Part shown: positions 1-64,000 of the stretch, one piece after another | Numbering within the stretch: position 1 is the first letter of the stretch | How the letters are laid out: every line of letters starts with the position of its first letter | NCBI GenBank assembly: GCA_000146465.1 | Contig: CP001949.1 | Direction: 5' to 3' (one strand) | Length of the DNA: 64,000 bases | Translations under genes and position numbers: made by a program | Notes under the pieces: model-generated | Database searches by the model: none | The model's input: the letters and a program-made list of their open reading frames with translations, nothing else | What the model was told of the DNA's origin: nothing

Positions 1-777
1 GCATCTCTTTTTGTAAAGACACATTTTTTAACAAAGAGGAACAATATTACAATATTTGATTTCACCATAATCAGAGGGTCGGTTCCAATCTTCTGGAATC
101 AGATGGAGTATGGAATCTCCACAAAAATAAACATTTATGGAGACGAGGATGGAGTGCGAAAGGCATTTGCAAAGCATTTCAAGAAGCTCAAGAGGGAATA
201 TGGAAAAGTACATGTAATCAATCTTCTAGGAGAAAAAAAACATGAAAAGCAGCTTACCTTGCACTTCAATAGACTCTTAGACCTCGAGGACATCCCACAT
301 ACAACGTTTGATTTAAATGCTCATGCAAACAACTACGACGATCTGAAGTTTCTTCTTTACTTCAAGCTGCAAAGTATCGATATGAAGGATACAGTCTTCC
401 GAGTAAACTGCTTGGATTGTTTGGATAGGACAAACGTTGCACAGTCTTTGATATGCATGTTCTATTTCGAAAAAGTCGTAAGGAGCGAGGAAGTCCTGAA
501 GAAGATGCAGGAATGCTGGGCAGACAATGGAAATTCACTAAGCAACTTATATACGGGGTCTGATGCAATGAAGAGAGAACTGGCTCTTAAGGGCAGGAGA
601 TCGTTTATTGGATACATGGATGATTTTGTCATTTCTGCAACACGGCTTATAAATGGAAGGTTTACCGATAGACAAAAGCACAGCATTATCAATGTTTTAT
701 TGGAAAAGAAGGAGGACTCAGAAGAGATAGGGGCTCTTAGCCTTGATATGGAAATCATTAATAGGCCTATATCTTGA
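1..777 (+). CDS. SAC1: Sac-domain phosphoinositide phosphatase (Sac1-like), 5'-truncated by window edge
   Basis: Frame 1 is open from base 1 (ASLFVKTHF...GSVPIFWNQMEYG...), upstream of the ORF-track Met at 103. Catalytic CX5R(T/S) motif RVNCLDCLDRTNVAQS and GSVPIFWNQ are diagnostic of Sac domains. Confidence 0.8.
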   Translation, partial: ASLFVKTHFLTKRNNITIFDFTIIRGSVPIFWNQMEYGISTKINIYGDEDGVRKAFAKHFKKLKREYGKVHVINLLGEKKHEKQLTLHFNRLLDLEDIPHTTFDLNAHANNYDDLKFLLYFKLQSIDMKDTVFRVNCLDCLDRTNVAQSLICMFYFEKVVRSEEVLKKMQECWADNGNSLSNLYTGSDAMKRELALKGRRSFIGYMDDFVISATRLINGRFTDRQKHSIINVLLEKKEDSEEIGALSLDMEIINRPIS

Positions 778-787
778 TTAAACCCTC

Positions 788-1060
788 TTAAAGATGCTGC
801 TTTACATATTCAATGGCCCTCTCAAGAACGTTTATGTCGACTCCACTCAGTCCGCCAACAAAGATTGTCCTCAGAATCCCAGACCTAAACATTCCATACA
901 TACGTACCCATGACCCTATATCCAGCTGCTTCTCGGTGGCCATGATGATGCTCCTCTCCTTGAATACCACCTTGTATCTCCCACTTCCAAGCCTACTCTC
1001 AACCTTTCCAAAGGAGTATATGGTTTTTCCCTCTATAGGTCTGTCCAAAAGGCTCAACAT
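788..1060 (-). CDS. hypothetical small protein (90 aa), weak Sm-like resemblance
   Basis: Only ORF filling the gap between SAC1 and the DHHC gene; the overlapping + strand ORF 813..1064 looks like low-complexity noise. GGLSGVDINVLERAIE loosely resembles an Sm1 motif but the family is not established. Confidence 0.3.
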   Translation of the reverse strand: MLSLLDRPIEGKTIYSFGKVESRLGSGRYKVVFKERSIIMATEKQLDIGSWVRMYGMFRSGILRTIFVGGLSGVDINVLERAIEYVKQHL

Positions 1061-1083
1061 CTGAAAGTTTCAAAATAAGGTGA

Positions 1084-1926
1084 TTGGTTCCAAAATGTTC
1101 AAATAGAAGCCATCCCTTTAACAGGAAAATGAGCATCAAAGCCCATGAGTCTTGTTCCGATCAGCTTAGAACAAGGTTTGTGATGTTTTTGCATATCAAA
1201 ATGTACATAGGAACCTTGATGTATTGCCTGCTACTTGTCAAAACGTTTTATGGATCCCTGTGTCTTGTGCTCTTGGTTGTGGCCAACTCTTTGTCGTTTC
1301 TGAAGGCGTGTCTGAACGACCCGGGAAGAGTGAATAAAAAGACATATCATAAGTACCTGCCGGATGTGGTTGCATTTGAAAAGAACATCTCGACGCAGAT
1401 ATGCACCAACAAGAATGGGGATTGGATAAGAGCCATAAGGATCAACGGAACCGAGTATGAGGAAAAGTATTGTTTGGAATGTAATTTATTTCGTATTGGA
1501 GGGATGTCCCATTGTAGAGAATGCAACAGATGCATCTTAGACATGGACCATCATTGCCTATGGTTTGGAAATTGCATAGGCAGAAATAATATAAGGCACT
1601 TCCATATCTATCTGTACACTTTGGTTGCTGTTATCTTGGTGAATGCAGCATTGCTGTATAGCTTGATAGCCATATATCCCTGGAGAAATACTCCACCCGG
1701 GCTAGCACTCAAAACCTTCTTATTTCTCCTTGCAGTGTTATATACCTTGTTTTTCTGTGTTATCTTTCTATTCACGGCCTTCAACATATATGTGGCCTTG
1801 AATTCTTCAACATCAAAGGACTTCATCAAGAACGGCCTGAAAAACAAAAGGTTCGATCTTAAGAGAGCCTGCAGAAATCTCTCGAGAATCAGGCCAGAGA
1901 TGTCTTCTTCTCAGCCATCGGTGTAA
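1084..1926 (+). CDS. DHHC-type protein S-acyltransferase
   Basis: CLECNLFRIGGMSHCRECNRCILDMDHHCLWFGNCIG is the DHHC-CRD; four predicted TM segments flank it. Start could also be Met16 (about 1129). Confidence 0.85.
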   Translation: MVPKCSNRSHPFNRKMSIKAHESCSDQLRTRFVMFLHIKMYIGTLMYCLLLVKTFYGSLCLVLLVVANSLSFLKACLNDPGRVNKKTYHKYLPDVVAFEKNISTQICTNKNGDWIRAIRINGTEYEEKYCLECNLFRIGGMSHCRECNRCILDMDHHCLWFGNCIGRNNIRHFHIYLYTLVAVILVNAALLYSLIAIYPWRNTPPGLALKTFLFLLAVLYTLFFCVIFLFTAFNIYVALNSSTSKDFIKNGLKNKRFDLKRACRNLSRIRPEMSSSQPSV

Positions 1927-1994
1927 GTTGTGGTTTAAATCTCATTGAAGGCCCATTTGTAGTCCCAAATGTATAAAAAGATTTTCTTGGATTT

Positions 1995-3896
1995 CTAGGC
2001 AACACTTGAATCATTTTCTGTTTCTGTATCATTGGGTCTACCATCGGCCTGGTAATCTCGCTTGTAGAAGAGTTCTCTGGACGTAAGAAGCATCGAGTCC
2101 TTTGACTTGAACTCGCTACAGTTGTTAAGGTGTTCAAATTCCACTCTGAAGATTGTCCATACAAATCTCCGGGTTATTTCCAGGAATACTATCCAGAACA
2201 CTGGGATCTCAAACCAATAAAAGAATACCCACGAAAATCTACACAGCACATTGAATACTATTCCGCAGCTATACGTACATCTCGGATATATCATCTTGCT
2301 TCGGATAATGCCCCAGTCCATAAATAGATCCCAAGTGGCAGAGTATATCGATGAGATGGTGATAACCATCATCTTATAGACAAACAATTCCCATGTTCTT
2401 TTTGTCGCATATAAAGGAATAGAAAATCCAGTCAGGATGGCAAAGGAGTACTTAAGGGCATTTGCAATGTGCGGAAACTTAAGACGGGTGTCTCTATAAC
2501 GCCTAATACATTGCAAGAACCTTATTATTGCAAAGAAAGAGTTGGCATACCCCTCTACCTTCCAATTGAGATGCCTCCCGCAGAAGAATATCTTCTTGAA
2601 GCAAGGCGTAAAGCTCTGGCCAACATCTGCAAAGTAGAAATGCCTGAATCTGACAAACGACATAGGAAACACAATTATTCTAAACACGATAAGAAGAAGA
2701 TAGAACCTCGACTCGTAGTGGAGTACTTTAAATGGAATCAAAATTATAAGGAGATGGCCCAGAAGTAGATAATATGGATTAAGATGCAAAAAGGAAATAT
2801 TGATCCATGTTCCAACCACATTAGCAAATATCGAGAGGGAAACCAGAAATAGATACTTATCTGAAGTCAGTGACGAGCACATATCGAAGTTGAAAATAAA
2901 CTTGTAGTTTATGTGGAATCTTTTGAATATAACGAGAGATGTTCCAAAAAGAAATGCCCCGTACTGTAGAAGTACCATAGAAAAAAACAGCTCCTTATCC
3001 ATCTGGCTCTTCCCAAAGTTAATTAGCCCCATCATCCCAAGAGATATCCCTCCCAGTGCACCAGACACATAAGAGATAAGGGGGTCTGCTTTGGTCTTGA
3101 CCCTTAATTTCTTGAATACCGTCTTTGCTTTGGCTGGGTTGTCTTTCGCAAACACGCTTCTGTAGAGTTCTTTTACAGACCTGTATATGTCGTCAATCCG
3201 CGAGGATTTGTTGAAGTACGACTCATTAACATTTCTAGAAAAATGCTCATGAAATCTTTCCTGAGGATACGCCTTGTCGTATTTCTTTGATAGCTTCATT
3301 AGCCCTGTGTAGTTCAACTCCCTAAACCTTTTGATGCTGATCACCGCATGAAGAAACTCTTGTATATTCTTCTCCCTTCTTCTTCTTTCCAAACGCTTGG
3401 AGATCTTGAATATCTCTCCAATGCCCTTTTCGTCTGTTCCTTTCCTTACCTTCTTAATCAAATACTCAAATCTACTGTTCCTATCTTCCGAGGATGTGCT
3501 CGACCCTTTGGAATCCTCATCATCTCCTTCCTCATCAAGCTCCATCTTCATATCCGACTTGACCCTTAGCCGATCCTGCTGGTCATCCCTCCCCATGCCA
3601 TAGTCGTCACTTAAACACATGGCTTTCTTTTGTGAATCCCTTATTCTCACTCCAGGGTCCTTTGGAGACTTTTCCTCAGGGGATACCCCGGCATCGGCAA
3701 ATATCTCCTCCTTTTCAAGCATAGCCTTCTTTTCCAGTAGAAAAAAGAAATCGTTTATCTTCCGAAGCTCACCATTAATCCGAGTTTTGAACTCCTCTCT
3801 ATCCTGGCTCAACAGGGGTTTGAGGGTTTCATAGGATACATAATTATCCTTCCACTCATCGACTTGGTTTGCCCTCAAAGTGTTGGAAAATCTCAT
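1995..3896 (-). CDS. SPX-EXS domain protein (XPR1/SYG1/PHO1-like phosphate exporter family)
   Basis: N-terminal SPX signature MRFSNTLRANQVDEWKDNYVSYETLKPL. Multi-TM C-terminal EXS region ending ...SATWDLFMDWGI.... ORF track extends to 4001; the conserved SPX start MRFS is at 3896. Confidence 0.8.
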   Translation of the reverse strand: MRFSNTLRANQVDEWKDNYVSYETLKPLLSQDREEFKTRINGELRKINDFFFLLEKKAMLEKEEIFADAGVSPEEKSPKDPGVRIRDSQKKAMCLSDDYGMGRDDQQDRLRVKSDMKMELDEEGDDEDSKGSSTSSEDRNSRFEYLIKKVRKGTDEKGIGEIFKISKRLERRRREKNIQEFLHAVISIKRFRELNYTGLMKLSKKYDKAYPQERFHEHFSRNVNESYFNKSSRIDDIYRSVKELYRSVFAKDNPAKAKTVFKKLRVKTKADPLISYVSGALGGISLGMMGLINFGKSQMDKELFFSMVLLQYGAFLFGTSLVIFKRFHINYKFIFNFDMCSSLTSDKYLFLVSLSIFANVVGTWINISFLHLNPYYLLLGHLLIILIPFKVLHYESRFYLLLIVFRIIVFPMSFVRFRHFYFADVGQSFTPCFKKIFFCGRHLNWKVEGYANSFFAIIRFLQCIRRYRDTRLKFPHIANALKYSFAILTGFSIPLYATKRTWELFVYKMMVITISSIYSATWDLFMDWGIIRSKMIYPRCTYSCGIVFNVLCRFSWVFFYWFEIPVFWIVFLEITRRFVWTIFRVEFEHLNNCSEFKSKDSMLLTSRELFYKRDYQADGRPNDTETENDSSVA

Positions 3897-4143
3897 CCTT
3901 TTATGGGTGACATATTTTCTCCAATTCAAGTCCAATTGGAAAGAATCGAAAGACAGATGGAAAAGCTTTGCACTGGAATAGGGAGGATGGTGGAGCAGCA
4001 TTCCAAGATAGGAAGGTTTCTAATAGCCCAGGAAAAGATATTAACCAGAAGAACACAGACCCTCCAAAACGGAGAGGCGCTTTGAATCCAGCTCCAAGTT
4101 CCATCAAGTTTTTATCTAGCTTCCAAATGACGTCCCACCCCAT

Positions 4144-5436
4144 ATGGAAGACAGCGGATCCAAAGAAACTATTCAAGAAGAGTCTACAACAATTATCAAG
4201 AACGAACGAACATTCTTCAATCCTGCACAAAAATTCAATCGGGACATATCTGTAGAGATTATCAGGGAATGCTTCAAGGACTCCACTTCTATTCGAATTT
4301 TGGATGCAATGTCTGCTACGGGGCTACGCGGAATAAGATATCTCAAGGAGATAGAAAACTCCAGAGTTTATCTGAATGACATCTCCCAATCTTCTGTCGA
4401 GACAATCAAGGCAAACATTCTTCTGAATGGAATCGAGGATGTAGAGTGCTTTGAATCTGTCTTCCAGAATATTAAGACAAGTAAAGATGTAAGAGCCACT
4501 ATTACAAAGTCTGACTGCAACGTTTTAATGGCTTCTCTCCCCTGTTTCTTCGATGTCATCGACATAGATCCCTTTGGAAGCTGTTCTGAATACATTGACA
4601 GTGCGCTACGAGCGATTAGACACAGAGGGATCATATGCCTTACTGCAACAGACAAGGGAGTTCTGTGTTCTAACGAGAGGAAGTGCCTCATCAAGTATTC
4701 CACAAGTATCATGAAAGGAGTGGGGACAAACGAAGTTCCGTTAAGAACAATTATATCCCTAGTGTCAAGGCAAGCATCTAAATTCGATTGTAGTGTGGAG
4801 CCAGTGGCATCTCTAAGCATTGATTTCTATGTTAGAATATTTCTTCGAATAGTAAGGAGAAATCCAAGGTCCGTGATTGAAAAAAACAGCCTTTTCTGGA
4901 TGTGCACCTGCCACAACATCTTTGAAGTTAGAAATGGCGAGGACATTAGCAACAAATGTGATAACTGCAGCAGAAGAATGAAGTTGTGCGGCCCGTTCTG
5001 GAATGGCCCTCTGAACGATATAAATGTCATCCAGGGAGTCTTGAACAGAGCAAAGGAGGATAACAAGAGATTGATTGGAGTGCTAAGGCATCTAGAGCAA
5101 GAGCTACCAACAATGTTTTATTACGAGATTCCTCGTCTGTGTTCAATACTAGGAATCAGCTCTGTCAAACAATTGAGGGTGATGCATGCGCTAGCAAATA
5201 TGGGGTATCGGGTGTCTTACACACATTCGGAGCTGAATGCTATCAAGACAGATGCGCCGATTGGCTTGATAAACAAAGTGCTGTTGCTGAGCGATGGGAG
5301 TAACCAAGAAAAGGCAGAGGTGCTTGGTCTAAAGTTTGAGGGGAATAAAAATATAGAGGCTCTTGAGACCATAGAGTTTTTCAAGGGCCTTATCAAGTCG
5401 GGGATGGGGCCTCTCTCTCTTCCTAAGAAACATTAA
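4144..5436 (+). CDS. TRM1: tRNA (guanine26-N2)-dimethyltransferase
   Basis: N-terminal [17 protein letters not shown] matches the Trm1 FYNPvqEFNRDlsv motif; also a C-terminal Cys cluster (CTCHNIFEV...[15 protein letters not shown]). CCC run immediately upstream of ATG. Confidence 0.8.
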
Positions 5437-5480
5437 AGTCTTTTAAGCATACGGGTTTTTCTTTTTCCGATTTCCAGTCC

Positions 5481-5978
5481 ATGGGTATATCTCGGCTCTA
5501 TGTATTGAGTAGGCTAAACAAAACCCTCTGTTATATGTCCTGGAAGTTCCTCAATGTGTTGAAGGAGAGAACAGGAGTGGAAAGCATTACTAAAGAACAG
5601 GTAAAAGGAATCAAGGAGCTTGTAAGGAAAGCACACGAGTGGGATGAGAAAAAGGCCCGGGAGCATATGAATTTGGTACTGAAGATGCCCGAGGAGGAGT
5701 ACTCGAAGCTTTGGAAAATAGACTTATACTCTATAAGCGACTGCGATAAGGAAAAACTCAAGAACCTCGACCAAAAGACGGTGTTCAACAATATCATGTG
5801 GCTGTCACGCAACGTAGAGAAAATAGATTCAAGTATGAGGAAGTTTCTTGGAATGCATGTCTGGGTGGTAAACTACTGGATTAAAACGGTTGGGTCGTCA
5901 ACAGTCCGAAAATTCCTAAGAGAAAACAACTATAGTGGAGAGTTTGTGTACTTCCTGTATAAATACTTTAATCTCTAA
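5481..5978 (+). CDS. hypothetical protein (165 aa)
   Basis: Single ORF between TRM1 and the convergent kinase gene; no recognisable motif. Confidence 0.3.
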   Translation: MGISRLYVLSRLNKTLCYMSWKFLNVLKERTGVESITKEQVKGIKELVRKAHEWDEKKAREHMNLVLKMPEEEYSKLWKIDLYSISDCDKEKLKNLDQKTVFNNIMWLSRNVEKIDSSMRKFLGMHVWVVNYWIKTVGSSTVRKFLRENNYSGEFVYFLYKYFNL

Positions 5979-7401
5979 ACACCTGTCCTTTCCAGTTTAT
6001 GGCCGCGTCTTTTTCTCCGTCTTGACTAACAAATAGAATGAAGTTCACCACAAAGTCGATAAACTCGATCTTACTTCCCTCTGCAAGCGTGAGAGTGCAT
6101 GTAGTAAATGGAATCTTCTCGGAAAGCTCTATCTTCACCAATAGTCCATTGGAATGATGGACGGTATATCCAGACTTCTTTCTAAAGGTTACTTTTGGAA
6201 ATGCCGACAGGGAACGTTCAATGAGGATTCTAGACATCTCCAAACTCAAATTTATGTCCCTCTTCACAGCATACATTTTTCTTCTGTTCCATAGAAAAGG
6301 TAGAAAGCATCCCCCCCTTATAGGCTTCATTCCACGGAGTATTTCATGTCTCCATGTCCTCCTTTGGTGGGTCTGGGCCGCTTTTTCATCAACCATAAAG
6401 CTGAGGTCGACAATGCTGTAAGGACGGCAAAGACAGACTTCTCCAGGGACAAGGAGGAGGTTTCCCGACAATAACTTTCTGTTAACCAAGCAGTAGGCCG
6501 AGTACTCTCTGGAGTTTTTGTCTGTGATATTATTGAGAACATCTTCTTTTCTGAATCCTATTTCAATCAGCCTTTCGATAACTTTGCCGTCAATAAAAAT
6601 TATCCTTTTTCTGTGATCCTCTCTTGTAACATTTATCCAAGGATGCTTCATTATCTGATCTATTTCTATTCTCATGGACCTGTCAGGTTCTATAATCCTT
6701 CTTATTAGGTCCTTTAATTCATCGGACAGAGACCCATCAATCTTCATCTTCGACAAAATTGCATTCCTCCCCATGAGACTTATGTCCGCATCTTCAAAAG
6801 GCAGTCTTCCATGGACCATTGCATAGAGAATCACACCTAGACACCAAATATCAACCTCAGGGCCAACGTATGGGATTCCCCTCATGATTTCTGGAGGTGC
6901 GCATTGGGGAGTTCCGCAGTAATCCTTTAGCACGGAAGATCTGTCGTAGAATGCCGAAAGCCCAAAATCACATATCTTGACCGACTCCCCACTGATCATG
7001 ATATTTTCTAGCTTTAAGTCTCGATGCACAATAGAGTGGCTGTGGAGATAATCCACTCCATACAACATCTGGACAAACAGAGACCTTGCATGTGTCTCGC
7101 TCAGTCTCCCGTTTCTTCTTATATACTTGTGAAGATCAATTCCTCTCACTAACTCTAGAACCAGTACCAGGTTTCTCGATGTGCTGATACATCCATAAAG
7201 CTTGCATATGTTTTCATGGTCTAGGATCAATTGTATCTTCGGTTCAAAACTATTCTTCCATTGGTCCACATCCTTTTTGGCAAATTTTATGGCCACATCC
7301 ATCCCGGTAATTTTGTCAACGGCCGATAATACATCTCCATAGCTTCCCGAGCCAAGCACTCCAGTTATATCAAAGTTCAAAAACTTTCTTTGAAGGTGCA
7401 T
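5968..7401 (-). CDS. Ser/Thr protein kinase, CAMK-like (MARK/Kin1/Chk1-type) with C-terminal regulatory domain
   Basis: GSGSYGDV...AIK, HRDLKLENIM, DFGLS, GTPQCAPPE, followed by a C-terminal domain of about 200 aa (KA1-like). Confidence 0.75.
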   Translation of the reverse strand: MHLQRKFLNFDITGVLGSGSYGDVLSAVDKITGMDVAIKFAKKDVDQWKNSFEPKIQLILDHENICKLYGCISTSRNLVLVLELVRGIDLHKYIRRNGRLSETHARSLFVQMLYGVDYLHSHSIVHRDLKLENIMISGESVKICDFGLSAFYDRSSVLKDYCGTPQCAPPEIMRGIPYVGPEVDIWCLGVILYAMVHGRLPFEDADISLMGRNAILSKMKIDGSLSDELKDLIRRIIEPDRSMRIEIDQIMKHPWINVTREDHRKRIIFIDGKVIERLIEIGFRKEDVLNNITDKNSREYSAYCLVNRKLLSGNLLLVPGEVCLCRPYSIVDLSFMVDEKAAQTHQRRTWRHEILRGMKPIRGGCFLPFLWNRRKMYAVKRDINLSLEMSRILIERSLSAFPKVTFRKKSGYTVHHSNGLLVKIELSEKIPFTTCTLTLAEGSKIEFIDFVVNFILFVSQDGEKDAAINWKGQVFRD

Positions 7402-7573
7402 ATGCTCTGTTATTTCCTCGGAGAGTATTTCAAAAAGTGTTTCATATTATGAAGCATTGCTTTTGTCTTGAATATTCAATACATGAGTATTGGAAAGTAC
7501 CGCTTGGGAGATGCAAACACAGACAGACGTTTCGGAAATTCTGGCCTCGATGAGTATAAAATTCTAATAAATA

Positions 7574-8725
7574 ATGGAAGACAAAGTTATGCTATTTATC
7601 TATCTAGCATTAACATATGCTATGGAAGAGATGGGATATATATTTTCTGAGGGAAAACAGCGATTCCTGACACGGAATGGAGTGAACATAGTTGTAGGAA
7701 GATCAAAAGACAAGCCGCTCAAGTTTCGAATGGTGGAAATGGATGGCAAGAATTCCCACAACATGCTTCTTTTTCCTGTTCCAAAGATGGGTGGCAATAA
7801 GGTTGCAGATCTTGCACTGAATGGCAGCAGGAAATGGCATTTCTATCCAAAGCATGGAAATTGGAATCAAAGAACGAAGTTTATTCTGTTACCTGGAAAC
7901 GCTTTGAAAATCGTTGTTGGGTCGGAATGTATTGGAGTTAGAGAAGACAACCAAGTGGTTGGAGAAACCTGTAGAAATAACGGAGAAGATCTTTTTCAAA
8001 TCTTTAGCTGGATTCCTATAAGCCAAAAGAAAAAAGTAAAAGCATGGTTCCATAGGAACAGATATGAGCAAGAAGAAGAAAATCAGAACTTTCCCGAAGA
8101 CGACAGAGACTCGGGCTCGGAAGATAAGAACTATGGACCAGATAACTCGCCCTACGATAGTGAAACAAGTTCTTCTGATTATTGGAGAGGGGAAAGGCAA
8201 TTCTATGATTTCGACTATGATGGGGGATTAGGAGGAGGATATGGTTCGTTTGGGCTTGGAATGGGATCCCTTGGAGGAAGAAGAAGAAGATATAGGCGTG
8301 ACGAAGACCATCTTAAATTCACCGAGGACGGAGAAGAAGACACATACAAGAGCGATGGAGGCAAAGACTATCGCGAAGAAAGGATGTTTCGGAGAAAGAG
8401 GATGGGAAACTATTCCGGACATAGAAAAGGAAGACATCATAAAGGAAGTAAAGAATTGGATGGAGGTTTTCTGCAGGGAAGAGATATGATGTTTGGAGAT
8501 CTTAGCAGCTCTGAGATGATGGACTACTTCGGAAACCTTCAGGAATATGACAGGAAAAATAGGGCACTTAGGGGAAATCCTCCTAATGGGTGTGGGAATT
8601 TGGACGGGATAGTATTTGCAGAAGGTTCCAACAATTGCAATACAGGAGGGCCTGGGGAGAACGAAATATGTAGGATAAACAAAACAACGACGGCCTTCCG
8701 TAAGATGGTTGGCATTCCTATTTAA
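7574..8725 (+). CDS. secreted protein: signal peptide + beta-trefoil/ricin-B-like N-domain + G/R/D/Y-rich low-complexity tail
   Basis: N-terminal hydrophobic leader MLFIYLALTYA; Cys pair and QxF/W-type motifs (FQIFSWIP); C-terminal 200 aa rich in G, R, D, Y, E. Confidence 0.45.
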   Translation: MEDKVMLFIYLALTYAMEEMGYIFSEGKQRFLTRNGVNIVVGRSKDKPLKFRMVEMDGKNSHNMLLFPVPKMGGNKVADLALNGSRKWHFYPKHGNWNQRTKFILLPGNALKIVVGSECIGVREDNQVVGETCRNNGEDLFQIFSWIPISQKKKVKAWFHRNRYEQEEENQNFPEDDRDSGSEDKNYGPDNSPYDSETSSSDYWRGERQFYDFDYDGGLGGGYGSFGLGMGSLGGRRRRYRRDEDHLKFTEDGEEDTYKSDGGKDYREERMFRRKRMGNYSGHRKGRHHKGSKELDGGFLQGRDMMFGDLSSSEMMDYFGNLQEYDRKNRALRGNPPNGCGNLDGIVFAEGSNNCNTGGPGENEICRINKTTTAFRKMVGIPI

Positions 8726-8836
8726 GGCCTGTACCATGAATAAAGATTTTGCCAATATCAAGTTTTATTTGTGCTTTTTTGATCCACAAAGCTTTGGCTT
8801 CTGTACATAGGTTCAAGTAGGCGTGGGCTGATTGAA

Positions 8837-9535
8837 GTGTCTGCAAAAAGGAGAAAAAAGTTTAAAAGGCAACTGGAAGAGAGAGCTATGGAAGCCTGGA
8901 AGATGATAAATAAACTTGTGGCATACATAGAGCTTCTTATTGTAACCTTTGTTATCCTTTTGTATCTTCTAGGACTTTACGAGGCTGCCATTGTTTCTGG
9001 TGTATCGTTCCGCATATATTTGCTTCTGACTTCGTTTTACTACTACGTGGGGTGCCTGGCGAAGTCTCCTGGACAGCTCCTCGACTTTGGAAATGCAAAT
9101 GTAAAAGGAATATGCAATAGATGCAACAGGATAGTGGGGACAAAAACAGTCCACTGCGAGATATGTAACAAATGCTATCATAAACGAGACCACCATTGCC
9201 CAATAATAGGAAGATGTGTTGCATCCAATAACCTCAAGGATCTGTATTTGGCGGTTTTCTTCATGAGTCTTCATTCCCTGGCTGCAGTTCTGAGAGGTTC
9301 GACGAAGTTCGCTTACATGATGTCCATCCACAAGTATCTGCTTGCTATGTCGAGTGCATTTACATGCTGGCTAACACTCCTTATACTCACAGGCAAAACA
9401 ACAAAGGAACTGACCAGAGCCAAGGGCAATATAACCAGCGAAATGAAGATTTCCAGGCTGAAAGACATGTTCCGTAACGGGCTGATGGATACGCTGGTCC
9501 CCTATCTAAAGTGGAAGACACACATTGTAAGATAA
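8837..9535 (+). CDS. DHHC-type protein S-acyltransferase (second copy)
   Basis: CNRCNRIVGTKTVHCEICNKCYHKRDHHCPIIGRCV DHHC-CRD with flanking TM segments. Confidence 0.85.
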   Translation: MSAKRRKKFKRQLEERAMEAWKMINKLVAYIELLIVTFVILLYLLGLYEAAIVSGVSFRIYLLLTSFYYYVGCLAKSPGQLLDFGNANVKGICNRCNRIVGTKTVHCEICNKCYHKRDHHCPIIGRCVASNNLKDLYLAVFFMSLHSLAAVLRGSTKFAYMMSIHKYLLAMSSAFTCWLTLLILTGKTTKELTRAKGNITSEMKISRLKDMFRNGLMDTLVPYLKWKTHIVR

Positions 9536-9592
9536 TCAAGATTTATTTGGAACTTCGAGCTCCCAAGCCTCCATTATAAACGTGTTTTTAGA

Positions 9593-10084
9593 CTAACTAT
9601 TTTCTCTTCTTCGAAAAATGTTGGCAAGCCTGTTAGCCTCATTTTTCTCGATATTGTTCTTTCTTTGTCTCCTAAGTGCAGACACAGTTATTTCTCCATC
9701 CTTCACTGCTGCCTTCAGAATCCTATTTTTCTTGCTGTGGGGCCCGTATCGAGGAATATATTCTCCTATCTCCTCGTCGTACACAAGAGATCCTTTCTTT
9801 CTTCTTTTTATTCCCTTGGCCCTTGCGAATCTCTCCCATCTCGTCTCAACATGCTCTTTTAAGTATTGCTTGGGAAGGACTATTCTGGGCTCTGGGAGGA
9901 CAAATACAAGGTCTGAGCCCCTCCTTGCCGACTGGCAGGTCTTTATCTCCTTTACAATCCCCTTCAATAAATTAGATGTTTCCTGATTCAGATCCGAGCT
10001 TCTAACCGCATTACTGTCCACTATCGTTAGAAACTTCAAATGATTCATTTCTCTGAAGGGCTGCCCAACCAAATAAAAAATCAT
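9593..10084 (-). CDS. RRS1: ribosome biogenesis regulatory protein
   Basis: ETRWERFARAKGIKRRKKGSLVYDEEIGEYIPRYGP matches the Rrs1 core (ETRWERFAKeKGI..vyDEetgeWvPrwG). ATG at 10084 overlaps the stop of the upstream V-ATPase gene (ATGA); an internal Met (MNHLKF, about 10048) is the alternative start. Confidence 0.7.
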   Translation of the reverse strand: MIFYLVGQPFREMNHLKFLTIVDSNAVRSSDLNQETSNLLKGIVKEIKTCQSARRGSDLVFVLPEPRIVLPKQYLKEHVETRWERFARAKGIKRRKKGSLVYDEEIGEYIPRYGPHSKKNRILKAAVKDGEITVSALRRQRKNNIEKNEANRLANIFRRRENS

Positions 10085-11076
10085 CGGACAACAAACAGAT
10101 GGTCCATTGCATCCCGTCTATTCTGGACAATGCATTCGGCAACCCATAGTATGTTCTTTATTTCCTGTTCCTTCATCTTGAAGTACGAATACACACAGCT
10201 AAGGTCTCCATACATTCTAAACGACTCTTGGTACTTTTGAAGCTCGGCCTTTATAAGGACATTCGAGATGTCGGAGTCAAAGTCATAAGTCTCGCTCAAG
10301 ATGGATTTTATGTCATCCAGACTTTCAACATGGGACAAGAGCTCTCGAGTCTTTAGACTCATGGAATGAACGTCGGGAAATAATCTCATTCTCTTTTTTC
10401 CCACTACATCCTTTGAATTGAGCGTGTTTACTGTAATCTCTATTATCTGCCGGTCTCCTTCAAGCTTCAGTATCTCCCTCATATGGTCCATGTCGTCATT
10501 AAGGTTTCTAAATGTCTCCTCAATATGGAACTTGAAAAACAATGTCTGAAGAATTTGGAAGTTGTTTGCAGAAAACTCCTTCTTGAACTTGACCTTTCTC
10601 TCAAATTTCCTTAGAAAGCTGTTTTCTATGCAATATCTCTGGACATCGTCCATATCGTTGGAAAACTTGATTGTTCTCAATGCACTGAAGTCTCCTATTT
10701 CTATCTTCTCGAAGCTTTTCTCAAGGTTTGGATCTTGGAGTTTACACTGAAGAAGATAAAAGAAGTTCTGTATCTTATGGAAGTCCATGTAGTAATCGAG
10801 GATTGTTCTTATACCTTTATCCTCTGCATCGTGGTAATAATTGAAGTCTGATTTTAAGGCTTCTAATAGCTTCTTCTTCAGCTCAGGCTTTGTATAGGCA
10901 ATTCCCTCCGAGAGTCCACGGTATGTCCTCGACAGCTTGATTGCCACTTCTTCCAGGCTCTCACACCTCTTAAGGGCATTGTAATCTTCTTCCTTCAGCA
11001 TCTCTTCCTTTTTCCCATTGATTTCAGATATTATGTATCCATACTTCTCCACATGGTTGAATTGTTTTTCCATGAG
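10081..11076 (-). CDS. VMA6: V-type H+-ATPase V0 sector subunit d
   Basis: C-terminus NILWVAECIVQNRRDAMDHLFV and YNALKRCESLEEVAIKLSRT align to ATP6V0D (NIVWIAECIAQRHR..., YLNLVQCETLEDLKLHLQST). Start placed at MEKQFNHVEKYGY to match the subunit-d N-terminus; ORF track runs to 11187. Confidence 0.8.
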   Translation of the reverse strand, partial: LMEKQFNHVEKYGYIISEINGKKEEMLKEEDYNALKRCESLEEVAIKLSRTYRGLSEGIAYTKPELKKKLLEALKSDFNYYHDAEDKGIRTILDYYMDFHKIQNFFYLLQCKLQDPNLEKSFEKIEIGDFSALRTIKFSNDMDDVQRYCIENSFLRKFERKVKFKKEFSANNFQILQTLFFKFHIEETFRNLNDDMDHMREILKLEGDRQIIEITVNTLNSKDVVGKKRMRLFPDVHSMSLKTRELLSHVESLDDIKSILSETYDFDSDISNVLIKAELQKYQESFRMYGDLSCVYSYFKMKEQEIKNILWVAECIVQNRRDAMDHLFVVR

Positions 11077-11137
11077 TGGGGAAATATGCCAAAATAAATA
11101 TGGTATCTGTCGGTTCATTATGCCCATGCCTCTCAGG

Positions 11138-12073
11138 ATGAACGAAGAACATGTTCTCTGCATGGTGGAGAGCATGGTGGGTGCCAATCAAGGAGAAATG
11201 TATGAAAACAAGGTCTATTCAGTAAGTGATGGAAGCAAAGGAAAGATAGACAAGGCAGCATTAAAGAATAGGCTTCCACAAGGAGACTGGAACTCTCCTT
11301 ACACAGAGATAATGGTGAGAGTAGAGGACGACGTGAAGATATCGGTGCAGAATAGCCCAATATATATCTATGGAGAGTACACAAAGATGGATAGAAACAT
11401 GACACAATCGCCTTTAGTAGTAGAAGGACGACTCAAATGCAATAGGAGCGTGTCGGATTTTAAGTCCCAAGTCAAGGAGTTCTTTCTAGCAGATGATGTT
11501 ATCTTTACTCCTGCAGGAAGAGAAGACTTTGATGTTCGAATGGTTGAAGGAAGGCCCTTTCTCCTTTCTGTAAAAAACCCCCGAAGAAACCTCAGCTTTG
11601 AGAGGTTGAATCTGGCTCTTTATAAAGAAGTCGAAATAAGAAACCTGAGCGTGGTGAGGAAGGAATGCAAGAGCGTGATCTTTGGGGGAGAGAACCAATC
11701 AAACAAAACATACTCTATATTTCTGTGCTGTAAAAAGGAGCTTGCCCTGCAAAACTATTACATAGTGGAACAGAGGACACCACTGAGGGTTCTACACAGA
11801 AGAGCCAATCTGGCCAGGATAAAGAAGGCTTGGATTCTCGAATCGGAAAAGAGAGAGGTTGAAGGGTGGATATATTACCGGATTGTTCTTGAAGCCAGTG
11901 CTGGAATGTACATCAAGGAGTTTGTGAATGGAGACTTTGGAAGGACAGTCCCATCTCTTGGAAGTAAAGAAAACTACTGTGATTTGCTTGAGTTGGATGT
12001 CCTAAGGGTAGAGAAGAAAAGCATAGAAGACTTTTTGGTGAGGAATATTGAGCTAGATGTTACTAGATGCTGA
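11138..12073 (+). CDS. PUS10: tRNA pseudouridine synthase Pus10
   Basis: FTPAGREDFDVRMVEGRPFLLSV and KEFVNGDFGRTVPSLGS match Pus10 catalytic-core motifs. Start moved to the first Met that does not overlap the divergent V-ATPase gene. Confidence 0.75.
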   Translation: MNEEHVLCMVESMVGANQGEMYENKVYSVSDGSKGKIDKAALKNRLPQGDWNSPYTEIMVRVEDDVKISVQNSPIYIYGEYTKMDRNMTQSPLVVEGRLKCNRSVSDFKSQVKEFFLADDVIFTPAGREDFDVRMVEGRPFLLSVKNPRRNLSFERLNLALYKEVEIRNLSVVRKECKSVIFGGENQSNKTYSIFLCCKKELALQNYYIVEQRTPLRVLHRRANLARIKKAWILESEKREVEGWIYYRIVLEASAGMYIKEFVNGDFGRTVPSLGSKENYCDLLELDVLRVEKKSIEDFLVRNIELDVTRC

Positions 12074-12116
12074 CCCACCATAGAACAAATATTTTGAATA
12101 AAAATCTTAACCGTAA

Positions 12117-12695
12117 ATGTCGGAACTGAATGGTCTTGAGGAGAATAAGCTTGACGGAAGTTTGAAAGAAAAAGATGTTGGCAACGACAACTCTGAGAGC
12201 GGAAAGACTTATAAGAGCACTAAGAAGAGAATACTGTCGATGAGAGACGAGAGTAAAGAGAATCCCAAACAAGTTAGGATGAGTTCATATTATGAAAAAA
12301 AGGCTGAAGAGTCTGGGATTCGAGGTGGGGACGAAAAAGGCGGGAAGAATGGTATACTGAAGCAAGCAATATGGAGAAGGGATCTGTCATACATCAGTGA
12401 GTTTCTGTTGAGAAAGGACAGAGGTCTAATGCTGAAAACATTGTCGTATGAAGACAAAGAGGTGCTAGGGGAGATACTCCTTGAATTTGTTGACCAGCCG
12501 TTGCGGATCGAGGCACTGGAGACTATGAGAGAGATTGTTTCGAGCATAAAGAATGTCGGATTATTTATTAGAAAGCTGAAGGAGAGAGCCATTGATTTCT
12601 CAAAGCTGATTTATTTGAAAGGTAAGATCGACTACCTAAGATTTACAGCAGGAAATCAAGAGGAGAAGGAGCCTGAAATAACTGTCAAGGGATAA
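12117..12695 (+). CDS. hypothetical protein (192 aa), basic/acidic, likely nuclear
   Basis: Single clean ORF; no family assigned. Confidence 0.35.
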   Translation: MSELNGLEENKLDGSLKEKDVGNDNSESGKTYKSTKKRILSMRDESKENPKQVRMSSYYEKKAEESGIRGGDEKGGKNGILKQAIWRRDLSYISEFLLRKDRGLMLKTLSYEDKEVLGEILLEFVDQPLRIEALETMREIVSSIKNVGLFIRKLKERAIDFSKLIYLKGKIDYLRFTAGNQEEKEPEITVKG

Positions 12696-12849
12696 CTTTT
12701 GCTCGGCCTTATCTAGTGAGGGGTGAAACACAGTAAAAAGTCCAATGGCGACGTTTATGATATGAAACACGTCTGGATCTGAAAGTACTGGATTGGTTAC
12801 ATGTGTTACAGAATAAATATAAAAGAAGCATTCTCATCTGTATAACAAT

Positions 12850-13173
12850 ATGGCTGACTCAGCAAACGAAAACAACACTTCTGGAGACAGTGGAAACAAC
12901 AAAGCCAAGAGAAACACAATAATCGGAATTATTGTATGTGTGGTTGTTATCACAATTATTCTTGCCATCGGTGCCAAGAGAGGATGGTTTGGAGGAAGCA
13001 ATGGCGGAGCTGGAGGTTCTCCTAAGGGAGGAAAGGTTGGAGATTTGTCTGAATCATCCAAGTCTAAGCTATCTGAATCCAATAAAAAGAACTCAGCCAA
13101 GAGCAGTGGAAAGGAAGATGAAGAAAACAGTACCAGCGGTGGTATGGGGCAGTCTTCCAATCTTTATGGATAA
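12850..13173 (+). CDS. hypothetical small single-pass membrane protein, low complexity
   Basis: One strong TM helix (IIGIIVCVVVITIILAIG) flanked by G/S/K-rich sequence; antisense ORF 12834..13160 rejected. Confidence 0.3.
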   Translation: MADSANENNTSGDSGNNKAKRNTIIGIIVCVVVITIILAIGAKRGWFGGSNGGAGGSPKGGKVGDLSESSKSKLSESNKKNSAKSSGKEDEENSTSGGMGQSSNLYG

Positions 13174-13423
13174 TTGAAGGATGGGAGACAATTAAATTGA
13201 ATCTTCTTTAATTTCTGTTGAGGTATTTCGTATCATAAGTCGTTAAACGGCGGAATGTTGAATCTCTTTTTGATTGTTATTCTTTCCTTTGAGAACTTAT
13301 CTTCGATTGTGAATTTTGCAGGATGAGCACTGAAGCTGTCTTCTTCACTCAGTGTATAGACTCTTTCGCCGTCCTTCAGGCGATAAAACATCTGGGGTAT
13401 TGGAGAAAAGGGTAAAATAGGCA

Positions 13424-14053
13424 GTGCCCTTTAGAGAGCTTCTCATGGCTGCTAAGAAGATGTGGAACATGTTCCTCCTCGGTTTGATATCGACCAATGA
13501 AAAGAAGAGGAAGTTTCTGGATCGGATGCTCTTCCTCCCTGGAAGGCTTACGAGGATTCTCACAGCTATCAAGTCGTTTGATCAGTCGAAAATATTCTTA
13601 AGAAGGGTTTTGAAGAAAGACGCACCGAACTATTACGAGGTAATAAAGAAACCGATGGACTTAAGCATTGTTCAGAAGAAAATAGGGAAGTATAGGTCCT
13701 TTGAGGAGTTCAAGGCCGATCTTAACTTGATTTGGGATAACTGCCTCAAGTTTAATCAGGAGAAGTACTATCGGGATTGTGCTTTCAAGATGAGGGAGGT
13801 GGTGAGTACTTTCGAGATAGAAGTGGTTCCTGTGAAAATGGATTCGGAGTTTGCAATGGGCTCGAATGTCTGGGAGGGCGAGGAAAACCAAGGGCCTGCT
13901 ATCAAGTGGATGATTAGAAGAATGATTGGAAGAGTCCTTCTTCTTTCTGGATATGGGTTTGTTTCTAAAACAGCACTCTGGGTGTTTTGCGATGTCTTTC
14001 AGCACAAAATTCTGGAGATAGTAAAAGAAGAGTGCAAAGAGAATGGTAAGTAG
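13424..14053 (+). CDS. bromodomain-containing protein
   Basis: [49 protein letters not shown] is a canonical bromodomain. Confidence 0.7.
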
Positions 14054-14110
14054 ATGGATCGGAATGAAGGCCAAGTCCTTTAGCCCAGAAGCTTCTATTT
14101 TAAGCTAGGA

Positions 14111-14128
14111 AAAATTTTAACCCTCGAA
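14111..14128 (+). promoter_or_regulatory. upstream AAAATTTT + CCC motif in front of RPL10 ATG
   Basis: AAAATTTTAACCCTCGAA then ATG; same AAATTT-like box + CCC arrangement seen before RPL6 (32479-32497), RPL12 (60421-60450), TRM1 (CCCACCCC-AT-ATG at about 4128-4143), midasin (AAAATTTT at about 43637) and SBDS. Confidence 0.45.
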
Positions 14129-14788
14129 ATGGGAAGAAGGCCAGGAAGGTGCTACAGATATCTGTCGAAGAAGGCATATCCGAAGTCAAGGTTTAACAGA
14201 GGAGTTCCGGACTCCAAAATACAGATTTTCGACCTTGGAAGGCGTAAAGCAGGAGTCCTTGAATTTCCACTACTGGTCAACTGCATCTCAAATGAGAGAG
14301 AGAACCTGTCTGCAGAGGCATTGGAGGCAGCCCGTATATGTGCCAACAAGTATATGGTAAAGCATGCAGGAAAGGACAACTTCCATCTGAGAGTCCGTGT
14401 TTATCCGTTTCATGTTCTTAGGATCAATAAGATGTTGAGCTGTGCAGGAGCCGATAGACTTCAGACAGGAATGAGAGGATCCTTTGGAAAGCCTTATGGA
14501 AGGGCTGCAAGGGTTGTCTTTAACCAGCCTATTCTCAGCATAAGAACAAAGGACACTTTCAAAGATGTGGCCATTGAAGCATTAAGGAGAGCAAAGAACA
14601 AATTCCCTGGACATCAGAAGATCCAGGTTAGCTCGAAGTTTGGATTCACAAACATGTTACGGGATGAATTTACTTCTCTAAACGAGAATGGGAAGATCAT
14701 CCTAAGGGGAGGGTCTTTTTCTGTGGTCAAAGAGAAAGGGAGCATTGACAACTTCAAGAAAAATCTCGAACAAGTTGCCAACAATTAA
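14129..14788 (+). CDS. RPL10: 60S ribosomal protein L10 (uL16)
   Basis: [11 protein letters not shown]...[26 protein letters not shown] is near-identical to eukaryotic uL16. AAAATTTT and CCC upstream of ATG. Confidence 0.9.
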
Positions 14789-14865
14789 AACAACAACTTT
14801 CTGTGTGCTTTTCCTGTTTTTCAATTCCCTAGAGCAAGGATAAACAAAATGATTGGGAAGGACCC

Positions 14866-15567
14866 ATGGATTTCAGTCGTGAAAAGCCTGTGACTTTGTT
14901 TTCCAACGAAGGGAATCTAGGCCAGTGTGACAATGCCCTCCGAGCTGCAATTAATGGGAGTTTGTCGATTGGAGCAAGCGCAGGAGATGGAGCTGTTCTG
15001 ATATCCTTTAAGGATGTGCCTCCTCTTGCTATAAAGGAGGAGGTTAAGAAGGTGTTCAAGATATGCGATACAATAGGATGCACTTATTCGGGGCTTCAAC
15101 CTGACTGCAGAATACAGGTTAACATGGGATGCCGGATAGCGGAAGAGTACTACGACGTGTATGGAAGATATCCTGATGTAGATGTATTTACTGCACACTT
15201 CTCTTCCGTTGTGCAAGAGTACACACAGAAGAGTGGATACCGTCCATTTGGAACGCTTATGATATTTGCAGGTCCTGTGAAAGGGGTTCCAAGACTATAC
15301 CAGGTAGATCCCAGTGGGTCTTACCAAACGGCAGATGTATGTTCTTCTGGGATGGGATATAGCGAAGCGAAGAAGTTTGTTAAGAGAAGGCTGGAGAGTC
15401 TTGATGACAACATGGTCAACTGTGTGTCCTCTGTGAGGGAATTTGCGGGGAAAGAAGTGGGTCCTGAGGATATTGACATAGGAGTGTATTACAAGGACAA
15501 GAATGTATTTAAGACATTCACTCTTGATGAAGTTAAGGAAGTGTTCGACTCTCTGGGCAAGAACTAA
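14866..15567 (+). CDS. proteasome alpha-type subunit (divergent)
   Basis: N-terminal pattern VTLFSNEGNLGQCDNALRAAINGSLSIGASAGDGAVLIS follows the alpha-subunit ...FSPDGRLFQVEYA..A...G.T..G...D.VVL pattern; size about 233 aa. Confidence 0.65.
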   Translation: MDFSREKPVTLFSNEGNLGQCDNALRAAINGSLSIGASAGDGAVLISFKDVPPLAIKEEVKKVFKICDTIGCTYSGLQPDCRIQVNMGCRIAEEYYDVYGRYPDVDVFTAHFSSVVQEYTQKSGYRPFGTLMIFAGPVKGVPRLYQVDPSGSYQTADVCSSGMGYSEAKKFVKRRLESLDDNMVNCVSSVREFAGKEVGPEDIDIGVYYKDKNVFKTFTLDEVKEVFDSLGKN

Positions 15568-15623
15568 TAACTTTTTGAAATAAACTTCTCTGAGTATCTG
15601 GGTTTTTAATATTCACGGCTGTT

Positions 15624-16814
15624 ATGCTCCACGAGGCCAGGGCCCATATGGAAAGGGTCGAGAAAGAGATTTCTAGAAAGATAGATTTGTGTCTTTACGG
15701 CGAAGCACTTCAACTAATCCATTCTTTCCCTTTGTCATATGAATCTGGAATAAGTATCTATCCCTACAAAGGGTATGTTCTATATCTTCAAAGAAGATAC
15801 GAAGAATCTGTTACTTTTCTAAAAGATCTTCTGAAGAGGTTTCCATCTAATATCAAGGCCAAGAGATTCTTGTATCTAGGACTTCTAACTCTAGGAGACT
15901 TCGGTTCATCTTTTAGAATTGCAAAAGAATGCTGGATTGATGGGGATTATAGAAGGTCTACACTCATCCGGATACTGGCACATTCTTTTGTGCTCAAGGA
16001 TTTTGATTTCCTTGGGAGGCTCGACATGCACTGCGATGAGCCTCTACTCCTGTCAATGGGTTATATATACTCTGGAGAGTTAGAGCGGGCAGTGGAGTTA
16101 ATGAGAAAGATCAACGATTCCCACGGCTCGGAAATATATCTTGACTCGCTGATTTCTGCCAAGACTAGGTCTGTATATATGCTGGATTATGTAAGGTACT
16201 TGGATGAGGAGATTTTCATCAAGGCAATAGAGAGTCTTGAAAACAAACTGAAGGTATTTGAAGGAGTCGAAGGAGAGGGATGTGATTATGTGGACAGTAA
16301 AGTATTACGTATAGCGAAGAAGGTGCTAAGTAGAGGGGAGTACGAAGTTGTAGAGAAAAATATTTACCATGGAAAGAAAATGAAACATTGCTGCCAAAAG
16401 GAATGTGTAATAGGAAAACTTAGAGCCAGAGCAGAAGAGGATATGCTACTCCCTAAAAAGGGTTTTCGGAAACCAAAAGGGAGATACTCCGAGCTAGAAG
16501 GTATATTTGAAGAGATAAGAAATGGAAACATAGAACATGGATTGGAGAGCTTGAAAAGAACATATGGGAAAGAAACGATTGGCGATCTCGAGAAACACTT
16601 AAAAGATGGGCAAAACATACTTGTCCTGAACGAAGTAAAAGAGTCCTATTTGAGGTACAGAAAGAAAGAGAAGGCATTACATTATGCCAAGCTTGAGAAA
16701 GAAGCACAGTCGTTGCGTGTGCGAGACACAATTGAATGTCTGGAGAAGCTCATGGACGAAAGCATGGTTAGAGAGATTATTGAATTTCTTGAATTAGATT
16801 TATTTGATAAGTAA
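15624..16814 (+). CDS. hypothetical protein, helical/TPR-like
   Basis: Single long ORF; no diagnostic motif. Confidence 0.4.
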   Translation: MLHEARAHMERVEKEISRKIDLCLYGEALQLIHSFPLSYESGISIYPYKGYVLYLQRRYEESVTFLKDLLKRFPSNIKAKRFLYLGLLTLGDFGSSFRIAKECWIDGDYRRSTLIRILAHSFVLKDFDFLGRLDMHCDEPLLLSMGYIYSGELERAVELMRKINDSHGSEIYLDSLISAKTRSVYMLDYVRYLDEEIFIKAIESLENKLKVFEGVEGEGCDYVDSKVLRIAKKVLSRGEYEVVEKNIYHGKKMKHCCQKECVIGKLRARAEEDMLLPKKGFRKPKGRYSELEGIFEEIRNGNIEHGLESLKRTYGKETIGDLEKHLKDGQNILVLNEVKESYLRYRKKEKALHYAKLEKEAQSLRVRDTIECLEKLMDESMVREIIEFLELDLFDK

Positions 16815-16857
16815 ATCTCGTGCTTATCCACCGCCTGGGAAGATAGTAGGACATCGA

Positions 16858-18459
16858 TTATTTCTTCTCAAGGAACACAGAAGGTACCGGCATTCCATCG
16901 ACAATAAGGTGGCATATGTATCTAGCAAAGCTTTCATCTGCACAGTCATTAAGAAACAATTCTATGCCTTCGTCGTTGGAATAGCTAAGCTTTTCTATCT
17001 TACAATAGGGACCCATCATGGAAGAAAGATATACCCACTTGTCTGTGTCGAGGAGTTCCTTGTTCAACTTTGCAAGGTAGAATGTGACAAGGGGATAGAT
17101 GTACACAAGGCAGGAGAATATGGACTCTATAGCCGGGCGAGGGCCCTTATCAATGGAGATAAGCTTGATGCAGGCATCATGAAATCTATCTAAAAACCCA
17201 GCATCTATAAGCATAGAGAACTTGGACTGGTCTTTGATTGCTGATGAGAGAAATATTGTAAGGGAAATCAAGAGAGGTATATGATCCGGGTTTCCAAAGA
17301 ACAGGTCTATAAGTGTGAAATAAACTTCTTTTTGGAATATCTCATCCATAAGGAGATCCAGCTGTCCCACCATTAGTCTTATGTAGAGGACTAGCTTGGA
17401 GTCCACTCTTTTGAATTCGGGAACTTCTAGCTTAGGGCATCTCCGAGAACAATTTAGGATCTCAATTATGTCGTATATTTGCTTGAATTCCGAATACGAC
17501 TCCTCTTTAAGGAACATAGAAATGAGCTTTTCTCCCCCAGACACTATCTCGTCGTGGAAGAAATCTTCTTCATCGCTGGACATCGACCCGCTGTCGTCGC
17601 CTATCCAGTCTGCAAGAAGCAACATCTTTAATGCAACATAACACTTTCTTTCGATAAGGACAGACACAGGACGTGAGTCCTTCAGCAGCATGGCCAGCTT
17701 CTGCATGTTAAGGCCCTTCAGCCCAAGCAGAATCGAAAAGAGATTCAATGCCGGTTCAAACCAAAGTAAACCCAGAAAGGAGTTGACAAAGCGACCATCA
17801 AGAGCCTCTGTCATGTAATGGGGATGGATCCGAAAGTGAAAAGCTAGAACCTCAAAAAAGTATGCAAGAACCTTTGACGTGGAGTTGAAAACAAAATATT
17901 CCAAATCTTCCTCATCTCCGAAGTATTCGCTGATTTCGAAATTTCTGAGAATTTCCCTTGTCTTTGTTCTATCATCTGAATCTTCTGTATCCGAAGTGTT
18001 TTCCCGGAATTCTCCAACAGATCCAAATAAAGCATCCTTGCTTCTTCTTATCCATTCCTCTTTCGTCATAGGATACACGCATTCGGAAGAGCATCCCAAG
18101 GAACGGCTCGAGGCATCTTCAATTGAGAGATCTCCTCTATTCCCCTCGTCCCCACCAGAGCCATTGCTTCCAAAGTCAATTATCCGTATGAAAACACTCA
18201 TCTTCTGATAGAACGCAAAGTTGAATCGGCTATTTTCTGTGCATAAGCATTCGCTAACAAGAGCAATGTCTCGGAAATAGCAGAAGTTAAACACAAGATA
18301 GTCCAAGTGGTAGATCATGTAATTTGTAATCATTGGCTTTTTAAGCTTGAACTGTGTTAAAGATCTTTGGAGAATGTTATGGAATCGCTTCTGGTCCACG
18401 TCAGGATACATCGAACTATTCCCCATCAATTCCAAATTTGATGGGCTTTTCCTTCTCAC
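16858..18459 (-). CDS. hypothetical protein (533 aa)
   Basis: Long ORF with acidic Ser-rich patches; family unknown. Antisense ORFs on + strand rejected. Confidence 0.4.
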   Translation of the reverse strand: MRRKSPSNLELMGNSSMYPDVDQKRFHNILQRSLTQFKLKKPMITNYMIYHLDYLVFNFCYFRDIALVSECLCTENSRFNFAFYQKMSVFIRIIDFGSNGSGGDEGNRGDLSIEDASSRSLGCSSECVYPMTKEEWIRRSKDALFGSVGEFRENTSDTEDSDDRTKTREILRNFEISEYFGDEEDLEYFVFNSTSKVLAYFFEVLAFHFRIHPHYMTEALDGRFVNSFLGLLWFEPALNLFSILLGLKGLNMQKLAMLLKDSRPVSVLIERKCYVALKMLLLADWIGDDSGSMSSDEEDFFHDEIVSGGEKLISMFLKEESYSEFKQIYDIIEILNCSRRCPKLEVPEFKRVDSKLVLYIRLMVGQLDLLMDEIFQKEVYFTLIDLFFGNPDHIPLLISLTIFLSSAIKDQSKFSMLIDAGFLDRFHDACIKLISIDKGPRPAIESIFSCLVYIYPLVTFYLAKLNKELLDTDKWVYLSSMMGPYCKIEKLSYSNDEGIELFLNDCADESFARYICHLIVDGMPVPSVFLEKK

Positions 18460-18471
18460 AATAAAACATAA

Positions 18472-19191
18472 CTAGCATATCTCTTCATCTTCGGGCTCTT
18501 CTCTTCTTAATATCAAATATCTTACCTTCTCTTCTTCACATATTTCCTTGAACTTAGGGAAGCACTCGCTTCTTATAATCACGTAGCCATCATGCACTTC
18601 TCCATTCCTCCTAGCAAACTCCATAATCTTATCATTTCCTCCAACACTGACTCTTATTCCAACCCTTTCAAATCCTATCTTCTCCAGCTTGCTCAGTATC
18701 TCTTGGGACTGCTTCTTACTATTTCCGATGTATATGTTGTGCACTTTGTTTATCGCCTCCCTCAAAGAAGCCTCATTAAGATGCCTTCCCCCTCTAGTCA
18801 CTTTGTTCCGAAGAAACTCAATAATCTCCCGCTCCGTCTTTTCTTGCTCGTAAGCCCTAGTCACTTCACTCTTCTGTTCGTGTCCACTATTCAATATTTC
18901 AAGAACTATCTCTTCGTGCGTCTTATTAAATAAGTCCAGATCCGCTTGCTTAGCTATCTCTCCCTTTGACACACTCCGATAAATCGTATCCGTAAGAAGA
19001 ATCTCGCTCAAAGGTGTTGCCATTCCATTTCTATATTCGTAAAGCTTGTTGGGGTAAACTCCTAGTTCATACTTCCTCCCAAACTTTCTAAGAGCAATGA
19101 CACTAACATTCACCAGCTTCTTTTGGTTCAGCGGTGTGAACATCGTGGGCAGAGGGTCGCCCAGACACAAAACTTTAGAAAAACTAAACAC
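18472..19191 (-). CDS. SDO1: ribosome maturation factor SBDS/Sdo1
   Basis: TNVSVIALRKFGRKYELGVYPNKLYEYRNG aligns to SBDS [30 protein letters not shown]. Likely start at MFTPLNQ (about 19146), with CCC just upstream. Confidence 0.8.
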   Translation of the reverse strand: MFSFSKVLCLGDPLPTMFTPLNQKKLVNVSVIALRKFGRKYELGVYPNKLYEYRNGMATPLSEILLTDTIYRSVSKGEIAKQADLDLFNKTHEEIVLEILNSGHEQKSEVTRAYEQEKTEREIIEFLRNKVTRGGRHLNEASLREAINKVHNIYIGNSKKQSQEILSKLEKIGFERVGIRVSVGGNDKIMEFARRNGEVHDGYVIIRSECFPKFKEICEEEKVRYLILRREEPEDEEIC

Positions 19192-19231
19192 TGAAAAGCT
19201 TTATCAAGAGAGGAATCTTCCAAACCAAGAT

Positions 19232-28600: not shown

Positions 28601-29148
28601 ATTCTCTGGAAACATTCAAGAGGATGGAAAAGATGGCCGAGTTTCCATTTAGCAAGCCGTTGAAGTTTAGGAAGGGGCCTGGAATGTCGTTTTCCATGTC
28701 GAGGAGAGAGGACATAGGAAATCACAATAGGAAGGTTTTTGAGGCCATAACGGCGTTGAGAAAAGACCCCAATGCTCTAACGTATGTGAAAAACCCTGAT
28801 TTCTTTGAAGACAGTTCTGAAGAGGAGGAACGCTCTGAAAACAGGTATGTAGTTAGAGAGACCATCAAATGCAAATACTATGACGATGGAAAATACAACT
28901 TCTTTGGAAATCTTGTCCTTCGAGGATTTTCAAGAAGTGGCCTGAATTACATTAATATGAGAGAAGGAGGAAATATTATTTTCAAAGACCTCGAGAAGAG
29001 CCAGATGAAGTTAGCCTATAGTAAAGGAGAAGATTCGATCTACATGCTGATGGAGAAGACCATGATGATTTACAAAATTGTTTGTAGGCATCCTATGATT
29101 GCATCAAGTATATACAAACATCTAATGGGAGATGAGTCTGATAGTTAA
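28516..29148 (+). CDS. hypothetical protein, 3' segment (frame 1) of the same probable gene
   Basis: Same strand, overlaps previous ORF by about 85-100 nt in a different frame; no independent promoter spacing. Confidence 0.35.
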   Translation: MLSRGNIQVPDKVFWSGVPKRRDNDEFMNSLETFKRMEKMAEFPFSKPLKFRKGPGMSFSMSRREDIGNHNRKVFEAITALRKDPNALTYVKNPDFFEDSSEEEERSENRYVVRETIKCKYYDDGKYNFFGNLVLRGFSRSGLNYINMREGGNIIFKDLEKSQMKLAYSKGEDSIYMLMEKTMMIYKIVCRHPMIASSIYKHLMGDESDS

Positions 29149-29213
29149 ACTACTTAAAGATTTAATTTATTAATTTTTCCTAGGACAAATATCTTGATGG
29201 TAATCCCACTCAA

Positions 29214-29678
29214 ATGAAAACGAGATTTGGCTTGAAGCCGTTTATATTTTTATCTGTATTTTCGTCTTCGAATATGATGTTTGCAGCCAAACTGGGATTA
29301 GCAATGCTAGGGATCGTTTATCCATGCATGTATGGACTGATTACCCTAATATGCCTAGTGTTGATACAGAAAAATACAGTCTATAAACTTATCGGTATTG
29401 GATTAATTGTGTTATATTTGAAGATGTTACTTGGTCCTTCCTTTGGACTGGAGGAGTCTTTAAAAGAATGCATTTCCGCTCCTGACAGTAAAGCCAATAG
29501 CCAAGATGTGGATGAATATAGCTCGTCGAGCGAGGATTTTATTGAGGGAGATGGCAAAATAGACAGCCATGGATGTACAAGGGAGAATGAACAAACATCC
29601 CAGACACTTGATTCGTTGTCCAACATCCTGAATAATCATAATGCACGCTGCCGCTTCTGCTCCGGAGTTACTTTCTAA
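29214..29678 (+). CDS. hypothetical small membrane protein
   Basis: Three hydrophobic helices in N-terminal half, acidic Ser-rich C-terminus. Confidence 0.3.
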   Translation: MKTRFGLKPFIFLSVFSSSNMMFAAKLGLAMLGIVYPCMYGLITLICLVLIQKNTVYKLIGIGLIVLYLKMLLGPSFGLEESLKECISAPDSKANSQDVDEYSSSSEDFIEGDGKIDSHGCTRENEQTSQTLDSLSNILNNHNARCRFCSGVTF

Positions 29679-29860
29679 GGTGAGTAAGACAAGGTTTTTG
29701 GAAAACGAATCTAGAATTGATTGACATTTCTGTGCAACAAACCATATTATTTTACTTAGAGGAATAAACTTATTATTTGAGATGTCAAGAGAGGACTACA
29801 TAAAAGGAGAAAAGGGGCTTTAGCTTCGATATAAAACATAGTGGGTTCCACAGAAATCCG

Positions 29861-31291
29861 ATGAAAGACAAGGGTTCTTACAATCAGGGTTTGGAAAGCC
29901 AATCCACAGAGATGCTTCTGTCGATACTGGAACATTATGATACGAACTTTATTGAGGAACGTATTATTGACGAATATGCAGGGATGGACTCCTCTAAGAA
30001 AATGGCCCAGAGTCCCTGGGGTTCGGAGGATCCGGGAAAATGTAATCCTTTCCAAGAGAAGGAGGAGGAATCAGAGTATCTGGAGTCTCAAATGATATGC
30101 AATTTCCTAAATAGTTATGGCATGGATGTGCCGGAAGATTCTTATGGAAGAGAAGAAGGAAAGTCAGTTGCACAGGAATTAGGGAAAGAGAATGAGGGTT
30201 TAGACGGCCCTTCCCAAGGAATACTCCAAGGTTCCACTGTTGATCTCTCAGAACTTCGAAATCTCACAGACCCTATATCACTTGAAAAGGCTTTAGAATT
30301 TGAAAGATTATCTATACACAAGGAGGAGCTGGTAAGAAATGCAGAATCCCAAAAGAAAATTATCGAGGCATTCCGCTCGATTCCAGGATTGGCCATAAAG
30401 GAAAACTTGCTTAACGACATCAAGATAAATAAAGTGTATGTTGAATCTAGAATTCATATAAGGAAGGAGAATGGAAAGGATATTAGAGAAAAAAGAAACA
30501 TAATAAAGGGTGAGAGAGAAAGAGAAGGAGGAAAGGAAACCATAGTATTCAATGACTATGTCTCTTCTGGATGGGAATCAGGAAGCGAATCAAGCTCAGA
30601 TATTGCAGCAAAAGAAAAGGCATTTAAGGTCATAAAGGAGGCTGAGAGAAGAGCAACAGGAAAAGATCTACTGTGCAATGCAGATATGCAGCTGCGTAAG
30701 TTTGTTGTGGACCAGGAAGAGAGGTACCTAAGAATAGAAAAGGTTATGAAACTAAACGACCTTAAGTACAAGAATCTGATGGGGAAAATCTACAAGAAAG
30801 GAAAGAATGGAAAGTACCAATACAATTGGTTCACGTTGAAAAAGAACTTCTTTACATGCTATAACGGAAAAGGGACCAAAACAACATCCGAGGACTTCCC
30901 CTACGAGAAGGAGTGGGATTTCAAGAATCCCGAAGACGAGGATTTTTTCTTTAAGAGAAAGTACACTATAGACCTTCTTAATGCGGGGGTGTATCTTGTA
31001 AAGCACCCTGTTTGCATAGGATGTGTAAAATGGGGATGCGGGACTGATGAAGACCTGATTGATATTTCGGAGGACACAAAGATAATGAGAATTACACCGG
31101 CCAAGAGCCACTTTCTGATTTCCCTTAAGAAGAATCTTGTAAAGACAGAAATCAAGATGACCACTCTTGACTTTGCATTGAAGGCTAATGGAGAGACCTA
31201 CTTCTATAGGATGAAGGACCTAGATGGTTTTCTGGGATGGTTAGTTGCGTTTGCATTCCGGCAAGGTAAGATAAAATGTAATATCGGCTGA
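29861..31291 (+). CDS. hypothetical protein with C-terminal PH-like domain
   Basis: C-terminal YNWFTLKKNFFTCY...W-containing segment resembles a PH domain; N-terminal acidic region. Confidence 0.45.
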   Translation: MKDKGSYNQGLESQSTEMLLSILEHYDTNFIEERIIDEYAGMDSSKKMAQSPWGSEDPGKCNPFQEKEEESEYLESQMICNFLNSYGMDVPEDSYGREEGKSVAQELGKENEGLDGPSQGILQGSTVDLSELRNLTDPISLEKALEFERLSIHKEELVRNAESQKKIIEAFRSIPGLAIKENLLNDIKINKVYVESRIHIRKENGKDIREKRNIIKGEREREGGKETIVFNDYVSSGWESGSESSSDIAAKEKAFKVIKEAERRATGKDLLCNADMQLRKFVVDQEERYLRIEKVMKLNDLKYKNLMGKIYKKGKNGKYQYNWFTLKKNFFTCYNGKGTKTTSEDFPYEKEWDFKNPEDEDFFFKRKYTIDLLNAGVYLVKHPVCIGCVKWGCGTDEDLIDISEDTKIMRITPAKSHFLISLKKNLVKTEIKMTTLDFALKANGETYFYRMKDLDGFLGWLVAFAFRQGKIKCNIG

Positions 31292-31380
31292 AATAATGTT
31301 TGGTGTTGTAGTAATGAAGAACAGAAAGGAGGGTCCTTCCAAATATCTCTTGATGGAAGAATATTAGAAATAAACTTCAA

Positions 31381-32421
31381 GTGATGAAATATTGTAAACA
31401 GCCCATGATAAAAGACTTTGACATGGTTGAGTGCCCGTTCAAGGCCGAGAGGTGCGTACTCCCTCTTGTAAAAACAGAAGCGGGGTATGAGATGAGGATC
31501 TGCGATAGGCCTGATGCCAAGAAGGTGGTTGCAACGAAGGATAAAAGCCCTAAAGGATATTTCCACTTGGAAATATCTGGGGATAAGTGTAATATAATTG
31601 GATACACAGAGAACATATATTCCTTCACAACACCAGCAGACTTCTATCTTCCTGTTCCCAAGCAAACGAAGGAATTTTATTCTGAAATTTACTCAAAAAT
31701 GGTTTATGGGGACATGAGCCAGTGCATGGAGATTGCCGAGATGTTTGATAAGTCATATGGGGACAATGAAATCCCCATGTACCCGGTTCCGATTATATCC
31801 ACAGTTGAAAGCTTTGAAAATTATAATTTCAAGGACTTCAAGGGAGGAAAAGACAAAACCGGAGATACAGTTCATGTGGGATACGAAGACGAAGTTCCTT
31901 TGTGTCCAGCCCCTGGTTTGCTTGAAAGACTGAAGAAACTCCACGGAGTAGATGCGATGAGGTTACAGGAAGATTTATTCAACCGTTTATTTTCCCTGCA
32001 TCCAATTCTAAGGATATCTAACATCATAAAGATGTTCAGGGCAGATGAAAGAGTTGCAGAAATGGGATTCAGCGACTGGAAAATAAAGAAGTTTCTGCCT
32101 CTGCATGCATACTTTATTGATTCGGGACCCTGGAGAGGATGCTGGGCAAAATTCGGCTTCGACCCTAAAGAGGACCAGAGCAACTTTAGATACCAGATAT
32201 ATGACAGCCGGAAATCGGGTAGAACTTTTCAAGTCTTTGAGGCAGAAAATGTTGTTCACGAGGTTGAGAGAAACAAGTCATGGTATCTGGTTGGCAAGCC
32301 GAGCTTCAGAATGGGATTTCACACCAAGGCTCTTTTAAATCTCCTTAGGTTTCGATATGAGTTAGATTTCCATCCTAACGAGGAGGATGAAGACGAACTG
32401 GAGTTCGAGGTATTTGACTGA
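31381..32421 (+). CDS. hypothetical protein (346 aa); weak resemblance to TFIIIC tau95-type subunit not established
   Basis: Clean ORF with acidic C-terminal tail (NEEDEDELEFEVFD); GPWRGCW motif noted but family assignment unverified. Confidence 0.4.
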   Translation: MMKYCKQPMIKDFDMVECPFKAERCVLPLVKTEAGYEMRICDRPDAKKVVATKDKSPKGYFHLEISGDKCNIIGYTENIYSFTTPADFYLPVPKQTKEFYSEIYSKMVYGDMSQCMEIAEMFDKSYGDNEIPMYPVPIISTVESFENYNFKDFKGGKDKTGDTVHVGYEDEVPLCPAPGLLERLKKLHGVDAMRLQEDLFNRLFSLHPILRISNIIKMFRADERVAEMGFSDWKIKKFLPLHAYFIDSGPWRGCWAKFGFDPKEDQSNFRYQIYDSRKSGRTFQVFEAENVVHEVERNKSWYLVGKPSFRMGFHTKALLNLLRFRYELDFHPNEEDEDELEFEVFD

Positions 32422-32478
32422 GATGAAGAAAATAGCTTCCAGCCCTTCCCAACGAACTGGGAAACTAGACAAAAGAGG

Positions 32479-32497
32479 AAAAAATTTATCCCTCAAA
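32479..32497 (+). promoter_or_regulatory. upstream AAAAATTT + CCC motif in front of RPL6 ATG
   Basis: GGAAAAAATTTATCCCTCAAA then ATG-GTAAGT; supports 32498 as the genuine initiation codon. Confidence 0.45.
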
Positions 32498-33039
32498 ATG
32501 GTAAGTGGACCTTGAAGTAATTTCAGTCTATTAAAGAAGTTAGAGTCATACCGGATGAAGCAGGATTGTACATGCCGGACGATATTCCACAATTTGTTGA
32601 GAAGTACAAAGCAAAAACAGCCCGCAAGCCAAGGGCTAGGAGAAGCGACTTGAGCAAGGGAATGGTTGTCGTTGTTCTGGAAGGGGTTTTTGCATCTCGA
32701 AGAGTAGTCTATTTGAAGGCGCTGGAAGACAATCTCGCTCTCTGTGCTGGACCAAAGTCAGTTAGCGGAGTACCATTTTTCAAGATTGACGAGAGATATC
32801 TTCTGGCAACATCGACTATTTTGAGTATTGGTGTGGATGTGAATGTCGACGAAAAGAACATTATCTTATCAGAGAGAGACGTTTATGATGTGCCTATGGA
32901 TGTTGAGATGACAGATGCAGAGAAGAAGATTGATGAAGAGATTGCAAAAGCCGTCAAGGAGATCAAATACATGAGGACCTATCTTTCTGAGCCATTTGAG
33001 ATCGACACTACAAGAAATTTCTACTCCCTGAAGTATTAA
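32498..33039 (+). CDS. RPL6: 60S ribosomal protein L6 (eL6), spliced: exon 1 = ATG only (32498-32500), intron 32501-32526, exon 2 from 32527
   Basis: VVVVLEGVFASRRVVYLKALEDNLALCAGPKSVSGVPFFKIDERYLLATSTILSI matches eL6 (GTVLIILAGRFRGKRVVFLKQL...[29 protein letters not shown]). The ORF-track entry starts at a TTG (32566), not ATG. ATG at 32498 is followed by GTAAGT...TTTCAG and joins in frame to give MSIKEVRVIPDEAGLYMPDD.... AAAAATTT and CCC sit upstream of that ATG. Confidence 0.75.
32501..32526 (+). other. spliceosomal intron (26 nt) immediately after start codon of RPL6
   Basis: GTAAGTGGACCTTGAAGTAATTTCAG: canonical GTAAGT donor, AG acceptor, A-rich putative branch region. Removal restores the frame to the eL6 ORF. 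The position right after ATG is typical of microsporidian ribosomal-protein introns. Confidence 0.6.
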
Positions 33040-33116
33040 AGGCTATCCATTGGTTTTTATTTGTACTTACCATGTTTCTGTGGCCAGATACTTCCAAAAG
33101 AGAACCCCCTTTGTCC

Positions 33117-34055
33117 TTAGGGTCTTTTCATTTCTTTTCTCTCTTTTGTATAGAGTTCATGGGACTCTTCAAGGTTTAGTGGGATATAGGTGTTTTTATA
33201 GCTGGAGATGATGGGGAAGTGCCTGGAATTTGCCACAGACAATCTCTTCCTACTTGTTAGGCAGAGAAACCCCGAAAGAACCTTTAGCTCTTCCTCGTCA
33301 AACAGATTCCCATACTTCTCTCCAATTATAACTTGAGCGTCTTTGGTTTTGGAGTAAATTTCCACATCAAGCAAATCAGACCACTTGTATCTGTCCTGAG
33401 GGGCCCCCAACTCCTCGAATATCAGCTTTATTTGTGACACTTCGTCATTTCCTCTGTATGGCGGTCTCCCAAGTCTCATTTCCAGCATTATACATCCAAC
33501 AGACCATGCATCTATCTTGAAGTTATAGGATGTCTCCCCGAGTAACAACTCCGGTGCTCTGTACCAGAGTGTGCACACTCTGTTTGTCATCATCCCCGAA
33601 ATCTCTCTGGTTAATCCAAAATCTGTAAGCTTTAGCATTCCATGATGGTCTATTAGGATATTGCTAGGCTTTATGTCCCTGTGTACCAATCCTAACTCAT
33701 GCATCGAACTTACAGCCTCTATGAGCTGCGATATGATAGATCTTGTGTGTTCGTTACTGAGCTTGGTCCCCGACGCAAGAAGCCCTGTTAGATCATATGG
33801 CATGTACTCGAGAACAACAAATATAAAGCCTTCCTCGAATACAATTTCGTTGAGCCTTATTATGTGCTTATTAATTACACTCTTGCAGAGCTTTATTTCC
33901 CGTATGGCCGTGAACGGGAAGCCTGTTTCTCTATCTACAGGCATCTTCTTAATTGCAAACACGGTTCCATCGGCTATCCTTCTGGATTTATACACCTGCC
34001 CAAACGCTCCTTCCCCCACTTGCTTAATATTTTCATACTTCTCCATCAGGGTCAA
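33117..34055 (-). CDS. cyclin-dependent kinase, CDK9/Bur1- or Kin28-like transcriptional CDK
   Basis: GEGAFGQVYK, PFTAIREIKL (compare CDK9 PITALREIKIL), HRDIKPSNILID, DFGLTR, WYRAPELLLG. Confidence 0.8.
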   Translation of the reverse strand: MTLMEKYENIKQVGEGAFGQVYKSRRIADGTVFAIKKMPVDRETGFPFTAIREIKLCKSVINKHIIRLNEIVFEEGFIFVVLEYMPYDLTGLLASGTKLSNEHTRSIISQLIEAVSSMHELGLVHRDIKPSNILIDHHGMLKLTDFGLTREISGMMTNRVCTLWYRAPELLLGETSYNFKIDAWSVGCIMLEMRLGRPPYRGNDEVSQIKLIFEELGAPQDRYKWSDLLDVEIYSKTKDAQVIIGEKYGNLFDEEELKVLSGFLCLTSRKRLSVANSRHFPIISSYKNTYIPLNLEESHELYTKERKEMKRP

Positions 34056-34149
34056 TCCGTGAGTATGTCTCTTGTTTGGATTTGGGCCGAAGTCCTTTCG
34101 GGCAAATTCAAAAGTTCGGGAGATAAAAAATCATTTGAGTTTATTGTTA

Positions 34150-34857
34150 TCAATCCCTAGCAGATGATATATTATCTTCGCTTCCTTCGCTATCGACCAA
34201 CTCGGAATCAATGAGATTGGATTTTTTCTTTTCCTTCTTATCTGAAGGCTTCCCCCCTTTCTTTTCTTCAGGATTTCCTCCTTCATCCCCTCCCTTGTTT
34301 CCCTTTCCATCGCCTTTGTCTTGGTCTTTTGGCTTTTCGCTGGCACCAGAATTTTTATCTTTAGAGTCCTTTCCGTCCTTTCCATCCTTTCCCTTTTTGC
34401 CATCATCTTCTTTTGGTTCTTCCATTGAGCTACTATTGTTTCCACTCCAGAGTTTAGAGCGATGAGTAAGAGAAGAAGAGTTTCCATCCTTGCCACCCTT
34501 CCCATCTTTCTTTCCATCCTTGTCACCTTTCTTTCCATCCTTCTCGTCCTTGCCATCTTTCTTTCCATCCTTCTCGTCCTTCTTTCCATTCTTGTCATCT
34601 TTATTTCCATCCTTCTCGTCCTTGCCATCTTTCTTCCCGTCCTTGTCATCACCGTTCCCATCTTTGACATTAGAAGAAGATAGACTTGATTGTCTTAGAC
34701 GGTGTCTTCTCAAATTTGTTAGGTTTGAGCCATGATGCCCAATTCCATGTATCCTTTTAAGGGCCTTTGCCATGAGAAGTCCTGAGACAAGTATTAGCTT
34801 CTTCATGTTTATTTTCCGTTCCTTAGTATTTATATTTGATTCTAAAACATGTTTCAC
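34150..34857 (-). CDS. secreted low-complexity K/D/G tandem-repeat protein
   Basis: Signal peptide MKKLILVSGLLMAKA, then about 15 iterations of KDGKKDE/KDGNKDD-type units encoded by a DNA tandem repeat; ORFs in other frames of the same DNA rejected. Confidence 0.55.
   Translation of the reverse strand: MKHVLESNINTKERKINMKKLILVSGLLMAKALKRIHGIGHHGSNLTNLRRHRLRQSSLSSSNVKDGNGDDKDGKKDGKDEKDGNKDDKNGKKDEKDGKKDGKDEKDGKKGDKDGKKDGKGGKDGNSSSLTHRSKLWSGNNSSSMEEPKEDDGKKGKDGKDGKDSKDKNSGASEKPKDQDKGDGKGNKGGDEGGNPEEKKGGKPSDKKEKKKSNLIDSELVDSEGSEDNISSARD
34483..34668. repeat. imperfect tandem repeat (unit about 15-45 bp, tttccatccttctcgtccttgccatctttc-like) inside gene 34150..34857
   Basis: Visible periodic reiteration of ccatcctt/ctcgtcctt/gccatcttt blocks on the + strand. 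Confidence 0.6.
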
Positions 34858-34995
34858 AACCTCAAAATCCGTTTTTGATCATCTTGTAACCTGTTTTAAG
34901 TGTCTATCTTCTAGAAAGATTTGTTGTAACATTCCCTATTTCTCACTAAGAAGAAATTATCGATCTTAGCAGGCCAAAGAGTGAATCTTTGTATA

Positions 34996-35799
34996 TTAAC
35001 TTTTTATCAACGGCTTGGATATCCCGGTATTTTCGATTATTTCAAGGTACTCGTCATATGTCATTTCTACAGCAAGATGCCCTATTTCCCCTTCTTCCGA
35101 AGTTTTAGAAATGGCATATAGAATCCCATCGTCATATTCCATGGATACAAATCCAGACCTTAGGGAAAGTGACAGATAGAATATGTTCTCAATAGTCTTT
35201 GAGAATGACTCTGGATTAATTACAAGCCTGAAGTATTCTATTCTGTCCCTTTCCGAAACCAATCTCCTGATTTGCATGAGAATCCCTGACTCTTCTGTAG
35301 AATCCTTTTCCCGAGTAATTAGTACTGGAATTTCTGCAGCAGGAAGGTGTTGTCTTGATCTTTGAACCTGGGATCTTTTTCTACTCGGGGCTTCTTCAGA
35401 AAAAACTAGAGAAAAACAATTTAGAAACTTCATTCCTGCATTACATTTCATGGCATATCTGTAGAAGTCGTCGAGAAGGCTCTTTCTAAACAACTCGACA
35501 AATGTACTCGATGTAATGTCCTCCAAATCGATGTCTTTTTCCATCCTCGTCCATGCCAGCTTTGTCCACAGAGCATTCATCTTTGCATCGAGCTTAAGCT
35601 CAGAAGATGTTTTGATCTTCCTAAACAGCATGTTGGATGTGTTTATTAACTCCTCCAATCTAGACTTGTCCTCGAGAAGGTCTTCTCTCTGAAGTCTTAT
35701 TTTCTGGAGAAGATCCAAATAATCGTTTCGCACTCCACCTTCGTCTGGAGAAAGCTCACCACCGTTCATAGCCCTAGGATGTTTTTCCGGTAATTTCAT
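34996..35799 (-). CDS. possible Nse4/EID3-family kleisin (SMC5/6 complex)
   Basis: C-terminal SFSKTIENIFYLSLSLRSGFVSMEYDDG resembles the Nse4_C signature (sF.qTVENlFylSFLvkdG); otherwise divergent. Its ATG shares one nucleotide with the stop of the upstream gene (TAATG). Confidence 0.4.
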   Translation of the reverse strand: MKLPEKHPRAMNGGELSPDEGGVRNDYLDLLQKIRLQREDLLEDKSRLEELINTSNMLFRKIKTSSELKLDAKMNALWTKLAWTRMEKDIDLEDITSSTFVELFRKSLLDDFYRYAMKCNAGMKFLNCFSLVFSEEAPSRKRSQVQRSRQHLPAAEIPVLITREKDSTEESGILMQIRRLVSERDRIEYFRLVINPESFSKTIENIFYLSLSLRSGFVSMEYDDGILYAISKTSEEGEIGHLAVEMTYDEYLEIIENTGISKPLIKS

Positions 35800-36410
35800 T
35801 AAAGACCATCGGGCAAGACTGTATAATTTATACTTTCAAAAGGACTTGAAAAGTCATTAACATTCTTAAATCTATTGTCTTTTCTACCTCCATATCTTCT
35901 TACCACTATTCCCGTAGAGTTCTGAAGAAACACTCCTGTAAGTGTGTAGGCCTCAAGCTCAACATTCCTGCATCCATTCATTCTTATCTGATGTGCACTG
36001 CAAGACACTTTACAATCCTTAACATTGTTAAGAACTACCGACTTTTCACAGCAAAAGTGCTCAAACACCGCGTTGGTGCAGTCTTCAATGACAACCTCCA
36101 CACAGTCTTCAATGGTTACAAGTTCGTCTCTGGAACCTTTGATATATCTCTTGTCTTTGATACCATCTACCTTGTTTTCTCGCCTTTCAAATGAAGTTAA
36201 GCTCCTGAACGGAATGGTACCAATTTCCGCTCGATTGTGATCATTATAAATCTTCTTTAACCTTGCCACCTTCTCCAACAAGACTCTCCTGCCATATAGA
36301 GATGGTTCAATACGAATCCCATCTTCCATTTCCAAAATAATCTTTCGAGCTCCTTCAAAGTCCCCTTCTTTGATCTTTTTAACAGCATCCTCCTCCATCA
36401 GGGCGAACAA
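35799..36410 (-). CDS. tubulin-folding cofactor C (TBCC/C-CAP domain) like protein
   Basis: Periodic DC/NC beta-helix pattern EDCVEVVIEDCTNAVFEHFCCEKSVVLNNVKDCKVSCSAHQIRMNGCRNVEL, typical of the TBCC/RP2 C-CAP domain. Confidence 0.45.
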   Translation of the reverse strand: MFALMEEDAVKKIKEGDFEGARKIILEMEDGIRIEPSLYGRRVLLEKVARLKKIYNDHNRAEIGTIPFRSLTSFERRENKVDGIKDKRYIKGSRDELVTIEDCVEVVIEDCTNAVFEHFCCEKSVVLNNVKDCKVSCSAHQIRMNGCRNVELEAYTLTGVFLQNSTGIVVRRYGGRKDNRFKNVNDFSSPFESINYTVLPDGL

Positions 36411-36463
36411 TTACTGCTCAATATACTCCACGGCTTAACACAGTAAGAAGGTTTAATTCCTAT

Positions 36464-37207
36464 CTAAATATCTTTTTCTACCAGACTTGTCTTCAAAATC
36501 CTCATGTAAAACACAATCCCTTCTCTTCCTATCTCCTCCGGATGAGGAGTAACCTCATATTTATCTATGGAAATTCTCTTCTTAAACATAGGACAGTCAA
36601 GTATTATGCTTTCGTATTCTCCTCCTTCTCCACAGAAGTTCACTTCCAGACCCTGGACCGCCTCCAGACGGTCATAAATTTCATCAAGTCCCATGTTTAT
36701 ACATTCTCTTCCTAAGAGAGACGATGCAACCTTCACTATTCTTCCCTCCATCCCATTAGATATCATCTCCCCAAGTAGCTTCTTCTGATCCATTTCCCAG
36801 AGAGGAGACAGACACCTAAGAGACAACCTTTTACACACATCCTCAACTCTGTTCTTTTGGTATTTGGACAAAATAGCCCCAGAAGATACGCCTTCGAAGT
36901 ATATCTTTTCTTTTGCCGAGGCAATGGCTTCATAAAGATCTTCAACTTCATCACCTTCTTCCTTTTTATATTGAAGATTCTGATTTATACTCTTGCATTT
37001 CGTCTCGTAAATAAAAATAGGAATCCCGAGACATTCTCCAAGCAGATCGGCCACCTCGGATCCAACAGTTTGGTACATAAAAGAATCTTGATATCCATCT
37101 CCGCATCTCATGTGAAGCAGGCCTACAACCTGATGCCCTTCGCGCTGAAGAACATGCATAGCATATAGACTGTCCTTCCCCCCACTGGCCAGTGCAAGGT
37201 ATTTCAT
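36464..37207 (-). CDS. DPH6: diphthine-ammonia ligase (diphthamide synthetase)
   Basis: MKYLALASGGKDS...YQTVG...EGDEVEDLYE...GAILS.YQ..RVE.VC.RL.L..L..LW...Q..LL.EMI...CGEGGEYE..LDCP.FKK collinear with DPH6/ATPBD4. Start at Met17 of the track ORF. Confidence 0.8.
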   Translation of the reverse strand: MKYLALASGGKDSLYAMHVLQREGHQVVGLLHMRCGDGYQDSFMYQTVGSEVADLLGECLGIPIFIYETKCKSINQNLQYKKEEGDEVEDLYEAIASAKEKIYFEGVSSGAILSKYQKNRVEDVCKRLSLRCLSPLWEMDQKKLLGEMISNGMEGRIVKVASSLLGRECINMGLDEIYDRLEAVQGLEVNFCGEGGEYESIILDCPMFKKRISIDKYEVTPHPEEIGREGIVFYMRILKTSLVEKDI

Positions 37208-37264
37208 CTTTCGAGGATTAAAAATTTCCCAAGTAAAGAGAAGCAATTCAAGCACAATTACTCT

Positions 37265-38569
37265 CTAATGATCTTTAATTTTTCTGATCATTTCTTCAGC
37301 CTCCTCAGGCATGTCGATCCCCTTTGAATAGTAAAACAAAGTTTCCTCTTTGTCGGTGGACAATATGGGATCAAACACCTTCCATAAAAGTTCTACCTCG
37401 TCTAAGTTCACACTGTTAAGACTTTTGTTCCTTATAAGACTGTCAAAAATGATTTCATAATCTCGGTATCCCCCGTAACTCTCATGCATCAAATCGTTGA
37501 TTCTTTTTTTATCATGCAGAACATGCTTGACGGAATCTCCTCCAACAAGAACCTCGAGAAACACCTCGCACTCTGGATAGATGTTGAACACCAGCCTTAC
37601 CACATCTATCTCGTTGATATGAACAGTTTTGTTAGAAAGCTTCTTTTCCTCGCAGAAAAGCTCAATGCATTTTGAAAATACATCTCTTTTAAACTCAATA
37701 GATATCTCAGTTCTCTTTTCATTCATCCCTTTTCCTGCGACAATGATAAAGGGAACTTTAGACCATCGAGGAGTGTTTACATTGATAGGAACTATACAGA
37801 ATGTCTCAGTGCTCGAATCCTTGTGGATCTCCTTGCTATAGTCATCGTATTGGCCATAAATACACTTCTCCGCATCAATAGTACATGCATCAAAGATCTT
37901 GGCCCTTTCTAACGCTTCCATAGTCCTCGATGGTTCTGTAACGTCCGATGCAACAACCCCAAGAAGTTCGGCCATGTGGTTCTGAACTATATCCTTTACG
38001 ATTCCGTTTTTGTCAAAGTAATTCCTTCCCTCCCCTCCAAGAACCTCCTTGGAAATTATCTCAACACTTTTGACATGCCTATTATTCATCGTCTCCTTCA
38101 TAGCACTTGACCCCCTTATAATTCCTGGCATTGCTATGACCAATGGTTTCAGAAGATAGTGGTCGATAAACTGAACCTTGCTTAGGTCAAACTTTTTCAT
38201 CTGTGCAAAAGACTCGATGCTCTCTCCATATGGCTTTTCGATACATATTACCTTGTACTTAAGCTTCGAAGCCTCCTTAAGTATACTGGTGTACACAGAA
38301 GGTGGCACAGAAAAGTAAAGCACTGTTTCTGGGTCGGCTATATCTTTAAGCCTCGAAAGGTCGTCATAGGATCCCCTGACGTATTGAACCTTCGAAAGGA
38401 ACTCCGGAGAGTAATTCCCAACCTCTTGAAGAACTTCGGAGTATTCAACATCATACTTGGTTCTTGCATATCCAACAACTTCAACATCCTTGAGATTTAT
38501 CCTGGAAAGCGCAGGAAAAAGTTTTCTTTTTGCAAGGTCGCCACTGGATCCAAAGATAACGACCTTCAT
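37265..38569 (-). CDS. ZWF1: glucose-6-phosphate 1-dehydrogenase
   Basis: MKVVIFGSSGDLAKRKLFPAL (GASGDLAKKK NADP site) and FIDHYLLKP (RIDHYLGKE active-site motif), length 434 aa. Confidence 0.9.
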   Translation of the reverse strand: MKVVIFGSSGDLAKRKLFPALSRINLKDVEVVGYARTKYDVEYSEVLQEVGNYSPEFLSKVQYVRGSYDDLSRLKDIADPETVLYFSVPPSVYTSILKEASKLKYKVICIEKPYGESIESFAQMKKFDLSKVQFIDHYLLKPLVIAMPGIIRGSSAMKETMNNRHVKSVEIISKEVLGGEGRNYFDKNGIVKDIVQNHMAELLGVVASDVTEPSRTMEALERAKIFDACTIDAEKCIYGQYDDYSKEIHKDSSTETFCIVPINVNTPRWSKVPFIIVAGKGMNEKRTEISIEFKRDVFSKCIELFCEEKKLSNKTVHINEIDVVRLVFNIYPECEVFLEVLVGGDSVKHVLHDKKRINDLMHESYGGYRDYEIIFDSLIRNKSLNSVNLDEVELLWKVFDPILSTDKEETLFYYSKGIDMPEEAEEMIRKIKDH

Positions 38570-38682
38570 TGGGGCACTCTGTCTTATGCTTAAATAATAT
38601 TTTTTGTAATCCCAAAGTAATCAATAAGATTTCTGCAATTGCCTTAAGTCAATTTTCCGTCAATTAGAGAGAAGAAGAGTGA

Positions 38683-39315
38683 CTAATAAATAACGCTGGA
38701 AGCAGAATCCGTTTCTTTTCTCTTCAGAATCCTAACAAAATCCACCTCGACAATTTTCTTGTCCTTCTTGTGGAAATCATGTCTTCTTGGAAGTTCATAC
38801 TTAATCTTTGCCAAAACCTCGGCACTTGGATATCTCGCAACTATATATTCTCTAGTGCTTGTCTTATGGAGGGAATATACAACGTCACAGAGTTCTAAGG
38901 CCTTGTCAACAGCCTTTATGTCGGCATGTTTTATCTTTGTGCCAAATGGAGGATTGATTACTGCTGTGTCAAACTTCTCATTGATGAAGGTAAGATCGTC
39001 TATAGAGCACCTTAAAAGATCTACATTAGCTTTAAACTTAAGATTGTTCTGTTTGAATACCGACAGAGCCAAAGGACATAAGTCAACTCCAAGGATGTAT
39101 GATGGTGAGAAGTAGCTGCAAGCAAAAGATAGCATTCCGGTCCCACAGCATAGGTCCAAAATGGACTTTCCCTCAATGTCATCATATGTAGAGTGGATGA
39201 TGCTAATCATGGATGCGGCTATGTCTGGTGGCGTCATATATTGCTCTAGTCCAACACTCATTTTGGAAAAATCTTCAACTTTGGAAAGCTCCATCTTTAA
39301 TTTCTTGACTTTCAT
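38683..39315 (-). CDS. METTL5: rRNA N6-adenosine methyltransferase METTL5-like
   Basis: LEQYMTPPDIAASMISIIHSTYDDIEGKSILDLCCGTGMLS, NPPFGTK and VYSLHKTSTREYIV...FHKKDKKIVEVDFVRI align to METTL5. Start at MKVKKLK just downstream of the tRNA-Thr on the same strand. Confidence 0.8.
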   Translation of the reverse strand: MKVKKLKMELSKVEDFSKMSVGLEQYMTPPDIAASMISIIHSTYDDIEGKSILDLCCGTGMLSFACSYFSPSYILGVDLCPLALSVFKQNNLKFKANVDLLRCSIDDLTFINEKFDTAVINPPFGTKIKHADIKAVDKALELCDVVYSLHKTSTREYIVARYPSAEVLAKIKYELPRRHDFHKKDKKIVEVDFVRILKRKETDSASSVIY

Positions 39316-39364
39316 GCAAAGTACAGAACACGGGGCATTCATACAGCGATGGTTTGGCTGTGGC

Positions 39365-39368
39365 AAAA
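39365..39368 (-). terminator. Pol III oligo-T terminator of tRNA-Thr
   Basis: TTTT run immediately 3' of the discriminator base on the minus strand. Confidence 0.45.
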
Positions 39369-39441
39369 AGCCACCACTGGGATTCGAACCCAGGACCCTT
39401 AGCTTACAAAGCTAAAGCTCTACCTACTGAGCTATAATGGC
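39369..39441 (-). tRNA. tRNA-Thr (anticodon UGU)
   Basis: Reverse complement GCCATTATAGCTCAGTAGGTAGAGCTTTAGCTTTGTAAGCTAAGGGTCCTGGGTTCGAATCCCAGTGGTGGCT folds as a cloverleaf (7-bp acceptor with two G-U, D-arm TAGCTCAGTAGGTAGAGC, anticodon loop TTTGTAA, T-arm GGTTCGAATCC), followed by TTTT. Confidence 0.8.
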
Positions 39442-39540
39442 TCGCTCTCTAAGGAAAATACACACATCCTGGGTAGAGATGCTCCATTAAAAGAAGCTGC
39501 ATCATCAAGTGCAAGCTTTAAAAAGGATTCAACAAAAATT

Positions 39541-40323
39541 TTACTCTTTGTTAAAGTCGTTGACATCATAGGACCCCACCTTGGTCCATCCTTCCTCATT
39601 CATGTAGTAAAGGTTGATGAATCCTCCAGAAAAGGCGTCTCGATGGGCTGCATGGAAAATAGCCTCCTTTCCCAAGTTCAAGGCTTCTTCCTTACTCATG
39701 TCGAACCTATAGCATGAAGAAAGAATTCCATAAGCTATTGTGGATCCGCTTCCTACAGAGAACAAGTTGCCCTTAATTCTTTTTCCAGCGTCGTCAACAT
39801 AAAAAATACATGGCTCACTTCCGTCATATCCACAGAGCATAGTCCCCATCGAGAGACCATACCCCTTGTATTTGTATACACAGTTGCTTAGGTACATGCT
39901 TGCTGCAGACACTGTTATTCTTCTTCCGTTTGTGAGCTCATAGTTCTTTGCATACAGACCCACAAGCTTTTCCCAGTAAAAGCAGTCTGCTGCTCCTCCA
40001 GCCATCGTTCCAAGCAAGTTCTTGTTTATCTCAATTACCTTCTTTACGGTCTGAGAAGCTATATATGGCCCAGATGTTGCCCTCGAGTCCACCGCAATGA
40101 CCATTCCCTCTTTAAACACAAAGGCAAGAGTCGTTGTTCCATAGTACGGCTTTATAAAAGACTTGATTAGCTGCTGATCAATGCAGGTGGTATCAATTCT
40201 TCTGATGTCTCTCTTCAATGTTTCTTCCATCCAAGGGGTTTCAAAATGCGAGAAGGAGATAGTATGGTCAATTATAAAGAAAGCCCCGAGAGAATGGAGG
40301 ATTTGAAAGAAAAGATCTTTCAA
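39541..40323 (-). CDS. PRE2: proteasome subunit beta type-5 (catalytic, with propeptide)
   Basis: [58 protein letters not shown] is near-identical to PSMB5 ([58 protein letters not shown]). Confidence 0.85.
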
Positions 40324-42639
40324 TTTGGAATATATGGAGCAAAGCTGGAAAAACTGAGTAAAGACGAAGTAGAAATCGCTATTGGAGAACCGTGGGTGGA
40401 AATACTAAAAGTCGAAACAATAGAAAATCTGAAAAGAAACTTCATCACCGATTGCTTGAGAACAGAAACGAATGGATATATGGTAGATAACTTCCACTGG
40501 GACAAGCTGTATGTAAGAATGGGGACACTTGCCTGGAAGGATTATCTAACTGCTGGGACATTTAATTTCACATCGAAAGAGTACTTTCTAATAATGAGTC
40601 TTCTTATAGAGACCAAGAAGTATGTGGACAATGTGGAGCTCAGGAAGTTGCGGCTTGATCCCAAGAAAACCCACTACTGCATTAAAAGGCTTGTGAGAAA
40701 AGGATTTATAGAATACAGAACATCCGAAGAAACAGAGAAAAAAAACTTTATATACAAAATTAAGGCAATTCTGGATGAAAGAGGATTTATAACGCGGAAA
40801 GTAGCACAACCATTAACAGACTCGGGGCGGATTGATGTGGTTGGAAGAAGACGCCTGTTTGAATACCGAATCGAAATTGGACTATACGACAACGTTCGGG
40901 AAATGATCTTGAGCTCTGAGGGAGGAATAATTACAAAGGACTTAAAAGACAAGCTTGGAGTTAGCTCAAAAATAGGATACAAGCTTCTCAATAAGATCTA
41001 CAACGAAGAAAAGGGGATTTTCAAAAGGATTGAGGAATTCCAGGGCCGTATTAGGAGATACAGATACCATGCGGCTTGCAAAGAGCTTTCCTACCAAGTC
41101 CCTGAGGAAGCCGGAACTGTAGAATATATAACCTCGGAAGAAAGAGTAAGAGCTATCAAAAAGCTTATGTCCATGAGTTCTGTTCTTCAGCTTGATAAGC
41201 AGACCTATGAAAAACTTCAGGAGATAACAGGATGGAAATACGAGTTCGACAGAAGAACCATAATCAGATCGGCTATACTTGCAGGGTTTAAGATATACAA
41301 GCAAAAGAAGGGAAGGGAAGGAAAGTGCAGCAGATATATGATAATAAGAAACGAGGTCTCTGAATCGGATATTGAGGCCTTGGATGTGCCAAGCAATGTC
41401 ATCCAAGAAGACATGTCCGAATTCCAAAGAAAGATATACAACATCTTTGTTAATTCACCAAAGCTTGTGGAGATGGACAACGGATACATTCCTCAGAGGG
41501 AGGAAAGACTACAGCTGTTCTATAGGTTTCTTGTGGAATATATGGCCTTCCAAGGAGTAAAATCGCTAAGATTTGACTGGGAGGTGGTAAAAGAAATGGA
41601 ATTTAGCCTTTTGCTATCGATAGTTCCCTTCGGCAGAATTGGATTCCGAGAGTCTCTCTGCCAATTCATAGACTCAGGAGAGACAGATAGTAATGCGTTC
41701 AGAGCAAAAGAATGCATTTTATCTGGAAAGGCAGAACCTTCAAACATCACTTCTCTTGCCGGAAAGAGGGTCTCCGATGTTGTTGATATGAAGCTACCCC
41801 AGAGCATAAGAAAGCTTATCAGATTAAAAATAGGAGTAGGAAACTTTGTATCCTTACTCAAGCAGATGAAAGACCTCCAAGTTCTCGACATTGAGATATC
41901 AAGCAAGAAGATAATGATAAAAGAAAACTCCATGGATCTCTCTTCGGGGATAAGGGCTTTTGAGAGGGTAAAGAGATCCAAGAGCAGTGGAAAGTATGTT
42001 TCCCTGGAAAAGAGGCTTGAATTCTACAAAAAGATACGCAATGTCGAGGAGAAGAGATTCTATGACGAGGCATACAGAACCATCTACACGGAATTCAAGG
42101 GCGATGAGTTTGAGGCTATGTTTGATAGATTGAAAATGTTCGGAGATGAAGGGATAGATGATATAAAGCAAACCTCGTTGGAAAGACTGTATATAGAATT
42201 CAAGAAAAACATAATCGAACTAGGATGGATAGGAGCACTAGATTTCAATTCATACTCCGTTTCGGAAGCCAAAAAAGTACTAAAAGCACTTTCTCGAGAC
42301 AAGATAATAGCAAACTATAAGGGCATAAAGAAAGTGGAGTTTGTCACGCCGCACGAGAGCTTTCTCCGGGTAATTAACAAGAAGTACGATGTGTTCAAGT
42401 TCAAAGGATATAATCAGTACAAAGGAACGGGGTACTTCTCGCATTACTTTGATCTAGTCTATTACACCTTAGCAACATCTGGATCCTTGGAAGTTACCGA
42501 ATTAATTTCTCGTGTCAGATTCATAGCTGATTTCGAGATGGAAATGTTTCTTTCTGAGTATAAAAAAGTTTTTAAGGTCTCTAATGTCAATAATACCAGA
42601 ATTATCTCTCTCGGCATATTCATGGATCCGTTTGAATAG
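40264..42639 (+). CDS. hypothetical large protein (about 790 aa), winged-helix-like N-terminal repeats
   Basis: Single uninterrupted ORF; start moved off the divergent PRE2 N-terminus. Segments like [15 protein letters not shown] look winged-helix-like; a TFIIIC B-block-binding-type role is speculative. Confidence 0.45.
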
Positions 42640-42809
42640 AGTTAGTTCTTTTCTTTTTCAAGTCTAAGAAGTTAAGATTCCGATAAAATAAAAAAGTACA
42701 CCATGTTTTACCACCTTTATTTGTAACTTTTGTTTTTTGTTTCCTTGTCACGTTTACTTATCATATAGACTGGATTTTCTATAAAATAAATTTTTCCCTT
42801 TATCTTTTT

Positions 42810-43034
42810 TCAGTCCTCGTTTCCTTCGCCAGAGCCTCCACCTCCTTCCTTTATCATCTCATCCTTCAGCTGGTTAGCTCCTTGAACAACTTGTTCAGCT
42901 TTTTCACTCACAGCTTGATTAAAAAGAGGCCGAAGTAAATTTCTAGTAGGATCCCCTCCTCCAGAAGCACTAATCTTCCCAAGCATGCGTATGGAAACCA
43001 AAAACGAGCTCAATCCTATTTTTCCAAGCTTCAT
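42810..43034 (-). CDS. hypothetical small protein (74 aa) with N-terminal hydrophobic segment
   Basis: Only ORF in a 500-bp spacer; could be spurious. Confidence 0.2.
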   Translation of the reverse strand: MKLGKIGLSSFLVSIRMLGKISASGGGDPTRNLLRPLFNQAVSEKAEQVVQGANQLKDEMIKEGGGGSGEGNED

Positions 43035-43144
43035 GTTACTCTAGAGATTTTGATCTTATATACTTTTTCGTCTCCTTTTTCCTCCTTTCTCCTTGGTTTT
43101 ATTGGAGTGGATTTGGATTGTAAAGGAGAGCTGCTTTCGAAGGA

Positions 43145-43585
43145 TTGAAGAAGGAAAGAACAGGAGGTGGAGTTCAAAACATGATGTTTTTAACGATATT
43201 TGTATTTTGGATAATAGTCGGTAGCTCGAACGCTGACGAGGAGCTGAAGGAGTTTATAAAAAAGTCTATAAAAGAAGAAGTTACGAAGGAGATGTATGAA
43301 ATTGTGGAAAAGACCACAAAAGATATGAAGGAAGATATGGAAAAGAAGATTGACGAATTTATGTCAGAAAAAATCCCGGAGCACGAGGAAAAGGTTGTGT
43401 TAGAGGAGGAAAAGGTTGTATTAGAGGAGGGGCAGGATTTGGAAGAGGAAGAAGAGTCTTCTGCAATGACTATTTTGAAGAAGGCTGGGGAAGCCCTTGC
43501 CATTGTAGTTATATGCATATTGATTGTGTTTTTGGTCTCAAAGATTTTGGAATACTACCGAAGGTTAAAGGACTGCTCTGAATGA
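43145..43585 (+). CDS. hypothetical E/K-rich membrane or secreted protein
   Basis: Hydrophobic leader MMFLTIFVFWIIVGSSNA, internal EEKVVLEEEKVVLEE duplication, C-terminal TM helix. Confidence 0.35.
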   Translation: MKKERTGGGVQNMMFLTIFVFWIIVGSSNADEELKEFIKKSIKEEVTKEMYEIVEKTTKDMKEDMEKKIDEFMSEKIPEHEEKVVLEEEKVVLEEGQDLEEEEESSAMTILKKAGEALAIVVICILIVFLVSKILEYYRRLKDCSE

Positions 43586-43675
43586 CAGTTGCGGAAGCCA
43601 AAACTATATCAACCTCAATAAATAAAGACTCTAAAATTTTGTCTGTTATGATTTTGGATTTTATCTAGGGGTGAG

Positions 43676-46600
43676 ATGAAACATAAGAAGCAAAAAACGG
43701 GCGAGGCCAGAGTTGGATCGTTAGAGAAGTTTGAAAGACTAGCCCGAGAAGCTGTAGATCTCAAGGTTCCGGTTGGAGTGTATGGGGAGGTTGGAAGATC
43801 CTCATTGGTAAGTAGGCTTCATTCAGGGATTTATAGCAAAGGTGGACGGTTGGTTGAGATTGATTCTCGAGAAATAACTGATGCAAGAACATTAGGAGGT
43901 TTCTATGCAGTCAAGGAAGGAGATGTTGAGTACATGAAGGGATTACTGATTGAGTCTATGGAGAGAGGAGATTGGGTTTTGTTCAAAAGAATTGATAAGA
44001 ACCATGGGCTGATGCAATATCTTTTTACGGTAGTAAAGTACAGAAGGCTGCTGGGAAACGATGGGAGGGAGGTTCTTGCACATGAAGATTTTAGGATATT
44101 CTTTACTTCCAATGATATATTGGATATGGATGACATTGTGTTTGTAGGGCCACTTGGGTTTATGTTTGAAGAAGCAATGATGATGTTTGAGATAGCATGT
44201 GTTAGACAGCTTCTTATGAAAGTTTTCGAAGTTATTTCTACTCACTGGAAGGGGTGTTCGAAGGAGAAAGGAGAGGAATGCCAGAGAAGTTGCCTTAAAA
44301 TTGCATGCAAGAACAACGGATGGTGTTTGTTTAAGGAATCCACAGTTTGTGGAGCCCATTTCCGATCTCTCCAGAGAATTAAGAAGAGACTTGAAGGCAG
44401 TAACGGAACTAAAACAGAGGAGCGAGTAAAGGTATATCAATCAGTATGCAATGTATTGCTTAGACACGATTCGGATTCTTTAAGATATCTTCTTGCATTG
44501 ACTGATATTCCAGATATTTCACTTCATGGATTAGACTTTGCTAAAACTAGTTCTGTTGAATGGGGCATCTTCAATCTTCTATGGAACATTAAAAACAGAG
44601 ACCACACCTTATTAATTGGAGATACAGGGGTGGGAAAGACCTCAATGATTCAGTATCTCAGCTCGAAGTCCCATTTCTTCTTGGGAGTAGCGACCAAGTT
44701 AAGGGTTGTAAACATGTCGGCAGACTTTGATGGAACGGATTTAATTGGAGGATATGGGACTCTAGACATCAACAAGGCTATAGAGAGGATATGTAATCAG
44801 GAACGGCTAAGCACACCAGTCTGTTATGGAAACAAAGAGAAGCTCGAATATCTGAGGGAGAAGCTTTCTCTTCGAAAAGAAGATGGGTTAAAACATGAAG
44901 GGGCTATCAAAAAGATTGATGATCTTCTCAAACTACTAGAAAAAAAGGTGCATTTTGTCTATAAAAAGGGAATTCTTACAGAATGTATGGAAAACGGAGA
45001 ATGGCTGCTTCTTGATGAAATCAACCTTTCCTCTGAAGAGACACTTGACCTGATAGACGGGGTCTTGGGTAAGAAGGAAATACTCCTCTACGAAAGTGGA
45101 GACTTGAGGCCACTTGAAATTCATCCGGGATTTATGCTATTTGGATGTATGAATCCTGGGGGAGATTTTGGAAAGAAGAAGTATGAGGGGGTTGAATTTA
45201 ATAGCGTGCATATTCATGATTTCAGTACTTCGTTGAAGGATATTAATCTTGTGATTCATTCTGTGCTTAAGTATGAGATCTCCGAAGAAAGAAAGAGCAA
45301 GATAGGGGAATTCTTTTTGGAATTGAAGAACAAGGTTAGAAAGGGAGAGCTTGGGAATATAGTTGAGCCCTTGATAAGCGGAAGAAGCCTTGTTCGAGTT
45401 TTAAACTTTATCAGAAGAAGAGCAGAGAAGGGGTTTGAGCAGTCTGTATGGGAGGGATTTGATTTGTTTGTGTTCACACAGCTGGACTTTGTTAGCCGTT
45501 CTATTGCAATTTCTCTCCTGTCGAAGTACTTTGCAACCCAATCCTTGAGTGTTGAAAGGACAAAAGTTAAAGATGGATTTGTTCTAACACACAGGATTCA
45601 AACATATCTGAGAATAATGGAGCTAGGGGTTCTATCTAACTGCCCATTGCTTCTACAGGGGGATACATCTACAGGGAAGACAAGCATGGTTTTGTTTCTA
45701 TCCAAGGAGATGAATAAGCGTGTTATCAGGATAAACAACCACGAACATACGGAGGCTTCTGATTACATTGGTAGCTTTACTTGCACCAGCAGAGGAGTTG
45801 AATTTCAAGAAGGAGTTCTTGTGACAGCAATGAGAAGAGGATATTGGGTTATTCTTGACGAACTAAATCTTGCATCTAGTGATGTACTTGAGGTGTTGAA
45901 CAGACTTTTAGATGACAATAAGCAGATATACATTCCTGAAATAGATGAGGTTGTTGTTCCTCATGAAAACTTCCGAGTGTTCGCTACGCAGAACATAGGG
46001 TATGGAGGTAGAAAAGGATTGAGCAAAGCATTTAGAAATCGGTTTGTTGAAATGTTTTTCAATGAAGGAGGGGAAGAAGAGATACTAGAGATTCTTCATG
46101 GAGGATCGGGGCTTCCTAAGAGCTTCTGTAAGAAGATGGTTGAAGTTTATAGTGGACTTAGATCGAAAAGAAGTGTTAATGCTCTAGTGACCCTTCGAGA
46201 TCTTTTCAAGTGGTCTGGAAGAGTGCCCAGAAGCTTAAGCGAGGTATGTTTTCTAGGAATGAGTATAATATATGAAAGACAAAGAGAAGAAAAAGACAGA
46301 AGATGGGTATTCCAGGTTTTTTCTGAGTCTTTCGGGGAAGTAGAAGTGGAAAGGTATGGAAGGATTATCACAGGAAAAGAAGATAAGGAAGAGATAGTAA
46401 TTGGTAAAAAGGGAACCAACTTGAAGGATTTATCCCTAGCAGCCGAAGAACTTTATGGAAAGAAGCTCGTGTTTACCGATACATTCAGGAAAATGATTAG
46501 TCTGACGGTTCTAGCATGGGAAAGTAAAGAACCAATTTTGATTGTTGGAGAGACTGGAATAGGGAAGACAAAAATATGCGATGTGGTCAGCTCGTTGTTC

Positions 46601-49600
46601 AAGACAAAGCTGATTACTTTAAGCATGCATAGAGGTATAGAGAGCTCTGACTTCATCGGGAATTTTGTTTTTGAGAATTCAAAGGTGGTATGGAAGGATG
46701 GGCCTCTTGTCAGAGCAATGAAGAACGGAGAAGCATTCCTGATTGACGAAATCAATTTGGCGGAGGATTCTGTGCTTGAACGACTCAACAGTGTTTTGGA
46801 ACCACAGCGCACCCTATACATAACGGAGACAGGAAAAGAGGTGGTTGCACACGAAGGATTTCGAATACTGGCGACTATGAATCCAGGAGGGGATTTTGGA
46901 AAAAGAGAGTTAAGCCCAGCACTTAGAAATAGATTTTCGGAGATGTACTTTGAAGTCTCCTCGGATGAGATTCCTCTGGTATTTGATCATCTCATAGATA
47001 AACGGCTTGAAGAAGTAGGTATGCCAAAGGAGAGCAGAGATATGTTCAAGTCTTTGGCGAGGTCACTTGATACGTCTATCAGGAAGCTTGAACTTGTGGT
47101 TGATTTTATATACAGGCGCTATACTGGGAGATTTGAAGAGGTTGTTTGCATGGAGATGTTTGATGCAATAAGTGCATGGAGAGAAGCACTAGAAATTATC
47201 GAGGCGAACAGTTCTGAAATAGAGACGAGATACATTGAAAACGAAAAGATGTTTGGGGCGTTTCCATACCTAGTAGGATACAAAAACCCATCCTCATTTG
47301 ATTTTGAATCTAAAACACCTACTTTAAATCTTAGGAGAGTACTCCGAGCGATGGGATTGGGAAGAGGAATTATGCTGGAGGGAGATCCTGGAATAGGAAA
47401 GACAAGTATAGTGCAGGAGATAGCGCGAAAGATGGGGAAAAAGTGTATTAGAGTGAATCTAAGCGAGCAAACGGAGCTATGCGATCTGATCGGAAGTTAT
47501 CTCCCAATTGACGGGGAAATCCGCTTTGTAGAAAGTGAGTTACTACACAGTCTTAGGAACGGAGGATGGATAATTCTTGACGAGATTAATCTTTGTACTC
47601 AGAGTGTGATTGAAGGATTGAATTCTGTGCTAGACTACAGAAGAAAGCTCTTTATACCTGAAGTCACAGTTGATGTTCATAGGGACACCCGAATATTTGC
47701 AACTCTCAATCCATGCAGCTCTATAAATGGACGAAAGATGCTTCCAAAAAGCTTTCTTGATAGGTTTGTAAGAATCAAGATGGACGGGTACACGGCGGAC
47801 GACATTGCACAAATCCTCCACAAGATGTTTCCAAGACCTGTGATAGTGAGTTCGGCCAGTCTAAGAGAAAATATCCGAGCAAATCAAATGGGGAGTTTGG
47901 AATCTAAGAATATTAACTATTTTATAGATGAGTCTATTGTTAGGATTGGATCTGCTCACATCCAAAGAAAGGGAGGAAACCTGGATTTTGTACTAGTTCA
48001 TTCGCAACTCCAGCAGATGGAAATGATCATGAAATGTGTGGAGATGAATATTCCACTTGTTATATCTAGAGGAGTGGGGAGAGATTCATTACTTCGGTTT
48101 GTATCTTCTGTGTTTGGGCAGGAAATGATGCTCTTCAACTGCCATAAGGATACGGACGTGTGTGATCTTCTCGGGCAATACCAAAAGATGGAAAATGGAA
48201 TGTTTGAATGGCGTGATTCTGCAATTGTGCAAGGGATAAAAAGAGGAATGATTGTTGTCTTTACGGGAGTTGAGTTTGTAGAGAAATCTGTTTTTGACCG
48301 GTTAAATCCTTTGTTTGAATCGGAAAGAATATTGAATATATATGAGAGAGGGATTGACACAAATGTTGTAGTTAATCCATCGACACGATTAATTCTGTTA
48401 GTAAAAGAGCCCAGTATGCTATCACCGGCACTACTTGATAGATGTATGCATGTGGAATTGAGTGATAGACTCGACTATATTGATTTGTGGAAGTTGTTTG
48501 TAAGGCAATCCAACTCTAGTTCTGTCTTTCATGAAGACTTTTATGGTCTCTCTATGGACCGCAGCCAAATTGATTTTGGATTGGATTTAAAGAGATTGAG
48601 GTTGTTGGAGGTATGGCCTAGTTTTCTCGGCAGACATCTTTGTGGTGTATGGAATGCTTTGGAGGAATCTAGGATTGACGAGATGTTCCAATTCCAAAGA
48701 AAAAACATAGAAAATTATGAGATAGATTTTGAAATTCTTCATTTCTACAACAAGATCCGACTTTATGTTGAAACACCAGACGACGATGTGTCCAAAATTA
48801 ACCTACTTAAAAGCATTTCTACCATGAGCTCTGAAGATCGGAAAGCAGTGGCATTTATCAAGTCTGCAGATCTCTCGATCTTTAGCCGTTTTCATGATCA
48901 AGGAGGGTGTTCTCTTAACTTCCCGAAATCATCCAGAGATCTAAAAGTAAAGGCCATCAGGTGCCTTCGAGATAAGAAGTTTTCTGATTACAAAAAGTTA
49001 AGAATGATTGTGGAGCAGCTTCCGGATGTGGAATGGCTTCTCCATTCCGACTTCGATATGTTTTTCTTTGAGTTTATCGAAAGATGCTTAAATGATCCTC
49101 TGGAGATGGTAAGGAAAGGATTGATAGCAGAGATGAATGAGTTTGAAAACAAAAGCCTTTCGGAGATATATGGTACTATGAAGAATATGTACAAATATGG
49201 AAAGGGATCTATAGAGAAGATGGTGGATAGATATGAAAAGGGTATCCAGGAATATAAGGCCAAAATCCAGGAGATTGAAGGAAGGATGAACAGAGACTAC
49301 CTGAAGTTTAGGAATTCCTTAAGAGGCCTAGACTTTTGCTCATATATGTGCGGAGATAAGGCCTTATACTCAGAATTCGATGATATTTTGGACTATTATT
49401 TGATATACTTGTTTTATAGGTGGTCAAACGGAGAAGGATGCTCGGGAATGTGTAAAATCAAGCGCATAGGGGTAGATTGTACGAAATACGGGGACAGAAA
49501 TAGTGTTGAAGAAGAATCTGGAGACTATGCGAGCTATGGTATCCTGTGCTTAAACTTAATTGACCGCGGTTTGGAGATTCTTCCACTCTTAGGGAAGATT

Positions 49601-52132
49601 GACTGCAAGTCTTTAGGACATGAATTTTCAAGATATCTAAACTCGTTGTACTACTCGAGGTCGGTGGACAGACATAGTTTGATTTTGGAGGGAATTATAT
49701 TCGACAGAAGGATACATGTCAAGGAAGCCGATTGGATTGATCATCTGTTAGAGTTTAAGGAAAAAGATCTGAACAGGTGCCTAATGTTAGTGTTCAAAGT
49801 CAAGGGAAGGGCTCAGATTATTGAAAGGGAAACAACCCGTTTGGAAATAGAAGAGAAGTTGGTCGACCTTATGGATCAAGAAATGCTAGAGCTCCCTATA
49901 TTCACAAGCATTGGGTATCTCATGGAATATGGAAGGAAAAAAGTAGATTCTGAAGACTACGAAGCTCTTCTACAGAAGGACATAAGTAACGCAGACTCAG
50001 ACTCGGATAAGATCTTGGAATCGACAATAGTTATATCAGGACATCGGGACAAGAGAAATTCCAGTGCTGATAAAGAGTTTGGACTCCATTCCATAATGGA
50101 AGCCTTAGAGAGATTTTATAAGGATACGTCTGTCTGTGACATAGAGAGAAACTACAAGTACTTTCTGTACCTAATCACAACGCCATTTGACTTTGAGATG
50201 GCTGAAAGATATTTTCTGGACTGTTCTGTTTATGAGTTTGTGGACAGGATTAGACATGCACGGGAAATGGCAGTTAAGAATGAAGACCCCGTTTTCTACA
50301 ATGTGACTTTGAAGTACGTTTCATTTGAAGTAGAAAGTGCTTATGAAGATAGAATTCGAGATGCTAAGTCGAAATTAAGGAAGGAACCCAAGCTATTTAG
50401 AAAGACCCTGGAGGATTTGAAGAAGTTCCTTATATTACCTGTCACAAATGTTCTAAATCTTAAGTTTCCTCAACCGTATCCTCTTTGCCAGGGATATCAT
50501 CCCAATGTATGTGCAAGCCTCCTTAGGGAGAGATCGGATTGCGAATGTGAGGATTGGATTGAGTTTTCAAAGAAGTTTGACCGAAAAGAAGTTGAAAGAA
50601 TTTTTGAAAACAACAAAGTGAAAAAGAAAGATGTACTTGGGCGCTTCCTTAACAGGATGCCTGAAAAGATGTTTTCTAACTCCGAAGTATGCCTAGGTAA
50701 GATTGTTAATCAAATGACAGAGGACAGAGCAATAATGGGTCTTACTCTTGCATGTATCGAGAATCCATACATCCCACTTATGTATTTCACATTTATATTT
50801 GGGCGTCGAGAAGAAGAGGTTTCCGAGGAGGAAACAGGAATGAAGAGCGGAACGGGAAATGTCAATGTGAGTGACCAAATTAAACATGAAGATGAGATAG
50901 ATGATGAGTATGGAGAGCGAGAGAAAGTAAGTGAAAGTGATGGGATAGATTTTGACAATGATGGAAGTGTCTCGACGGTTTCCGAGTCTGAGGAAGAAGA
51001 ATATGAAAGCGGAGTAGATGGATACAATGAAGAAGAGAGTGAAAAAGATGAAAATGAAAACGAAGAAGAACTCAAGAATGAACAAGATACAGAAATGGAT
51101 GTTGAAGACGAGGGCTTTGGATCGGAGAAAAGTGAAGATGGAGGAGAAGAACAATTGGGTCCAGATGTCTCAGAAGAAGATACAGATGCTAGTAATGTCT
51201 TGGACAGCACGGAATCAGAAAGTGAAGGAGAGGCAAAGTCACAAAATGAAGAAGATTCCAACTTCCACAACGAGCCTAAAACAAGCGAATACCAATTTAA
51301 AGAAGGAATTCTTAACAAGAATCAGACGTGTGAGGTTGCAGACAATTACGACAGATATGTTGCAGGGAATAACCAAGAGGATCGAGCACTTTGTCAAGGA
51401 GAGGGGAATGAAAAGATTTCAGGAGATGAAGATTCTGGAAGTGGAGATGCATTTGAATCTACTGTAAGAATTAGAATAGAGGAAGAGGATTGTACTAAGT
51501 TGACGAATATGCTCAAGATAATTATGGAGTCAAGAAAGGGAAGCAAGTACAAAGGAGACTTTAAGAGTGGAAAGAAGCTGAACATGAAGAGGTTGGTTCC
51601 GTATATAGCCAGTGGATTCAGAAGAGATAGGATTTGGATGAGGCGCCAAAGAAATGATAAGAAGGATTATATCCTTCGCTTATTTATTGACAACAGTAAG
51701 AGTATGTATAACCAGGAGATGATTGACACTCTTTTGTCTCTATATTCGAAGATAAACAAATCCTTCTCTCTGCTTGGGATACCGGTTGAAGTTTATAGAT
51801 TTGGCGAACTCCTGGAAAGAAGTACGGTAGAAGAAATGAGATTCAGTGACTCCCAAACCATGATCGACTGGATCGACGAGTTTGATGATGGAATCAACAT
51901 TATTTTGACCGACGGTCTCTTCCAGAATGTAGGACATCATCACCCCAACTTCCTAGTCCTGCTGATCGACAAATGCAACGTCAAGAGAATGTCTAAAGTA
52001 ACTGTTTCGGAAGGATCCGTGTTTGTCCAGAGATACCTAGATACCTTCCCTCTTAAATATTGCATTATTTCAAGTGTAGATGAACTTGAGTCTACATTCG
52101 TGATGGCATTAAGCGAACTTATTAGTTCCTAA
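43676..52132 (+). CDS. MDN1: midasin (Rea1/MDN1) AAA+ ATPase, reduced 2818-aa form
   Basis: Several Walker-A P-loops in tandem AAA modules (GDTGVGKTS about 44630, GDTSTGKTS about 45661, GETGIGKTK about 46546, GDPGIGKTS about 47383, ...). Long D/E-rich acidic segment at 50.8-51.45 kb. C-terminal VWA/MIDAS DxSxS motif LFIDNSKSMYN at about 51690. Confidence 0.9.
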   Translation: MKHKKQKTGEARVGSLEKFERLAREAVDLKVPVGVYGEVGRSSLVSRLHSGIYSKGGRLVEIDSREITDARTLGGFYAVKEGDVEYMKGLLIESMERGDWVLFKRIDKNHGLMQYLFTVVKYRRLLGNDGREVLAHEDFRIFFTSNDILDMDDIVFVGPLGFMFEEAMMMFEIACVRQLLMKVFEVISTHWKGCSKEKGEECQRSCLKIACKNNGWCLFKESTVCGAHFRSLQRIKKRLEGSNGTKTEERVKVYQSVCNVLLRHDSDSLRYLLALTDIPDISLHGLDFAKTSSVEWGIFNLLWNIKNRDHTLLIGDTGVGKTSMIQYLSSKSHFFLGVATKLRVVNMSADFDGTDLIGGYGTLDINKAIERICNQERLSTPVCYGNKEKLEYLREKLSLRKEDGLKHEGAIKKIDDLLKLLEKKVHFVYKKGILTECMENGEWLLLDEINLSSEETLDLIDGVLGKKEILLYESGDLRPLEIHPGFMLFGCMNPGGDFGKKKYEGVEFNSVHIHDFSTSLKDINLVIHSVLKYEISEERKSKIGEFFLELKNKVRKGELGNIVEPLISGRSLVRVLNFIRRRAEKGFEQSVWEGFDLFVFTQLDFVSRSIAISLLSKYFATQSLSVERTKVKDGFVLTHRIQTYLRIMELGVLSNCPLLLQGDTSTGKTSMVLFLSKEMNKRVIRINNHEHTEASDYIGSFTCTSRGVEFQEGVLVTAMRRGYWVILDELNLASSDVLEVLNRLLDDNKQIYIPEIDEVVVPHENFRVFATQNIGYGGRKGLSKAFRNRFVEMFFNEGGEEEILEILHGGSGLPKSFCKKMVEVYSGLRSKRSVNALVTLRDLFKWSGRVPRSLSEVCFLGMSIIYERQREEKDRRWVFQVFSESFGEVEVERYGRIITGKEDKEEIVIGKKGTNLKDLSLAAEELYGKKLVFTDTFRKMISLTVLAWESKEPILIVGETGIGKTKICDVVSSLFKTKLITLSMHRGIESSDFIGNFVFENSKVVWKDGPLVRAMKNGEAFLIDEINLAEDSVLERLNSVLEPQRTLYITETGKEVVAHEGFRILATMNPGGDFGKRELSPALRNRFSEMYFEVSSDEIPLVFDHLIDKRLEEVGMPKESRDMFKSLARSLDTSIRKLELVVDFIYRRYTGRFEEVVCMEMFDAISAWREALEIIEANSSEIETRYIENEKMFGAFPYLVGYKNPSSFDFESKTPTLNLRRVLRAMGLGRGIMLEGDPGIGKTSIVQEIARKMGKKCIRVNLSEQTELCDLIGSYLPIDGEIRFVESELLHSLRNGGWIILDEINLCTQSVIEGLNSVLDYRRKLFIPEVTVDVHRDTRIFATLNPCSSINGRKMLPKSFLDRFVRIKMDGYTADDIAQILHKMFPRPVIVSSASLRENIRANQMGSLESKNINYFIDESIVRIGSAHIQRKGGNLDFVLVHSQLQQMEMIMKCVEMNIPLVISRGVGRDSLLRFVSSVFGQEMMLFNCHKDTDVCDLLGQYQKMENGMFEWRDSAIVQGIKRGMIVVFTGVEFVEKSVFDRLNPLFESERILNIYERGIDTNVVVNPSTRLILLVKEPSMLSPALLDRCMHVELSDRLDYIDLWKLFVRQSNSSSVFHEDFYGLSMDRSQIDFGLDLKRLRLLEVWPSFLGRHLCGVWNALEESRIDEMFQFQRKNIENYEIDFEILHFYNKIRLYVETPDDDVSKINLLKSISTMSSEDRKAVAFIKSADLSIFSRFHDQGGCSLNFPKSSRDLKVKAIRCLRDKKFSDYKKLRMIVEQLPDVEWLLHSDFDMFFFEFIERCLNDPLEMVRKGLIAEMNEFENKSLSEIYGTMKNMYKYGKGSIEKMVDRYEKGIQEYKAKIQEIEGRMNRDYLKFRNSLRGLDFCSYMCGDKALYSEFDDILDYYLIYLFYRWSNGEGCSGMCKIKRIGVDCTKYGDRNSVEEESGDYASYGILCLNLIDRGLEILPLLGKIDCKSLGHEFSRYLNSLYYSRSVDRHSLILEGIIFDRRIHVKEADWIDHLLEFKEKDLNRCLMLVFKVKGRAQIIERETTRLEIEEKLVDLMDQEMLELPIFTSIGYLMEYGRKKVDSEDYEALLQKDISNADSDSDKILESTIVISGHRDKRNSSADKEFGLHSIMEALERFYKDTSVCDIERNYKYFLYLITTPFDFEMAERYFLDCSVYEFVDRIRHAREMAVKNEDPVFYNVTLKYVSFEVESAYEDRIRDAKSKLRKEPKLFRKTLEDLKKFLILPVTNVLNLKFPQPYPLCQGYHPNVCASLLRERSDCECEDWIEFSKKFDRKEVERIFENNKVKKKDVLGRFLNRMPEKMFSNSEVCLGKIVNQMTEDRAIMGLTLACIENPYIPLMYFTFIFGRREEEVSEEETGMKSGTGNVNVSDQIKHEDEIDDEYGEREKVSESDGIDFDNDGSVSTVSESEEEEYESGVDGYNEEESEKDENENEEELKNEQDTEMDVEDEGFGSEKSEDGGEEQLGPDVSEEDTDASNVLDSTESESEGEAKSQNEEDSNFHNEPKTSEYQFKEGILNKNQTCEVADNYDRYVAGNNQEDRALCQGEGNEKISGDEDSGSGDAFESTVRIRIEEEDCTKLTNMLKIIMESRKGSKYKGDFKSGKKLNMKRLVPYIASGFRRDRIWMRRQRNDKKDYILRLFIDNSKSMYNQEMIDTLLSLYSKINKSFSLLGIPVEVYRFGELLERSTVEEMRFSDSQTMIDWIDEFDDGINIILTDGLFQNVGHHHPNFLVLLIDKCNVKRMSKVTVSEGSVFVQRYLDTFPLKYCIISSVDELESTFVMALSELISS

Positions 52133-52253
52133 GGATTACAACGGGTTTTGAACCAAATAAAAACTTCTTTAGAAAATTAAGACCTTTGAAATCTAGACAA
52201 GTATTGAGCATTGTAGGATCTCCATAGAGAAACAGGATTGAGAATAATTTAAT

Positions 52254-52571
52254 TCAGATTGCACCTATTTTAGAGGCGATTTGAATGGCGTCTCCCTCTT
52301 TGTCAAATCGGACATATGCCTTCTTCCCATGCTTGTTGATCAAGGTGTTGACCTTCTTGACTTTGCATCCATAGAGCTGGGTAACGGCATCTCTAATTTC
52401 CGGCTTGGTCGAGGTCTTCTCCACATAGAAGACCAGGATGTTGAACTGCTCCATGCACCTTGCAGCCTTCTCTGTGGTGAGTGCATAGAGTATTATGTCG
52501 TGTGGGGTGTTTCTTGGCATCTTTGAGACGAGGTTCCTAGGATGCTTAAAGTTCCTCTTCGGTGTATCCAT
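52254..52571 (-). CDS. RPL23A: 60S ribosomal protein L23a (uL23)
   Basis: ILYALTTEKAARCMEQFNILVFYVEKTSTKPEIRDAVTQLYGCKVKKVNTLINKHGKKAYVRFDKEGDAIQIASKIGAI aligns to uL23 ([52 protein letters not shown]...KKAYVRL....ALDVANKIGII); N-terminal extension largely absent. Confidence 0.8.
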   Translation of the reverse strand: MDTPKRNFKHPRNLVSKMPRNTPHDIILYALTTEKAARCMEQFNILVFYVEKTSTKPEIRDAVTQLYGCKVKKVNTLINKHGKKAYVRFDKEGDAIQIASKIGAI

Positions 52572-52651
52572 GGGGGCAAGGAGGAAGAGGGTTTTTGTTA
52601 GATTGTTGTTCGGATGTTGGAAACAGTTTGTGGGGTGTATGTGGAAGCACA

Positions 52652-52724
52652 GCCTCTGTAGCGCAGTGGTTAACGCGTTCGGCTGTTAACCGAAAGGTCG
52701 AGAGTTCGAGTCTCTCCAGGGGCG
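52652..52724 (+). tRNA. tRNA-Asn (anticodon GUU)
   Basis: GCCTCTGTAGCGCAGTGGTTAACGCGTTCGGCTGTTAACCGAAAGGTCGAGAGTTCGAGTCTCTCCAGGGGCG: anticodon loop CTGTTAA, T-loop GTTCGAGTC, acceptor GCCTCTG/CAGGGGC; strongly resembles eukaryotic tRNA-Asn. Confidence 0.85.
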
Positions 52725-52730
52725 TTTTTT
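52725..52730 (+). terminator. Pol III oligo-T terminator of tRNA-Asn
   Basis: TTTTTT immediately after the tRNA 3' end. Confidence 0.5.
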
Positions 52731-52806
52731 GCCCTTGGAAATCAGGTCGTCTCAGGTATTTTGTTCGTTTTCTATGGAGTCAAATTTACCGTCTTTTTTA
52801 TCCCAA

Positions 52807-53697
52807 ATGACAGAGTCTTTTCAGAAGCTGGAGAAGATCGGAGAGGGAACTTACGGAGTTGTCTACAAAGCAAGAGAAAGAAATACAAACAGAATAGTTG
52901 CATTAAAGAAGATAAGGCTTGAAAACGAGAACGAAGGAATTCCTGCTACTACAATAAGGGAAATATTACTCTTAAAAAACCTAAAGCATTCAACTATTGT
53001 CGAGCTGAGTGACGTAATCTATAATAACAACAAAATGTATCTTGTATTTGAATATGTAGAACTAGATCTCAGAAGATACCTGGACAAAATGAATGACGAA
53101 GGACGACCTGTTGACAAGAACTTCGTTAGAAAAATGTCCTTTCAGCTGTTAACCGCAATGGAATATTGCCATTCAAGAAACATTTTTCATAGAGATTTAA
53201 AGCCTCAGAACATTCTTATAGATCCTCAGGAAAATATCAAGCTTGCCGATTTTGGACTTGGAAGAGCTGCAGGTGTTCCTCTAAGAACCTATACAACAGA
53301 AGTGGTAACACTTTGGTACAGGCCTCCGGAACTACTTTTGGGATGTAAATATTATGATGCATCTGTAGATGTATGGAGTGCTGCTTGCATTATATCCGAA
53401 GTTGTTCTTATGAAGCCTTTTTTCCCAGGAGACTCGGAAATAGACCAATTATTTAGAATATTCAAGGTCCTTGGGACTCCAAACAACTCGAGGTGGTCGA
53501 ATGTAGAGAACTTTCCAAACTATAAAGTAGAATTTCCGATTTGGAACCCTGTCGATTTAAAGACGATTTTCAAGGCAGATCCCGACTTCATCGACCTTAT
53601 TTCGAATATGCTTGAGTACGATCCAAGAATGAGAATGACTGCTAAAAGTGGTTTGTCTCACAGATACTTCAAAAACATGGTGCCTATACTTGGATGA
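52807..53697 (+). CDS. CDK1: cyclin-dependent kinase 1 (Cdc2/Cdc28 homolog)
   Basis: MTESFQKLEKIGEGTYGVVYKARER...IPATTIREILLLK (PSTAIRE-type helix)...HRDLKPQNILID...DFGLGRA...WYRPPELLLG. The track ORF starts at 52729, inside the tRNA terminator; start set at MTESF, which aligns with the CDK1 N-terminus (MESNLP at about 52774 is the alternative). Confidence 0.85.
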   Translation: MTESFQKLEKIGEGTYGVVYKARERNTNRIVALKKIRLENENEGIPATTIREILLLKNLKHSTIVELSDVIYNNNKMYLVFEYVELDLRRYLDKMNDEGRPVDKNFVRKMSFQLLTAMEYCHSRNIFHRDLKPQNILIDPQENIKLADFGLGRAAGVPLRTYTTEVVTLWYRPPELLLGCKYYDASVDVWSAACIISEVVLMKPFFPGDSEIDQLFRIFKVLGTPNNSRWSNVENFPNYKVEFPIWNPVDLKTIFKADPDFIDLISNMLEYDPRMRMTAKSGLSHRYFKNMVPILG

Positions 53698-53787
53698 GAT
53701 TATCCCCAGCAGTTACTTAGATACTATCTTTGGAATTAGTTTCTCGATAGCTAAGACTTTAGAGAAGTCAGATATAAACCTTTAATC

Positions 53788-54411
53788 TTATAGGACCTCT
53801 GTTCTGGGCATCTTCTCAAGCTCCTTGTTCAGCCATCTGAATGCATCGATGATTTCTCTTCCGTTCTCATCGTTGGCCGAAGTCATCGATCCCGCCTGAA
53901 GAACACTTATCGGCACAACAAGTGATGGCCCGCTGTACTTCTCAAGGCCAAACTCGTTCTTGATACTCCTCATCACCTCACTCCTCTCATGTTCTTTCAC
54001 CAGGTCAATCTTGTTTGCAAGCACCAGCAGCGGCCTGGGGCTGTTCAGGATGTTCAGTATCCTCCACAATTCCTCGCTCGACTTTCCAAACCTCTGCGGA
54101 TCTGCACAATCAACCATGTATATGATCCCACATCCCTCGTTGATGTACTGATGCCAGAACCTCATGAATGAGTTCTGTCCTCCGATATCCCACACTTGGA
54201 ACTTCATGCTCCCCAGACTGACATTTTCGCAGTTGAACCCAAGTGTTGGGACGGTTTGGTGGACTTCTCCAGTCTGCAGATACAGTAAAAGAGTTGTCTT
54301 CCCGGCACCGTCTAGGCCTATCATGGTTATCGACCTCTCAGACTGTCCAGAGAATATTGCTCGGAGCCTTGTGTACAATATATTGTTTACCTTGGAGATC
54401 ACTGCTCCCAT
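53788..54411 (-). CDS. ARF-family small GTPase (Arf/Arl)
   Basis: MG N-terminus (myristoylation-type), P-loop GLDGAGKTT, WDIGGQ switch II, NKID guanine-specificity motif. Confidence 0.8.
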   Translation of the reverse strand: MGAVISKVNNILYTRLRAIFSGQSERSITMIGLDGAGKTTLLLYLQTGEVHQTVPTLGFNCENVSLGSMKFQVWDIGGQNSFMRFWHQYINEGCGIIYMVDCADPQRFGKSSEELWRILNILNSPRPLLVLANKIDLVKEHERSEVMRSIKNEFGLEKYSGPSLVVPISVLQAGSMTSANDENGREIIDAFRWLNKELEKMPRTEVL

Positions 54412-54577
54412 TGTTTACCCCCGATATTTTTGTTTTTTATATGGCCTGTTTTAATTCCTCATGGCTTTATCTTGGAGTGTGCATGGGAACAAGGGAGAGG
54501 AAAGATCAAACAAATTCAATACACATTCTCGGAATGAAACAAGGAAACAATATAAGAGAGATAAGCTTTAGAGGGCC

Positions 54578-55693
54578 ATGAGAAGAACATTAGGAGCGGT
54601 ATTAATTTTTGCCTTGAAGATGGCATGCGACGTGATAAGGCTTGTTCCAACATGTGATGCGGAGTGCATGAGGGGAAGACTCTTGGCCTCATATTACTCA
54701 AGTCCTGCCGGCGTGAATCTTCTGCAGACGGCAGCCAAAAATGCGCCAGCCAAGAATCTTGTAGGGGGCAAGGTGACGGTGGTGGGTTTGAGCAGCCGCA
54801 GTGCAAGTAAGCCTCCGGCCCCAAGGACGCCTGGAGGAGGGCAAATAACTGTAACAGCCACTGTTGTGAAGACTGTGCCGATGGAGATACCTCGAAGTGT
54901 GCAACCGCCTGTTGTGGTGCTACAGCCCAGATATCTTGTACAGCCAATGCCTATTCCGGTGAATGCAATGAGTGTGGCTACAGTACCAAAGAGGAATGCA
55001 AAGCCACTCCCTGCAAGGCATGTTGTGGAAGAGAAGCCTCATGGGGAGAATGAGATGATCAACAGGATAGGAAGGAAGGTGAACCTAATATATACCATGT
55101 TAAGTACTCTAGGACAGAGATATCTTCAGATGCCTCCGCAGACGCCAAGGGTTGTGTTGGTTGCACCTGTTTCTACAAGGACAGTCTTCAAGACAGTGTC
55201 GTCTCCTGCGCCGGCGAGAAGCAGCGCTCCTGCTTCGACACAATCTGCCTCGGTAATCACTCTTACAAAATGCATTTTCTTGCCTCCTCAGACCGAGAAA
55301 AAACCCCAAGCACAGACTTCCAGCACCAGCACTAGCACCAGCCCCGTGTCCTCTGCAAAGGAGACTCTGGGGGGAAATAAGACGGTGGGCCCTAGAAGAA
55401 TTCCCAAGAAGCCGCGGAATATAGATTTCGGAGAGAGCAGCAGCTCGGAAAGCTCCATGTCCGAGCAAAGGGAGGAGAAGCCTCTGTACATGTTGAAGTC
55501 CACAGGGCCTGGGCGAAAGAAGAGGAGAAGAGGAGATCCATTTATTGATTGTTATTTGAAAGGAGATCCATCCACCAGATGCACGTCGGACAGTTCCGAG
55601 GGGAGGCCGGACATAGGCGATGCAGTTATCTACAGGAGCGATCTCGACAGCGGCGACGAGATCATATATCTTAGTGAGCTGTTGCAAGGATGA
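54578..55693 (+). CDS. hypothetical P/S/T/V-rich protein within GC-rich island
   Basis: Longest sense ORF between the ARF GTPase and the convergent CDC7 gene; antisense ORFs here are attributed to GC-richness. Basic KKRRRG patch near the C-terminus suggests nuclear localisation. Confidence 0.35.
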   Translation: MRRTLGAVLIFALKMACDVIRLVPTCDAECMRGRLLASYYSSPAGVNLLQTAAKNAPAKNLVGGKVTVVGLSSRSASKPPAPRTPGGGQITVTATVVKTVPMEIPRSVQPPVVVLQPRYLVQPMPIPVNAMSVATVPKRNAKPLPARHVVEEKPHGENEMINRIGRKVNLIYTMLSTLGQRYLQMPPQTPRVVLVAPVSTRTVFKTVSSPAPARSSAPASTQSASVITLTKCIFLPPQTEKKPQAQTSSTSTSTSPVSSAKETLGGNKTVGPRRIPKKPRNIDFGESSSSESSMSEQREEKPLYMLKSTGPGRKKRRRGDPFIDCYLKGDPSTRCTSDSSEGRPDIGDAVIYRSDLDSGDEIIYLSELLQG

Positions 55694-55731
55694 CGGCAAC
55701 ACACACCAAATATTATTAAAGCATGTGTTTT

Positions 55732-56850
55732 CTATGCAGGGTCCCGATGTGTTTTCAAGCCGTCGAAGAATGGATGGTTGAGGGCGTCTGGAGCAGTGAT
55801 CCTGGTTGAAGAGCAGAGATCAAGCATCCTGTAGAGCAGGTCGTATCCCTCGGAGCCGACCTCGGCCCACGGGTTAAGCGACTCGATAATTGTCTCGAAG
55901 GGGATTCTCTCCTCGGGAATTGTGTCTATGTTCGACCTCCACAGTCTTCCGTAGAACTTTGCAGCCTTTCTCATTTCTGCGTGTCCAAAGATCGTTGCAA
56001 TCTCGACAATGGCGTCGATATCCTCGGACGAGTAGAAGAAGGGATATTGTGCAGTCAGGATCGTCAAGAAAATCACCCCCACAAACCACATGTCTATGGC
56101 TCTGGTCTGGTGAGGGTAGCGGAACAGGACCTCTGGTGCTCGGAACCCACGTGTCCCGGCCCGAGGAGCCTTCATCTGCGGCCTGGAGTCTCTCTCGTAG
56201 TATCCCGGAGGCTTTGTCTTCGACACAATCGAGTTGAAGAAGAGCAGGGGTGTCTGGGGCTTGCTACTGTCCTTTGGAAGATGTTCCTCCCTGCGGTCTT
56301 CGTACTGGGCAAGCCCAAAGTCTATGAGCATCCCTCTTCCAGTCTCCTTATTGTACAGAAAGTTCCCTGGCTTCAGGTCTCTGTGTATTATGCCATTGCC
56401 ATGCACATGGTCTATCGCTTCCAACAGGTTGTACAGATACTGCTTGATGTCATTCAGGCCTGCATTGGAAATAAACTCCCGGAAGTCGATGGGCTTGAAG
56501 TACGGAAAGACAGCAATCACCTGGTCTTCGTTCCGGAAAACCCCGAGAAGCCCCATGCAGTTCCTCTTTCCCTCAAGTGCCTTCAGAAACGTCAGTTCCT
56601 CGAGAACCCTTGCTGGAGAGCTGGTTCTTGTTATTACCTTCAGAGCGACATGTCTCCCGGCCTCTGCATCAAGGGCCTTGTACACAACACTGAACGACCC
56701 TTCGCCTATTTTTTCTATGGGCGTGTACTTTGGTATGATGAAGGACAGATGCTTGAGGTCGGACTCTGGGATCTTTTCCTCTTCCATCCCCCTTTCCAGG
56801 TTTTTTATTTTAAGATTGGGTGTGGCTCTGCCATACCGATTGTCTTTCAT
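55732..56850 (-). CDS. CDC7: CDC7/Hsk1-like protein kinase
   Basis: [39 protein letters not shown] (the FLYN + G-x-L-x-DFGLA pattern is characteristic of Cdc7), kinase insert before [13 protein letters not shown]. Confidence 0.7.
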
Positions 56851-56862
56851 GGCTGGAAGGGG

Positions 56863-58059
56863 ATGGAGATAAAGGGTGGGAAGGGTAGCCCTTTAATGTG
56901 TGGAGGACTCAAGGCCGATCTGTTTGTTAGATACAAACAAATGGAAAGAAAGCTCAAGCTTCTCGAGATAAGGGAGGCGTATGTGCGCAAGGAAGTGGAG
57001 ACGCTGAGGAGGGAAGAGAGACACAGCAAAGAGGAGCTGGATAGAGTCAAGAGTGTTCCGTTGATAATGAGGCAGTTTCTGGAGCCTATCGACAACTCGA
57101 CAGCAATTGTGGGGTCGACAGCAGGGAGCAACTTTGTTGTCCGAATACTGTCTACTGTGGACCGAGAGCTGCTGAAGCCAAACACTACAGTTGCGCTGCA
57201 CAGACACTCGAGTGCGATTGTGGATGTGCTCCCTCCGGAAGTGGACAGCACGATTCCTGTAATGGGGGAGTCTGAGAGGCCGGAGGTGACGTATGCAGAT
57301 GTGGGAGGGCTGGATGTGCAGAAGCAGGAGATAAGGGAGACGGTTGAGCTTCCTCTGCTGCAATCTGAGTTGTACAGACAGATAGGAATTGATCCTCCGC
57401 AAGGGGTGCTGCTGTACGGGCCGCCTGGAACGGGGAAGACGATGCTTGTGAAGGCTGTGGCGAACCATACAAAGGCTACATTTATAAAGGTCAACGGGTC
57501 TGAGTTTGTGCAGAAGTATCTTGGAGAGGGCCCGCGGATGGTGCGGGATGTGTTCAGGCTTGCAAGGGAGAAGGCGCCGTCGATTGTGTTTATCGACGAG
57601 GTGGACTCGATAGCAACAAAGAGATTTGATGCGTCGACATCTGCAGACCGGGAGGTGCAGCGGGTGCTTATTGAGCTGCTGAACCAGATGGACGGATTTG
57701 ACCAGACGGCAAATGTCAAGGTGATCATGGCCACAAACAGGGCAGACACAATCGACCCTGCACTGCTCAGGCCGGGACGGTTGGACAGGAAGATAGAGTT
57801 TCCGCTTCCCGACCGGAGGCAGAAGAGGCTTGTGTTCAATGCCATCACATCGAAGATGAGCCTCAAGGACGAGGTTGACATTGAGAGCCTTGTGTGCAGG
57901 CCCGAGAGGATAAGCTGTGCAGACATCAATTCGATCTGCCAGGAGGCGGGAATGCTTGCAGTGCGGGCCAGCAGATACATGGTTACGCAAAAGGACTTTG
58001 AAGAGGCATACTCAAAGGTTGTTGAGAGAAGCGACACAAGGCCTGCATTCTACAATTAA
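56863..58059 (+). CDS. RPT3: 26S proteasome regulatory ATPase subunit Rpt3 (PSMC4)
   Basis: Near-collinear identity with PSMC4 across the AAA domain: [144 protein letters not shown]. The track ORF from 55981 includes spurious GC-rich upstream extension antisense to CDC7; start set at first ATG after CDC7 (56896 is the alternative). Confidence 0.9.
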
Positions 58060-58182
58060 ATAGTTTGTGTTTTCCCGACTAAGAGGCCTGGGCTGGATCT
58101 AAAGATGTGAACATCAAAGAAGGTATTTAATTGCTCTTATCCCGACTTCCCTTCCGTTTCGGAAGAGTGCCTTATCTCCTCC

Positions 58183-64000: not shown

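Follow-up and report, generated by a model that had tools for sequence, protein, structure and literature searches.

Where does translation of eL6 begin in Encephalitozoon intestinalis, and what separates the start codon from the rest of the gene? Positions 32498-33039 of the window, the whole 64,000-nt stretch of DNA that was analysed, are the eL6 (RPL6) gene of this species. The list of open reading frames opens the eL6 frame at a TTG (32566), as the sequence-only reading had noticed. The ORF that stands behind the upstream box at 32498 is only 5 codons long when read unspliced, which is the signature of an intron. That reading had proposed a 26-nt intron, GTAAGT…TTTCAG, directly after ATG 32498, and all of its elements are found at these positions, both by reading the sequence and by a scripted join. 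From the sequence and from comparison with relatives we predict, with a probability of about 95%, that E. intestinalis eL6 carries a 26-nt spliceosomal intron right after its start ATG.

The intron is already known. It is annotated in GenBank, where the public gene span of 542 bp for 171 codons plus stop leaves room for a 26-nt intron and the '.2' suffix of the protein record, ADM12106.2, denotes a revised record; its counterpart in a sister species was described in 2009. In that year Peyretaillade et al. treated L6 as a case of a mispredicted start plus an intron, and flagged the L6 intron in E. cuniculi and N. ceranae only, not in A. locustae, E. bieneusi or A. algerae (PMC2803860). According to the legend of Figure 1 in Cornman 2009 (PMC2685015), comparison with N. 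ceranae led to a changed L6 model for E. cuniculi, and the T2T paper reports that introns were added manually to Encephalitozoon annotations (PMC10158259). Microsporidian introns are described as ~25 nt long, bounded by GT-AG, and located in ribosomal-protein genes directly after the ATG (Whelan 2019, PMC6349667). The statement that microsporidia keep ultra-short introns after the ATG of ribosomal-protein genes, with which the proposal had been introduced, thus agrees with a published class, of which L6 itself is a member in E. cuniculi and N. ceranae.

The intron and the protein behind it

The features of the locus are collected in Table 1. When the ATG is joined to exon 2 by script, the frame is kept and a protein of 171 aa plus stop results. 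In a search of a 5.8-billion-protein collection this product was 100% identical, at 100% coverage, to ADM12106.2 (171 aa), which NCBI names L6e domain protein of Encephalitozoon intestinalis ATCC 50506, and the exact spliced protein recurs in three KAL… entries from other isolates. It scores 33.4 bits on the Pfam family Ribosomal_L6e (PF01159), whose gathering threshold is 21.4, so the claim that splicing ATG to TCT yields an in-frame eL6 holds. Chain L6 of PDB 7QEP, the 171-aa form from the E. cuniculi ribosome structure (CAD26482.2 / NP_597306.2), aligns with it from end to end (residues 1-171, E = 5.7e-89); 6ZU5, 6RM3 and yeast L6 also match, and the protein aligns from residue 3 on with the eL6 chains of the microsporidian ribosomes 7QEP, 6ZU5 and 6RM3. 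None of the four contigs that carry the exact spliced protein is transcript-derived.

Table 1. Features of the eL6 locus in E. intestinalis (positions of the window)
Feature	Position	Strand	Remarks
Upstream signal AAAAAATTTATCCCTCAAA	32479-32497	+	AAATTT-like plus CCC-like; abuts the start codon
Exon 1, initiator ATG alone	32498-32500	+	kept in 9/9 intron-bearing orthologues
Predicted phase-0 spliceosomal intron GTAAGTGGACCTTGAAGTAATTTCAG	32501-32526	+	26 nt; GT-AG; GTAAGT…TTTCAG
5' splice site with preceding G, G/GTAAGT	32500-32506	+	perfect 7-nt complement of U1 ACUUACC
Putative branch-site core TAAT	32518-32521	+	5-6 nt before the 3' AG
eL6 exon 2	32527-33039	+	codons 2-171 plus TAA stop; opens TCT ATT AAA GAA GTT

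The N-terminus of the spliced protein reads MSIKEVRVIPDEAGLYMPDDIPQF… (also given as MSIKEVRVIPDEAGLYMPDD… and MSIKEVRVIPDEAGLYMPDDIPQFVEKYK…), and its C-terminus is SLKY. Alignment to eL6 of related microsporidia, which had been put forward as a check, gave the expected result: its residues 2-16 can be aligned with the beginning of eL6 in E. hellem, E. romaleae and E. cuniculi, and identity within Encephalitozoon lies at 77-83% (E. hellem, 170 aa, 83%; E. romaleae, 171 aa, 83%; E. cuniculi, CAD26482.2 / NP_597306.2, 171 aa, 77%). The segment SIKEVRVIPDEAGLY belongs to the spliced form and is absent from a protein begun at Met17 (MPDDIPQF…); the N-terminal peptides of the spliced form are SIKEVR and VIPDEAGLYMPDDIPQFVEK.

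Retention of the intron leads to a stop, and its removal leads to the conserved full-length eL6 ORF. Read unspliced, ATG 32498 gives MVSGP and then a stop, and a TAA inside the intron (32518-32520) closes the eL6 frame on its upstream side. The reverse complement of G/GTAAGT is ACTTACC, equal to the Encephalitozoon U1 motif; the U1 snRNA of this genus, that of E. intestinalis included, has ACUUACC at its 5' end (PMC5499648). Rfam and tRNA scans of the 64-kb window found two tRNAs only and no snRNA with which the pairing could be checked directly. Each of the nine intron-bearing orthologues has a TAAT with TT(T)(Y)AG behind it, the TAAT being a putative branch site. The length of 26 nt and the GT-AG ends fit the published range of 22-76 nt (PMC3629993).

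The box AAAAAATTTATCCCTCAAA is, base for base, the one listed for E. cuniculi L6 in Additional file 3 of PMC2803860, where it is marked with an asterisk and '(intron)'. In E. cuniculi, 5'UTRs are shorter than 7 nt and ribosomal-protein genes have an AAATTT-like and then a CCC-like signal before the ATG (PMC2803860); AAAAAATTTATCCCTCAAA matches this microsporidian ribosomal-protein promoter signal and is a predicted promoter. All four Encephalitozoon species share its core, AATTTATCCCTCAAA, without change, and near-identical boxes precede eL6 in other relatives. The sequence-only reading had also seen the box in front of other genes of the window, and this is borne out for all three ribosomal-protein genes: besides eL6 (32498), the full AAATTT…CCC…ATG arrangement stands before uL16/RPL10 (ATG 14129) and, with a longer spacer, before uL11/RPL12 (60452). 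It is also found before a 371-aa ORF at 22648 (-).

Chance is not a plausible source of the intron motif. Both strands of the 64-kb window taken together contain a single GTAAGT-N(5-40)-TAATTTYAG, that of eL6, against an expectation from mononucleotide (not dinucleotide-preserving) shuffles of 0.087 per window, or 0.003 if a preceding ATG is required. The bare 9-mer ATGGTAAGT is weaker evidence, with 3 occurrences observed vs 0.72 expected. Its two other sites were considered as introns and rejected. The one at 14043 (+), 86 nt ahead of uL16, does not lie in frame and falls at the close of an upstream ORF (…GAG AAT GGT AAG TAG, or …E N G K stop). The one at 33073 (-) sits in the 3' spacer between eL6 and the kinase gene, antisense to eL6, and is unconserved: E. 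hellem and E. romaleae lack it through deletion, and E. cuniculi has a substitution. A looser pattern, GTAAG…TAAT…AG, has six further matches (31266, 46128, 62167 and 62362 on the + strand; 26925 and 33070 on the - strand), and an ATG precedes only that at 33070 (-). ORF 59810 was likewise rejected as a second intron. It had been named as a parallel case, and it is indeed TTG-initiated in the list, but the parallel ends there: the TTG start is due to the bacterial start rules of the ORF lister, and an ordinary ATG stands at 59831 (MDDLKEKL…) behind a CCC motif, TATCCCATTACAG. A metagenome scan with ATCCCTYAAAATG-N(6-36)-AARGANGTTAGAGT, which sought intron-containing or intron-less forms of eL6, returned 0 matches.

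Relatives with and without the intron

The intron is found at the orthologous phase-0 position in eight other genomes, with length differences that would break the frame (Table 2). Lengths range from 21 to 29 nt and are not limited to multiples of three. From the public gene spans, intron lengths of 26, 27, 27 and 26 nt follow for the four Encephalitozoon species; in the alignments the intron shows 1-nt indels, and the sole indel just downstream is a whole codon. ATG/GTAAGT…TAATTTYAG is conserved across the aligned Encephalitozoon loci. An unspliced read from the first ATG ends after 5-11 codons in 8/8 species (L013 lies outside this set), including those whose introns are multiples of three.

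Table 2. eL6 introns of the nine intron-bearing genomes
Genome	Intron	Length (nt)	Next codons	5' site
E. intestinalis	GTAAGTGGACCTTGAAGTAATTTCAG	26	TCT ATT AAA	
E. hellem	GTAAGTGGGACCTTGAAGTAATTTTAG	27	ATT AAA	
E. romaleae	GTAAGTGAGACCTTGAGGTAATTTTAG	27	ATT ATT AAA	
E. cuniculi	GTAAGTGGGCTTGGAAGTAATTTCAG	26	TTG ATT AAG	
L013 (Logan SRR21633403)	GTAGGTGGGTCGAGCGTAATTTCAG	25	TTG ATT AAG	GTAGGT
L010 (Logan ERR13636775)	GTAAGTGGACTTGCGAAGATAATTTTTAG	29	ATG ATC AAA	
O. pajunii and O. colligata	GTAAGTGAGTTTGCGTAATTTCAG	24	TTG ATT AAG	
Nosema granulosis	GTAAGTAAAAATATAATTTAG	21	ATA AGA GAC	

Immediately after the intron the pattern of variation is that of a gene. Over 14 codons (IKEVRVIPDEAGLY), 6 columns vary at first codon positions, 3 at second and 13 at third, and this excess at third positions is what is expected of translated sequence. 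Among the intron-bearing species, only L010 has an in-frame ATG for this segment besides the first one. Met17 is not conserved, being Ile in L010 and in the intron-less L012, and Thr in the intron-less L011. Taken together, the variation in length, the stops on retention, the coding signal downstream and the unconserved Met17 mark the 26 nt, as judged by comparison, as a predicted spliced-out intron rather than coding or random sequence. Inside the intron the four Encephalitozoon species differ unusually little, which would fit a tight constraint by splicing signals within 26 nt; because of this conservation, the four species give few independent substitutions.

The surroundings are shared as well. 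eL6 adjoins a convergent kinase gene in all but one of the orthologous loci, and Tau95 lies upstream in most. The exceptions are N. granulosis, which is arranged differently, and the short contigs of L010 and L011, which are partial; the cut upstream gene in L010 has no Pfam call. The closest documented case is the E. cuniculi L6 intron, with which the one in E. intestinalis has in common the order Tau95, eL6, convergent kinase, the identical box AAAAAATTTATCCCTCAAA, the place after the ATG, the length of 26 nt and the ends GTAAGTG…GTAATTTCAG. The two differ by 5 substitutions in the intron and at codon 2, which is TCT (Ser) in E. intestinalis and TTG (Leu) in E. cuniculi. E. cuniculi introns have class-level evidence of splicing from RNA-seq, whereas the E. 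intestinalis eL6 intron is known here from its sequence. Its position is also that of the documented L6 intron of N. ceranae.

Three relatives, all from Logan runs, do not have the intron. In L014 (SRR29713748) the gene reads …AAAATTTTTATCCCTCAAA ATG ATG ATC AAG GAG GTT AGA…, with the intron precisely absent at the predicted junction; the box before ATG-ATG-ATC-AAG is also given as CCCTCAAA. The locus is thus the box, the first ATG and exon 2 of an L010-like gene minus the intron, the sequence that would be expected of a cDNA. This absence would independently, if indirectly, confirm the predicted splice junction. L012 (SRR21023581) has kept the box, …CCCCAAAAGCAGTCTAG/ATG ATA AAG…, and has no ATG-GTAAGT: the first ATG and the 5' splice site are gone and a …TCTAG remnant remains. 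This looks like an imprecise intron loss, after which translation would rely on a downstream ATG. The AT-rich L011 (SRR25435973) is also without the eL6 intron.

Splicing and the alternatives

If the RACE literature on E. cuniculi applies here, transcription would begin on the upstream side of ATG 32498 and within a few bases of it, past the AAATTT-like and CCC-like signals. As the sequence and the comparison indicate, the primary transcript would then bear a U2-type intron directly after its AUG. The 5' ACUUACC of U1 snRNA presumably pairs with G/GUAAGU, so that the final base of the start codon would take part as well. The branch adenosine, probably that in UAAU, would attack the 5' splice site, and ligation would join AUG to UCU; the frame and the identity of the 171-aa protein are as observed above, and the RNA event is predicted. 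An unspliced mRNA would be unproductive from its first AUG. At best, ribosomes that get past the out-of-frame AUG 32555 may start at AUG 32572 and make a 155-aa protein with a shortened N-terminus.

Yeast ribosomal-protein genes have 5'-proximal introns, with a 5' site of the GUAAGU/GUAUGU type that pairs with U1 and a UAAY-type branch motif. The eL6 intron of E. intestinalis resembles these cap-proximal introns in lying near the 5' end and in having a U1-type 5' site and a UAAY-type motif. However, the yeast introns are hundreds of bases long, whereas that of eL6, with 26 nt, consists almost wholly of splicing signals. The class of short microsporidian spliceosomal introns was reportedly described by Katinka in 2001 and by Lee in 2010. 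The eL6 intron is typical of this class, from which no difference was found (PMC3629993, PMC6349667), and is unlike those of the poly-A-binding and S23 genes, which are long (~76 nt) and spliced efficiently. Splicing averages ~80% in S. cerevisiae vs mostly <50% in E. cuniculi (PMC3629993). All annotated E. cuniculi introns are spliced, 30 of 37 at less than 50% and 22 at less than 20%, and every one gives a stop or a frameshift when retained (Grisdale 2013, PMC3629993). By analogy, splicing of eL6 in E. intestinalis is probably inefficient. One predicted 27-nt ribosomal-protein intron was unspliced in a RACE product (PMC2803860), so that a sequence motif by itself is no guarantee of splicing.

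Translation could instead begin further downstream, with no splicing at all. An in-frame ATG stands at 32572, two codons past TTG 32566; it was absent from the sequence-only reading and is the start of the older unspliced 155-aa models. A 155-aa eL6 (MPDDIPQF…) might be made from it, and ATG-GTAAGT would then be a fortuitous 5-codon upstream ORF. There are public models of this kind, namely AGE95161.1 (155 aa) in E. cuniculi and the truncated models of O. colligata (154 aa) and N. granulosis (152 aa), and since short E. cuniculi introns are poorly spliced, some unspliced mRNA is surely present. However, the promoter box abuts ATG 32498 and not ATG 32572, and a ribosome would meet the out-of-frame ATG at 32555 before the latter. 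The 15 codons upstream of Met17 are conserved as protein, with the third-position bias described above, whereas Met17 itself gives way to Ile in L010 and L012 and to Thr in L011. In addition, L014 and L012, which have no intron, still encode this N-terminal segment, and do so right after the box; the 171-aa form is the one found in curated records and in the 7QEP chain. A start at Met17 is thus very improbable. The chance that translation starts, again without an intron, at the non-ATG codon TTG 32566 is close to negligible. The ORF lister reports this start, but it uses bacterial start rules by design, and the TTG is simply the first ATG, GTG or TTG after the stop in a bacterial-code listing. 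The codon is Leu15 of the conserved segment, where E. hellem and E. cuniculi have CTG and L010 has TTA, and ORF 59810 shows the same artefact in spite of its normal ATG.

A further possibility accepts the intron and concerns its role. Deliberately inefficient or regulated removal of this cap-proximal intron may serve mainly to set the output of eL6, possibly by autoregulation, as some ribosomal-protein genes of yeast do. In E. cuniculi, where 30 of 37 introns are less than 50% spliced, 11 junctions change between time points (PMC3629993), and in eL6 both the sequence and the position of the intron are strongly conserved. Retention would abolish productive translation, except in species with an ATG right after the intron. 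However, the same study blames the reduced spliceosome for the low splicing and, as regards ribosomal-protein genes, reports no compensatory role, and L014, L012 and L011 do without the intron, which is therefore dispensable. We regard such a throttle on dosage as unlikely, and an intron removed from the eL6 transcript as an ordinary member of its class remains the preferred reading.

Gene models and the loss of introns

If this intron is overlooked, the predicted eL6 either lacks 16 residues or begins falsely at a TTG. In public databases the eL6 models for O. colligata (154 aa), N. granulosis (152 aa) and O. pajunii, the last marked partial, are truncated because the intron was missed, and the 155-aa E. 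cuniculi entry AGE95161.1 is a model of the unspliced type. Such truncated models can be corrected by the rule ATG-GTAAGT…TAATTTYAG. The eL6 intron is a real and easily missed feature that could be recovered from sequence alone.

Among the relatives, the intron is seen to have been lost in two ways. It is tempting, although we would put it at somewhat below even odds, to suppose that members of the Encephalitozoon/Ordospora clade represent different stages in the loss of the start-codon intron of eL6. The ancestral arrangement would be an ATG, the intron and then a codon other than ATG, as in Encephalitozoon, Ordospora and L013. In L010 an ATG stands right after the intron, and an unspliced mRNA could encode a near-full-length eL6; splicing would become optional there, provided that ribosomes reach this ATG. 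L014 would represent precise loss, as expected from recombination with a reverse-transcribed mRNA, and L012 a loss that took the first ATG and the 5' splice site with it. The presence and absence of the eL6 intron among these relatives provide a small, clean data point on intron loss in reduced genomes, and if the species tree supports this order of loss, the locus would show in compact form how the last introns disappear from a genome whose spliceosome is inefficient.

Unannotated and altered introns at the eL6 start

The public eL6 models of Ordospora colligata, O. pajunii and Nosema granulosis begin at an internal methionine or are marked partial. All three genes carry an unannotated intron of the form ATG|GTAAGT…TAATTT(C)AG behind an AAATTT/CCC box, and that predicted splicing, in which this intron is removed, yields proteins of 170-171 aa. 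Among the relatives recovered from Logan runs, the locus sequences of L010, L012 and L014 present three states of the intron. In L013, the 5' splice site departs from the GTAAGT that is otherwise invariant at this position in eL6, leaving one mismatch to the ACUUAC motif of U1.

Features in the window and in orthologous eL6 loci (L007-L014; L010-L014 from Logan runs)
Feature	Location	Strand	Remarks
ATGGTAAGT 9-mer copy	window 14043-14051	+	end of ORF upstream of uL16
371-aa ORF (MEEDEVNSGNILIEYQL…)	window 22648	-	ribosomal-protein-style box AAAATTTTTCTTACCCCCTGAAAAGA upstream
Tau95/eL6/CDK-like kinase block	window 31381-34055
ATGGTAAGT 9-mer copy	window 33065-33073	-	eL6/kinase 3' spacer
Overlapping ORFs	window 34131-34857	-	highly repetitive, low-complexity
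tRNA Thr(TGT)	window 39368-39442	-	Rfam
tRNA Asn(GTT)	window 52652-52724	+	Rfam
Coiled-coil-like ORF	window 59810-60346	+	ORF track start TTG
O. pajunii eL6	L007 1474-2010		public model 169 aa, partial; missed intron 24 nt
O. colligata eL6	L008 1429-1965		public model 154 aa; missed intron 24 nt
N. granulosis eL6	L009 1423-1959		public model 152 aa; missed intron 21 nt
ERR13636775 eL6 start	L010 745-779		29-nt intron, ATG directly after
SRR21023581 eL6 start	L012 about 1470-1503		ATG1 and 5' splice site lost; only …TCTAG remnant left, then new ATG
SRR21633403 (Logan) eL6 intron	L013 1476-1500		5' splice site GTAGGT
SRR29713748 (Logan) eL6 start	L014 about 1498-1510		intron precisely absent; reads ATG ATG ATC

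Look-alike signals and other features of the window

Both further copies of ATGGTAAGT were rejected as chance matches: the one in the eL6/kinase spacer has no conserved counterpart in sister species, and the one preceding uL16 is out of frame. An intron in the coiled-coil-like ORF was likewise rejected, its TTG start being an artefact of the ORF lister given that an ATG is available at 59831; this ATG (MDDLKEKL…), with a CCC motif ahead of it, is likely the true start. Ribosomal-protein-style boxes such as that before the 371-aa ORF also mark highly expressed non-ribosomal genes (PMC2803860). Depending on the frame, the repetitive stretch would encode a Lys/Asp/Gly-rich (KDGKKDGKDEKDG…) or an Arg/Met/Glu-rich (RTRRMERKM…) product. 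Apart from the two tRNA genes, nothing in the window matches an Rfam family at or above the gathering score.

Gene order around eL6

The order Tau95 (a TFIIIC subunit), eL6 and a convergent CDK-like kinase is found in the window and, complete, in 8 of the 11 relatives' loci fetched, all eight being Encephalitozoon/Ordospora-like. The other three are L010 and L011, both incomplete on short contigs, and the N. granulosis locus, in which the flanking genes are differently arranged: kinase, eL6, then a convergent Tau95. According to PMC4654818, L6/TFIIIC-subunit-5 is the sole pair of genes with a transcriptional overlap conserved in three distant microsporidia.

Follow-up and report, generated by a model that had tools for sequence, protein, structure and literature searches.

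Encephalitozoon intestinalis is a human-infecting microsporidian. Few proteins of the spore wall and polar tube have been identified in Encephalitozoon, although work on diagnostics, on adhesion and invasion, and on polar tube assembly relies mainly on them. The polar tube protein PTP2 has conserved cysteines and its gene is linked to PTP1 on chromosome 6; PTP1 has more than 10% Pro and terminal Cys residues. The spore wall proteins SWP1 and SWP2 consist of a Cys-containing N-terminal domain and C-terminal Gly/Ser-rich repeats, EnP1 and SWP1 are Cys-rich, and EnP2/SWP3 ends in a C-terminal membrane or GPI signal. The ricin-B-lectin (RBL) proteins (PTP4/PTP5/PTP6-like) carry a single β-trefoil domain behind their signal peptide. 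In E. intestinalis the RBL/PTP genes are up in the sporoblast cluster P4, and the first 40 residues of these proteins drive secretion of GFP in a heterologous assay (PMC11972355).

Here we describe a gene of 218 codons on chromosome 8. We estimate the probability at roughly 0.55 that its product is abundant, is induced in sporogony, enters the secretory pathway and acts as a structural or matrix component in spore construction. The protein is very charged and structureless and has a probable secretion signal, and its counterpart in E. cuniculi is among the genes most strongly switched on when spores are built; it may well be a part of the spore or invasion apparatus that has so far gone unrecognised. 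A place among the lineage-specific, repetitive secretory proteins of microsporidian spores is plausible.

The protein resembles PTP2 in that both are small (about 25–30 kDa), basic and Lys-rich with a signal peptide, or in our case a signal-like N-terminus; set against a basic, Lys-rich, PTP2-type protein of ~30 kDa, it has a pI of 9.2, 22% Lys and a mass of 23.4 kDa. It differs from PTP2 in that no orthologue contains any Cys, in its location on chromosome 8, and in being a disordered polyampholyte. Likewise it has only 1.8% Pro and no Cys in comparison with PTP1, which is encoded beside PTP2. Because it lacks Cys, it cannot take part in disulfide linkage of the kind thought to operate for PTP1/PTP2 and SWP1/EnP1, which counts against our reading. 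It shares with SWP1/SWP2 and EnP1/EnP2 a signal peptide (signal-like here), low-complexity or repetitive sequence, and transcripts of top abundance in sporogony. However, its repeats are central and of K/D/G type, its lack of Cys sets it apart from SWP1, SWP2 and EnP1, and its acidic, hydrophilic C-terminus differs from that of EnP2/SWP3. EnP1 uses heparin-binding motifs of the XBBXBX or XBBBXXBX type (PMC7040029), and a similar XBBXBX pattern follows the putative signal peptide of the 218-residue protein. Review tables that list the known SWPs and PTPs do not include the gene (PMC7040029).

The RBL genes, including Eint_081670 and Eint_081680, are similar to the 218-codon gene in their chromosomal neighbourhood, their TGAAAC-TATA promoter and the short signal-like N-termini of their products. 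The proteins themselves differ: the AlphaFold2 model of the 218-residue protein is disordered and lacks β structure, and none of six orthologues matches the Pfam RBL family at E<=1, as against 6.8e-08 for Eint_081680. We also considered whether the gene could be PTP6. This was rejected, since the published orthologue of NbPTP6 is Eint_081680 (PMC7493173), an RBL protein at 27256–27858 of the window, 7 kb away. The original prediction had proposed a spore-wall, polar-tube or secretome component. Expression, promoter and N-terminus are in keeping with a secreted spore-stage protein, but they do not support placing it in one of the named PTP or SWP families, as there is no Cys, RBL domain or GPI signal and the locus is a different one.

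The window (the whole 64-kb stretch of DNA that was analysed) comes from E. intestinalis chromosome 8, and both ORFs flanking the gene match annotated ATCC 50506 proteins. On the minus strand, Nse4 (Eint_081770, ADM12109) occupies 34996–35799 and a cyclin-dependent kinase (CDK; ADM12107, an exact match) occupies 33117–34046. The product of the Nse4 ORF falls into the same 90%-identity cluster as the 257-residue ADM12109.2, with a different called start. The gene lying between them is probably ADM12108/Eint_081760, judging from how the neighbouring accessions and locus tags are numbered. It is a real gene, already annotated as a hypothetical protein and uncharacterised; no main-text mention of it or its orthologues by locus tag was found in the searchable open-access literature. 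Elsewhere in the window, a GC-rich stretch at 54–58 kb was considered as possible rDNA and rejected, because Rfam found none there and Pfam shows ordinary genes (AAA ATPase, kinase).

In the ORF listing of the window, the minus-strand reading frame extends over 34150–34857 and opens with GTG. The place and strand originally given for it stand, but the boundary at 34857 does not, as the last 51 nt are promoter. The true start is the ATG at 34806 (MKKLILVSG...), from which the product opens with MKKLILVSGLLMAKALKR. The coding sequence is then 34150–34806 on the minus strand, including the stop codon at 34150–34152. We place the start here because the annotations of other assemblies call exactly the same 218-residue product (found in four assemblies), because every orthologue (in seven genomes) begins at the homologous ATG, and because the 51 nt upstream are kept as DNA and not as codons. 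These nucleotides contain a conserved palindrome and TATA box, and the in-frame GTG extension was therefore rejected as coding sequence.

Orthologues were located by synteny, via the neighbouring genes. They lie between Nse4 and CDK in E. hellem (222–223 residues in three isolates), E. romaleae (229 residues), E. cuniculi (242 residues), and three relatives assembled from SRA data, namely L007 (247 residues as called, or 230 from the homologous MKKL start), L009 (259 residues) and L008 (a fragment). Searches using phmmer with the 218-residue protein, both word-indexed and exhaustive over 1.84 billion representatives, gave no match; these results are uninformative because the orthologues, though annotated in GenBank, are absent from that collection according to exact look-ups. 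The alignment shows that the orthologues have kept the hydrophobic N-terminus, a basic His-rich module, an SSSLT(H/N)xS patch and an acidic tail. In the charged, low-complexity middle, composition and length are conserved but sequence is not. A regular tandem repeat is found only in E. intestinalis, the other species having short, weak arrays.

The gene is evolving fast but under constraint as a coding sequence. Over the whole gene dN is ~10 times that of the neighbouring CDK and ~3 times that of Nse4, ranging from 0.06–0.29 in the basic N-terminal module to 0.34–0.82 in the middle of the protein. Over the 52 alignment columns of the N-terminal third, dN/dS is 0.10–0.33; in the middle region, where dS is partly saturated, it is 0.2–0.4 at unsaturated dS. 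There is no evidence of positive selection (dN/dS 0.2–0.5, with dS saturated in the middle). An open reading frame in an AT-rich microsporidian (L012:3432–3926) was considered as a distant relative, but the similarity is too weak to make this claim. It adjoins Nse4, is K/S-rich, and has a hydrophobic N-terminus and an internal NLIDSLSSD motif.

The most striking part of the protein is a block of 60 residues (codons 48–107; 34486–34665, minus strand) that consists of K, D, G, N and E only. The DNA beneath it is a tandem repeat, identified by TRF as 72 bp × 2.2 copies with 88% identity and a score of 242, with nested periods of 21, 30 and 51 bp. Autocorrelation agrees: self-identity at a shift of 72 nt is 0.81, compared to 0.56 ± 0.02 (maximum 0.68) in 2000 codon shuffles, none of which reaches the observed value. 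The repeats are therefore real and go beyond what composition gives. The block is a well-mixed polyampholyte, with kappa 0.04 and a net charge of +1. A second, looser block rich in K, D, G and E was found by repeat and charge scans at codons 134–196 (34219–34407, minus strand), and includes (KDG)×3, encoded by 9 bp × 3. About 15 KDGKKDE-like repeats had been reported in advance; this agrees with a count of K-led micro-units of 3–4 residues (KDG, KKDG and KDE type), of which there are 17 in the first block and 16 less regular ones in the second, but not with a count of heptads, which comes to ~8.5. The higher-order unit in the protein is 24 residues.

Overall the protein is 22% K, 16% G and 15% D, with no Cys, Tyr or Phe and only four Pro. 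Charged residues make up a fraction of 0.49 of the whole protein and 0.72 of the first block, and the GRAVY is −1.84. No Pfam domain was matched. AlphaFold2, run on the single sequence, gave a mean pLDDT of 52, with helices only at residues 3–19 and 27–38 and no β structure. The description of the protein as extremely charged and without a globular domain is thus confirmed, and the wider picture of a lineage-restricted, repetitive, charged protein is supported.

Three further modules were identified. A basic, His-rich module follows the hydrophobic N-terminus (codons 16–47; 34666–34761, minus strand) and was defined from alignments, charge and motif scans, and dN. It has a net charge of +6, four His and no acidic residues, and shows the alignment pattern KRxHGxxHHxSxLxNL(K/R)(K/R)H.... 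It includes RRHR, within the arrangement KR-N14-RRHR, and LKRIHG, which fits a heparin-binding-type XBBXBX pattern; with His taken as basic, this pattern (LKRIHG or FKRLHG) is present at residues 16–21 in four of the six species scanned. Alignment also defines a Ser/Asn-rich linker containing the conserved SSSLT(H/N)xS (codons 108–133; 34408–34485, minus strand) and, from its charge as well, an acidic C-terminal tail with a net charge of −6 (codons 197–218; 34153–34218, minus strand), which holds the conserved motif SNL(L/I)DSE(L)(V)DS(D/E). This tail is hydrophilic, and apart from the N-terminal run the protein contains no other hydrophobic stretch.

Expression was assessed from the E. cuniculi orthologue, using FPKM values at 24, 48 and 72 h after infection from Grisdale et al. 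(2013), which are for E. cuniculi and not for E. intestinalis. Its locus tag was assigned from gene order. RPL6 is ECU08_1780, the CDK9-like kinase is ECU08_1790 and G6PD is ECU08_1850 (Heinz et al., 2012, supplementary file 16). The genes run in the order RPL6, CDK, the 242-residue orthologue, Nse4, TBCC, a diphthine-ammonia-ligase-like gene and G6PD, leaving no space for more, and exactly four tags occur between 1790 and 1850 in the FPKM table, namely ECU08_1810, 1820, 1830 and 1840 (Grisdale et al., 2013). From this order and number we infer that the orthologue is ECU08_1810.

The FPKM values for ECU08_1810 are 1117, 5445 and 5658 at 24, 48 and 72 h, making it the seventh most abundant transcript in the full table at both 48 and 72 h, and the eleventh by mean FPKM. 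It is induced 4.9–5.1-fold from the 24 h level. The neighbouring genes are flat at about 80–107 FPKM (80, 81 and 83 for CDK; 107, 87 and 88 for Nse4). The time course of ECU08_1810 parallels that of the polar tube and spore wall genes, with a larger fold change: PTP2 goes from 607 to 2672 and 2939, PTP1 from 660 to 2522 and 2683, PTP3 from 201 to 519 and 574, SWP1 from 8505 to 22259 and 22703, and EnP1 from 9119 to 24265 and 23714. Its 4.9-fold rise between 24 and 48 h is closer to that of the polar tube genes, such as PTP2 with 4.4-fold, than to that of SWP1/EnP1-type spore wall genes, which is about 2.6–2.8-fold. PTP2 was singled out as among the strongest inductions, and ten of the top twenty genes are hypothetical proteins (Grisdale et al., 2013). 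Given its rank and its absence from the ten named genes, ECU08_1810 should be one of these ten. A lack of expression, named at the outset as a ground for rejecting the prediction, is therefore decisively contradicted in this orthologue. Its transcript is more abundant than those of PTP1 and PTP2 and rises together with them, yet the gene is missing from published lists (PMC7040029), and it is therefore a cheap and well-defined target for antibody localisation.

The promoter is conserved. A TATA box (TATAAA) at 34829–34834 on the minus strand, its first T at −28 from the ATG, occurs in all seven orthologous promoters; the sequence at this position is TATAAATA. Its position matches the TATA peak at −27 reported for N. 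ceranae (PMC2685015) and places the 5′ end of the mRNA just upstream of the ATG at 34806. Alignment of the orthologous promoters also revealed an upstream element, TGAAACATGTTT, at −50 (34845–34856, minus strand), which is a 12-mer unique in the window and has the perfect palindrome AAACATGTTT within it. In most orthologues GAAAC recurs in degenerate form ~35 bp farther upstream.

We counted five copies of the composite TGAAAC-N8-30-TATAAR in the window, where 0.68 would be expected; none of 100 shuffles reached five. Four of the five place the TATA box at −27 or −28 of genes with signal-like N-termini: the 218-codon gene, Eint_081680, 54578–55693, and 61118–61903, which has a weak RBL match. 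The tandem RBL genes of E. cuniculi have the composite in 4/4 cases, compared to 0.01 expected. More generally, sense-strand TGAAAC is found at −80 to −35 of 7 of the 58 ORFs in the window (0.58 expected), and five of these seven have signal-like N-termini, against 13 of 58 overall (Fisher p = 0.0045, where signal-like means passing a crude hydropathy threshold). On the few genes of one 64-kb window and one E. cuniculi locus, the TGAAAC-TATA module is thus common to the 218-codon gene and the neighbouring RBL/PTP6 sporoblast-stage secretory genes. Together with the larger fold change, it would lean towards a late, polar-tube-type wave of expression and not the earlier spore-wall wave. If the module proves to be genome-wide, these parasites would have a first candidate for a cis-element that controls transcription by stage, and the annotated Ste12 homologue NP_586509 would be indicated as the regulator.

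At the N-terminus, codons 1–15 (MKKLILVSGLLMAKA; 34762–34806, minus strand) form a probable cleavable signal peptide, judged from textbook rules, Kyte-Doolittle hydropathy and conservation in orthologues. The n-region is MKK, and the h-region LILVSGLLMA has 10 contiguous uncharged residues with a mean hydropathy of 2.6. It is followed by AKA, which occupies positions −3 to −1 of the putative cleavage site, and then by L. The hydrophobic run after MKK and the small residues at −3 and −1 are kept in every orthologue, and the two most distant orthologues begin with MKRLLFASGLLMTNVLA and MRRILVASGLFMTGVLA, each followed by RR, which look like canonical signal peptides of 17 residues. By hydropathy rules alone, all the rule-of-thumb features (a basic n-region, an h-region of at least 7 residues, small residues at −3 and −1) are found and conserved, and the signal-peptide-like N-terminus expected at the outset is present. 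We put the chance of entry into the secretory route at roughly two in three. The h-region is short and directly followed by K, R and H, which is atypical for a signal peptide; the charges flanking it are roughly balanced, so that topology rules do not decide. In addition, the first 47 residues are basic, rich in Ser and Leu and free of acidic residues, and in this they superficially look like an organelle presequence or a bipartite NLS.

In one alternative, secretion does not take place, and the N-terminal helix either anchors the product in a membrane or is amphipathic. An intracellular protein would then be made in bulk for spore dormancy, either as a hydrophilin/LEA-like protectant or as a K-rich factor binding nucleic acid or chromatin. 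We consider this unlikely, though it deserves some weight. The helices in the AlphaFold2 model (3–19 and 27–38), the short hydrophobic run with basic residues after it, and the strong induction as spores form all fit such a protein, as does the composition: hydrophilins are defined, by composition only, as having more than 6% Gly and high hydrophilicity, and here Gly is 16% and the GRAVY −1.84. The protein also resembles hydrophilins and LEA proteins in its extreme hydrophilicity, its high content of Gly and Lys, its disorder and its accumulation as the dormant stage forms. It differs from LEA proteins in its signal-like N-terminus and in having no LEA or dehydrin motif or Pfam match. An uncharged hydrophobic core and small −3/−1 residues that are conserved, and canonical in distant orthologues, argue against a non-secreted protein, and so does a promoter module held in common with proteins that have signal-like N-termini.

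On the reading that we prefer, as a secretory-pathway component of spore construction, the TATA promoter with its TGAAAC(A) element would turn the gene on with the late (sporont/sporoblast) secretory programme, and the first ~15 residues would serve as a signal peptide. The mature product of ~22 kDa would be an intrinsically disordered, well-mixed polyampholyte, expanded and hydrated, with conserved ends: a basic, His-rich head (+6) and an acidic tail (−6). It may have a structural or matrix role in one of three places, namely the polar tube or polaroplast, the spore wall, or the lumen of the vacuole, where the oppositely charged ends could provide sites of attachment or self-association, possibly head to tail, with the charged repeats acting as a spacer. 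A fuller version of this proposal specifies a major Encephalitozoon spore component (of polar tube or polaroplast, wall, or septate vacuole matrix) that assembles head to tail by Cys-free electrostatic interactions and belongs to a late secretory regulon marked by a Ste12-type TGAAACA ~20 bp upstream of TATA. Taken as a whole, this is speculative and rather improbable.

Secretion could also serve a different end. The protein may not be a building block of the spore but an effector or matrix protein that is exposed to the host or lies in the vacuole lumen, with the basic module and Lys-rich repeats, after removal of the signal, targeting host structures or the septate fibrillar matrix of the E. 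intestinalis vacuole. The protein is fast-evolving and lineage-restricted, yet its N-terminal module is conserved; the XBBXBX pattern in four of six species and the KR-N14-RRHR arrangement, which is bipartite-NLS-like or polyanion-binding, would suit this role. Other intracellular parasites typically have charged repeats of low complexity in the proteins that they export. The exported Lys-rich repeat proteins of Plasmodium, such as KAHRP, combine a signal, a His-rich basic region and charged Lys-rich repeats. This similar architecture in an intracellular parasite is an analogy only, as the lineages are unrelated and there is no homology. We know of no export motif in microsporidia. The abundance and induction kinetics match those of structural spore genes, and the promoter module is common with polar-tube-type RBL genes. 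We therefore regard an effector as a doubtful reading.

Much less probable is that the acid-free, basic, Ser/Leu-rich N-terminal 47 residues serve as a presequence for targeting to the mitosome. In favour of this, the first D or E comes no earlier than residue 49, and the region carries nine K/R and five His and two predicted helices. However, the unbroken 10-residue hydrophobic run (mean hydropathy 2.6) is like a signal peptide and not amphipathic, there is no plausible mitosomal role for a K/D/G polymer of top-10 abundance, and Encephalitozoon mitosomal proteins largely lack presequences. It is harder still to credit a precursor that is cut into short peptides by a Kex2-type dibasic protease, as might be suggested by KK pairs every 7–10 residues behind a signal-like N-terminus. 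KEX2, KEX1 and STE13 are reported absent from Microsporidia, and a search of E. cuniculi and E. romaleae is reported to have yielded no Kex2-type repeat proteins (PMC6339444). There is also no conserved peptide unit, because species other than E. intestinalis lack a regular repeat and the units differ between species; a Kex2-processed precursor was therefore rejected. That the frame is open merely by chance, in low-complexity DNA rich in purines, as several overlapping ORFs in other frames and on the opposite strand might suggest, is effectively refuted by the retention in frame of start codon, both termini and length across seven genomes, by dN/dS below 0.5, by the conserved promoter, and by an orthologue FPKM above 5000.

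Variation in repeat number had been expected to make the locus a marker for strain typing. This is not supported, because the four E. intestinalis assemblies available, a small sample, encode an identical protein, with no variation in repeat number among them. The window differs from GCA_051312795.1 by one synonymous SNP, at window position 34384, and the E. hellem isolates differ by one residue, which is outside the charged block. The 12% divergence between repeat copies suggests that the duplication is old and stabilised. Peptides unique to the 218-residue protein include IHGIGHHGSNLTNLR and SNLIDSELVDSEGSEDNISSAR.

A short promoter element is shared by the gene for the charged repeat protein (34150-34806, minus strand) and a small set of other genes. 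In the window, TGAAAC(A) was found on the minus strand in the promoter of the target (34845-34856) and at 27913-27918. On the plus strand it was found at 54535-54540 and 61076-61081, and a further copy precedes the ATG at 62050. It was also found on the plus strand in the E. cuniculi locus L014, at 2947, 3709, 4478 and 5305. The element is strongly enriched at promoter positions, lying approximately 15-25 bp farther upstream than a TATA box at -27/-28, and the genes that follow this arrangement (the target and genes of the ricin-B-lectin/PTP6 type) encode products with signal-peptide-like N-termini. The TGAAAC(A)-TATA combination may mark a late secretory regulon. The core of the element is identical to the pheromone-response element of yeast Ste12, TGAAACA. 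A STE12 transcription factor is annotated in E. cuniculi (NP_586509; PMC2474625).

The ricin-B-lectin genes of the window form a tandem pair on the minus strand, Eint_081670 and Eint_081680 (26434-27138 and 27256-27858), of which Eint_081680 is the proposed orthologue of polar tube protein 6. The same place in E. cuniculi holds four tandem copies (L014 3001-6083), which we infer correspond to ECU08_1700-1730; of these, three are upregulated 1.7-3.2-fold over the course of infection.

Two further genes that are induced in E. cuniculi have probable or candidate counterparts in the window. A small ORF of 134 residues at 43181-43585 (plus strand) has a strongly signal-like N-terminus (MMFLTIFVFWIIVGSSNA), and judged by its position is probably the counterpart of ECU08_1885, whose FPKM values at 24, 48 and 72 h after infection are 168, 1018 and 766; the 6.0-fold change from 24 to 48 h is the largest that we noticed among well-expressed genes. 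ECU08_1550 is likewise very abundant and induced at sporogony (FPKM 2715, 12059 and 11563). Counting genes back from RPL10 (ECU08_1570, 14129-14788 in the window) places its E. intestinalis orthologue, with some uncertainty, at around 12117-13173 (plus strand), where the candidate ORFs have no Pfam match and no signal-like N-terminus.

No orthologue of the target is present in the 15-billion-protein collection, and the neighbors of these orthologues are; negative homology searches there consequently carry no weight for such low-complexity proteins. In a very AT-rich microsporidian (GC 0.19), a 164-residue gene adjoins Nse4 (L012 3432-3926, plus strand). Its product is hydrophobic at the N-terminus, is of low complexity and rich in K and S, and contains an internal motif, NLIDSLSSD, similar to the C-terminal SNLIDSE of the target, a weak resemblance by which it may be a distant relative.

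Two irregularities were observed in the window. Where the window has the overlapping plus-strand ORFs 28079-28600 and 28516-29148, both E. cuniculi and a second E. intestinalis assembly have one gene of 356-359 residues, which points to a frameshift, real or an assembly error, in the source of this sequence; such a frameshift would explain why the ATCC 50506 numbering contains an additional locus tag. The region 54000-58000 has a GC content of 0.50-0.52, compared to about 0.40 elsewhere, and long ORFs overlapping on both strands. Rfam found no rRNA within it, and the genes that Pfam identified are ordinary ones: the plus strand encodes a proteasomal AAA ATPase, and the minus strand a protein kinase.

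Follow-up and report, generated by a model that had tools for sequence, protein, structure and literature searches.

In Encephalitozoon cuniculi GB-M1, the segment EXT6-2 is inverted between two chromosome ends, has very high GC relative to the chromosome core, carries genes for an ADP-ribosylation factor and PRS6B at its termini and lacks genes of the 'inter' family; on one chromosome it adjoins EXT7-2, a stretch of core-like genes, RL12 among them, without GC enrichment (Dia et al. 2016, BMC Genomics 17:34, PMC4704409). The same study names GC-biased gene conversion among the factors known to shape base composition. The 2023 telomere-to-telomere paper noted that shifts in nucleotide bias coincide with repeated segments and that repeated segments besides rDNA are not conserved between species. 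Here we analysed a stretch of 64,000 nucleotides (the window) that its sequence identifies as DNA of the microsporidian Encephalitozoon intestinalis, and we assign a block within it as the E. intestinalis orthologue of EXT6-2. Like EXT6-2, the block ends in ARF (53788–54411) and RPT3 (56896–58059), occurs as two inverted copies, each close to an end of a different chromosome, at the same sites, and is high in GC (0.504 versus 0.404) without 'inter' family genes; on one chromosome it likewise adjoins a non-GC-enriched, L12-bearing stretch (58143–62897). Dia et al. 2016 dealt with E. cuniculi only, without the cross-species conservation, concerted evolution and single-copy outgroup contrast given here, and the block is an exception to the 2023 statement on cross-species conservation. 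The features concerned are as follows.

52246–52728: L23 duplicated segment, 483 bp, with the L23 gene at 52254–52571 on the minus strand
52807–53697, plus strand: single-copy protein kinase, 296 aa (Pfam Pkinase), lying between the two duplicated segments
53774–58142: duplicated GC-rich block, 4,369 bp, with ARF, a 371-aa protein, CDC7 and RPT3; orthologue of E. cuniculi EXT6-2
53788–54411, minus strand: ARF-family small GTPase, 207 aa (Pfam Arf, E = 1.5e-40), a terminal gene of the block
54578–55693, plus strand: protein without assigned function, 371 aa, low-complexity, identical in sequence to Eint_081910
55732–56850, minus strand: CDC7-type protein kinase (Pfam Pkinase, E = 1.9e-46; top matches Encephalitozoon CDC7)
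56896–58059, plus strand: proteasome regulatory ATPase RPT3/PRS6B, 387 aa (Pfam AAA, Prot_ATP_ID_OB_C and AAA_lid_3), at the opposite end of the block from ARF
58143–62897: AT-richer distal stretch, six ORFs of at least 100 aa, GC 0.33–0.42, equivalent to E. cuniculi EXT7-2
60452–60952: ribosomal protein L12 (Pfam Ribosomal_L11, L11 family), within 58143–62897

The identities that a first-pass annotation had given to the ARF-family GTPase, the CDC7-type kinase and the RPT3-type ATPase were borne out by Pfam and, for CDC7, by best matches; the gene at 54578–55693 was absent from that annotation. In the telomere-to-telomere assembly, two chromosomes each encode an ARF protein identical to that of the window. 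CDC7 has 372 aa from the first ATG, or 351 aa with the start at 56787 that the E. cuniculi annotation uses, and is nearly identical to the E. intestinalis protein (100% as reported; one residue differs). The RPT3 start at 56896 was taken from 387-aa gene calls at related loci, and the 692-codon ORF at 55981–58059 consists of RPT3 from that start plus an upstream run in frame; the antisense ORF at 56847–58037 gave no Pfam hit. The 371-aa protein matched no Pfam family, even at E ≤ 10, and is lineage-restricted, all six relatives found belonging to Encephalitozoon or close relatives. A Pfam search of the block found none of the DUF1609, DUF2463 or DUF1686 domains of the subtelomeric 'inter' family.

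The GC-rich island with sharp steps, as first described, is genuine. Between 53.8 and 58.1 kb GC is 50.4%, compared with 40.4% in the remainder of the window (z = 7.9). The 1 kb bins at 54.0–58.0 kb range from 0.48 to 0.54 and all other bins from 0.33 to 0.47; in 200 bp bins, GC rises from 0.36–0.42 to 0.49–0.51 across 53.7–53.9 kb and falls from 0.50–0.54 to 0.40–0.43 across 58.0–58.2 kb. For the segment 53774–58142 itself (GC 0.504), comparison with 1,019 other windows of 4,369 bp (mean 0.407, s.d. 0.012, maximum 0.435) also gave z = 7.9. Fitted to the whole window, a two-change-point likelihood placed the changes at 53801 and 58050, improving the log-likelihood by 88.6 relative to a homogeneous model; these points lie about 30 bp (left) and 90 bp (right) from the duplication edges at 53774 and 58142. 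The proposal of an isochore-like boundary was rejected: the island is only 4.4 kb long, has background GC on both sides and ends where the duplication ends.

Third-position GC (GC3) is 0.61, 0.52, 0.64 and 0.64 for ARF, the 371-aa protein, CDC7 and RPT3, respectively; among the 52 other genes of the window the median is about 0.45, and the duplicated L23 alone reaches 0.62. The excess is mainly silent, GC1 and GC2 being slightly raised save in the 371-aa protein, in which all positions are high (GC1/2/3 of 0.50/0.52/0.52). Spacers within the block have a GC of 0.399 over 409 bp, against 0.364 for those outside (median 0.349). The cluster of long overlapping ORFs is genuine and, as the first reading held, a product of stop depletion: the frequency of stop triplets per position is 0.028 within the island and 0.046 elsewhere. 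Both the depletion and the spurious ORFs arise because silent-site GC is raised.

The span 53774–58142 is present on both CP075167.1 and CP075165.1 of the telomere-to-telomere assembly at 99.93% identity (3 mismatches, no gaps), about 24–28 kb from one end of the former and at about 223–227 kb of the 247 kb latter. At ≥99.9% identity the block was found twice in this assembly and in three independent draft assemblies. The two copies are mutually inverted, with the core-to-telomere order running from ARF to RPT3 in one and from RPT3 to ARF in the other, and the same holds in E. cuniculi, which has two copies at the same two sites with 99.73–99.79% identity, their differences lying nearly all at the extreme block edges. 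The edges of identity in the two species agree within about 20 bp. One site is flanked by ATP-synt_D and the L29 cluster and the other by the kinase and L12, the latter being the site of the window copy. Both flank pairs recur in E. cuniculi and E. intestinalis, and one site each was seen in E. hellem and E. romaleae. E. hellem too has two copies, as seen from the genes EHEL_081900 and EHEL_100080 and also from a pair of accessions whose 385-aa products are identical. The duplication, with this exact extent, is older than the species split. Block identity across species is merely 76–79% (about 77%), as against more than 99.7% within species; the copies therefore evolve together, in concert within each species. 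Their near-identity is most likely maintained through gene conversion. Conversion with a paralogous GC-rich copy had been among the first explanations offered and is in essence the one favoured here, the island being exactly one copy of a concertedly evolving interchromosomal duplicate.

Across species, the GC excess follows duplicated status. In E. intestinalis the block genes have a GC3 of 0.52–0.64 compared with 0.37–0.44 for adjacent single-copy genes; the corresponding values are 0.63–0.76 and 0.39–0.47 in E. cuniculi, 0.54–0.66 and 0.38–0.39 in E. hellem, and 0.48–0.56 and 0.35–0.40 in E. romaleae. The comparison with related genomes that the first-pass annotation had proposed thus finds the block GC-rich in all three other species. 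Within Encephalitozoon, ARS2 and ATP-synt_D, which are single-copy, are GC-poor, whereas their duplicated neighbours are GC-rich. In a related microsporidian, the genes lie in the order CDC7, 371-aa protein, ARF, ARS2, ATP-synt_D, RPT3 in the middle of 39–51 kb contigs, and the GC3 of all six equals that of their neighbours, with no island; a second related microsporidian shows no GC island at the block genes either. In both of these relatives the block genes appear to be single-copy.

These observations are probably explained by repeated non-crossover conversion between the block copies that is biased towards GC. The island is one copy of a segmental duplication of long standing, whose two members sit close to the ends of two Encephalitozoon chromosomes. 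A crossover between oppositely oriented copies would yield dicentric and acentric products; given the opposite orientation to the telomere, only non-crossover gene conversion would be tolerable. Repeated over the whole block, such conversion would produce near-identity within species and divergence between them. Each new mutation in one copy would create a mismatch in the conversion heteroduplex, and if mismatch repair favours G/C, AT-ward mutations would be removed more often than GC-ward ones, and the silent sites of the block would settle at a GC above that of single-copy neighbours. We infer both the GC bias of conversion and its role as the cause of the excess.

GC-biased gene conversion is known in yeasts and mammals, and GC enrichment is found in paralogues undergoing ectopic conversion, among them mammalian histone and Hsp70 genes, duplicated yeast and Arabidopsis genes, and rDNA. 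Heterozygosity in the present organism is reportedly very low, which would leave little scope for allelic biased conversion. The subtelomeric duplications of yeast and human are reshuffled by break-induced replication and ectopic recombination. With these the block shares its presence at more than one chromosome end, very high identity and boundaries that act as recombination sites, but it contains conserved essential genes, not contingency gene families, and it is of old origin and has kept its place from species to species, unlike the distal repeats, which turn over. The GC enrichment of ectopically converting paralogues was reportedly described by Galtier in 2003, Kudla et al. in 2004, Benovoy et al. 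in 2005 and Escobar et al. in 2011. Like such paralogues, the block is homogenised within species, has a GC3 above that of single-copy neighbours and shows an effect whose edges follow the converted tract; unlike them, it joins four unrelated essential genes in one unit, within a 2.3–2.6 Mb genome, and its copies are inverted on different chromosomes.

A purely regional bias should lift spacers too, and the in-block spacers are barely raised. Intergenic spacers are tiny and strongly constrained (Corradi et al. 2010), and such constraint could mask a rise in their GC.

The direction of substitution was assessed by parsimony on silent third positions, which are near saturation and make the estimates unreliable; between species, 46–52% of four-fold sites differ. 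Read with this saturation in mind, equilibrium GC3 for block and flanks, respectively, was 0.54 and 0.40 on the E. intestinalis branch, 0.85 and 0.66 on the unrooted E. cuniculi branch, and 0.29–0.31 and 0.34, with no GC-ward bias, on the E. romaleae branch. By the same parsimony, the G/C-to-A/T rate on the E. intestinalis branch was 0.132 in the block versus 0.226 in the flanks, and the A/T-to-G/C rate was not raised (0.152 versus 0.149). Among E. intestinalis copies and assemblies, in which just 3–5 sites vary, four of the five derived variants go from G/C to A/T, so new mutations run AT-ward in a sequence whose composition is GC-rich.

GC-biased conversion was weighed against four other explanations. 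It is unlikely, first, that the GC was imported, the window copy being repeatedly overwritten through unbiased conversion by the copy in a GC-rich chromosome extremity. That other copy directly abuts the GC-rich L29-LSM-Maf1 segment (0.49–0.58 in E. intestinalis, 0.54–0.65 in E. cuniculi), chromosome extremities in E. cuniculi are generally GC-rich, and in the window the block stands alone between AT-rich flanks. However, the GC-rich neighbour is itself multi-copy, so the question is just moved elsewhere, and the L23 duplicate (GC3 0.51–0.65 across all four Encephalitozoon species) is GC-enriched despite GC-poor single-copy genes flanking both copies. Import also rests on the unsupported assumption that conversion runs in a single direction.

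The chances are slim that the block is instead a relic of a GC-richer ancestral genome that drifted AT-ward, the duplicated block decaying more slowly, with conversion free of GC bias. In keeping with a relic, the silent GC3 reconstructed for the ancestral block is 0.66, close to the 0.56–0.73 of a 51% GC single-copy relative; the block differs on the E. intestinalis branch by its lower G/C-to-A/T rate only, and GC decay is ongoing in E. romaleae. But neutral substitution is not retarded by conversion that lacks a bias, so a slower decay would still call for bias or selection. With four-fold sites near saturation (about 0.5 differing), a relic should have relaxed to background; the excess is instead about 10–13 GC points in three species and about 8–9 in E. 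romaleae, each tracking its own background. ARS2 and ATP-synt_D, moreover, adjoin block genes in that relative's order, yet are fully AT-shifted.

Selection on codon usage or expression for G/C-ending codons in these housekeeping genes is very improbable. It would fit an excess that is strongest at third positions and hardly touches in-block spacers. Nearby single-copy ATP-synt_D, ARS2, SRP54, RPN7, L12 and midasin nevertheless have low GC3, the block genes show no excess over neighbours in either single-copy relative, the fast-evolving 371-aa protein has high GC at first, second and third codon positions alike, and the excess starts and stops with the duplication, irrespective of gene function.

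Foreign DNA, introgression from a species of higher GC or a chimeric assembly, suggested by the sharp composition step and by a window join across the L23 repeat that conflicts with the long-read assembly, can hardly be credited and, for the island itself, is refuted: the closest CDC7 relatives are all microsporidian and ranked roughly by relatedness, four species carry the block, GC-rich in each, at orthologous sites, its four-fold divergence from E. cuniculi and E. romaleae matches that of the flanks (0.46–0.49; flanks 0.50–0.52) and indicates no recent transfer, and five independent E. intestinalis assemblies or loci have it in identical or almost identical form. The first-pass annotation was right to take the conserved housekeeping genes as an argument against a foreign origin; its suspicion of a chimera fails for the island, and its interpretation overall is partly supported.

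At the 483 bp L23 repeat, 1 kb upstream of the island, the window arrangement departs from the telomere-to-telomere assembly, and a local assembly mis-join there is possible. The L23 segment has copies on CP075167.1 and CP075165.1 in direct orientation (99.6% identical; 95.2% between the E. cuniculi copies). The kinase at 52807–53697 (GC 0.38, GC3 0.37) has a match at the CP075167.1 locus only. On the other side of the block, 58143–62897 has one copy among the loci fetched, with a gene order as at the E. cuniculi and E. romaleae loci. Not all duplicated stretches are GC-rich: in a 9.7 kb duplicate common to CP075165.1 and CP075168.1, the distal 7 kb has a GC of only 0.36–0.46. The L29-LSM-Maf1 cluster beside the other block copy is GC-rich and was predicted to be duplicated; it was then found at three chromosome ends in E. 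cuniculi (99.95% identity) and two in E. intestinalis (99.56%).

The GC-rich island read by eye in the first-pass annotation held up quantitatively. In 1 kb windows, GC was 0.48–0.54 at 54.0–58.0 kb versus 0.33–0.47 in the rest of the window, and at 200 bp resolution the upward step fell at 53.7–53.9 kb and the downward step at 58.0–58.2 kb. The segment 53774–58142 had a GC of 0.504, compared with a mean of 0.407 for other windows of the same size (sd 0.012, maximum 0.435; z = 7.9), and an unconstrained two-change-point search returned 53801–58050 with a log-likelihood gain of 88.6. GC3 of the four island genes (0.61, 0.52, 0.64 and 0.64) lay above a window median near 0.45, and spacers inside the block, considered as a means of telling a regional from a codon bias, showed a weak difference from other spacers over little sequence (GC 0.399 in 409 bp versus 0.364). 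The genome is extremely compact; the island genes are as follows.

53788–54411, minus strand: ARF-family GTPase
54578–55693, plus strand: 371-aa protein with no assigned function, identical in sequence to Eint_081910
55732–56850, minus strand: CDC7-type kinase
56896–58059, plus strand: proteasome ATPase RPT3/PRS6B

Stop triplets occurred at 0.028 per position in the island versus 0.046 outside, and this depletion accounts for the stack of overlapping ORFs, as had been proposed. Antisense island ORFs had no family match, and a 692-codon ORF consists of RPT3 plus an in-frame run upstream. The CDC7 protein matched E. intestinalis CDC7 at a reported 100% (one residue differs), followed by other microsporidia in order of relatedness. 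Identical-product look-ups with the window's own CDC7 and RPT3 gave no match; the window bears private amino-acid changes. Database representatives and the ARF protein served as queries instead, with success.

The island coincides with a duplicated segment. Two chromosomes of the telomere-to-telomere, long-read E. intestinalis assembly, CP075167.1 and CP075165.1, encode the ARF protein, and the two loci align at 99.93% identity (3 mismatches, gap-free) across exactly 4,369 bp, corresponding to window 53774–58142. Similarity ends abruptly at either edge, and the GC change points fall ~30 and ~90 bp from these edges. From core to telomere the order is ARF to RPT3 on one chromosome and RPT3 to ARF on the other, so the copies are inverted. 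A 483 bp L23 segment (52246–52728) is duplicated on the same two chromosomes (99.6% identity in E. intestinalis, 95.2% in E. cuniculi). Three draft assemblies carried the block on short contigs (5.5 and 6.4 kb) ending at the block edge or inside the L23 repeat, as expected of a collapsed repeat.

The duplication is shared across species. In E. cuniculi the block again occurs as two copies, 99.73–99.79% identical and differing almost solely at their outermost edges, and E. hellem has two as well (EHEL_081900 and EHEL_100080; the product is identical in two accessions). Neighbours are kept across species at both sites: at site 1, ATP-synt_D and a cluster of a 266–280 aa protein, L29, LSM and Maf1; at site 2, a 296-aa kinase and a stretch with ribosomal protein L12. 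Between species, block identity is only 76–79%. Because the sites are orthologous and the copies nearly identical within each species, the block copies evolve in concert, most likely through repeated interlocus conversion. Crossovers between inverted copies would be destructive, which would make non-crossover conversion the expected route.

High GC followed copy number gene by gene. In each of the four species, block genes had higher GC3 than adjacent single-copy genes.

GC3 of block genes and of adjacent single-copy genes
E. intestinalis: block 0.52–0.64; single-copy 0.37–0.44
E. cuniculi: block 0.63–0.76; single-copy 0.39–0.47
E. hellem: block 0.54–0.66; single-copy 0.38–0.39
E. romaleae: block 0.48–0.56; single-copy 0.35–0.40

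In Encephalitozoon, single-copy ARS2 and ATP-synt_D are GC-poor, and the adjoining duplicated RPT3, CDC7 and ARF are GC-rich. As controls we used two related microsporidia from public read sets, with single-copy status inferred from contig continuity. In the first (51% GC genome), six genes lying mid-contig on 39–51 kb contigs had the GC3 of their surroundings, 0.56–0.73. In the second (41% GC), CDC7, the 371-aa protein's counterpart and ARF had GC3 of 0.38–0.52, like their neighbours, with single-copy status less secure as the contig ends 125 bp past ARF. The L29-LSM-Maf1 cluster, beside the other block copy, is also GC-rich (GC3 0.65–0.80), and a link between GC and duplication predicts that it is multi-copy. 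This was confirmed: the cluster is present at three E. cuniculi chromosome ends (99.95% identity) and two in E. intestinalis (99.56%). The L23 segment had GC3 of 0.51–0.65 in all four species despite GC-poor flanking genes.

Being duplicated is not sufficient for high GC. Two chromosome ends in E. intestinalis share a 9.7 kb duplicate at 99.56% identity; its proximal part, with L29-LSM-Maf1, is GC-rich, and its distal 7 kb (locus L006 13501–20624 versus locus L015), holding subtelomeric gene families, has a GC of only 0.36–0.46. The GC-poor distal part would fit a conversion model if these repeats are young; such distal repeats are not conserved between species (PMC10158259).

Of the three explanations first offered for the island, conversion with a GC-rich second copy was thus essentially right. 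Two others might contribute in a minor way. The block may partly be a relic of a GC-richer ancestor, although conversion would still be needed, and a bias too; or its GC may partly have been imported from a GC-rich partner copy, which again needs conversion. Codon selection on housekeeping genes is unlikely, as adjoining single-copy housekeeping genes, ribosomal protein L12 included, have low GC3. An isochore-like boundary, also offered at first, is excluded by the island's small size and the return to background GC on either side. Foreign DNA, introgression or a chimeric island, the last being the remaining initial candidate, are excluded by vertical phylogeny and the block's presence in four species, by equal four-fold divergence (block 0.46–0.49, flanks 0.50–0.52), and by the agreement of independent assemblies.

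To assess the direction of substitution, we applied parsimony to silent third positions in conserved codons of E. intestinalis, E. romaleae and E. cuniculi. These tests are rough (46–52% of four-fold sites differ between species), and since silent sites are near saturation, the polarised counts are informative only as block-versus-flank contrasts.

Equilibrium GC3 by branch, to be read as block against flanks
E. intestinalis: block 0.54; flanks 0.40
E. cuniculi (unrooted): block 0.85; flanks 0.66
E. romaleae: block 0.29; flanks 0.34

On the E. intestinalis branch, the gap between block and flanks came from a lower G/C-to-A/T rate (0.132 versus 0.226). Among derived variants separating E. intestinalis copies or assemblies, four of five were G/C to A/T. 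With E. hellem used for polarisation, the terminal E. romaleae branch showed 105 G/C-to-A/T changes versus 49 in reverse (equilibrium 0.31). Only one block copy is annotated in E. romaleae, in an assembly lacking chromosome ends; its occurrence alongside the G/C-to-A/T excess is suggestive. Among the four species, E. romaleae has the GC-poorest block (0.475; locus L014, 9203–13540). An E. romaleae-like contig from a related read set (L009, 4,365 bp) stops at the block edges, a pattern typical of a collapsed repeat, and was therefore used without flanks.

Encephalitozoon genomes are tiny and reportedly near-homozygous. A broader reading, which we put forward tentatively and regard as somewhat more apt to fail than to hold as a whole, is that GC-biased repair is all but confined to sequences with ectopic partners. 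Long-standing multi-copy segments (the block, L23, L29-LSM-Maf1 and the rDNA ends) would on this view turn into GC islands, with young duplicates and single-copy DNA staying AT-rich. As part of the same reading, the ARF–RPT3 block would represent an ancient, inverted duplication of essential genes, older than the radiation of the genus and kept by non-crossover conversion only, and E. romaleae, with one annotated copy and decaying block GC, would be a natural loss-of-partner experiment. In an organism whose allelic recombination is difficult to follow, the system could be used to quantify GC-biased conversion between ectopic copies.

This element had already been recorded in the sister species E. 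cuniculi, and the mechanism is of a known class. The E. cuniculi block was described as EXT6-2, with terminal genes ARF and PRS6B, very high GC, and duplication with inversion at the ends of chromosomes X and VIII; on chromosome VIII it adjoins EXT7-2, a sub-block carrying RL12 without GC enrichment (Dia et al. 2016, PMC4704409). The island shares these features and is therefore the E. intestinalis orthologue of EXT6-2. The same study names GC-biased gene conversion among the known factors that shape base composition (PMC4704409), and shifts in nucleotide bias were found to coincide with repeated segments in the 2023 telomere-to-telomere paper (PMC10158259). The block's conservation across species is an exception to that paper's statement that repeats other than rDNA lack conservation among Encephalitozoon species. 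In the literature on concerted evolution and biased gene conversion in Encephalitozoon, we found no cross-species analysis of the block. Our analysis adds the exact coincidence of edges, the cross-species conservation of the duplicate with concerted evolution, the single-copy controls and the confirmed prediction for the L29-LSM-Maf1 cluster. The gain is modest, because both phenomenon and block had been reported for E. cuniculi; its main value is as a warning and a neat illustration. In terms of genome evolution, it offers a small, self-contained instance of GC tracking duplicated status from one gene to the next, controlled by relatives with single copies. For annotation, such a GC step is no sign of foreign DNA, breeds spurious long ORFs and marks repeats where short-read assemblies can mis-join or collapse.

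The window and the telomere-to-telomere assembly very probably derive from the same strain, as they are identical over the ~10 kb of single-copy sequence compared (48383–52245, 52729–53773 and 58700–64000), where no window-private difference was found. Across L23, the window joins midasin-L23 to kinase-block-L12, as in E. cuniculi and E. romaleae, with the complementary SRP54-L23-ARS2 join in E. hellem; in the long-read E. intestinalis assembly (loci L005 and L006) the joins are instead midasin-L23-ARS2 and SRP54-L23-kinase. The switch lies between 52503 and 52729 in the window. With the 483 bp L23 copies in direct orientation, crossing over within them would exchange chromosome ends. The discrepancy reflects either a real translocation by reciprocal exchange, overlooked in the older assembly, or a mis-join in one of the two assemblies. 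Beside the island, a 75 bp tandem array (25 codons, acidic; 58382–58600) inside a minus-strand ORF (58183–58806) has 2.9 copies in the window versus 6.9 in the long-read assembly (207 versus 307 aa of protein) and was probably collapsed in the short-read assembly. Outside the array, all four window-private base differences (52438, 52536, 56084 and 57070) fall in duplicated segments. Three alter residues that are conserved across the remaining assemblies and species we compared (RPT3 G59R, CDC7 S256F and L23 T45I). The differences may be errors made in assembling repeats, or genuine mutations that a second copy makes tolerable.

The 371-aa protein is low-complexity, with merely 35–49% identity among close species and high GC at all three codon positions, and its position between CDC7 and ARF is kept even in distant relatives. 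We considered it as a diverged Dbf4, the CDC7 partner, which was unsupported: a Pfam search of five orthologues at E ≤ 10 gave nothing credible. A contig from a related microsporidian (SRR29713750; locus L010, 10001–16210) has the order CDC7, 371-aa protein, ARF, ARS2, ATP-synt_D, RPT3. Relative to Encephalitozoon, where the genes run ARS2, ATP-synt_D, RPT3, CDC7, 371-aa protein, ARF, this order is circularly permuted, which hints that the block arose by tandem duplication or rearrangement of one ancestral neighbourhood.
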